From: a virus
Taxonomy: Duplodnaviria; Caudoviricetes
Virus record (IMG/VR): IMGVR_UViG_3300025572_000020
Location: 1 to 33,480 of that record
DNA: 33,480 nt
Reading direction: 5' to 3' (one strand)
Part shown: positions 1-33,480 of the stretch, one piece after another
Layout: every line of letters begins with the position of its first letter
Position numbering within the stretch: position 1 is the stretch's first letter
Made by a program: the position numbers and the translations under genes
Notes under the pieces: model-generated
What the model was told of the DNA's origin: nothing
Seen by the model: only the letters and a program-made list of their open reading frames with translations
Database searches by the model: none

Positions 1-83
1 GTGTCCGACCCGGCGCGGCTGAACTTTTGCAGCACCCCTACCCCTGCAAATCACATAATGAGCAAATATGATGAACATCGTAT
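1..83. other. Putative cos/packaging-end-proximal non-coding region
   Basis: Lies directly downstream of the HNH gene on the minus strand. Reads GGGGTAGGGGTGCTGCAAAAGTTC...CGGACAC on the minus strand, the G-rich layout typical between HNH and the small terminase gene in HK97-like cos phages. Confidence 0.4.
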
Positions 84-401
84 TCATTTACCGAATCCTC
101 CATCCTCGATCGCGGTCTTTCGATCGTGGCATCGTTTGCAGAGAGGCTGCCAATTCGATCTGTCCCAGAACAGGATCATGTCTCCCTTGTGTGGGACGAC
201 GTGGTCGGTGACCTGAGACGGTGTTCGTACTCCCCGCCTCAAACACTCCGCGCACAGAGGGTTCTGCGCCAGGTACTCTCTGCTAGCTCTGTCCCATTCC
301 TTCGTGTACCCTCTCTTCGACCTGCTCACGACGAGCTTGGCCCTCGCCCTCTGCACCAGCCGTTTGGGCACCGGCCGATGGATCTTGTTACTCCACGGCA
401 T
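84..401 (-). CDS. HNH endonuclease (HK97 gp74-like, terminase/cos-associated)
   Basis: RGYTKEW, PLCAEC, VTDHVVPHKGD, FWDRSNWQPLCKRCHDRKT motifs. Start chosen at ATG 401 (MPWSNK), outside the upstream repeat array. Confidence 0.9.
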   Translation of the reverse strand: MPWSNKIHRPVPKRLVQRARAKLVVSRSKRGYTKEWDRASREYLAQNPLCAECLRRGVRTPSQVTDHVVPHKGDMILFWDRSNWQPLCKRCHDRKTAIEDGGFGK

Positions 402-438
402 GGCGCTCGCCCCGGCATGATGGATCGACCGCGCGGGC

Positions 439-642
439 GGCATTGGCCATCTGGCCATCAGGATCTATTCTTTCTTCTAGTTCCTCGCGCGCGCTACACG
501 CACGCGTACGTGCAGGAAAAAAGTTGGGAAACCTGATGGCCAGATGGCCAATGTTGTCGCGAAACAGCGCTCCTGAGCGCTCTAAACGATTGGCCATCTC
601 TATTGGCCATCTCAGTTTCCTGATGGCCAGATGGCCAATGCC
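439..642. repeat. Iteron-like direct/inverted repeat array, candidate replication origin
   Basis: CCTGATGGCCAGATGGCCAATG at 532-553 and 619-640 with its exact reverse complement at 441-462. ATTGGCCATCTC at 589-600 and 602-613. Eight TGGCCA hexamers in total, directly downstream of the primase-helicase gene. Confidence 0.8.
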
Positions 643-667
643 TCTAGAAGCGCTCTCGCCCCGCAAA

Positions 668-2920
668 TTAAAGGACATCGTCGCTCTCCGCGGCCCTGTC
701 ATCCCCGAAACTCAGCCTCGCCATGAGGTTCTGGTGGATTCGCTCCCGTTCTCCCGGCTTCTTGGCCAGAAACGCCTTCAGGCGCATCGTTCCGCCCGGA
801 CGTGTCCAAAACGTAACGCGCCTGTTCCCGATCCTCGTTCGGCCTTCTGCGCCGGGCAGACTCGTCCATCCTCGCCGCGCCGCGATCAGGCCGATTCGCT
901 TGTCGCTTATTTTGCAGTTGTTCTGGAGCAGATATTCTGCGACCATCGCCGAGGAGATGATGTCCTGATTGTCGAACACGTCGCACAGGTCGACGGCGTG
1001 CTCGAAGTCGGTCTTCGACGCTTCGACGATCAGCTCCTTGAGCTTCGTGTTCGGCGCTTCCATCGTGGGCACGAAGCCGGAGACGTCGCGTTCGTTGAGC
1101 CAGTGGGCGATGCCTCCGTAACCGACCTCCTCGAGCCACTTGTGAAACGCTCGCATCCTGGGCCGGCGAATTTCCTCGGGCGCCTCCACGCATTGCACCA
1201 GCATGTACCGCCGGTCGCCCTTCTCGATGGGCAACGCTTGCATGTGATTCGTCGAGGCGCAGACGTTGGCGAAGTTCGGGATCACGAAGCCGGTCTGGTG
1301 CATCCTGCGCACGCTCACCGTCGGGTTCGCGACGACCGGTTTGAGCTTCTCGGCGACGTGGTACTTGTCTCCGCTCATCAGCTCCTCGATCTTCACGAGC
1401 AGCTTGCCGTAGCACCAGTCGTTGAACTTGTCCTCGAGCTCCGCCTGCGTGGGCTCCGACACGTGGCTCAATCCGATGCAATGGGCGAGGCAGTTGAAGA
1501 CCGTCGTCTTGCCGACGCCGTGAGAGCTGCTGTAGAGGATCGGCGCCCATGTGATCTTCTCGCCCGGGCGCTGATACACCCACGCCAGCCAGTCCGCGAT
1601 GTAGTCGCGCTCAACGGGATCGGGGATGAGCCAGTTCAGGTGATCCTCCCACATCGAGACGTCGATGTTCGGATCGGGCTCGATCCGCATGTCGATGTAC
1701 GTGTTCAGCACGACCAGCTTGCCGCGCCTGACGAATCGGTCTCTCCCTGGGAGGAACTCCGCGATGTCGGCCTTGCGCGTGGTCTTCTTTTTCAAGAAGA
1801 TCTCGGTGGGCGTCCCCTTCTTGCCCCTGCCCCCGTGCGTCGAGTCGTAGACCTTCGTGTCGACGAGCGTCCCGTCTCTCGCGTCCCAGAACTGATCGAG
1901 TCGCCTGACGAAGACCCAGTTCGGGCTCGTCTCCTCGTCGTCCTCGTCGCCGCCTCCCTCTCCCATGAATTCCAGGACGTGGTCCCACCACTTGTCCTCG
2001 CACGAGGCGTGGTGACACTTGAACCGAGGCTCCGCGTGCCCGTTGTAGTTGGGCTCGAAGTAGAACGTGTCGTCGTCGCGCTCCTCTCCCGTGTGGTTCT
2101 CTTCCCAGGGACACCGGATCATGTGCTGTCCCGGTCTGAGCCTCCCGATATAAAGGCCCGCGTCCCTGAGCTTCGCGATGTTCTCGTCTTCCTCGCCCGT
2201 TTTCTTCTTCGTCCTCGACGACACCTTCACCTTGAGCGCGTCGCCGTCGATCCAGCCGACCCTCTTCTCCACGGGATCGTCGACGCCCTCCAGGATCGGG
2301 TCGCCGGTGTAGATCGGCTGCGCCGGCCGGTAGACCGCGAAGTCGACGATGTGCTTGATCTTGCCGTCGACCTCGACCTTGTCGTCGCCCCACTTCGCCT
2401 TGGCGTACTCCTTCATGTCTGCGCAAGTGGCCGGGCGCTCGAGCTCGACCCACAGCCGCGCCCTGTACTTGCCGAAGAACCCGTGGCTGTTGGTGAGATG
2501 CCACACGCATCGCACGCCTCTGAGGGAGAGCCGGTCGAGCAGTTCAAGGGCGAAGGTCTCGCCGTCGTCGATCGACGCTAGGGGTTCGAAGTCGATCTGG
2601 TCCACGTCGATGGGCATCCACAGCCGGGGCACGTCGACGAGCGTGGCGTCCGCCCCGTCGCGCGCGGAGCTCAGTCGCCTTTTCTTCTCTCCCTTCTTCC
2701 AGTCTTTCGGCGCGCCTAGCACGACGAACGACTCGCTCTTCGGTCTCAGCTTCTCGAGCCATTGGCCCCGATCGTCGATCTCGATCTCCTCCGCCGTGAA
2801 CGTTTTCGCCCGCCCGTAGCCTTCCACTTCGATCGAGCCGCTTTTCGTTTTTCTAAACGTTTTGACTGCTTTAACGCCACGCGTTGTGAGTACGGTGAGT
2901 CGATTGGAGACGTCGAGCAT
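668..2920 (-). CDS. Primase-helicase (N-terminal primase-like domain, Zn finger, C-terminal DUF5906/D5-like SF3 ATPase)
   Basis: 750 aa. IRCPWEENHT...FKCHHASC zinc ribbon, WLAWVYQRPGEK, Walker A HGVGKTT, Walker B KIEEL, TNH...DRRY motif. Confidence 0.85.
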   Translation of the reverse strand: MLDVSNRLTVLTTRGVKAVKTFRKTKSGSIEVEGYGRAKTFTAEEIEIDDRGQWLEKLRPKSESFVVLGAPKDWKKGEKKRRLSSARDGADATLVDVPRLWMPIDVDQIDFEPLASIDDGETFALELLDRLSLRGVRCVWHLTNSHGFFGKYRARLWVELERPATCADMKEYAKAKWGDDKVEVDGKIKHIVDFAVYRPAQPIYTGDPILEGVDDPVEKRVGWIDGDALKVKVSSRTKKKTGEEDENIAKLRDAGLYIGRLRPGQHMIRCPWEENHTGEERDDDTFYFEPNYNGHAEPRFKCHHASCEDKWWDHVLEFMGEGGGDEDDEETSPNWVFVRRLDQFWDARDGTLVDTKVYDSTHGGRGKKGTPTEIFLKKKTTRKADIAEFLPGRDRFVRRGKLVVLNTYIDMRIEPDPNIDVSMWEDHLNWLIPDPVERDYIADWLAWVYQRPGEKITWAPILYSSSHGVGKTTVFNCLAHCIGLSHVSEPTQAELEDKFNDWCYGKLLVKIEELMSGDKYHVAEKLKPVVANPTVSVRRMHQTGFVIPNFANVCASTNHMQALPIEKGDRRYMLVQCVEAPEEIRRPRMRAFHKWLEEVGYGGIAHWLNERDVSGFVPTMEAPNTKLKELIVEASKTDFEHAVDLCDVFDNQDIISSAMVAEYLLQNNCKISDKRIGLIAARRGWTSLPGAEGRTRIGNRRVTFWTRPGGTMRLKAFLAKKPGERERIHQNLMARLSFGDDRAAESDDVL

Positions 2921-2939
2921 GAGCGCAGAACTCCGCGTA

Positions 2940-3050
2940 ATTATCGGTTTTGCAGAAAGTTTTTACAAACGGAAGGTTCTTGTTGTACATTCCCCTTCGC
3001 CGGTTTGCAAAAACCCGCACCTAAAAGCAACCATACCATTCGAGGTGTCT
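2940..3050. promoter_or_regulatory. AT-rich divergent promoter region
   Basis: AT-rich gap between divergent genes. TTTACA(2962-2967)-N18-TACATT(2986-2991), TTTTGCA motifs, and SD GAGGTG before ATG 3054. Confidence 0.5.
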
Positions 3051-3053
3051 CTA

Positions 3054-3476
3054 ATGAAAACAACGGCGCTCGCTGCGTTGATCGTCTCGATTTTGAACAA
3101 GGTCGTCTCCGTTCTGGACAACGCGGCCCAAGAGATCGAAACGGCGATCAGCGAAAGCGGGGAGGAGAATGAGGGCGAGGAGACTCGCTCCGGCAAGGGG
3201 TCGACGGGCGCGAAGGAGAAGGGCGCCAAGGGCGCGAGCAAGGACGACGACCGCGACGGCGACGACGACGACGACGGCGACCGTGATACGCCGAGCGAAA
3301 GCGATATCATCGAAGCCGTTCGCGCAGCGCTGAAGGTCCTCGAGAAGACGAAAGTGGCGAAGATCATCAAGAAGTACGGCAAGGCGGACCGTGCCAGCGA
3401 GGTCGACGAAGAGCTGCGCCAGAAGGTGATCGACGAGCTCGAGAAGGCCATGGAAGCCGCCGGCGAGGCGGAGTAA
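3054..3476 (+). CDS. Hypothetical protein with acidic linker and helical C-terminal domain, of the type often found upstream of DUF2800 genes
   Basis: ATG 3054 with SD GAGGTG. 140 aa, D/E-rich middle, phage-like codon usage. Confidence 0.75.
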   Translation: MKTTALAALIVSILNKVVSVLDNAAQEIETAISESGEENEGEETRSGKGSTGAKEKGAKGASKDDDRDGDDDDDGDRDTPSESDIIEAVRAALKVLEKTKVAKIIKKYGKADRASEVDEELRQKVIDELEKAMEAAGEAE

Positions 3477-3506
3477 GCTCTCCTGAGGTCGAAGAACCAG
3501 AACCGC

Positions 3507-3531
3507 GCCCGGGGTCGTCGAGGCCCCGGGC
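3507..3531 (+). other. GC-rich intergenic hairpin
   Basis: GCCCGGGGTC-gtcga-GGCCCCGGGC stem with G-U pairing. No clear U-tract. Confidence 0.4.
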
Positions 3532-3544
3532 CTTCGGAGGAGTC

Positions 3545-3769
3545 ATGATTACCGACGATTTCAGGCGACGCATCGGCGTCGTCCCCATCTTGTACTCGCA
3601 GTTCGTCGACCGCAACGGGTGGTGGGCGAAGGACTGGCAGCGCGTGGCGTTGGTCAGGGTCGTCTTCAACGACGGCTACAAGGCGTCCCTGACGGTGGAG
3701 GACTACAAGTCCCTTCCCACCGACCAGCAGACGTTCATCAAGCACGCAGAATCGAGCTCGCCGCGATGA
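3545..3769 (+). CDS. Hypothetical protein (74 aa)
   Basis: Strong SD GGAGGAG before ATG, within the operon. Confidence 0.75.
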   Translation: MITDDFRRRIGVVPILYSQFVDRNGWWAKDWQRVALVRVVFNDGYKASLTVEDYKSLPTDQQTFIKHAESSSPR

Positions 3770-3840
3770 CGCCGGGCGAGATCCTCACCGTCTGGGACGG
3801 AGCTCATCCGCCCGCGACGCTCGAGGTGGAGACCCCATGA
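3766..3840 (+). CDS. 24-aa minigene (MTPGEILTVWDGAHPPATLEVETP)
   Basis: ATGA overlaps at both ends (3766-3769 and 3837-3840) exactly fill the gap between neighbours. Confidence 0.45.
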   Translation: MTPGEILTVWDGAHPPATLEVETP

Positions 3841-5068
3841 GAAAGAGACCCGAAGCGAATCACGAGGATCGCGCTCACGCGCCCCTCCCTCCGTCGGCCT
3901 CGAGCCGGTGGCTCGTGTGTTACGCCAGTCAGGGCTACATCAGGCGCCTGATCGAGGAGGGCACGATCCAGAAACGGGAGAGCGGTCCGGCCGCGCAGCG
4001 AGGCACCCGCATCCACGAGATCGCCGAGCCCTGGCTCCGCGCCTCGATCAGGGGCAAGAAATACAAGCCGCCCGCGAAGGCCGCGAAGGACGAGGTGGCC
4101 GAAGCGAAGGCGTACGTCGACTTCTGCATGCGGCGTTGGGAGGAGGCGCTGCTGCTCGATTCCGACGCGACGTACTGGATCGAGGAGCGCTGTGTCGTCA
4201 CCGAGGAGAACTGGGGCAGCGTCGACTTCGCCATCCTGGCCGCCGGGCGTCTCACAGCGATCGACCTGAAGAGCGGTCGCGAAGGCGTCGACGCGAAGGG
4301 CAACACGCAGCTCGTCAACTACCTTTTCGGGATCGCTAAGACGCTCCCGACGTGGCCCCGCGAGTTCGAGGCTGTTATCTGGCAACCTAACGCCCAGGAC
4401 GGCGGGCCTCCCGAGCGAGCGCACGTCTATACGACGAAGGAGTTCGGCGCTCTGTGCGACCGTCACATGGAGGGAGTCGAGAAGGCGACTCAGTGGCTCA
4501 TGAAGAAGAAGGGCCACGAGGCGGAGCTCGTTCCCGGAGATCACTGCCGCTACTGCGACGCGCTGGGCGTGTGCCCGATGGCGAGGGAGCGGCAGCTCGC
4601 CATCGCGACGAAGAACTTCCAGCCGGTGCCGGTCGAGCGGATCGAACCCCCGGCGCCGGAGACCCTCGAACCCGATCAGGTGGCCGAGATCATGAAGCGC
4701 GCTCCGGCGTTCATGAAATGGCTCGAGGCCGTCGAAGTCCGAGCCCTCGAACTCGTGCAAAAGGGGTATCGTGTGCCGGGTTTCAAGGTGGTCCAGAAAG
4801 TGACGCGTCGAGTGTGGGAGCCCAAGCACACGCCGGCGTCGATCGCCAAGGGTCTGGGACTGACAGTCGATCAGATCACGGAGACGAAGCTCCTCTCACC
4901 GTCGAAGGTCGAGGAGCTCCTGCCCAAGGAGCGGCGCAAGAAACTCTCGCAGTACGTGTTCAAGCCCATCGGGGCTCCGACCATCGTACCCGAGTCGGAT
5001 CGACGCGAGGCGTTGCCTAGCGCGAAGATCTCGTTCAAACCTGTGTCCAACGAAGAGGAGATGGACTG

Positions 5069-5069
<1 letters not shown>
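3837..5069 (+). CDS. DUF2800 family Cas4-like PD-(D/E)XK exonuclease
   Basis: HAPLPPSASSRWLVC, AAQRGTRIHE, WGSVDF, IDLKSG, NTQL, PGDHCRYC...CP, PGFKVV, LLSPSKVE motifs. Confidence 0.9.
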
Positions 5070-5716
<647 letters not shown>

Positions 5717-5724
5717 TGTAGAGT

Positions 5725-5756
5725 AACGAGGCCGGTCGATCCCGGCCGGCTTCGTT
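5725..5756 (+). terminator. Stem-loop after the SSB gene
   Basis: AACGAGGCCGGTCG-atcc-CGGCCGGCTTCGTT, a 14-bp stem with two G-U pairs. Confidence 0.55.
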
Positions 5757-5796
5757 CTACGCGTTCGCCCGGGGACGACGAGGAGGAGGAGGGGCG

Positions 5797-5940
5797 ATGA
5801 GCGAGATCGGAGCGAGGCTATGGGAGAAACTGAGTCGTTGGTGGTGGCGCTTCTGGACCGGGCACGACAGCCTGGAGTCGGTGCGTCGTAGACTAGAACA
5901 AGACGTGACGCGCTTTGGCGGTCGCGTCGAGTGGGATTGA
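5797..5940 (+). CDS. Small Trp-rich hypothetical protein (47 aa; not in the ORF track)
   Basis: SD AGGAGGAGGAGG then ATG 5797. Translates as MSEIGARLWEKLSRWWWRFWTGHDSLESVRRRLEQDVTRFGGRVEWD. Confidence 0.6.
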   Translation: MSEIGARLWEKLSRWWWRFWTGHDSLESVRRRLEQDVTRFGGRVEWD

Positions 5941-5952
5941 GGAGAATACGAC

Positions 5953-6207
5953 ATGGCGAAGAAGAACGGCGCCGCGCCGCGCTCCTACAAGGAGCTGTAC
6001 AAGGCGCTGCCCAAGATGAGCGAAGCCGAGCTGCGTGCTGCGATGCAGGAGGAGCTCGACAAACCCAATCCGCGGCCCGATATGCTCGCGCGCATGGTCG
6101 GCCGGTTCAACCGGCTGCGCGGCAACAGAACGATGACGGGCGTTCTGGGGCTTCTGAGCTATAAAGGCAAGCGGAACCTCGATGCGGTGTTGGATAACGA
6201 CGGCTGA
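5953..6207 (+). CDS. Hypothetical helical protein (84 aa)
   Basis: SD GAGGAG. Overlaps the polymerase start. Confidence 0.75.
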   Translation: MAKKNGAAPRSYKELYKALPKMSEAELRAAMQEELDKPNPRPDMLARMVGRFNRLRGNRTMTGVLGLLSYKGKRNLDAVLDNDG

Positions 6208-8200
6208 CTTCGAGACGCGTTCCAGGCTTGACCTCAAGAAAGTCGGGGCGTGGCGCTACAGCACGCACCCGAGCACGACGGTGCTTTGCCTGGCGTACGC
6301 GCTCGATCACGGGCCCATTCGCCTATGGCGACCGGGAGACCCGGAGCCGCGAGATCTGTTCGACGCGATCGAGCAGGGCGCGTTCGTCGAGGCTCACAAC
6401 GCCTTCTTCGAATGGTGCATCTGGCATAACGTCATGGTCGAACGCCACGGATGGCCGCGTCTGCGAATCGAGCGCATCATCTGCTCCGCCGCGCGGGCCG
6501 CATTCTTCTGTCTGCCTCGCGCCCTGGAGAACGCGCTCATAGCCGTCGGCCTTGAGCAGCGCAAGCTCTCGAGCAAGGCGATGCAGAAACTGTCCAAACC
6601 TCGCAAGCCCACGAAGAAGGACAAGAGCGAATGGCATGAGGATCCTAAGCTCTACGAAGAACTGTACGAATATTGCAAGGGAGACGTGCGAGCCGAGATG
6701 GCGCTGAGCGATCACATCGGCGCGCTCCCCCCGTTCGAGCGTCGAGCGTTTCTCGCCGATTTCCGCATCAACCTTCGCGGGATAAGGGTCGACGTCGACT
6801 TCGTCAAGGCCGCCATCGTCGTCGCCGGCATCCTCGAGGAGCAGCTGTGCGAGGAGATGAGCCGCGTCACGAAAGGCCGGGTGACGGCCCCGACGCAGCG
6901 CGACAAGATCATCGACTTCCTCGCTTCGACCGGTCTCGAGCTCGACTCTGTCGACCAGGAGACGGTGGAGGACACGCTCTATCACGCGAAGCTGACCGAG
7001 ACCCAGCGACGCGTCCTGGAGCTGCGTCGGGAAGGCGCTCGCTCGAGCGTCAGCAAGTACAAGGCGTTCGTCGATTGCTTGGACGAGGACGTCGTTCGCG
7101 GTCTCTTCTTGTACTACGGCGCGAACGCTCACGGCCGTTGGGCCGGCAAGCTCATCCAGCCTCAGAACTTCCCGCGCGGCAACGCGAAGAGCAAGGACAA
7201 GGACGAGAAGGGCGGCGAACTGATGGAGCGCATGGTCGCCACGATCAAGATGGCCGCGAAGACTCGAAACGTCGAGATCCTGCGCGAGAACTTCTGGATC
7301 GAGGAGAACGAGATTCCGGGCGATCCGAAGTCGAAGCGTTTTCTCTCCCCGGCCCCGCCGGCGGAAGTGCTCTCGACCGCGTTGCGCGGAGCGTTCATCG
7401 CTCGCGAAGGCAAGACGTTCGGAGTCGGCGACTACGCCGCGATCGAGGCTCGCGTCCTTTTCTGGCTCGCCGACGAAAAGTACGGTCTCCAGATCTACAT
7501 GTCCAACGGCGATATCTATCGCGACATGGGGTCGGTCATCTTCAACAAGAAGCCGGAAGACCTCGACGTCTCGTTCGAACGCATGATGGGCAAGACCACC
7601 GTGCTCGGGTGCGGTTACGGGATGGGATGGCGTAAGTTCAAGCTCACCTGCAAACGGGCGTACGGGATGATCATCTCTGACGAGCTGTGCAAGAAGTCGG
7701 TCTACGCCTACCGCAAGCGGTACGCGCGTGTGCCGAAGTTCTGGGAAGAGCTCGAGGATGCCGCGATCGCCACGGTGCGAACCGGGTTCCCGCACGAGGT
7801 CAGCGACGGGCGCATTCGTTTCTCGATGCGCAAGGGCGATCTGGTGATCCGGCTTCCGAGCGGCCGCGAGATCTTCCACCGCCGCGCTCGCATCGGGCGG
7901 GACGGCGACCTGCAGTTCATCAACGGCAAGGGCTGGGTGGAGAGCACGTACGGTGGGAAGCTGTGCGAATACGTCGTCAGCGGCACGGCTCGCGACCTGT
8001 TGGCCGATGCGATCGTCAAGGCCGAGTTCGAGTACGACGAAATTGAGCCGGTGATGCACTCCCACGACGAACTCGTGGTCGAGGGCGAGCCCGGCAAGGC
8101 GGCGAAGATCGTCGAAGAGATCATGCTCGACGTGCCGTCGTGGGCCAAGGGGTTGCCCATCAAGGTCGAGGTGTGGGAAGGCCCGAGATATCACAAATGA
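6182..8200 (+). CDS. Family A DNA polymerase with 3'-5' exonuclease (APSE/SPO2-like)
   Basis: ExoI DFETRS, AHNAFFE, YCKGDV, GRWAG..QPQNFPR, motif A GDYAAIEARV, motif B RMMGKTTVLGCGYG, motif C HSHDELV. Confidence 0.95.
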   Translation: MRCWITTADFETRSRLDLKKVGAWRYSTHPSTTVLCLAYALDHGPIRLWRPGDPEPRDLFDAIEQGAFVEAHNAFFEWCIWHNVMVERHGWPRLRIERIICSAARAAFFCLPRALENALIAVGLEQRKLSSKAMQKLSKPRKPTKKDKSEWHEDPKLYEELYEYCKGDVRAEMALSDHIGALPPFERRAFLADFRINLRGIRVDVDFVKAAIVVAGILEEQLCEEMSRVTKGRVTAPTQRDKIIDFLASTGLELDSVDQETVEDTLYHAKLTETQRRVLELRREGARSSVSKYKAFVDCLDEDVVRGLFLYYGANAHGRWAGKLIQPQNFPRGNAKSKDKDEKGGELMERMVATIKMAAKTRNVEILRENFWIEENEIPGDPKSKRFLSPAPPAEVLSTALRGAFIAREGKTFGVGDYAAIEARVLFWLADEKYGLQIYMSNGDIYRDMGSVIFNKKPEDLDVSFERMMGKTTVLGCGYGMGWRKFKLTCKRAYGMIISDELCKKSVYAYRKRYARVPKFWEELEDAAIATVRTGFPHEVSDGRIRFSMRKGDLVIRLPSGREIFHRRARIGRDGDLQFINGKGWVESTYGGKLCEYVVSGTARDLLADAIVKAEFEYDEIEPVMHSHDELVVEGEPGKAAKIVEEIMLDVPSWAKGLPIKVEVWEGPRYHK

Positions 8201-8550
8201 AACGCGACCTCGACGCCCCGATCGATCTCAAGCTTCGTCGTCGTCTGACGCGGCGAGAACGTCCGTTCGAGTACGCGCTGCGCGACGAGTTGAAGTTGCG
8301 AGGCGTCGGCTTCGTAAAGCTGAAGCCGACGATCAAGGGCTTCCCCGATCGCCTGGCTCTGGGTAACGGCCGGGCGAAGCTCGTCGAAGTGAAGCGCGAG
8401 GGCGAGGAAGCTCGACGATCGCAGGTCGAGCGTCACAGGGAGATGAGAAAGAAGTATGGCATCGATGTACTAGTCGTCGAAGGTCCTGACGTAAAGAGAG
8501 CGGCGCTCGCGATCGTCAGGGCGCTAGGCATCGAGGATGACTTCGAATGA
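8197..8550 (+). CDS. VRR-NUC domain nuclease
   Basis: KGFPDRL...LVEVKREG...Q motif. ATGA overlap with the polymerase stop. Confidence 0.88.
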   Translation: MKRDLDAPIDLKLRRRLTRRERPFEYALRDELKLRGVGFVKLKPTIKGFPDRLALGNGRAKLVEVKREGEEARRSQVERHREMRKKYGIDVLVVEGPDVKRAALAIVRALGIEDDFE

Positions 8551-9893
8551 AGCCGTTGCTGCGTCACCAGAACGACGCTCTCGCTTTTCTTCGACGGAGA
8601 GGATGGCGCGGCGCCCTGTTCATGGAGCCCGGACTGGGCAAGACACGCGTCGGTCTCGAGGCGGCGAGGCGCGCCCGCCGGACCATCGTCGTGGCGCCTC
8701 TCAACCCGGCGATGTTCGTCTGGCCGGCTCAACATCGGGAGTGGGCTCGCGACCTCTCGTTCGCCCTGGTGCGAGGCTCTCCGAAGGAGCGAGCTCGCAT
8801 CTTGTTCGATCAGAAGCCCGACGTCGCTGTCTTGAACTACGATCTTGTACACTGGCTCTACGACGAAGTCGCCGCGAGGCGTAAGCTGCCGTACGACCTG
8901 CTGATCCTCGACGAGTCGACGGCGGTGAAGTCGCCGTCGTCGGTCACGTTTCGGGCTCTGCGAGCGTTCGAGCCGGCGTTTGACGCAGTGATCCCCATGA
9001 CGGGAACGCCGGCCGAGAACTCGCTGCACGATCTGTGGGGACAGCTCTGGTTTGTCGATCGCGGCGAATCGCTAGGCAAACGGATCGGCGTGTTTCGAGA
9101 GAGATACTGCTCGCCCGTAGTCAGGGAGAATTACACGACGTGGAAGGTGACGCGGGCGCAGGATCTCAGGCGGGACGCCGCGCCGCTGTGTTTCGTCCGT
9201 CGGGCGACCGATTGTTTGGACATGCCGCCGCTGATCTTCAGCGACGTCGTATTCGATCTGACGCCCGCCGAACGTAGGTTCTACGAGACGACGCGCAAGC
9301 ATTGCATCGTCGAGCTACCCGACGAGCCATTCACCTTGGCGAACGCCGGCGTCGCTCTCGACAAGCTCCGGCAGATCACGAGCGGATTCGTGTACGACGA
9401 GGAACGGGTTGCCCACGTCATCGAGCACGTGCCGTCGAAGATACGGGCTCTCGAGGAGGCCGTCGACGAGGCGTTCGGTCGTCCGATCCTCGTGGGTTTC
9501 TGGTATCAAGGCAGCAAACGTCTGATCCAGGCTGCGTTCCCGAACGCCCCTGCGATCGACCGCTTCACCCCGCCGCGGGAGAAGGAACGACTTTTCGCCG
9601 CGTGGTCGAGGGGCGAGCTCCCGATCCTGCTGGGGCAGGTGAAGACGATAGCGCTGGGAATGAACATGCAGTCGCCCGACGCGAGCGTGATCTTCTACGA
9701 CATGCCCTGGAGCCACGGGCAACATTGGCAATTCATCCGAAGAATCTGGAGGCAGGGGCAGGCGACAAAGGTCGTGGTTCGCCGGCTCATCGCCCGACAT
9801 ACGGTCGACGGCTACGTCGCGAGCGTGCTCAAACGCAAACAACAAGCCGAAGACGAACTACTCACAACAATCCTCGAGAAGGAGCTGATATGA
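8547..9893 (+). CDS. SNF2-family (SF2) helicase
   Basis: LLRHQ, MEPGLGKT, ILDEST, MTGTP, LWGQ, KLRQITSG, LGMNMQ, RIWRQGQ motifs. Confidence 0.92.
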   Translation: MKPLLRHQNDALAFLRRRGWRGALFMEPGLGKTRVGLEAARRARRTIVVAPLNPAMFVWPAQHREWARDLSFALVRGSPKERARILFDQKPDVAVLNYDLVHWLYDEVAARRKLPYDLLILDESTAVKSPSSVTFRALRAFEPAFDAVIPMTGTPAENSLHDLWGQLWFVDRGESLGKRIGVFRERYCSPVVRENYTTWKVTRAQDLRRDAAPLCFVRRATDCLDMPPLIFSDVVFDLTPAERRFYETTRKHCIVELPDEPFTLANAGVALDKLRQITSGFVYDEERVAHVIEHVPSKIRALEEAVDEAFGRPILVGFWYQGSKRLIQAAFPNAPAIDRFTPPREKERLFAAWSRGELPILLGQVKTIALGMNMQSPDASVIFYDMPWSHGQHWQFIRRIWRQGQATKVVVRRLIARHTVDGYVASVLKRKQQAEDELLTTILEKELI

Positions 9894-11545
9894 CCGATGA
9901 ACTCTTCGTGTCCCTGGGACACAACTCGTCCGCCGTCTTCGCTCGCGACGGCGTGGTGATACGAGGCTACGAGCAGGAGCGAATCGATCGCAAGAAAAGC
10001 TCGAGCGCCTATCCGCGCGACGCGATCGAGCTCGCCGTCGGAGACGGCGGAGCGGACGTGGCGTACGTGTCGCACTGGTTCGACGACCTGACGCTTCGGA
10101 ACAACAAGTATCTCGATCTCGATCATCTCGAGAGCGTGGCGGGGGTCGTCGTCGGTCTCAACGACGGATTCACCCACCACGATGCGCACGCCCAGTCGGC
10201 GATCTCGTTCTTTGTCAGCAACGGCGGACGGGCCGACGACGCGCACGTCGTCGTCATCGACGGATTCGGCACGAATCAGGAATGCTTCTCGGTCTACTAC
10301 GCGGTGCATCCGTTCACGACGCGGCCGAAGCTGATGCATCGCACGTACGGGTATTCGCGATCCCTCGGGCTGATGTACCAGTACACGACCGAGTACCTCG
10401 GACTGAAACCGAACCAGGACGAATACAAACTCCTCGGCTACGAGGCGCACGTCCTCGAGTACGTGCCGAGAGCCCACCTGATCGGGATCACGGACGCCAT
10501 CCAGCGGCAGGCCGACTTCCACGCTTGGATGATGCTCGACTCGACCGAGAAGCCGTCGTTGCACGGTAAGCTGATCGACTACAACGCGTTGAAATTCGCG
10601 AAGGCGTACTGGTGGGAGATCGCCGATCGCTGGCGCAAGCTCTTCCCGCCGAATCTCCCCGAAGCCGGAGTCAGAGCGTGCGTGGCGTTCTGCGCTCAGT
10701 ACTTCCTGGAGCAGTGTGTCATCATGCTCCTCGAGAGAGCGATCCCCAAGTCGTTCGGGCCGGCGCCTCACCTGATTCTGACCGGGGGATCGTTCTACAA
10801 CGTCAAACTGAGCCGGCAGGTGAAGCTCAGGACCGGCCGCAGGGTCTTCTCTCACCCCCTTGCGGGCGACCAGGGTGCCGCCATGGGGTTTTCCCCCGAC
10901 CTCACCTGCGCCGGTCTGACCTGGGGCGCCAGGACGATCCTGGGACGAGACGGGCAGCTCCCCGTCGGGGTGGAAGTGGTGGACGCGAGCGAATGGGTTC
11001 CCAGGGCGGCCATGCTCCTCGACGAGGGGCACGTCGTCAACGTCGTTCGCGGCGGGATGGAGTTCGGCCCTCGCGCGCTGTGCAACACGACCACGTTCGC
11101 GATGCCGACTCCGGCGATGGTGTCGCTCATCAACCGACTCAACGAACGCGACGACGTGATGCCCATGGCTCCCGTCATCACCCGGCGTCGGGCTATGCAG
11201 CTGTTCCGTCACGACGAGTTGCTCGACGTGCCCGTGAGCGATCGCTTCATGATCACTACGGTCGCGTTCAAGGACGCGCCCTCTCCTCTGCACATGGGCG
11301 TCGCGCACAGGGATCCTCTCGAGGACGTGTGGACGGCGAGACCTCAGATCGTCGACGAGGGCGACGACGTGCACCGGCTCCTGTGCCTGCTGCCCGATCA
11401 GGTGCTCATCAACACGAGCTTCAACTACCACGGCGAGCCGATCGTCTTCACCGAGGACGACGCTTGCCGGACGCACGAGATGCAGTGCTTCCGCGCGCGG
11501 ACTCTCGGTCTCCAGGAACCCACGACTCTGCTGGTGCGATCATGA
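9890..11545 (+). CDS. O-carbamoyltransferase (NodU/CmcH/TobZ family), probable 5-hydroxymethylcytosine carbamoyltransferase
   Basis: ATG 9890 overlapping the helicase stop, 551 aa. GHNSSA, EQERIDRKK, HHDAHAQSA, IDGFG, SLGLMY, EYKLLG, TGGSFYNV, AGDQGAAMG, MEFGPRAL, PMAP, TARPQ, LINTSFNYHGEPIV. Confidence 0.92.
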   Translation: MTDELFVSLGHNSSAVFARDGVVIRGYEQERIDRKKSSSAYPRDAIELAVGDGGADVAYVSHWFDDLTLRNNKYLDLDHLESVAGVVVGLNDGFTHHDAHAQSAISFFVSNGGRADDAHVVVIDGFGTNQECFSVYYAVHPFTTRPKLMHRTYGYSRSLGLMYQYTTEYLGLKPNQDEYKLLGYEAHVLEYVPRAHLIGITDAIQRQADFHAWMMLDSTEKPSLHGKLIDYNALKFAKAYWWEIADRWRKLFPPNLPEAGVRACVAFCAQYFLEQCVIMLLERAIPKSFGPAPHLILTGGSFYNVKLSRQVKLRTGRRVFSHPLAGDQGAAMGFSPDLTCAGLTWGARTILGRDGQLPVGVEVVDASEWVPRAAMLLDEGHVVNVVRGGMEFGPRALCNTTTFAMPTPAMVSLINRLNERDDVMPMAPVITRRRAMQLFRHDELLDVPVSDRFMITTVAFKDAPSPLHMGVAHRDPLEDVWTARPQIVDEGDDVHRLLCLLPDQVLINTSFNYHGEPIVFTEDDACRTHEMQCFRARTLGLQEPTTLLVRS

Positions 11546-11964
11546 GCGAGAGACATTTGCACGACTTCAACCTCATGATGAACGCCGTCAGGGCGTTCCA
11601 GAAGAAATTCAACCAGGAATACTCCGGCCCGCCTCGCGAGATGCCGGCGTCCGTGGCGTCACTCCGAAAGAAGCTGACGCTGGAGGAGGCGACCGAGCTC
11701 GTGCTCGCGATCGACCGAGGCGAGCTGGACGAGCAGCTCGACGCGCTCATCGATCAGCTCTACGTCCTGATCGGGACCGCGCTGCAGCTCGGGTTCACCC
11801 CTGACATCGTCGTCGCGGCGTTTTGGCGGGTGCACCACGCGAACATGCAGAAGGTGCTCGCCCCGTCGCGACAGGCGTCCAAGCGCGACAGCGCGTGGGA
11901 CATCGTGAAACCTGAGGGCTGGGTCAAGCCCGATCTAACAGACTTAGTGAGGAGAGAACAATGA
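11542..11964 (+). CDS. MazG-like/PRA-PH all-alpha nucleoside triphosphate pyrophosphohydrolase (probable dCTPase/dUTPase)
   Basis: ATG 11542 (ATGA overlap), 140 aa. LRKKLTLEEATEL...LDALIDQLYV...VHHANMQK...KPEGW..PD. Confidence 0.85.
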   Translation: MSERHLHDFNLMMNAVRAFQKKFNQEYSGPPREMPASVASLRKKLTLEEATELVLAIDRGELDEQLDALIDQLYVLIGTALQLGFTPDIVVAAFWRVHHANMQKVLAPSRQASKRDSAWDIVKPEGWVKPDLTDLVRREQ

Positions 11965-12479
11965 TCATCGTCGAGGGGTTCGACGCGTCCGGCAAAACGA
12001 CTCTGGCCAACGAGATCGGGCGCGTGATGGGCTGGCAGGTGCTGCACACCGGGGGTCCGACTCGGAACGAGGACGACGTCTACGCGTGCCTGTTCCGGAG
12101 CTGCCAGCGCATGCGAATGAAGTGCGTGCAGGATCGAATCACGCACATCAGCGAGAGCGTGTACTCGCTGCTCCACAATCCGGCGAAGGCGGCGATCGCC
12201 ATCGACGCGCTGAGGGACATCCGCGCGCCGACGATGGTCGTGTATTGCCGGCCGCCCGACGAGACGCTGCTGAAGGGCGTGCTCGAGGATCACAGGCGCA
12301 AGGCACACGATACGGACGAGCACATGGCCCGTGTGCTCGAGACGGCACCGGCGCTCATCAAGGCGTACGACACGATCATGGAGATCGTGGCGCTGAGAAA
12401 CAAGATCGTTCGCTACGATCGCACGGTTCAGGGCGACATGCAGCGGGTTGTCGAGATAGCTACGAGGTGGTTCCAATGA
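11961..12479 (+). CDS. P-loop deoxynucleoside monophosphate kinase (thymidylate-kinase-like)
   Basis: MIIVEGFDASGKTT P-loop, QDR...SESVY motif, VVYCRP strand. Confidence 0.85.
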   Translation: MIIVEGFDASGKTTLANEIGRVMGWQVLHTGGPTRNEDDVYACLFRSCQRMRMKCVQDRITHISESVYSLLHNPAKAAIAIDALRDIRAPTMVVYCRPPDETLLKGVLEDHRRKAHDTDEHMARVLETAPALIKAYDTIMEIVALRNKIVRYDRTVQGDMQRVVEIATRWFQ

Positions 12480-13306
12480 CGAGCGTATTCGAGAACATCG
12501 ATCAAGCGTTGAGCCACGCGCTCGACCAGGTGATGACGCGCGGCCAGGAGTCGGCGCCGCGAGGCAAACGGGTCCGGGAGCTGATCGGCGAGGCGATCTC
12601 GTTCGACATGCGCTACCCGATCGTGACCAAGCCGTCGCGAAAGATCGGCTATCGGTTCTATCCGGCGGAGGCTGCGTGGATACTAATGGGAAGAAAAGAC
12701 ATTCAGTATTTCAGAGACAAAAACATGCCCTTCATCTGGCAGTTCAGCGATGATGGCTTCTTCTACGACGGCGCGTACGGCCCGCCAGTCGTCGAACAGT
12801 TAAGCTATGTCTGCGATATGCTATCCGATGATCCCGACACCAGGCAGGCTGTCATGACGATATGGCGACCTAATCCTCGACCGTCGCGTGATATCCCGTG
12901 CACTCTGTCATACCAATTCATCGCTCGCGACGGCATGCTTCACTGCATCCAGTCGATGCGTTCGAGCGACGTGTGGCTCGGCTATCCTTATGACGCGTTC
13001 AACGCTGCGATGTTGACGACGTACATCATCCTCTTGCTCCGCGAACGGGCGAAACGCGGCCGCAAGGATCTGAAACTCGGGTATCACACACTCATGGTCG
13101 GGAGCCAGCACATCTACGAGCCCCAGTGGCAGAGCGCCCTCGACTTTGTGTACGACAACGATGTCGCGACGTACGCACCCATCGATCCGTCGAAGTTCGA
13201 AACACCGCAGTCGCTTATCAACTATCTGGATCTAATGGCTTCGAAACCGGATGGCGTGAATCCGCGCAAGAACGCTGTCAAGGTTTTCGAGCCGCGCAAT
13301 CCCTAA
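12476..13306 (+). CDS. Thymidylate-synthase homolog, probable dCMP hydroxymethyltransferase
   Basis: ATG 12476, 276 aa. AEAAWIL, GAYG, DTRQAV, catalytic DIPCT (Cys142), MRSSDVWLGYPYD with Asp173 at the E. coli ThyA Asn177 position, SQHIYE. Confidence 0.88.
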   Translation: MTSVFENIDQALSHALDQVMTRGQESAPRGKRVRELIGEAISFDMRYPIVTKPSRKIGYRFYPAEAAWILMGRKDIQYFRDKNMPFIWQFSDDGFFYDGAYGPPVVEQLSYVCDMLSDDPDTRQAVMTIWRPNPRPSRDIPCTLSYQFIARDGMLHCIQSMRSSDVWLGYPYDAFNAAMLTTYIILLLRERAKRGRKDLKLGYHTLMVGSQHIYEPQWQSALDFVYDNDVATYAPIDPSKFETPQSLINYLDLMASKPDGVNPRKNAVKVFEPRNP

Positions 13307-13312
13307 AGCATC

Positions 13313-13345
13313 AGGGGCCCGGATTCTCCGAGGCCCCTTTTCTTT
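13313..13345 (+). terminator. Rho-independent terminator ending the replication/modification operon
   Basis: AGGGGCC-CGGA-ttc-TCCG-AGGCCCCT followed by TTTCTTT. Confidence 0.8.
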
Positions 13346-13371
13346 GCCTACTATAGACTGCGTAACACTTT

Positions 13372-13460
13372 TCATAATTTTGCAGTTTACAAGCTCTTCG
13401 CTTTTGCAACAGAATGCTCTCCGTGGTCCGGGATGGTCCTGGACCCAAAACGGAGGAATC
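13372..13460 (+). promoter_or_regulatory. Putative sigma70-like promoter and structured 5' leader
   Basis: TTTACA(13386-13391)-N18-CAGAAT(13410-13415). A downstream hairpin pairs CTCCGT with ACGGAG over the SD. Confidence 0.55.
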
Positions 13461-13463
13461 GAT

Positions 13464-14555
13464 ATGAAGACTGGACTCTCACTGACCGAGCTGGCGAAAG
13501 AGCTCGAGCGTCGTCGCGAAGCCAAGGCTGACTTCATCGCGCCGATCTCGAAGCTCAAAGTAGCGGTCGGTTCGGACAAGAGCCCGATCGTCGTGCTCGA
13601 TGAGAAGATGACGTTCGACATCAACAAGGTGGCTCACGAGCAGCTCGCCGACTACGCCGGCATCCCCATGGCGTACTACCGCCGGATGCTCGAGAACGAT
13701 CCCGAGCTCCTGGCCCACAACGTGAACCGCTGGCTGAGCGATCGCGCCGACGAGCGTCGCATGGTTCGCACCCTCGACGGCCAGGTGCGCGCCGTCCTCT
13801 CCGACAAGTACCGAGCCCTTGAGAACGAGGACCTCGCCGAAGCCGTCCTACCGGTCCTGATGGAGCGCAATCTCCTGATCATGAGCTGCCATGTGACCGA
13901 GTCGCGCCTGTACATCAAGGCGGTCGATCGCAAGATCGAGAAGGACGTGCCTACCGGCCGCAGGTTGGGCGACGGCAGCAACGTGTTCTTCGACACGCTC
14001 TCGCCGGCCATCACGATCTCGAACTCGGAGGTTGGTCGTGGATCCCTGCTGATCGAGACGGGCGTCTTCACGAAGGCCTGCACGAACCTGGCGACCTTCG
14101 AGACGAAGCTTCGCAAGTTCCATACGGGCGCACGGGCCGAGCTGAGCGATCAGGTCTACGCGCTCCTGACCGACAAGACGAAGCGCCTCACCGACGCCGC
14201 GCTGTGGTCGCAGACGCGAGACCTCGTGGCCGCCGCGTTCGATCAGGCGAAGTTCGAGGCGCTCGTGGAGAAGATCGGCGAGGCGTCCCAGGACAAGCTC
14301 CCCAAGAAGGCTGACGTCGTCGAGGTCGTCGAGCGGGTGGGCAAGAAGTTCGGGCTTGCCGAGGGCGAGCGCAAGGGCGTGCTCCAGACCCTAATCGAGG
14401 GCGGCGACATGACACGCTACGGGGTGCACGCCGCGATCACCCGCTACAGCCAGGAAGTCGAGGACTACGACCGTGCGACCGAGCTCGAGCGGATGGGCGC
14501 ACGTATCATCGATCTCTCCCGCTCAGAATGGAAGCAGCTCGCTGAGGCCGCCTGA
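13464..14555 (+). CDS. DUF932-like phage/plasmid protein
   Basis: SD GGAGG, ATG 13464, 363 aa. RAVLSDKY, ISNSEVGRGSL, CTNL, RKFHTG motifs. Confidence 0.75.
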   Translation: MKTGLSLTELAKELERRREAKADFIAPISKLKVAVGSDKSPIVVLDEKMTFDINKVAHEQLADYAGIPMAYYRRMLENDPELLAHNVNRWLSDRADERRMVRTLDGQVRAVLSDKYRALENEDLAEAVLPVLMERNLLIMSCHVTESRLYIKAVDRKIEKDVPTGRRLGDGSNVFFDTLSPAITISNSEVGRGSLLIETGVFTKACTNLATFETKLRKFHTGARAELSDQVYALLTDKTKRLTDAALWSQTRDLVAAAFDQAKFEALVEKIGEASQDKLPKKADVVEVVERVGKKFGLAEGERKGVLQTLIEGGDMTRYGVHAAITRYSQEVEDYDRATELERMGARIIDLSRSEWKQLAEAA

Positions 14556-14568
14556 TCGGCCTTCCTCC

Positions 14569-14606
14569 GGAGCCCGGTGGTTATGAGACGCCGGGCTCCC
14601 CTTTTT
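14569..14606 (+). terminator. Rho-independent terminator
   Basis: GGAGCCCGG...CCGGGCTCC stem followed by CCTTTTT. Confidence 0.7.
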
Positions 14607-14629
14607 AACCTGACACAGGAGCGAAGAAA

Positions 14630-14827
14630 ATGAACAACCCGATCGCAGACCAGATCGTCGACACGCTGACGAACCTGCGGCGCGAGGTCTTGACCAATGG
14701 CATCACGGTCGAAGCCGACGTCATGTGGCGACACGCGCTGTCGCTCTACCGCATGCGGCGCGACTCGTTTTCGGCCATGCCAGAGCCGGCGGAGCTGTCG
14801 ATGTTTCTCCGTCCGCAGGCGGGCTGA
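14630..14827 (+). CDS. Hypothetical protein (65 aa)
   Basis: SD AGGAG upstream of ATG. Confidence 0.7.
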   Translation: MNNPIADQIVDTLTNLRREVLTNGITVEADVMWRHALSLYRMRRDSFSAMPEPAELSMFLRPQAG

Positions 14828-14847
14828 GATGTCTTTGGGAGGTCAGG

Positions 14848-15015
14848 ATGAAACTGCGAATCCGAGAAGTTGTGCGTGGTCAACGGCTCCGTCACGTCAT
14901 TCAACAACGCCGCTGGCTCCGGTGGCGCGACGTTCCCGAGCAGGACTATCCGACTCGGTATCAAGCCATCGCTGCGAAGTACCGACTGGAGAGACTCCAT
15001 GAGAGGCGACAATGA
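14848..15015 (+). CDS. Small basic hypothetical protein (55 aa)
   Basis: SD GGAGGT, ATG 14848. Stop overlaps the next ATG. Confidence 0.6.
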   Translation: MKLRIREVVRGQRLRHVIQQRRWLRWRDVPEQDYPTRYQAIAAKYRLERLHERRQ

Positions 15016-15188
15016 TCATCCGGATAATCGCGATCGATCCCGACCCGAAGGATCCGAGGGACGACGTGATCGTGTATCAGGTGCCCGAGAAGAGCCGCGC
15101 TCACGAGCTGTTAGTCGAACTCCTCGAGCGTCACGGAATCGAGTACGTCGAAATGGAGCCGACGGTCACGCGTCAACGCCGAGATTAA
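15012..15188 (+). CDS. Hypothetical protein (58 aa; MIIRIIAIDPDPKDPRDD...)
   Basis: ATGA overlap, SD GAGG, ends at TAA two bases before the deaminase ATG. Not in the ORF track. Confidence 0.6.
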   Translation: MIIRIIAIDPDPKDPRDDVIVYQVPEKSRAHELLVELLERHGIEYVEMEPTVTRQRRD

Positions 15189-15190
15189 AG

Positions 15191-16099
15191 ATGCCGAGAG
15201 ATCCGCCCATCAGCGAGACAGCGACAATGAGACCGAGCATCGATCGATACTTCATCGACATGTCGAGGCTGGTCGCCAGTCGAAGCACGTGCGTCAGGCG
15301 AGCCGTAGGATGCGTGCTCGTCGACCGACACAACCACGTCCTGGCGACCGGGTATAACGGAGTGCCGGCAGGGCAGCCACATTGCAACGACGTAGACGTC
15401 GCCGCCGGCGTCGTTTACTTCCCGCACGCGTGCGCGGGGGCAAGCGCGAGGTCAGGGCAGAATCTGGATGCCTGCCACGCCGTGCACGCCGAACAGAACG
15501 CGGTGCTGCAGTGCCCGGACGCCCACGCGATCAAGCGCGCGTACGTCACCGCGTTCCCGTGTCCGAGCTGCACGAAGCTCCTCCTCAACACTTCCTGCGA
15601 GGAGATCGTCTACGACCAGGAGTACGGCGACGACGCCGGCCGACTGCTCTGGATCGCCTCGGGTCGCCTCGCCCGAGCGTTCGACGGCGAACCGCCGATG
15701 ATCCAGAGGGACCTCGTCCGGCTCTTCGGGCCCGACGACCCGCTCAACGAATGGCGGGTGGTGGTCGCCTGCGTGTGCTTGAACGTCTGCTCCGCCAGGA
15801 TCGCCAGGGGCGTCGTGATGCGGCTCCTGGAGCGATGGCCTACGCCCGCATCGCTGGCGATGGCGGGGCCCGACCTGGAGGCGATTCTGAAGCCTCTGGG
15901 TATGAGCGAAAAAAGAGCCGAAACGTTGCGCGGTCTCTACAAAGCTTGGGGTAAGATGCCCCTCGAGGAAATCCCGGGCGTCGGACCCTACGCGGTCGAG
16001 AGCGTCCTGGTGTTCTGCCGAGGCGAGATCCCGCAGCGGATCTGCGACCGGAAGGTCGCGGCGTGGGTAGACTGGAAGCGGAACACCGAAAAACTGTAG
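15191..16099 (+). CDS. Fusion of dCMP deaminase (N-terminal) and MBD4-like HhH-GPD DNA glycosylase (C-terminal)
   Basis: RSTCVRRAVGCVLV, ATGYNG, HAEQNA, PCPSC deaminase motifs. Then in frame from about 15698: MIQ, WRVVVACVCLN, LKPLGM..KRA, EIPGVGPYA.ES..FC, D-RK...W. Alternative start at 15227. Confidence 0.85.
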   Translation: MPRDPPISETATMRPSIDRYFIDMSRLVASRSTCVRRAVGCVLVDRHNHVLATGYNGVPAGQPHCNDVDVAAGVVYFPHACAGASARSGQNLDACHAVHAEQNAVLQCPDAHAIKRAYVTAFPCPSCTKLLLNTSCEEIVYDQEYGDDAGRLLWIASGRLARAFDGEPPMIQRDLVRLFGPDDPLNEWRVVVACVCLNVCSARIARGVVMRLLERWPTPASLAMAGPDLEAILKPLGMSEKRAETLRGLYKAWGKMPLEEIPGVGPYAVESVLVFCRGEIPQRICDRKVAAWVDWKRNTEKL

Positions 16100-16105
16100 A
16101 GCCCG

Positions 16106-16235
16106 TCATAGTTTTTGCAAAAGTGGTGTAATACGCCGAAGAGCTTCGGTACGGTCGGTTTCCGTGGTCGCGGGGAATGGTTCCCCGAAACGAAGACCGG
16201 CCAGCCCCGGCCCAAGGGGCACCAGACAGGAGACC
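16106..16235 (+). promoter_or_regulatory. Putative promoter and structured leader resembling 13372-13460
   Basis: TCATAGTTTTTGCAAAA, candidate -10 TACGGT (16150-16155), TCCGTGGTC, hairpin CGGGGAA-tgg-TTCCCCG, SD AGGAG. Confidence 0.5.
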
Positions 16236-16240
16236 AGATC

Positions 16241-16477
16241 ATGACTACTCGTATCGGCCCCCAGATGTCTCGCGCCGTTGCCATCGTTGCCGCGAATCCG
16301 GGATGTTCGAAGCGCTTCGTCGCAATGCGAATCAGCCCGCACCCGATCCCGAGCAGGAATTGGGCGCTCGGTTACGAGCCGGTCAACCGCGCGATCCGCG
16401 CCGGACTCATAAAGGCCACGTACAGCGATGGCCGCTACTCGCTGACTGTCGCCGACTCGGACGAGGGAGGCAGGTAA
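16241..16477 (+). CDS. Hypothetical protein, possibly winged-helix DNA-binding (78 aa)
   Basis: SD AGGAG. Pattern VAANPGCSK...VNRAIRAGLI...YSL resembles wHTH topology. Confidence 0.65.
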   Translation: MTTRIGPQMSRAVAIVAANPGCSKRFVAMRISPHPIPSRNWALGYEPVNRAIRAGLIKATYSDGRYSLTVADSDEGGR

Positions 16478-16569
16478 TGGTAGCCCTGATCATCGCAGTC
16501 ATCATCACCGGCTGGGTTCTCTCCCGGCCGGTGGTCTGGACGGTCCGAGCGCTGGGCGTCCGAATATGA
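16477..16569 (+). CDS. Small membrane peptide (30 aa)
   Basis: TAATG overlap, SD GGAGG, hydrophobic MVALIIAVIITGWVL. Confidence 0.55.
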   Translation: MVALIIAVIITGWVLSRPVVWTVRALGVRI

Positions 16570-16784
16570 GCGCCCGTCACGTCAACATCGACGCCGTGAA
16601 GAAGGAGCTCGCGGCGATGCGCGAGGTCGGAGTCATCGACGAGCGCAGGTATGCTGCCGCGCTGCGCTACGTCGCGACCAACGAGGAAGAGGTGTCAGAC
16701 ATGTGCGAGTACTCGCCCGTGTCGGACGTCGCAAACTCGGTGGTGGAGATCGCCGGCAGCTGTGCGAACGGAAGGTGCGAGTGA
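16566..16784 (+). CDS. Hypothetical protein (72 aa)
   Basis: ATGA overlap, typical codon usage. Confidence 0.7.
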   Translation: MSARHVNIDAVKKELAAMREVGVIDERRYAAALRYVATNEEEVSDMCEYSPVSDVANSVVEIAGSCANGRCE

Positions 16785-16834
16785 AGGCGCGACGCGCCGC
16801 TCTAGATTCGACATCAACTCAGGAGTTCACTGAC

Positions 16835-17251
16835 ATGGCAACGAAGAAAGCATCCAAGAAGGCGACGAAGAAGGCCGCGACGAAGAAGGCCCCGGCGAAG
16901 AAGGTCGCGAAGAAGCTCGACGACAAGGCGCTGGCCGCCAAGCGCAAGAACCGCGATTCGATCGCGCAGTACATCAAGGACCAGATCGCCGCCGGCGAGA
17001 CGGACGTCGACGCGATCCTCGAGTCTGCGAAGAAGGAGTTCCCGGGCAAGAAGCCGACGCGCGGCTACGTGCGCTGGATCGCCAGGCACCAGATGGGCAA
17101 GGAGCTCGGCAAGGCGAAGATCGCTTCGAAGGCTCCGGCGAAGAAAGCCGCGAGCAAGAAGAAGGCCTCCGCGAAGACGAGCGAGCCCGCGACGCCCGCC
17201 CCCAAGGTCGACGACACGGGCTCCCAGCCGGCGGTGGACCTGGCGTCATGA
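16835..17251 (+). CDS. Lys/Ala-rich histone H1-like DNA-binding protein with a small central globular domain
   Basis: SD AGGAG, ATG 16835. KKA/TKKA/PAKK repeats flank DSIAQYIKDQI...YVRWIAR. Confidence 0.8.
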   Translation: MATKKASKKATKKAATKKAPAKKVAKKLDDKALAAKRKNRDSIAQYIKDQIAAGETDVDAILESAKKEFPGKKPTRGYVRWIARHQMGKELGKAKIASKAPAKKAASKKKASAKTSEPATPAPKVDDTGSQPAVDLAS

Positions 17252-17358
17252 TCGCGGTCCTCCTCCTGCTGTGCGTCGTGCTCGGCACCGCGATCTACTT
17301 CAAGATCGTCAGACCGTTCACGCCGTACGGCAGGAGGGGCCCGTGGAGACATCGATGA
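17248..17358 (+). CDS. Small single-pass membrane peptide (36 aa)
   Basis: ATGA overlaps at both ends. MIAVLLLLCVVLGTAIYF followed by a basic tail. Confidence 0.55.
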   Translation: MIAVLLLLCVVLGTAIYFKIVRPFTPYGRRGPWRHR

Positions 17359-17759
17359 GCGAACACAAGGTAGAAGGCTGCCAAGGTCGGTGGATCGACG
17401 CGGGGACCCTCCACGATCCTCTTAAGCAGCTGTGCAGTGCATGCCGGGCGAGCCGGCAGAAACCGACCGACGGCGGTCAGGTTGTCGAGGTACTCGATGC
17501 GGCGTCGCACCGGCGCATCGACGGGCTGACGCGTCTCAAGCAGGACCTCGAGAGCGACGCGCTGGCCGAGGACAGCGTCCGCCGAGAGTTCGGGCTCCCG
17601 CCTGACTTCGACTTCGTCGAGGCGGAGCTGCGCACGATAGCGTGGCTTCACGAGCAGCGACATAAGGGACGACGCGTCGAGCGCCTGATGTTCTTCGCGC
17701 TCGGGCTGGCGTGCGGCGTGATGCTCGGCGTGTTGCTGATGCAGGTCGGGGCCCTCTGA
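17355..17759 (+). CDS. Hypothetical protein with a CxxC motif and C-terminal transmembrane anchor (134 aa)
   Basis: ATG 17355 with SD GGAG. LCSAC motif and C-terminal LMFFALGLACGVMLGVLLM. Confidence 0.7.
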   Translation: MSEHKVEGCQGRWIDAGTLHDPLKQLCSACRASRQKPTDGGQVVEVLDAASHRRIDGLTRLKQDLESDALAEDSVRREFGLPPDFDFVEAELRTIAWLHEQRHKGRRVERLMFFALGLACGVMLGVLLMQVGAL

Positions 17760-17773
17760 CCCGAGGGCCCCGA
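17746..17773. terminator. Hairpin at the convergence of early (+) and late (-) transcription
   Basis: Perfect 11-bp inverted repeat TCGGGGCCCTC / GAGGGCCCCGA between converging genes. No U-tract. Confidence 0.55.
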
Positions 17774-17780
17774 GGGGCGT

Positions 17781-17969
17781 TCAGCCCAGCGAATCGATCT
17801 TTGCTTGAAGATCGGACAACGAGGTGTCGGCACGCACCGAGAAGGTACTGACTTCCTCGTCGGTGAGATCGTCCCTGCCCGCATCGCGGGCCGACTTGTA
17901 CGCCATCGCCAGAGCGTTGAGCTCTCGGGTCAGCACGATCATGAGCGCCAGCGCTTCGCTCGTCTTCAT
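17781..17969 (-). CDS. Small helical protein at the end of the lysis cassette (62 aa)
   Basis: ATGA overlap with the upstream gene, SD GGAGGAG. Confidence 0.7.
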   Translation of the reverse strand: MKTSEALALMIVLTRELNALAMAYKSARDAGRDDLTDEEVSTFSVRADTSLSDLQAKIDSLG

Positions 17970-18595
17970 GGGTTCTCCTCCAGGTATCTCTGAAGCGCCT
18001 CCAGAACACGCAACGTCGAGACCAGGCGCTCCTCGGCGGCCTCGAAGTTCACACCTCTCAGGCTCCGGGCGACGTCCAGGGCCTCCTTCGCCGCCTGCGC
18101 CTGATCCTTCAGGTTCTGGGCGTCCGCCCTGGCGGCCGCGATCAGGGCGCGCCTGCGCTCCGGATCTGGTTCGTTCTGGGCGGCCCGCACCTTGCTATCC
18201 AGGACGATCCCGGCGCCCTCAGAGATGGCCGCGACCAGCGAGTAGCCTGCCGCCAGCCGGTCGTTGAAGCCGCCGGAGGTCTGGAATCCCAGCTGGGCGC
18301 ACCCCGGAAGGGCCGCCAGAGCTACGGAGAGCGCCAGGATCAGCGCCAGCATGGGGGCCCGTATGTAACCCCCCTCGTAGTCAGGTCCTCCGGAATCCTC
18401 CGGCGGCGCCTGGAACGTGTTCAGGAACCCGCACACCACCGTGCCCAGGCCCACGACCACCATGAGCCACGCGTACGCCGCCTCCGGCAGGAGCGCCTTG
18501 AGCTGCGGGTCGGTCTGCAGGAATCCCAGCACCACGGTCGCGAGACCGAGCGCCTTCGTCTTGTGGCGATTCAACGCCGAGTCTTTCAGGTTCAT
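17966..18595 (-). CDS. Holin-like two-TM N-terminus fused to a lipobox-containing helical domain (holin/spanin-like)
   Basis: SD GAGGGAG, ATG 18595, 209 aa. TMs ALGLATVVLGFL and AYAWLMVVVGLGTVVCGFL, then MLALILALSVALAALPGC and an Ala-rich helical region. Confidence 0.65.
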   Translation of the reverse strand: MNLKDSALNRHKTKALGLATVVLGFLQTDPQLKALLPEAAYAWLMVVVGLGTVVCGFLNTFQAPPEDSGGPDYEGGYIRAPMLALILALSVALAALPGCAQLGFQTSGGFNDRLAAGYSLVAAISEGAGIVLDSKVRAAQNEPDPERRRALIAAARADAQNLKDQAQAAKEALDVARSLRGVNFEAAEERLVSTLRVLEALQRYLEENP

Positions 18596-18621
18596 GTTCA
18601 CTCCCTCTGCTTTGGGGCCGA

Positions 18622-19239
18622 TCACTCTATTTCGTCGAGAACGGGCGCTCGCGGCGTCTTGATGCCGATCGACTGCGACCACTCGACCGGGGCGCGCATC
18701 GTCTTGCTGACGACGTTCGACATCGTCGACTCGGCGCCTTGGGTCGTGTACGCCGTGACGCCGAAGTACCAGGTTCCCGGCGTCAGGTTCTCGACCGTGT
18801 ACGTGGTGACGCTCGGGTCGGATACCTGCGCCGTGTTCGAGAGCTGATCGTCGGCGACGCCCCAGTGGACGCGGTATCCGGCGAGATTCAGCAACGGACT
18901 GCCGTCGGTGTTCTGCGTCGGAGGCGTCCACATCAGCGTCGCCTGCGTATCGCCCGGAAACGTGCACACCAACATGAAGTTTCGAGGTTGCGTCGTCGGA
19001 CGAGGCGAGAGGACCTCCGTGCCGGCCGCAGGCTTGTTTCCCGACCATTCGTCGTCGCCCGACGCGACGCACGAGGTCGCCGCCGGAGTCGTGCTCCACG
19101 ATAGCGTCGGCGTGAGCGTGCCGTCGTTGTTGACCGTCGTCGTGAGGTTGAATTCGCCCGTCGGCGCCTGTTGTGAATACGCTGGAACGCACGCGAGAGC
19201 TGCGACCAGGACCAGAGATGCGATGACTGACTTCTTCAT
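18622..19239 (-). CDS. Secreted fibronectin type III / beta-sandwich protein
   Basis: Sec signal MKKSVIASLVLVAALACVPAYS. FN3 pattern ATLMWTPP...LAGYRVHWG...YTVENLTPGTWYFGVTAY...ES..SN. Confidence 0.85.
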   Translation of the reverse strand: MKKSVIASLVLVAALACVPAYSQQAPTGEFNLTTTVNNDGTLTPTLSWSTTPAATSCVASGDDEWSGNKPAAGTEVLSPRPTTQPRNFMLVCTFPGDTQATLMWTPPTQNTDGSPLLNLAGYRVHWGVADDQLSNTAQVSDPSVTTYTVENLTPGTWYFGVTAYTTQGAESTMSNVVSKTMRAPVEWSQSIGIKTPRAPVLDEIE

Positions 19240-19664
19240 GGGTCCACCAGTTCGATGTGCGGAGCGTCGAGGAACGACTCACTGGGATCGCGATCGACGC
19301 TCCTGAAGTCGCCGTCCCAGTCAAGGCCGAATCGTAATCGGATGTTATGACGATGGGCGATGGCCTGTATGACGCCCATGAGGCGACCGAACGCGATCAG
19401 ATCGTTCCAGTCGATCTTCATCTTTCCGGCGTCGTAGTACACGGGGGCGACGTCCACGGCCCGCGACGGGTACTGGTTGTGCTTGCCGTTGGGCCATCGA
19501 AGCTGCGTCGCGCCCTTGGCGAACGCGGCGTCCTGTCCTGCCTTGTCGCGATGGCCCTCGATGATCGTGAAGTCGACGATCTCGATCGCTTCGTTGCAGA
19601 TCAGCTGCAGGCGAGAGTCGCAGGTGGCGAGGCGTTGCTTCGACGTTTCGCTGAACCTTGGCAT
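19236..19664 (-). CDS. Endolysin, M15 family L-Ala-D-Glu peptidase
   Basis: FSETSKQRL, IIEGHR...Q, KHN...AVDV, DWDGD, DAPHIEL motifs. Confidence 0.9.
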   Translation of the reverse strand: MPRFSETSKQRLATCDSRLQLICNEAIEIVDFTIIEGHRDKAGQDAAFAKGATQLRWPNGKHNQYPSRAVDVAPVYYDAGKMKIDWNDLIAFGRLMGVIQAIAHRHNIRLRFGLDWDGDFRSVDRDPSESFLDAPHIELVDP

Positions 19665-20146
19665 CAGTATGTCGCTTCGGCAATGTCAGGGTTAGCACGT
19701 AAGAAAGCGTTGAGGCGAGATTCTACCCTACTGCGCTCGATCTTCAGGTCGTTGAGCCTCTCGTCGTAGATCCGGTCAGCCCTGATCCCGGCCGCGGTGA
19801 GCTCCTTCAATCTCGCCTCGACGGCGAAGATTTCTTGGTTCAGTCGGCGAAGCTCGGTCTCGTATGCCGTACGCGTCTGCACCTTCTGGCCTCGGGCGAC
19901 CTGACTCTGTATCGTCTCGATCTTCGCGTTCAATTCAGCGATCTGAGTCGAGAGTTCGCGCTTCACCTGCTCGATGCTCTCCGCCCTGGCGAAGCCGGTC
20001 AGACCCAGGGACGCGAGCCAGCCGCACGCCCAGACGATGTGCACGAGGAAGATGCATCTGAAGAAAATGCGGGTGAACGCCGCTCGCTGATTCTGCGGGA
20101 TGTCGCCGATAAAGATGTCGATGAGCTTATTGAGCATCTGACTCAT
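19664..20146 (-). CDS. Membrane-anchored coiled-coil protein upstream of the endolysin (holin/antiholin candidate)
   Basis: One hydrophobic segment IFFRCIFLVHIVWACGWLASLGL followed by long heptad-like helices. Confidence 0.65.
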   Translation of the reverse strand: MSQMLNKLIDIFIGDIPQNQRAAFTRIFFRCIFLVHIVWACGWLASLGLTGFARAESIEQVKRELSTQIAELNAKIETIQSQVARGQKVQTRTAYETELRRLNQEIFAVEARLKELTAAGIRADRIYDERLNDLKIERSRVESRLNAFLRANPDIAEATY

Positions 20147-20195
20147 ACCTCAGACAGATGGACGAACCGCGATGTGTACGCTCACGCGTGGAGGC

Positions 20196-21071
20196 CTACG
20201 GTGTCACGTAGCGCACGATAACTATACCGGAGCCGCCGTTGCCACCCTTCTGGCCCGTACTAGTCTGCGTGCCGCTGCCGCCACCGGAACCTCCTCCTCC
20301 GCCGCCCGTGTTGGCTTGCCCATCAGCGCCGCGTTCGAAGTTCTGCGCGCCGCCCGCGCCGCCGCCATCACTTGCCGTGCCGGGCGCGCCGCCGGTGTAC
20401 GCCCCGCCCCCACCGCCGCCGCCGACGCTGACGGGGGCCCCAAAGGCGACGGCGTCACCCCAACCGAGGCTCTCCAGCGTGACGCCAGGGCCGCCATTGC
20501 CCCCTGAGGTGTTGTCGGGCACGTTGCCACCGACGCCACCAGCGCCACCCCCGCCACCTCCGCCGCTCGAGGTGGCGCTGAAGTTCGCGCTGCCTCCAGC
20601 GTGGCCTTGCCCGGCGACACCCGAACCGGGCGAGTTGGAGCGGAAGCCGGCGCCGCCGCCGCTGCCGCCGTCAGCACCGTCACTCGTGCCGGTGTCCAAG
20701 GCTGGCCCGCCGCCACCGCCACCCTTGGCCGTAATGCTGCCGAAGCTGCTGTCCTCGCCGTTGCGACCGCGATGGCCGTCCGGCACTTGTGGATTGGTGA
20801 CGAGGCCGCCGAGGCCGCCCGCGCCGACCGTCACAGTCACATTGCCCATGACCGCCACCCCGTAGGCGATGACGAGACCACCAGCGCCACCGCCGCCGCG
20901 TCCGACGATGTTAGATGCCCCGTAGATCGTGGCGCCACCGCCACCGCCACCGCCAACTAGCAGAACATCCACACTGGTGACGCCAGCTGGCACGTTGAAT
21001 GTGCCACTGCTGGTGAACACTTCGTAGGTGTATGCGGGAGTCGCGCCGCCGGCCACGATTCCCGGGATCAT
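20196..21071 (-). CDS. Glycine-rich tail fibre/receptor-binding protein
   Basis: VFTSSGTF.VP.GVT.VDVLLVGGGGGG, many GGGGG runs, ANTGGGGGG...GGSGIVIVRY terminus. Confidence 0.8.
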   Translation of the reverse strand: MIPGIVAGGATPAYTYEVFTSSGTFNVPAGVTSVDVLLVGGGGGGGATIYGASNIVGRGGGGAGGLVIAYGVAVMGNVTVTVGAGGLGGLVTNPQVPDGHRGRNGEDSSFGSITAKGGGGGGPALDTGTSDGADGGSGGGAGFRSNSPGSGVAGQGHAGGSANFSATSSGGGGGGGAGGVGGNVPDNTSGGNGGPGVTLESLGWGDAVAFGAPVSVGGGGGGGAYTGGAPGTASDGGGAGGAQNFERGADGQANTGGGGGGSGGGSGTQTSTGQKGGNGGSGIVIVRYVTP

Positions 21072-21943
21072 GACGCAGGCACCGTAACGCCAAACAGATC
21101 AGCCTCGTCCGCGGCGACGATTTTCACGGTGAACGTGCCGCCCGGAGGGATCACCAACGTGCCTCTGGCGGGCGGGTTAATCGTGAACCCGGCGCCGGCC
21201 GTGATGGTGAGCGTGCCCGACCCGGCGTAGCGCCCGTGGTACTCCGCGCCGATCACCCAGGGCTCGCTGCCCGAGAAGTGAAACTCGGCGGCTGCGTGCG
21301 TGAACCGCATGTAATTGCCGAAGACTCCCGCGAGCGCGTTGGTGAACTGATCGGGGACGTCGATCACGGGGGCGTACTGGGGAACGCTGTTGAGCGTCAC
21401 GACGCCGGGCGATACCGGCACGATCTGCAGTCCGTCGCCCACCAGGAGCGTGTGCACGTTCCCCGCGCTCACCGTGGGCGACGAATCCGTATCCTGCACC
21501 GTCAGGAGGCCCGTCAATGCCTCCCAGACGGCGTTGCGTCGAACGTATCGCTGCCCGTCGGCCGGCGCGTCGCCCAACCCCGCCGCCAGGACCCACGATC
21601 CCGGCGAGCCGGGGACAAACTTGTAGAGACCGCCGTCGGAGAGATTCAGGCAGAAGAAAACGTTGACGCCCGGCTCGAAGAACTGCCAAAAGTTGCCCTT
21701 ATCGACGAACCTCGCGAGCTGGAGTTCGTGCCCGGCCCAGGCGCCCGTCGCGACGCCGCCCTCCCCGGCGACGATGTACTGCTCGCCGTCGTTGGCAGTC
21801 GCGGGAGGCTCGGTCAGGCTGATCGACGTGACGGCGCACTGCGTCAGCGCGTCGAGAAAGTTCAGCGCCAAATTGAGACCCGCGGCGGGATCCAACGTGC
21901 CCTCCGGCACGAACGGGAGTCCGATCCTCGGTGTGTTGCTCAT
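21068..21943 (-). CDS. DUF2793-domain tail fibre/adaptor protein
   Basis: TPRIGLPF, LNLALNFLD, PPATANDGEQYIV..ATGAWAGH, DAPADGQRYVRRNAVW motifs. Confidence 0.85.
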   Translation of the reverse strand: MSNTPRIGLPFVPEGTLDPAAGLNLALNFLDALTQCAVTSISLTEPPATANDGEQYIVAGEGGVATGAWAGHELQLARFVDKGNFWQFFEPGVNVFFCLNLSDGGLYKFVPGSPGSWVLAAGLGDAPADGQRYVRRNAVWEALTGLLTVQDTDSSPTVSAGNVHTLLVGDGLQIVPVSPGVVTLNSVPQYAPVIDVPDQFTNALAGVFGNYMRFTHAAAEFHFSGSEPWVIGAEYHGRYAGSGTLTITAGAGFTINPPARGTLVIPPGGTFTVKIVAADEADLFGVTVPAS

Positions 21944-23646
21944 GCGATTGTGACCTCCGCCGCCGGGCCCTCGCCCGTCAGATCGTTCAGCTGATAGACT
22001 CGAATGTTGATGGGCGAGCTCAGACTCGAGACGTCCTGCGTCAGCGACTGCGCTTGGGTATCGATTTCGAGCTCCGTGTCGCCATCATCGAAGACGACGC
22101 GGTACCCGGCAAACCTCGAACCGTGCGCTACGGCTGCCCCTCCGCCCAGTCGACCCACGCCCTGCCACGTGACGAGCACGTTGTTCGCGTCGACTCGTCG
22201 CGCCGACAGGTATCCTACCCGGCGTTCGACCTGGGTGTTACCTCGAAAGACGAGACTCACGACCGTGCCCGTTTCGGGCGACGTTCCGAAGCTCGTCGCG
22301 CGGAACGTCAGCGTGCGCCCGATGTCGGTGATGCTCCCCACCTGGAAGCTGATGAACCCGCGCTCGAGGAGCACGAATCGCTCCCCCGGCGCGTGCGCTC
22401 TCGGCTCGGTGCCCTTCCGGCCGCGCAGCAGATGGCCGATCGTCCACTCGCCCTCCGTCGTCTCCTCCGCGTCGCCGAAGTTGATCAGCTCGAACCCGTC
22501 CTCGAGAGTCCCCACGGCCGCCAGGTTCTCGCGGTTGAGCAGACCGGTGAGCGTAGTGTCGAAGAGCTCCGCGTTGGGCGTATCGATCCGAACGCTGCAC
22601 GTGTTGTGCGTGTCAGGGAACTCAGCCGGGTGATCGCCCAACGGCGTGATCAGCTCGCCCATGACGGCGCTGATCCGACTCTCGCCCGACTCCACGTAGT
22701 TCTGACCCCCGTCGTAGCTGAGCTCGATCAGGCACCCGTTCCACGCCGGGAAGATGCCCGACACGGCGATATAAATGCCGATGCCGAGGTTATCGTCGGC
22801 GTCTCGCATCAGCTGAATGTCGAGCGGCGCGATGAGCGTCGGGCCTACGATGCTCGAAGGCGGCGGCGTCTGGGGCGCAGGCGGGATCCCCTCGATGTTT
22901 AGGTTCGTGAGCGAATACGCGCTCTGCCTGTCGCGCAGACACGTGTACTCCTGATACCCGTCGAACACGTCGACCCGTACGATGCGCACCCGCTCGGTCC
23001 GGCCCTGCCACTGCACAAAGATAATGTCGGCCGGAGTCAATCGGATGTACTTGTCCGGAAGGGAGAACTTCAGCTCCCCCTTCTGATTCTCGATCATCAC
23101 CTTGTGGTTGATGTGAACGACCATCGCCGCTTCGTCGGCCGTCATGAGCACAGCCGTTTGAAGCGAGACCTCGCCCGTGGCGCGCCGGTCGCCCGATCGC
23201 TCGCTGGTCTGCTTTTCCGGAGCGATGCCGCCGTGGACGTCATGGTAGTTCAGATGCAGCACTCGCGGGATCTGAATCGAGTCGGCGCGCTTCGTCTGCT
23301 CGATGTCCTGATCGTCGTCGAGCATTTCGTCCTCTGTTACCGTCAGCACCGCATTCTTGCCGCGAGTCACGAAGTGGAGCTGACCGTCGTAGTTGGCCGG
23401 GTCGAAGAAGTAGATCTGCGCCAGAGCGCGCAGCGCCTCCGACGCAGGGTACTGGTTCGTCACCGCGAATCCTCGCACCGGGAGCTCGCACAGATCGCCC
23501 ACGTCAACGTGCCGCGGGTCGAGCCCGGCGCGGATGCAGATCTCCATCACGACGCCGGCGAGGGAGTAGACGCACGACGGCCCGGCCTCGGGCGTGTTGG
23601 CGCCCGCGTAGATCTCTCGTGCGAGTGCGTCCTTCAGCTCAGCCAT
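21940..23646 (-). CDS. Central tail/host-specificity protein, C-terminal part (GTA megatron / Phage-tail_3-like)
   Basis: EICIRAGL, FFDP..DGQLHF..RG, GFELINF, LLRGRKGTE..AH.PGERFVLL motifs. Confidence 0.85.
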   Translation of the reverse strand: MAELKDALAREIYAGANTPEAGPSCVYSLAGVVMEICIRAGLDPRHVDVGDLCELPVRGFAVTNQYPASEALRALAQIYFFDPANYDGQLHFVTRGKNAVLTVTEDEMLDDDQDIEQTKRADSIQIPRVLHLNYHDVHGGIAPEKQTSERSGDRRATGEVSLQTAVLMTADEAAMVVHINHKVMIENQKGELKFSLPDKYIRLTPADIIFVQWQGRTERVRIVRVDVFDGYQEYTCLRDRQSAYSLTNLNIEGIPPAPQTPPPSSIVGPTLIAPLDIQLMRDADDNLGIGIYIAVSGIFPAWNGCLIELSYDGGQNYVESGESRISAVMGELITPLGDHPAEFPDTHNTCSVRIDTPNAELFDTTLTGLLNRENLAAVGTLEDGFELINFGDAEETTEGEWTIGHLLRGRKGTEPRAHAPGERFVLLERGFISFQVGSITDIGRTLTFRATSFGTSPETGTVVSLVFRGNTQVERRVGYLSARRVDANNVLVTWQGVGRLGGGAAVAHGSRFAGYRVVFDDGDTELEIDTQAQSLTQDVSSLSSPINIRVYQLNDLTGEGPAAEVTIA

Positions 23647-23649
23647 GTT

Positions 23650-24237
23650 TTACACCGATGCAGTCGAGAGTTGAAACTGCATGCGCCACACTCGGTTCAT
23701 GCCTATCTGGATTAAACCGGCCGGGCCTACGCCGTCGAGCAGATCGTATTCGACCGTATAGCGATCTCTCTGCGCCCTAAAGTACAGATGACCGCCACGA
23801 ACATAAGCAAGAATGATGTCAGATACGTCGATCTGTGAGTCGCGGTTATCGTCAAGGGCGCAGCGCGGCGTGATCGAGCCTGCGGGCAGATCAAGCGTCG
23901 TGAAGCCCGGGATCGTCGAATCGAACCAATAAAAGTGCGATGAGCCTGAGGCGAGCTGATAGGCGATCGCGACTCTCATGTTCTGATCAAACGTGAAATC
24001 AAAGTTCACAACATCAGCGATCGTCAGCACTGTCTGCGGCGCAACGCCGTCTGCAGACAGGACGATGCTCCCATCGAGATATTCTCCTCGCCATACGCGC
24101 ACGCGCAATCCCTGCGAGGGATCGTTCAGAGCGACGCCTCCGTACTCATACGAGACAAGAGGCTGCCTCGGAATGTTTCGTGGAAAACGAAACTGCGCCG
24201 GGAAGAACTCTGTTGATAGTACGTGATCAGGTAGCAT
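23650..24237 (-). CDS. Tail-tip accessory protein
   Basis: ATG 24237 (MLPDHVLS). YEYGGVALNDPSQGL, FDQNMR, DIILAY...RAQRDRY motifs as recalled from proteobacterial siphophage tail genes. Confidence 0.7.
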   Translation of the reverse strand: MLPDHVLSTEFFPAQFRFPRNIPRQPLVSYEYGGVALNDPSQGLRVRVWRGEYLDGSIVLSADGVAPQTVLTIADVVNFDFTFDQNMRVAIAYQLASGSSHFYWFDSTIPGFTTLDLPAGSITPRCALDDNRDSQIDVSDIILAYVRGGHLYFRAQRDRYTVEYDLLDGVGPAGLIQIGMNRVWRMQFQLSTASV

Positions 24238-24239
24238 GA

Positions 24240-25295
24240 TCAAATCGCTCGACGCGCCCACGACTGACGGAAATTCAGAGTCAAGATGTGCGAATTTGTT
24301 TTCGCAATCACCGGGTTCAGAGAGAACTGATACGCTGCGCACGCGCTGCCACCGCTACCTGGGAGGGTGCGTCCATATCCGGCTGCCACACGAACTGCCG
24401 CTATACCACCAGCCGCGTTTCCCTCGTTCAGGCCCCAGACGCCGAAAAAATCTTGAAAGAAAGTGCCGTTGATATACGCAGCGTTGCCCGACGACGTTCC
24501 GCTGCTGAGACCTGTACCGCTCGGAGAACCCGTAATCGGGCCGAGCACACTCGTCGACGGATACACCTGATGGTGGCCACTGTTGGCAAAACCGAAGGTA
24601 CCCGGGTGCCCCATGCGAACGTTCCAGTCAATACTGCCACTACCCGGCCGCCAGAGATTACTGGTGCCATCCATCTCGGCGGGTCTCAGCACGATGTCAT
24701 GACTCTGGCCGGAAATCAGGATCGACGTGTTGACATCCGACGTGTCGCCGGGGTAGAAGCGCACTCGATAGGTCACGTCCAAAAACTCATCCGCCAAAAC
24801 GGTGAGCGTTGTCGGATTGCCGCTGCCATCGAGAATCAGCGCACGACTGTACGTCGTATAGGGACTGCTGGAACGCGTCGCTCCCACTTCCGTCAGGTTG
24901 CCTTGCGCGACGCCCTGCGCAAAGCGCAGCGTCTTCTCGACCCAACGATAGAAGTCGGGATCTCCTGGCGAGCCGCTCTGACCTTCCTGAGAGGACTGAA
25001 CGGTAGTCGTAGTCGCGACTCGCGCCGCCAGCGTCGTATCGGTATAAGCGGGAGGCGTGTTTCCCGTGCCTACGGAGATCGCGTTGAAGGTTGTCGTACC
25101 GCTATGCGCATCGTTGAGCCCGACATTCGTAATCAGGTTATGAAAGAAGCCGGTATCAACACGGCATTGACCATTCGGTCGAATAGCCCGAAGTCGAAAC
25201 TCCGCAGCGAGACCGACCTTCATTGTGAGCGGATCACGAGGTTCGAGAATTTTCGCTTTCGGAATCCAGAGATGCGGTGTCTGTCGAATGCTCAT
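24240..25295 (-). CDS. Ser/Thr/Gly-rich virion structural (tail) protein
   Basis: FHNLITNVGLN, VGTGNTPP..TDTTL, GNLTEVG, SRALILD..GNPTTLTVLADEFLDVTY, C-terminal SWAR. Confidence 0.75.
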   Translation of the reverse strand: MSIRQTPHLWIPKAKILEPRDPLTMKVGLAAEFRLRAIRPNGQCRVDTGFFHNLITNVGLNDAHSGTTTFNAISVGTGNTPPAYTDTTLAARVATTTTVQSSQEGQSGSPGDPDFYRWVEKTLRFAQGVAQGNLTEVGATRSSSPYTTYSRALILDGSGNPTTLTVLADEFLDVTYRVRFYPGDTSDVNTSILISGQSHDIVLRPAEMDGTSNLWRPGSGSIDWNVRMGHPGTFGFANSGHHQVYPSTSVLGPITGSPSGTGLSSGTSSGNAAYINGTFFQDFFGVWGLNEGNAAGGIAAVRVAAGYGRTLPGSGGSACAAYQFSLNPVIAKTNSHILTLNFRQSWARRAI

Positions 25296-26278
25296 TCAAG
25301 TGTGCCTCCCAATACTGCGAAACCCAGATCCAGAGCGTCGTCTGGATTAGTGTACGTGATCAGCGCCGTATCCAGCGTGCCGTCAATCACTGCAAAGTCT
25401 AACTCAAGCGCATCGTTCTCCATCGTATATGCGACCAGAGGCGTCACGAGCGTGCCGTCAATGACAGAGAACGAGATGTCGACGGCATCATCGCCTATCA
25501 CATAGCTAGCGACCGGCTCAACAAGCGATCCGCCGAGTACGGCAAAGCTCAGATCGATGTCGTCGCTCGGCGGCGTCCACACAGACGGGTCTAGCACATC
25601 AAAGGACAATGAAACTGCATCTTCTGATTCGATCGGATATGGGCGCGACGTGACGAAGAATCCCTCGCATCGCTCGACCTGAAACATGTACTGCGGGATC
25701 GCGCCTCGCAGGTCAGTGAGTTCCTCGTCTTCCATGACCATGTACGCCGTGCCGCGGTGCGCCGGCGTCGTGCCGACCCCGAAGATCTTCTCGAGAGCGG
25801 GCGACGGGTTCTGGTCCCACGTCCCCAGGAAGAAGCGGGCGTGCTTCAGGAACTCCGCGTTCTCCTCTTGCGTCAGCAGAGGGAACTCGCTCGCGTCGTA
25901 TACGAGCGTGTTATTGCGCCAGACCCGAACGAATCGCGTGATCGGTCCCTCGCACACGCCGATCGCATACGTGCGATAGACGTGCTCGGTCTCCACCTTC
26001 GGACCGCCCTTGCCCTGACGTTTCCGCTTGCGTACGATCTTCGGTTCGCTGCTCGCGATGATGTTGCCCGCCATCGGCGGCGAAAGCGCCCACACGATCG
26101 GACGAGGCATGCCCTCCATGCTCGTCTGCTTCGCGATATCGCCGATGCTCGGTCCCTTGATGACCTGAGGATCGATCGCGCCGCCGATCGCCGAACCGAT
26201 CGCGTAGCCGAGCTGCGGAAAGCCGAAAAATCCGCCAACGACTGCGCCTGCTGCGCCGAGAATTTCTGACGTCGACAC
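25292..26278 (-). CDS. Central tail/host-specificity protein, N-terminal part, with acidic C-terminal repeats
   Basis: GTG start. GAAGAVVGG..GYAIGSAIGG, AIGVCEGPI, PAHRGTAY, IPQYMFQV, then TSRPYP and repeats of D-x-[VIL]-x-[LI]-x-F-x-V-[LI]. Confidence 0.8.
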   Translation of the reverse strand: MSTSEILGAAGAVVGGFFGFPQLGYAIGSAIGGAIDPQVIKGPSIGDIAKQTSMEGMPRPIVWALSPPMAGNIIASSEPKIVRKRKRQGKGGPKVETEHVYRTYAIGVCEGPITRFVRVWRNNTLVYDASEFPLLTQEENAEFLKHARFFLGTWDQNPSPALEKIFGVGTTPAHRGTAYMVMEDEELTDLRGAIPQYMFQVERCEGFFVTSRPYPIESEDAVSLSFDVLDPSVWTPPSDDIDLSFAVLGGSLVEPVASYVIGDDAVDISFSVIDGTLVTPLVAYTMENDALELDFAVIDGTLDTALITYTNPDDALDLGFAVLGGTLE

Positions 26279-26279
26279 C

Positions 26280-26708
26280 CTAGGTCTCCTCGTCCTTCCA
26301 GGGACGGTAGACCTCGATCACTACATCCCGGTAGTAATCCGACAGGGAGTTCTCGACCACGCCGTGCAGCGTGTGCGAATGGATAAGCGTCAGGCCGCCG
26401 TCGGGATGGTCGCCCACGATCGCCATGTGAGAAGGCTCTCCACGCCCCCAGCGAATGATGGCGATGTCGCCCGGGCGAGCCTGCTCCGGCGGAAGCGGAT
26501 CGCCCCAGCGAGCCCGACAGCCTTTCCTGAGCCGATCGTCCCAGGGTTCTCGGCCGTAGCCCTTCTCGTCGTAGGTGTTGAGCCCGCTGTTTCGACCCGC
26601 GACCGCGATCAGACCGACGCAGTCGACGGCCCATGGCTTTCGGCCGCGGTGCCTCCACTTCGCGCCCTTGAGCTTCCTCGCCTCAGCGACGAACTCCCTC
26701 GCAGACAT
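26280..26708 (-). CDS. NlpC/P60 family tail-associated peptidase
   Basis: WRHRGR...VDCVGLI, PGDI, HMAI, LIHS catalytic Cys/His pattern. Confidence 0.9.
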   Translation of the reverse strand: MSAREFVAEARKLKGAKWRHRGRKPWAVDCVGLIAVAGRNSGLNTYDEKGYGREPWDDRLRKGCRARWGDPLPPEQARPGDIAIIRWGRGEPSHMAIVGDHPDGGLTLIHSHTLHGVVENSLSDYYRDVVIEVYRPWKDEET

Positions 26709-27655
26709 CAGGGCTCCTCCCTGACATCATCGCCACCGTCCCACCCGCCACCATTTGGCAACTGCGCGCCCGGCGTTTGCACCTGCGTCGCGTCGCCCAC
26801 GGGAATGAGCGGCTCGCCTTTAAAGTTCGGCCCGTTGTTCCACGTCTGAATGCAATCCTCGCGGTAACGCTTCCGGCAGTCAGGCCGAATGCGGTACTGA
26901 TCGCCCGGCTGGATCGGATAAGGCGTCGTCTCGTTGAGCGTGCAGACGTCGCCGTCGATGCCCTCCGTCGCGAACTCCCTGCCAGCGTTGTTTCCGGTGA
27001 GCCACTGGACACGACCGGGAAACGGGACGATGTTGTTGTAGAGCAGGGTCCCGGTAAAGACGCGATTCGATTCGGCTCCGACCGAGACGACCTCGCCGTA
27101 AACCCACAGCGGTTCGATGTTCACGCCGCACCCCGTCTGAGACGCCGCGGGCGATCCGAAGATTGCGCGGCACCGGCGCGACCATACGGAGCCTATGTTT
27201 TGTTTGAGTCGCATGCCGTACGAGAGGAACTCCGGGATCCAGATCATCCCGTAGCGGGTGCGCACCTCGCCCAGATCGCCCGCATCGAGGATGACGTGGC
27301 GTCCTGGCGTCAGGTCCTCGAAGTTCACGAGGTACATGATCCACTGCGCATCGTCGAGCTCGCCCGCATCGACCATCTCCGTCGTGATGCCGGGAACGGG
27401 CGCCTTAGAGACGAGCGCGTAGCCTTCCGCGTTATCAACCGAGAAGTTGATGTCGCCGCTCAGAGTCGAGGGATCGAAGCCGTTGGTGGCGTAGTACGTG
27501 ACAGGTCCCTGACCGTCGTCGTAGTCCACGTTCCGATCGAACATGGCGAGCCCGAAGACCCGCCCATCGCGCAAAATGATCTTGAGCAGGCGCGTGGTCG
27601 TCGTGGCCGGCTGGTCAAGATGCTGCTGGAGAGCGAAAGGAACCTTGCGGCTCAT
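26708..27655 (-). CDS. DUF2163/BR0599 family baseplate hub protein (GTA-like)
   Basis: RDGRVFG, VDNAE, CRAIFG...CGV, GRVQWLTGNNAG, PDCRKR...C...NFKGEP motifs. Confidence 0.9.
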   Translation of the reverse strand: MSRKVPFALQQHLDQPATTTTRLLKIILRDGRVFGLAMFDRNVDYDDGQGPVTYYATNGFDPSTLSGDINFSVDNAEGYALVSKAPVPGITTEMVDAGELDDAQWIMYLVNFEDLTPGRHVILDAGDLGEVRTRYGMIWIPEFLSYGMRLKQNIGSVWSRRCRAIFGSPAASQTGCGVNIEPLWVYGEVVSVGAESNRVFTGTLLYNNIVPFPGRVQWLTGNNAGREFATEGIDGDVCTLNETTPYPIQPGDQYRIRPDCRKRYREDCIQTWNNGPNFKGEPLIPVGDATQVQTPGAQLPNGGGWDGGDDVREEP

Positions 27656-28254
27656 ACGCTGATGTCCTCCATCAGCGCGACATCGGAGGTGAGAAACAAA
27701 CCTTCAGCGCCCTTCTCGTAGCCCGTAAACGAGAGCTCGTCGTCCTCGAACATCACCGGCACGTCGAACTCGCCGCTCCATCGCAGGATCCCGCCGTTGC
27801 TGGCCGTGAACGTCGCCATGCCGGTCGTGTAGTCGATCGTCGCCGGGATCGGATTACCGTCATCCGTGATCACGACCGTGCCAACCACGGGCTTGCGAAT
27901 CGGGCGTACGACGTTGCGATCCCCGAACCGGTACACCTTCGAGAGCTGAATCGTCTGCTCGGTGCCCGTGCCCAGAACCGGGATCAGTTCATCGACCGCC
28001 CGAAAGTCCGACCAGTCCTTGAGTCGAAACGAATACACTCCGCCGTAGCACGCGTTGAACGCGTTGATCACCTCCATATGATCGCGCGGTAGCAGATTGC
28101 GGTAGATGATGTTGAACCTGTAGAGCGGACGCGAGCGCAACGGGTTCCGGCGGACGATGCCCGAACGTAGCGTGATCTTTCGAGTCAGCCACGTCGGGCC
28201 GCCGCTCGTGCCGTACGCCACGCGGTCCAGAAGTCTTGCCTCGACGAATGGCAT
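27652..28254 (-). CDS. DUF2460 (TIGR02217) distal tail protein
   Basis: YGTSGGP.W.T, FRLKDWSDF, QLSKVY, RPIRKPV.GTV, GEFDVPV.F motifs. Confidence 0.9.
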   Translation of the reverse strand: MPFVEARLLDRVAYGTSGGPTWLTRKITLRSGIVRRNPLRSRPLYRFNIIYRNLLPRDHMEVINAFNACYGGVYSFRLKDWSDFRAVDELIPVLGTGTEQTIQLSKVYRFGDRNVVRPIRKPVVGTVVITDDGNPIPATIDYTTGMATFTASNGGILRWSGEFDVPVMFEDDELSFTGYEKGAEGLFLTSDVALMEDISV

Positions 28255-30284
28255 TATCCCAACCTCGATGCTGCCGCCGTCTGTCGACGCGACGCCTCAA
28301 GCTCCAACTGCCTAGCGGAGCGCTGATCGATGCGACCCTGCACGTAGATGTTCTGCGTGATCTTCTGCGACCGGCCCATCCACTGATCGGCCGGGTAGAA
28401 CGAGCCCGCCGTGTCCGGCACGAAGAGCTCCGGCTGCGCCCCGGTCCCGATCGCATACGCCACCCCGCGTCGCCCGCGGCCACCGCTGTCGCGAGACCCG
28501 CCGAAGATTCCGCCGAGGACCTTCCCTAAATCGCCTACGACTCCGCCACCCGACCCCATGCCCGCCCCGCCGAATAGCCACTTCGCGATGTCGGCCGCGA
28601 GCGCCTCCATCATCATCTTCTTGAGCATGTCGCTGAACGCCTGCAGGGCTCCCTTCGCGCCTCTCTTGATCCCGCCGTCGAGCGCGTCCTCGAGACCCTT
28701 CGCGAGGATGTCCTGCACGTTCCGGTTGGCCTCTTCGAGAAACTTATTCTGCTCCTTCGTCGCCTTGTCGAACGTTTCCTGCGCCTTCTCGACGGCGCGG
28801 TTGTAGGTCTCCTGAGTGATGTGCCCGTCAGCCAGGAGCTCGTTCAGACGCTCGATCGTATCGGCGTACACCTCTGCGGGCGTGCGCATCTGCTCGGTGA
28901 TGCGCTTTCCCTCTTCGACCGCCGCGTCCCATTCGCGCTGACGCTCCTCGCTCGCTTCGGTTTCGCGCTTCAGTCGCTCCAACTCGTCCGTCATACGGAT
29001 GATCTGCTCCACGTACGGTCTGGCAGCTTCCCCGGCGCGTGCCACCTCGTCCGCGAGATCGCCCTGGGCGAGACGATACCGAATGACCGCCTCCTCAGCC
29101 ATCCCGTACGTGTCGACCTGTTGCTGGAGTCCCTGGGCGAGGGTTTGCAGGGACTCGAGCGCGGACTCCGCCGCCTTGCGCGCCTCCTCGGCCGCCTTAT
29201 CGTCGTTGAAGACGATCGACTCCTTGAGCGCGGCGTCCATCCGCCTCGCCGACTCCTCGACCTGCGGAACGGCGTCGCTCCACACCTTCGCGATGGTCTC
29301 TATGTCGTCCGTAACGTTGCTGCGAGCCTCGGCGAACGCGTCCTTGATCTCGTCGACGGCGAGCGAGAACTCCCCTTGCAAGACGCGAACGATCGCAGCG
29401 CCGACGCCATAGATGACCCGACCGAGCTGCTCGAAGACCGACGTCACAATTGTGCCGGCGGAGACGAGCGTCTTCAGGGTGACGCTCAGCGCCTTGATCG
29501 CGAAGTCCATCGCGCCGCCCTCCTTCGCCGCGCGCATGAACCGCTCTATCATCACATTCAGCATCGGCAGGAGCTCTTCAGCTGCCTGATTCGCAAGGCC
29601 CTTTGCTGCGAACTTCAGTTGGTCGAGATTGTCGTTGAACTCGCTAGCTGCTCTAGCCGTCTTGTCCGTAATCGTCAGACCAAGAGCATCCGCCTCCTTC
29701 TTCAGCGCCTCGATCCCGGCGCGGCCCTGATTCAGGAACGGGATGAGCTTGGCGCCGCTCTTCCCGAAGAGCTCCTGGGCGACCGCCGCCTTCGCCGCGC
29801 CGTCCTCGATCTGGGCGAACCGATCGGCGACCTCGAGCATCAACTCTTCTGCGTTCTTGAGCGATCCGTCGGCGTTCCGCGCCTCGACGCCGATCGCCCG
29901 GAAAGCGTCGGCCGACGTTTTCGAGCCGCGCGCGGCGTCGACGGCCGACTTGGTGAGTTTGTTCATTCCCTGAACCAGAACATCGAATGATGCCCCGCCG
30001 AGTTTCGCTGCGTATTCCAGTTGCGATAGCGACTCGACAGCGATGCCGCTCGACTGAGCGAGCTTGCCCATGTCGTCGGCGGCGGTGACCGCGCTGAACG
30101 CCATCGCCCCGAAGGCGAGGGCTGCGGTACTGGCAGCGGCCGCGATTCCCTTCGCGATCCGACCCGCCGTGATCGCCGACTGTCTGTCGAACTTCTCGAG
30201 ACGCTTGTTGGCCTTCTCCAACTGCGCCATGTATTGCGCAGTCTGGGCTTCGAGACGGACGACTAGCTTCGCAAGATCTGTCAT
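28254..30284 (-). CDS. Tape measure protein
   Basis: 676 aa, Ala-rich and helical. LAKLVVRLEA N-terminus, LFGKSG..LIPFLNQG, C-terminal GG..PELFVP. Confidence 0.92.
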   Translation of the reverse strand: MTDLAKLVVRLEAQTAQYMAQLEKANKRLEKFDRQSAITAGRIAKGIAAAASTAALAFGAMAFSAVTAADDMGKLAQSSGIAVESLSQLEYAAKLGGASFDVLVQGMNKLTKSAVDAARGSKTSADAFRAIGVEARNADGSLKNAEELMLEVADRFAQIEDGAAKAAVAQELFGKSGAKLIPFLNQGRAGIEALKKEADALGLTITDKTARAASEFNDNLDQLKFAAKGLANQAAEELLPMLNVMIERFMRAAKEGGAMDFAIKALSVTLKTLVSAGTIVTSVFEQLGRVIYGVGAAIVRVLQGEFSLAVDEIKDAFAEARSNVTDDIETIAKVWSDAVPQVEESARRMDAALKESIVFNDDKAAEEARKAAESALESLQTLAQGLQQQVDTYGMAEEAVIRYRLAQGDLADEVARAGEAARPYVEQIIRMTDELERLKRETEASEERQREWDAAVEEGKRITEQMRTPAEVYADTIERLNELLADGHITQETYNRAVEKAQETFDKATKEQNKFLEEANRNVQDILAKGLEDALDGGIKRGAKGALQAFSDMLKKMMMEALAADIAKWLFGGAGMGSGGGVVGDLGKVLGGIFGGSRDSGGRGRRGVAYAIGTGAQPELFVPDTAGSFYPADQWMGRSQKITQNIYVQGRIDQRSARQLELEASRRQTAAASRLG

Positions 30285-30640
30285 TTCCGTTCCTTACGTC
30301 GAGCCCGTTGCCGCTTCACGGGCTCTGTCACCTGTTTCGCTACCGCCTGCAAGAATGCGAAGAATCCGTTTATGCCCTCCTGCCTCCGCTCCTCGGGGTC
30401 GCGAACGAAGAACTGTTCGAGAGGAATGCGCGTACCCCGACGAACCTGCGGTCGACGCACTTCCCGCGCTATGATGGCCGCGTGGATGTTATCACGCCAC
30501 GGCCCCCACGGCTCTTTGTCCCAATACCTCTGCCAGCCGAGATACGATCGCTGCGTCATCGATCGCTTCATCTCGTCGATATCGGCATAGCCTAGCAACG
30601 CGGCCAGCCGATAATCGAAGAGCTCAGCTGGCGTCAGACT
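30281..30640 (-). CDS. Tail assembly chaperone extension (gpGT 'T' portion, reached by frameshift)
   Basis: Open frame SLTPAELFDYRLAALLG...MT.R.Y.GW..Y...EPWG with no strong start of its own. Overlaps the G gene and precedes the tape measure gene. Confidence 0.7.
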   Translation of the reverse strand, partial: SLTPAELFDYRLAALLGYADIDEMKRSMTQRSYLGWQRYWDKEPWGPWRDNIHAAIIAREVRRPQVRRGTRIPLEQFFVRDPEERRQEGINGFFAFLQAVAKQVTEPVKRQRARRKERK

Positions 30641-30941
30641 CTTTTTTGTCGTCGTCCCCGAATCCGCTCAGCTCCATGATCGCAGTGACGAGCGGCATCG
30701 AGACACGGGCCGACCTGGCCAGCGTCATCGCCTCCTCGATCGTCAACGCCGGATTGCCGTCGTCATTGATGACACACGCGGCGATGAGCGTCGCGGTGGC
30801 CTTGAGCCGATCTGTCTTGAGAAGCTGTCCGTATTCGGCGAACTCCAACGCGCCGACCTCGCGAACGCGGACCTTCTCGCCGTCCACGTCGACCACGGTA
30901 TCCCTGAGCCGGGCGAGGTCCAGCAGTTTTGTTTTATCCAC
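30624..30941 (-). CDS. Tail assembly chaperone (gpG-like)
   Basis: GTG start with SD AGGAG, between the major tail and tape measure genes. VRVRE...ACVINDDG. Confidence 0.8.
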   Translation of the reverse strand: MDKTKLLDLARLRDTVVDVDGEKVRVREVGALEFAEYGQLLKTDRLKATATLIAACVINDDGNPALTIEEAMTLARSARVSMPLVTAIMELSGFGDDDKKESDAS

Positions 30942-30984
30942 AGACGTCTCCTACGTAGAAGCTAAGACGATCGGCCGCGCCCGA

Positions 30985-31428
30985 TCAGGGAACCTGAGGT
31001 GGCCGAACCCAGATGACCTCACCGCTGATCTTCAGCGTGTAGGTCAACACCGCGCGTTCGCCGATCGGACCCGAAACGTTCCAGGCTCGAACGGTCGCGC
31101 TGAACTCGAAGTATTCCGGTGGGCTCGCGTTCTTCCGCGCGATGCGGATCGTGACGAGCTCGTCGTTCTTGTACGCCTCGTAGAGCTGCGCAAGAAGCGG
31201 GTCGCCGGGGATGAAGTTGTTCTGCAGCGGGATCTCGACGCCGTCGGCGAGGCCGTTGCGATATGTGCGCGCCGCATCGCAGTACGACGTGACGTCGACG
31301 AGGGGTTTCTCCTCGCCTACGTTGCCGAAGTCAAACGCCGCGCACAGGTCAAAGAACTGCTCGGGCGAATTGCCGTCGCCGAGCTGAACGACAAAGTCGT
31401 TACCAATCAGAGCGTCTTCGGAAGCCAT
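30985..31428 (-). CDS. Major tail (tube) protein
   Basis: LGDGNSPE.F, VDVTSY...YRNGLADG, TLKISG motifs and position. Confidence 0.88.
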   Translation of the reverse strand: MASEDALIGNDFVVQLGDGNSPEQFFDLCAAFDFGNVGEEKPLVDVTSYCDAARTYRNGLADGVEIPLQNNFIPGDPLLAQLYEAYKNDELVTIRIARKNASPPEYFEFSATVRAWNVSGPIGERAVLTYTLKISGEVIWVRPPQVP

Positions 31429-31434
31429 CGTTGT

Positions 31435-31860
31435 TTACTCCGCATGCCAGAAAGCCCAGGACTGTGAGACACGATAGAGACCGGGCTCGAAGTCCTGGAC
31501 ATCGAACTCGGTTTCTAGGGTTGCAGCTCGCACGTCAACTGTACCACCAAGCATCCCTCGAAAGTCACTAAGGACCTCGCGGACGGCCCGGGCGACCTCT
31601 TTCGCCGTGTTGTAATCAGATGCGTAGCACTCCAGCTGCATCGTAGTTCGGACGAGTCCGCTCGTCCCACAGTACGTCACTTGCCTGTCAACAGCGCGCG
31701 TCTCGTAGCACACGCATGGCGTCACCTGCGCGCCACGCGGAACCTTCTGCGGGATCACGATCGGGTAAATCCGATTCGGCGCGCCATTCTCTCCGGCCAG
31801 GTATGCCGCAGTCGCCGTGTGCGTGGCGAGCTCCTGTTCGAGTCCGATGTGCAGCATCAC
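31435..31860 (-). CDS. DUF3168 tail terminator/completion protein
   Basis: RIYP...PQ, MQLECYA..Y..AK.VA.AVR..L. GTG 31860 (or ATG 31857) overlaps the upstream stop. Confidence 0.85.
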   Translation of the reverse strand: MMLHIGLEQELATHTATAAYLAGENGAPNRIYPIVIPQKVPRGAQVTPCVCYETRAVDRQVTYCGTSGLVRTTMQLECYASDYNTAKEVARAVREVLSDFRGMLGGTVDVRAATLETEFDVQDFEPGLYRVSQSWAFWHAE

Positions 31861-32312
31861 CCGCCTCTCTTTCGAGCGATGCGCTCGATTCGCTTCTTCA
31901 TGACCTCGCCGACCTTCGCGAGCGTCGCGTTGCGCGACTGGTAGAACGCCGGCATCAGCCAGGGCTGACTCGGGATCTTTGCCGTGCCCAACTCGAAGAA
32001 CTGCAACGCGTAGAATGCCTCCTTTCGAACCCCGAGCAACGACCACGCGGCCTGTTTGTCCCTGCTCATCACGACGATCATGCGCAAATTTCGCGACGCG
32101 AAGCCCGCCGTTACCAGTCGTCCCTTGTACGTTCGATGCAACTGGCGCTTGCCGGGAGAGATCCGCGCGATGTTGGCCTGCGCGACTCGCATCACGTCCT
32201 TCATCGGCTCGCGCACAGCTGCACGCAGGGTCGCCGCCTGCTCCTTCGGCGATGCAAGCTCTCGGAGCTTCTCGGTCAATTCCTTCGTCCCTTCAACGTA
32301 GTAGTTAGCCAC
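31857..32312 (-). CDS. HK97 gp10-like tail completion protein
   Basis: VEGTKEL..KL, FYALQFFELGTAKIPSQPWLMPA motif. Confidence 0.88.
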   Translation of the reverse strand: MANYYVEGTKELTEKLRELASPKEQAATLRAAVREPMKDVMRVAQANIARISPGKRQLHRTYKGRLVTAGFASRNLRMIVVMSRDKQAAWSLLGVRKEAFYALQFFELGTAKIPSQPWLMPAFYQSRNATLAKVGEVMKKRIERIARKRGG

Positions 32313-32670
32313 GCCACCCCTCCGCGGTTCGTTTCACGCAGGCGAGTCGAAGCTCCCTGCGATTCGTCTTCGGGTCAGGCATGACGGCGATAACGTCGTA
32401 CGTGTCGAACCACTGCGGGCTCTCGTCGTGCTTGATGATGTGCTGGACTCGGCACGTCTCGTCGACGTCGACGCGATAACGAATCGTGATCTCAGAGTCG
32501 ATGAGCGAGTTGACCTGTTGTGCCGCGATGAGCTCGCGACCGCTCAGCGGTCGAACGTTCCCCCAGACCTCGGCAAAAGGGACGTAGCTATGCTGGACCT
32601 GTCCGCCGGGCTGTTGGTTGTCCACCCGTCGGAGCAGCGTCACTCTGTGACGGAGCTTTCCTGACTGCAT
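32305..32670 (-). CDS. Head-tail adaptor/head closure protein (SPP1 gp16-like)
   Basis: MQSGKLRHRVT, VWGNVRPLSGRE...A, ITIRY motifs. Confidence 0.9.
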   Translation of the reverse strand: MQSGKLRHRVTLLRRVDNQQPGGQVQHSYVPFAEVWGNVRPLSGRELIAAQQVNSLIDSEITIRYRVDVDETCRVQHIIKHDESPQWFDTYDVIAVMPDPKTNRRELRLACVKRTAEGWRG

Positions 32671-32761
32671 TGCCTAGCACCCTCTGTTCGAGCCGCTCCA
32701 GCGCCTGACGCACTGATTTCGGCAGTTTCTTTCGGGCCTTCTCGCACCTGGAGCAGCCCAT
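32588..32761 (-). CDS. Small basic protein with N-terminal CxxC (MGCSRCEKARKKL...)
   Basis: ATG three bases after the connector stop, with GGGAG upstream. Overlaps the head-closure gene by 83 nt. Confidence 0.4.
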   Translation of the reverse strand: MGCSRCEKARKKLPKSVRQALERLEQRVLGNAVRKAPSQSDAAPTGGQPTARRTGPA

Positions 32762-32763
32762 CC

Positions 32764-33084
32764 TCACACTCCCAGCCCAATTCTGTACGGCCACAGCAGT
32801 TGCTCCGCTCTCTTCAAGATGAGCTCGAAGTTCTGGGCATCGCGATCAAACTCCGCCTCGACATGCAGAAGAATCGCGCTCTTCACGTCTTCGGGGAAGT
32901 CGGGAGGCGACGTGTGCGGAGAGTTCTCGAGCTCGGCGAGCGAGTCGATGTTCAGAAAGTTCTTCGCCCACGTCTCCGCCGCCTCGATGAGTCGCATCAG
33001 CCGAGCGTCATGCGCGGTGTTGTCGCGTTCGACGGACACCTGGTCCTTCGCCTCGTCGAGTGTGATGTAACCGCTGAGACTCAT
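32764..33084 (-). CDS. Head-tail connector protein (HK97 gp6/SPP1 gp15-like)
   Basis: ITLDEAKDQV...D..L.RLI.AA, P.DVKSAILL, LLWPYR motifs. ATG 33084 overlaps the upstream stop. Confidence 0.9.
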   Translation of the reverse strand: MSLSGYITLDEAKDQVSVERDNTAHDARLMRLIEAAETWAKNFLNIDSLAELENSPHTSPPDFPEDVKSAILLHVEAEFDRDAQNFELILKRAEQLLWPYRIGLGV

Positions 33085-33479
33085 CTGTAGTGCTCCCGAA
33101 CCCATGGATGTCGAGCCTGTACGTCCTGATGCCAGGGATCGTGAACCCCGTGAAAGGCTACGATCCTTGCACCCTTTGGGAGCCTGCCCCCGGCCGGCAG
33201 GACGTGGTTGCGGTAAGAATATACCCCGTCAGCGCATCCCCAGACCCTCTCCTTGCGTCCCAAGCAGTACGCGATCCATCCCTGATCGCTGCCCCGGCAA
33301 CCGTTAGCGTTCGCCATGGCGGGCGACGCGCGCGGATCGAATCGCTCCCAAACCTCCTTGCGTGCGCCCGCCCGCACCATCATCAGCGACCCGTTATACC
33401 AGTTGTACACGGTCGCCGACCTGGGCTGCACCGTCTGGCCTCCCCAGATGACGAAGTCGTCGTCGCGATCGAAGAGCGG
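33081..33479 (-). CDS. Glycosyltransferase-like protein (GT-A/GT8-like), 5'-truncated by the window edge
   Basis: Frame is open to the window end (PLFDRDDDFVIW...). YNGSLMM, GSDQGWI, VYSYR, ARIVAFHG..DPW match the C-terminal motifs of nucleotide-diphospho-sugar transferases. Confidence 0.65.
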   Translation of the reverse strand, partial: PLFDRDDDFVIWGGQTVQPRSATVYNWYNGSLMMVRAGARKEVWERFDPRASPAMANANGCRGSDQGWIAYCLGRKERVWGCADGVYSYRNHVLPAGGRLPKGARIVAFHGVHDPWHQDVQARHPWVREHYR

Positions 33480-33480
33480 C

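Follow-up and report, generated by a model that had tools for sequence, protein, structure and literature searches.

The window, by which we mean the whole 33,480-nucleotide stretch of viral DNA analysed here, carries genes for a carbamoyltransferase, a MazG-like protein, a nucleotide kinase and a thymidylate synthase (TS) homologue within a replication operon (Table 1). As originally predicted, these four genes are chained to the upstream polymerase, VRR-NUC and helicase genes: the open reading frames were found at the expected coordinates, with ATGA overlaps at all six junctions from polymerase through TS (8197, 8547, 9890, 11542, 11961 and 12476). The terminator proposed to close the operon was recovered as a hairpin (13313–13338, −22.4 kcal/mol) followed by a T-tract; none of 200 shuffled sequences folded equally well, and the hairpin is not among the 18 sites listed by a consensus terminator scan. 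The description of the cassette as complete was an overstatement, as the published gene set includes a dCMP deaminase, which here lies 1.9 kb downstream of the four genes in an open reading frame that the original prediction had not mentioned.

Table 1. Features of the operon and of the downstream fusion gene
Feature	Position	Strand	Assignment
Family A DNA polymerase	6182..8200	+	PF00476, phrog_17; context gene of the cassette operon
VRR-NUC-type endonuclease	8197..8550	+	phrog_93, E 3e-13; context gene
SNF2-type helicase	8547..9893	+	PF00176, PF00271, phrog_62; overlaps start of carbamoyltransferase gene
NodU/TobZ-fold carbamoyltransferase, phage 5hmC-carbamoyltransferase type, 551 aa	9890..11545	+	PF02543+PF16861
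MazG/PRA-PH-like all-alpha dNTP pyrophosphatase (putative), 140 aa	11542..11964	+	PF01503, E 2.5e-12
P-loop nucleoside-monophosphate kinase, 172 aa	11961..12479	+	phrog_761 thymidylate kinase, E 6e-16
Thymidylate-synthase homologue with dCMP hydroxymethylase signature, 276 aa	12476..13306	+	PF00303
Intrinsic-terminator-like hairpin and T-tract, operon end	13313..13345	+	folding z −3.5
dCMP deaminase (about aa 1-150) and MBD4-like HhH glycosylase (about aa 158-290), single ORF	15227..16099	+	

No tRNA genes were found in the window, and its palindrome counts did not display clear avoidance and were regarded as uninformative. The window is a single partial contig in which capsid and terminase genes are absent, so it may lack additional modifying genes. 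A 6.4-kb contig (L255) is 99.8% identical to window positions 8323–14708. The Sinobacteraceae label of its metagenome bin is not host evidence, as a small phage contig was placed there by binning.

Residue signatures of the cassette enzymes

The TS residues E65, D139, C142, T143, D165 and D173 align with ThyA E58, L143, C146, H147, D169 and N177. These six columns, which are published specificity determinants according to the portions of two reports available to us (PMC13326640; PMC6400193), read EDCTDD and are identical to T4 gp42; the corresponding residues are ELCHDN in ThyA, ENCPDD in the Xp12 methylase and EDCNDN in the SPO1 dUMP hydroxymethylase. The predicted replacement of ThyA Asn177 by Asp was thus confirmed (Asp173), and the proposal of a T4 gp42-type dCMP enzyme is supported by the hydroxymethylase signature at D143 and the retained D169. 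All of Cys146, Glu58, Asp177, Asp/Glu143 and Asp169, expected of a dCMP hydroxymethylase, are represented. The Ser/Thr expected two residues before the catalytic Tyr is replaced by Gly99, where T4 gp42 has Ser94. In the accessible part of the source, Ser94 belongs to a proposed hydroxymethylase signature, is also lacking in SPO1 gp29, and its substitution (S94A) leaves T4 gp42 with about 25% activity (PMC6400193). Because of this departure we class the TS as a protein that works in the manner of gp42 without being its orthologue; the two are 19% identical.

The best PDB match of the TS was the CMP hydroxymethylase MilA (E 4e-18), and a TS-seeded scan of viral contigs yielded one short match. 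In a TS tree the protein grouped with 98% support in an AXL3-like clade, whose members in that tree all have predicted products, and not in the Xp15-like clade. AXL3 DNA resists 35 of 37 restriction enzymes, corresponding to all those with G/C sites, as stated in the consulted sections of that report (PMC7504290). Taken at the level of its residues, the TS likely converts dCMP to hm-dCMP.

The carbamoyltransferase matched PF16861 (E 3e-25) and PF02543 (E 4e-15), is full length with both domains, and keeps its metal and catalytic residues, with H11, K36, H96, H100, D124 and D327 invariant among 60 homologues. NodU/TobZ enzymes use many hydroxyl acceptors, and TobZ, GdmN and NovN were among the matches listed. 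TobZ positions W408, G421 and R423 were flagged by Yang et al. 2021 (eLife, PMC8670742). The window's enzyme departs from TobZ at all three (V385, C398 and T400), and the enzyme characterised by Yang et al. has I/C/T as compared by eye. Likewise, N418 occupies the place of TobZ K443, an Asn shared, again by eye, with the active enzyme of that study. The TS gene lies 0.9 kb away, within a 3-kb limit, the PRA-PH gene adjoins and the deaminase follows 3.7 kb downstream. Both the clade residues and the published in vitro pathway agree with the original assignment to the 5hmC type, and the enzyme is predicted to convert 5hmC to 5-carbamoyloxymethyl-C.

The structures nearest to the MazG-like protein were 3nl9 and DR2231, the latter reported to cleave dUTP among many other dNTPs. 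As the closest structure is a dUTP-cleaving enzyme, the label 'dCTPase' is a weak point of the assignments. With its Xp12 counterpart, which adjoins the Xp12 TS, the protein shares 36% identity over 118 aa. Five residues of the kinase (G6, D8, G11, K12 and R59) were invariant in 47 sequences, and its model (pLDDT 93.9) resembled YorR, thymidylate kinase and deoxynucleoside kinases (TM 0.60-0.69). Its predicted substrate is hm-dCMP, and the family A polymerase is the predicted incorporator of modified dCTP.

Synteny and comparison with known systems

A TS gene was in view at 81 of 90 non-redundant carbamoyltransferase loci of the T/S423 type and at 0 of 52 of the R423 (TobZ-like) type. At loci with at least 3 kb of flank on both sides the counts were 67/70 and 0/12. 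Two duplicates dropped from the locus count (L067 and L100, with C421 and R423) both have a TS, so the R423 control holds as 0/41, only for the strict G421/R423 type. In loci with a complete TS the full hydroxymethylase signature was present in 75 of 85, N177 in none, and N169 in some TS copy in 19. Methylase-type TS was seen neither in these 85 loci nor in 53 methyltransferase loci, providing no contrast.

The synteny search proposed with the original prediction recovered the window's order in every locus holding all four genes (28/28) and in the deposited Xanthomonas phage Xp15 and Acinetobacter phages Effie and MD-2021a. In these three phages a helicase gene is followed by carbamoyltransferase, MazG, kinase, TS and dCMP deaminase genes, as in the window. 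Their carbamoyltransferases are 35-36% identical to that of the window and their TS 22%; they differ in that the deaminase is adjoining and unfused and in an extra gene of unknown function upstream. This 270-aa gene lies directly upstream of the carbamoyltransferase in Xp15/Effie-type loci, so extra steps may exist in relatives. Our literature search found no modification data for the three phages.

The cassette itself is known: a 2021 study already described both its gene set and the base. In the available text of Yang et al. (PMC8670742), a sewage-phage carbamoyltransferase encoded beside TS, PRA-PH and dCMP deaminase genes makes 5-carbamoyloxymethyl-dC in vitro. The enzyme was specific for 5hmC and favoured hm-dCTP and single-stranded DNA over double-stranded DNA, with about 60% conversion of hm-dCTP and 70% on denatured DNA; 5m-dCTP was not a substrate, and hmC became resistant to APOBEC3A once carbamoylated. 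That system and the window have in common a PF02543+PF16861 enzyme that agrees in the clade residues, a D177 TS, PRA-PH and a dCMP deaminase; in contrast, the main text of the paper mentions neither a kinase nor a glycosylase domain on the deaminase. We found no literature report of 5-carbamoyloxymethyl-dC in virion DNA, the demonstration in the accessible parts of Yang et al. being in vitro alone.

The T4 hmC pathway (gp42, gp1, gp56, cd and glucosyltransferases) resembles the cassette in the 6/6 columns of its hm-dCMP synthesis signature, in being pre-replicative and in possessing a kinase, a dNTP pyrophosphatase and a dCMP deaminase. The window differs in its diverged TS without Ser94, a kinase of thymidylate-kinase/YorR fold, a carbamoyl rather than a glucosyl transfer, a family A polymerase and no phage dTMP synthase in view. 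In Xp12, which has 5mC DNA, one block encodes a MazG-like enzyme, a dCMP deaminase, a D177 TS and, as a separate protein, an MBD4-like glycosylase. The residues N143 and P147 mark this TS as a methylase, a DHFR adjoins it, and Xp12 has no carbamoyltransferase.

Proposed pathway and its alternatives

Judged from sequence and gene order, the four cassette enzymes together probably replace the C of the phage DNA with 5-carbamoyloxymethyl-C. The TS homologue would convert dCMP to hm-dCMP, which the phage kinase would phosphorylate to hm-dCDP and a host kinase to the triphosphate, while the MazG-like enzyme would drain dCTP, and probably dUTP too, to monophosphates. The carbamoyltransferase, using ATP and host carbamoyl phosphate, would then carbamoylate the hydroxyl. 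The most likely acceptor would be hm-dCTP or single-stranded DNA at the fork, as the published enzyme favoured both over double-stranded DNA. The co-translated PolA would build a modified, restriction-resistant genome. Both the product and the enzyme roles predicted here correspond to those published for the in vitro pathway, and the residue and synteny tests agree with them, dCTP removal apart.

This exception leads to an alternative that we regard as unlikely, in which the core chemistry holds but only part of the C is replaced. Here the MazG-like protein would be a dUTPase or hm-dUTPase guarding against deaminase products, and with dCTP persisting the DNA would contain C and hmC alongside carbamoylated hmC. 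Its gene was found in only 29 of the 90 T/S423-type loci, by a profile that was seeded from the window and that distant members may escape, and the in vitro conversions cited above were incomplete. Against this, PRA-PH was strongly enriched in contigs surviving selection against unmodified-C DNA (50 vs 179, corrected p 1e-45, MetaGPA table), and Xp12, where a MazG homologue adjoins the TS, replaces all of its C. It is improbable that hm-dC DNA is made while the carbamoyltransferase has another target, such as the glycan or protein suggested as acceptor for cyanophage Nol-like enzymes, or that its product is an intermediate for a gene lying outside the window. The broad acceptor range of NodU/TobZ enzymes, the partial nature of the window and the upstream gene of Xp15/Effie-type loci would allow for this, but the clade residues match the 5hmC-specific enzyme (by eye for the latter), TS linkage is confined to this carbamoyltransferase clade and translational coupling ties the gene to its helicase and MazG neighbours.

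Least probable is a TS that makes 5-methyl-dCMP, as in Xp12, or 5-hydroxy-dCMP, as in RB69, giving 5mC or carbamoylated 5-hydroxycytosine as the final base. The Gly at the Ser94 position, the N169 copies noted above and the best matches of the downstream MBD4-like domain, which lie in phages like the 5mC phage Xp12, point this way. We rejected an Xp12-type dCMP methylase because D139 stands at position 143, where Xp12 has Asn, because the Xp12 TS falls outside the window's clade, and because DHFR, which adjoins the Xp12 methylase, was found neither in the window (a partial contig) nor in any carbamoyltransferase locus examined. An RB69/DLP3-type 5-hydroxy-dCMP synthase was rejected as D165 stands at D169, where the hydroxylases have Asn. 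The published carbamoyltransferase was, moreover, inactive on 5m-dCTP.

The deaminase–glycosylase fusion

Both domains of the downstream fusion were matched, as dCMP deaminase and MBD4, by sequence and by fold, with no stop between them. A frameshift artefact was rejected, as 56 homologues among the 120 matches listed have at least 96% coverage and the fusion occurs in two independent loci. We found no description of such a fusion in the literature. It is not a core of the pathway but confined to the window's lineage, in which it is conserved: an MBD4-like domain was detected at 3 of the 90 carbamoyltransferase loci and at 1 of 70 loci surrounding related deaminases. The MetaGPA table showed no enrichment of HhH-GPD (1 vs 231), although the domain in the window does not reach the Pfam threshold.

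The glycosylase domain is MBD4-like, its HhH fold being nearest to MBD4 (profile E 1e-21, against 2e-6 for EndoIII, with MutY also well behind; TM 0.75-0.81 over the target) and its catalytic Asp being kept in 59 of 60 homologues; 57 of the 60 also keep the HhH Tyr. Among deposited phages it was best matched in Xp12 and similar phages. The glycosylase domain of mammalian MBD4 acts on G:T, G:U and G:hmU mismatches; the fusion differs from that protein in lacking a methyl-binding domain and in its dCMP deaminase. Next to the helix 1 Asn, MBD4 has an Arg, presumably the R468 finger that faces the orphan G; 58 of 60 homologues have Leu/Val there instead, so that specificity may differ from MBD4. 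Q160 is kept in 59 of 60, but its distance from the conserved Trp exceeds by 6-8 residues that of the MBD4 Gln, which we take to be a residue of the T/U pocket.

The fusion likely performs two housekeeping jobs. Its deaminase, 29% identical to that of Xp12, would feed dUMP to the host thymidylate synthase, since the phage TS would itself produce no dTMP. Its MBD4-like domain would remove the U or hmU-type bases that deamination leaves opposite G. A more speculative and doubtful reading is that of a weapon, which would deaminate C, 5mC or uncarbamoylated hmC in DNA, excise the product and thereby shred host or competing DNA, the carbamoylated genome being immune. It draws on the activity of related phage dCMP deaminases on single-stranded DNA (bioRxiv 2024.12.05.627091) and on the shielding of carbamoylated hmC from APOBEC3A (Yang et al. 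2021). Selectivity for 5mC/5hmC among the mSCD deaminases has been called polyphyletic (bioRxiv 2024.12.05.627091).

Because Xp15, Effie and MD-2021a share the gene order, the base is directly testable in deposited phages. Effie, Xp15 and Bacteroides phage BF503P1 have named hosts and the same enzyme type, two of them with the same gene order, and would give access to the in vivo base and the carbamoylation step; the host of Effie is A. calcoaceticus ATCC 23055. Epigenetic sequencing could profit from an enzyme able to tell modified cytosines apart. Carbamoylated cytosine is predicted to block host restriction enzymes, and the fusion would reveal how a genome with all its C modified is maintained by a phage; if true, the weapon reading would amount to a natural means of telling self from non-self by a hypermodified base.

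Operon layout

The window is a single tailed-phage contig of 33,480 bases. Its left side encodes a primase, an exonuclease, an ssDNA-binding protein, a family A polymerase, a VRR-NUC protein and an SNF2 helicase; tail genes, among them those for tape measure, tail tube and a GTA-like baseplate, form a block on its right. No capsid or terminase genes were in view within it. ORFs bear out the four cassette genes where the original prediction placed them, and the ATGA overlaps said to chain polymerase to thymidylate synthase (TS) homologue were present at all six junctions. The proposed closing terminator corresponds to a hairpin and T-tract directly 3' of the TS stop (z -3.5), which a consensus terminator scan missed. 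GC and third-position GC of the carbamoyltransferase, MazG-like and kinase genes match those of the replication genes; the TS gene lies lower in GC (0.57 versus 0.62-0.64).

Further downstream, a 363-aa gene flanked by two terminator-like hairpins (phrog_1362; DUF932-like by atlas features) is conserved in L014 and L088, the loci closest to the window, as is, at the DNA level, a lysine/alanine-rich histone-like ORF. Two ORFs match the GTA-like tail family phrog_4271 (1,309 positions), separated by a tail-fibre-like gene.

Coordinates of features in the window and in related loci
Locus	Position	Strand	Feature
Window	9890-11545	+	Carbamoyltransferase
Window	11542-11964	+	MazG-like
Window	11961-12479	+	Kinase
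Window	12476-13306	+	TS homologue
Window	13464-14555	+	363-aa gene
Window	15227-16099	+	Deaminase-glycosylase fusion
Window	16814-17251	+	Histone-like ORF
Window	21940-25295 and 25292-26278	-	phrog_4271 matches
L007 (Effie)	8169-8984		270-aa gene
L008 (Xp15 gp40)	8171-9001		270-aa gene
L009	11456-12262		Degenerate TS paralogue
L011 (AXL3 gp31)	4668-5492		Methyltransf_23
L012	4951-5847		Methyltransf_23
L014	11390-11734		Small MazG-looking ORF
L059	3647-4060		MBD4-like glycosylase
L172	4766-5515		Methyltransf_23

Predicted activities of the cassette enzymes

At ThyA columns 58, 143, 146, 147, 169 and 177 the window TS reads EDCTDD, identical to T4 gp42; ThyA has ELCHDN, the Xp12 methylase ENCPDD and SPO1 gp29 EDCNDN. 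According to published work, D177 specifies dCMP, an acid at 143 hydroxymethylation and D169N 5-hydroxylation (PMC13326640, PMC6400193; for D177 also PMC5175136). Because of these columns and rules the predicted product is hm-dCMP, in agreement, as a sequence prediction, with the T4 gp42-type action on dCMP proposed originally. Counter-points are Gly99 in place of T4 Ser94 and only 19% identity to gp42. Complete TS genes are present in 85 carbamoyltransferase loci; 75 of these show the full hydroxymethylase signature and none has N177. DHFR, which adjoins TS in Xp12 and Donnerlittchen, was found neither in the window nor in any carbamoyltransferase locus. In a quick TS tree of 80 rows (14 references and 66 sequences retained from 99 in the loci; SH-aLRT support only), the window's TS groups at 98% support with AXL3, HTVC119P, two phages from spring water and five copies linked to a carbamoyltransferase; Xp12, T4 and Xp15 fall outside. 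AXL3 DNA resisted all tested enzymes with G/C sites (PMC7504290).

Other TS forms also occur. The 5-hydroxylase signature, Asn at 169, appears in a TS copy of 19 of the 85 loci, and Bacteroides-phage-type loci (L009, L023-L029, L036, L040, L041, L044, L045) have a second, degenerate paralogue that lacks Glu58. In L001-L005, L077, L081 and L101 a variant with Gln58 and Glu169 adjoins the carbamoyltransferase, and no canonical TS is in view.

The carbamoyltransferase contains both Pfam domains, and its metal-site histidines and aspartates are invariant among 60 homologues. At TobZ W408, G421 and R423, tied to DNA modification by Yang et al. (PMC8670742), it has V385, C398 and T400. By-eye comparison with the published sequence gives I, C and T for the characterised phage enzyme, and Asn at TobZ K443 in both. 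Homologues reaching E 1e-30 or better numbered 1,229 among the 7,999 candidates scored; a search of 50,697 deposited phage records gave 12 that align at 35-36% identity over almost the whole protein.

The kinase has a P-loop and DR motif, and its confident model matches YorR, thymidylate kinases and deoxynucleoside kinases; we infer its substrate from gene position. For the MazG-like protein the matches are PF01503 and DR2231, an enzyme whose described substrates are dUTP and numerous other dNTPs (PMC5122711), and removal of dCTP would therefore be plausible.

Synteny and the upstream slot

Loci were drawn from 6 initial matches, the best 80 of 113 viral and the best 80 of at least 555 metagenome matches, and four deposited phages; 17 duplicates were removed before counting. 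TS was in view in 81/90 non-redundant T/S423 loci versus 0/52 R423 loci (67/70 versus 0/12 with flanks of 3 kb or more at each end), and in none of 41 strict G421/R423 loci. Two counter-cases, L067 and L100, combine C421 and R423 with a TS; both were among the removed duplicates. The window's gene order was kept in all 28 loci holding all four genes, and Xp15, Effie and MD-2021a share it, followed by dCMP deaminase.

Immediately upstream of the carbamoyltransferase, loci of the Xp15/Effie type carry a 270-aa gene without Pfam or NCBIfam match, which has homologues in 29 loci and is absent from the window. L014, the viral locus most closely related to the window, has an extra small ORF, MazG-looking by eye, that overlaps the TS stop, has no significant Pfam match and is likewise absent from the window.

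In other loci the carbamoyltransferase slot, upstream of MazG-kinase-TS-deaminase, holds a Methyltransf_23 SAM-dependent methyltransferase: this is so in L011, L012 and L172 and, within the set L175-L254, in 49 of the 70 loci that are non-redundant. The TS of such loci was of hydroxymethylase type in 53/53, and methyltransferase and carbamoyltransferase were never seen together in a TS locus. This suggests a swappable hypermodifier position and an undescribed O-methylated hmC.

A deaminase-glycosylase fusion and the proposed pathway

A dCMP deaminase and an MBD4-like glycosylase are encoded in one ORF, uninterrupted by a stop, that the original prediction overlooked. By fold, its model (pLDDT 91.5) resembles dCMP deaminases as well as MBD4 structures, G:T- and G:hmU-bound ones among them, and the glycosylase-domain profile scores MBD4 far above EndoIII and MutY. 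Among the best 120 of 984 matches, the first 60 listed are fusions, 56 spanning at least 96% of the query, with zinc ligands conserved in 60/60 and the glycosylase Asp in 59/60. Leu or Val occupies, in 58/60, the position of the Arg that we take to be MBD4's finger.

Cassette and fusion occur together in L014 and L088. For 11 of 60 fusion proteins, comparison of two homologue lists gave a longest contig of the same size as that of a close carbamoyltransferase homologue, an indirect sign of linkage. The fusion was rejected as a core cassette part, an MBD4-like domain being found in 3/90 carbamoyltransferase loci. No deposited phage matches the fusion over 80% of its length; its glycosylase part taken by itself has matches in 16 deposited records, of which 13 belong to phages of Xanthomonas, Stenotrophomonas or Janthinobacterium. 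One of these is Xp12, a 5mC phage in whose genome the glycosylase lies next to the MazG-TS-deaminase block. Another carbamoyltransferase phage, L059, has a stand-alone MBD4-like glycosylase upstream of a helicase. A literature search for MBD4 with phage found no description of such a protein. Most likely the fusion provides dUMP and acts in the repair of deaminated cytosines; a role in destroying DNA is an unlikely alternative. ssDNA is a substrate of some 5mC-selective phage deaminases, which bulky C5 groups block (bioRxiv 2024.12.05.627091).

The accessible text of PMC8670742 describes carbamoylation of 5hmC to 5-carbamoyloxymethyl-C on ssDNA and hm-dCTP, several-fold less on dsDNA, by a phage carbamoyltransferase inactive on 5m-dCTP and hm-dUTP, with TS, PRA-PH and dCMP deaminase as commonest neighbours; 'kinase' does not occur in its main text. 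Neither that text nor a search of mainly non-subscription literature, which turned up that paper and one later preprint, yielded a report of the base in native phage DNA, and no paper linking Xp15 with carbamoyl was found. The predicted 5-carbamoyloxymethyl-dC cassette is supported by gene identities, coupling, residue signatures and synteny, all directly observed, and we infer the enzyme activities throughout. It is a further instance of the pathway described in 2021. dCMP would be converted to hm-dCMP and hm-dCTP, with carbamoylation on hm-dCTP or at the replication fork and depletion of competing dNTPs; PolA would then build the modified nucleotide into DNA. We consider it probable that this whole pathway operates, which would give the phage a restriction-resistant genome.
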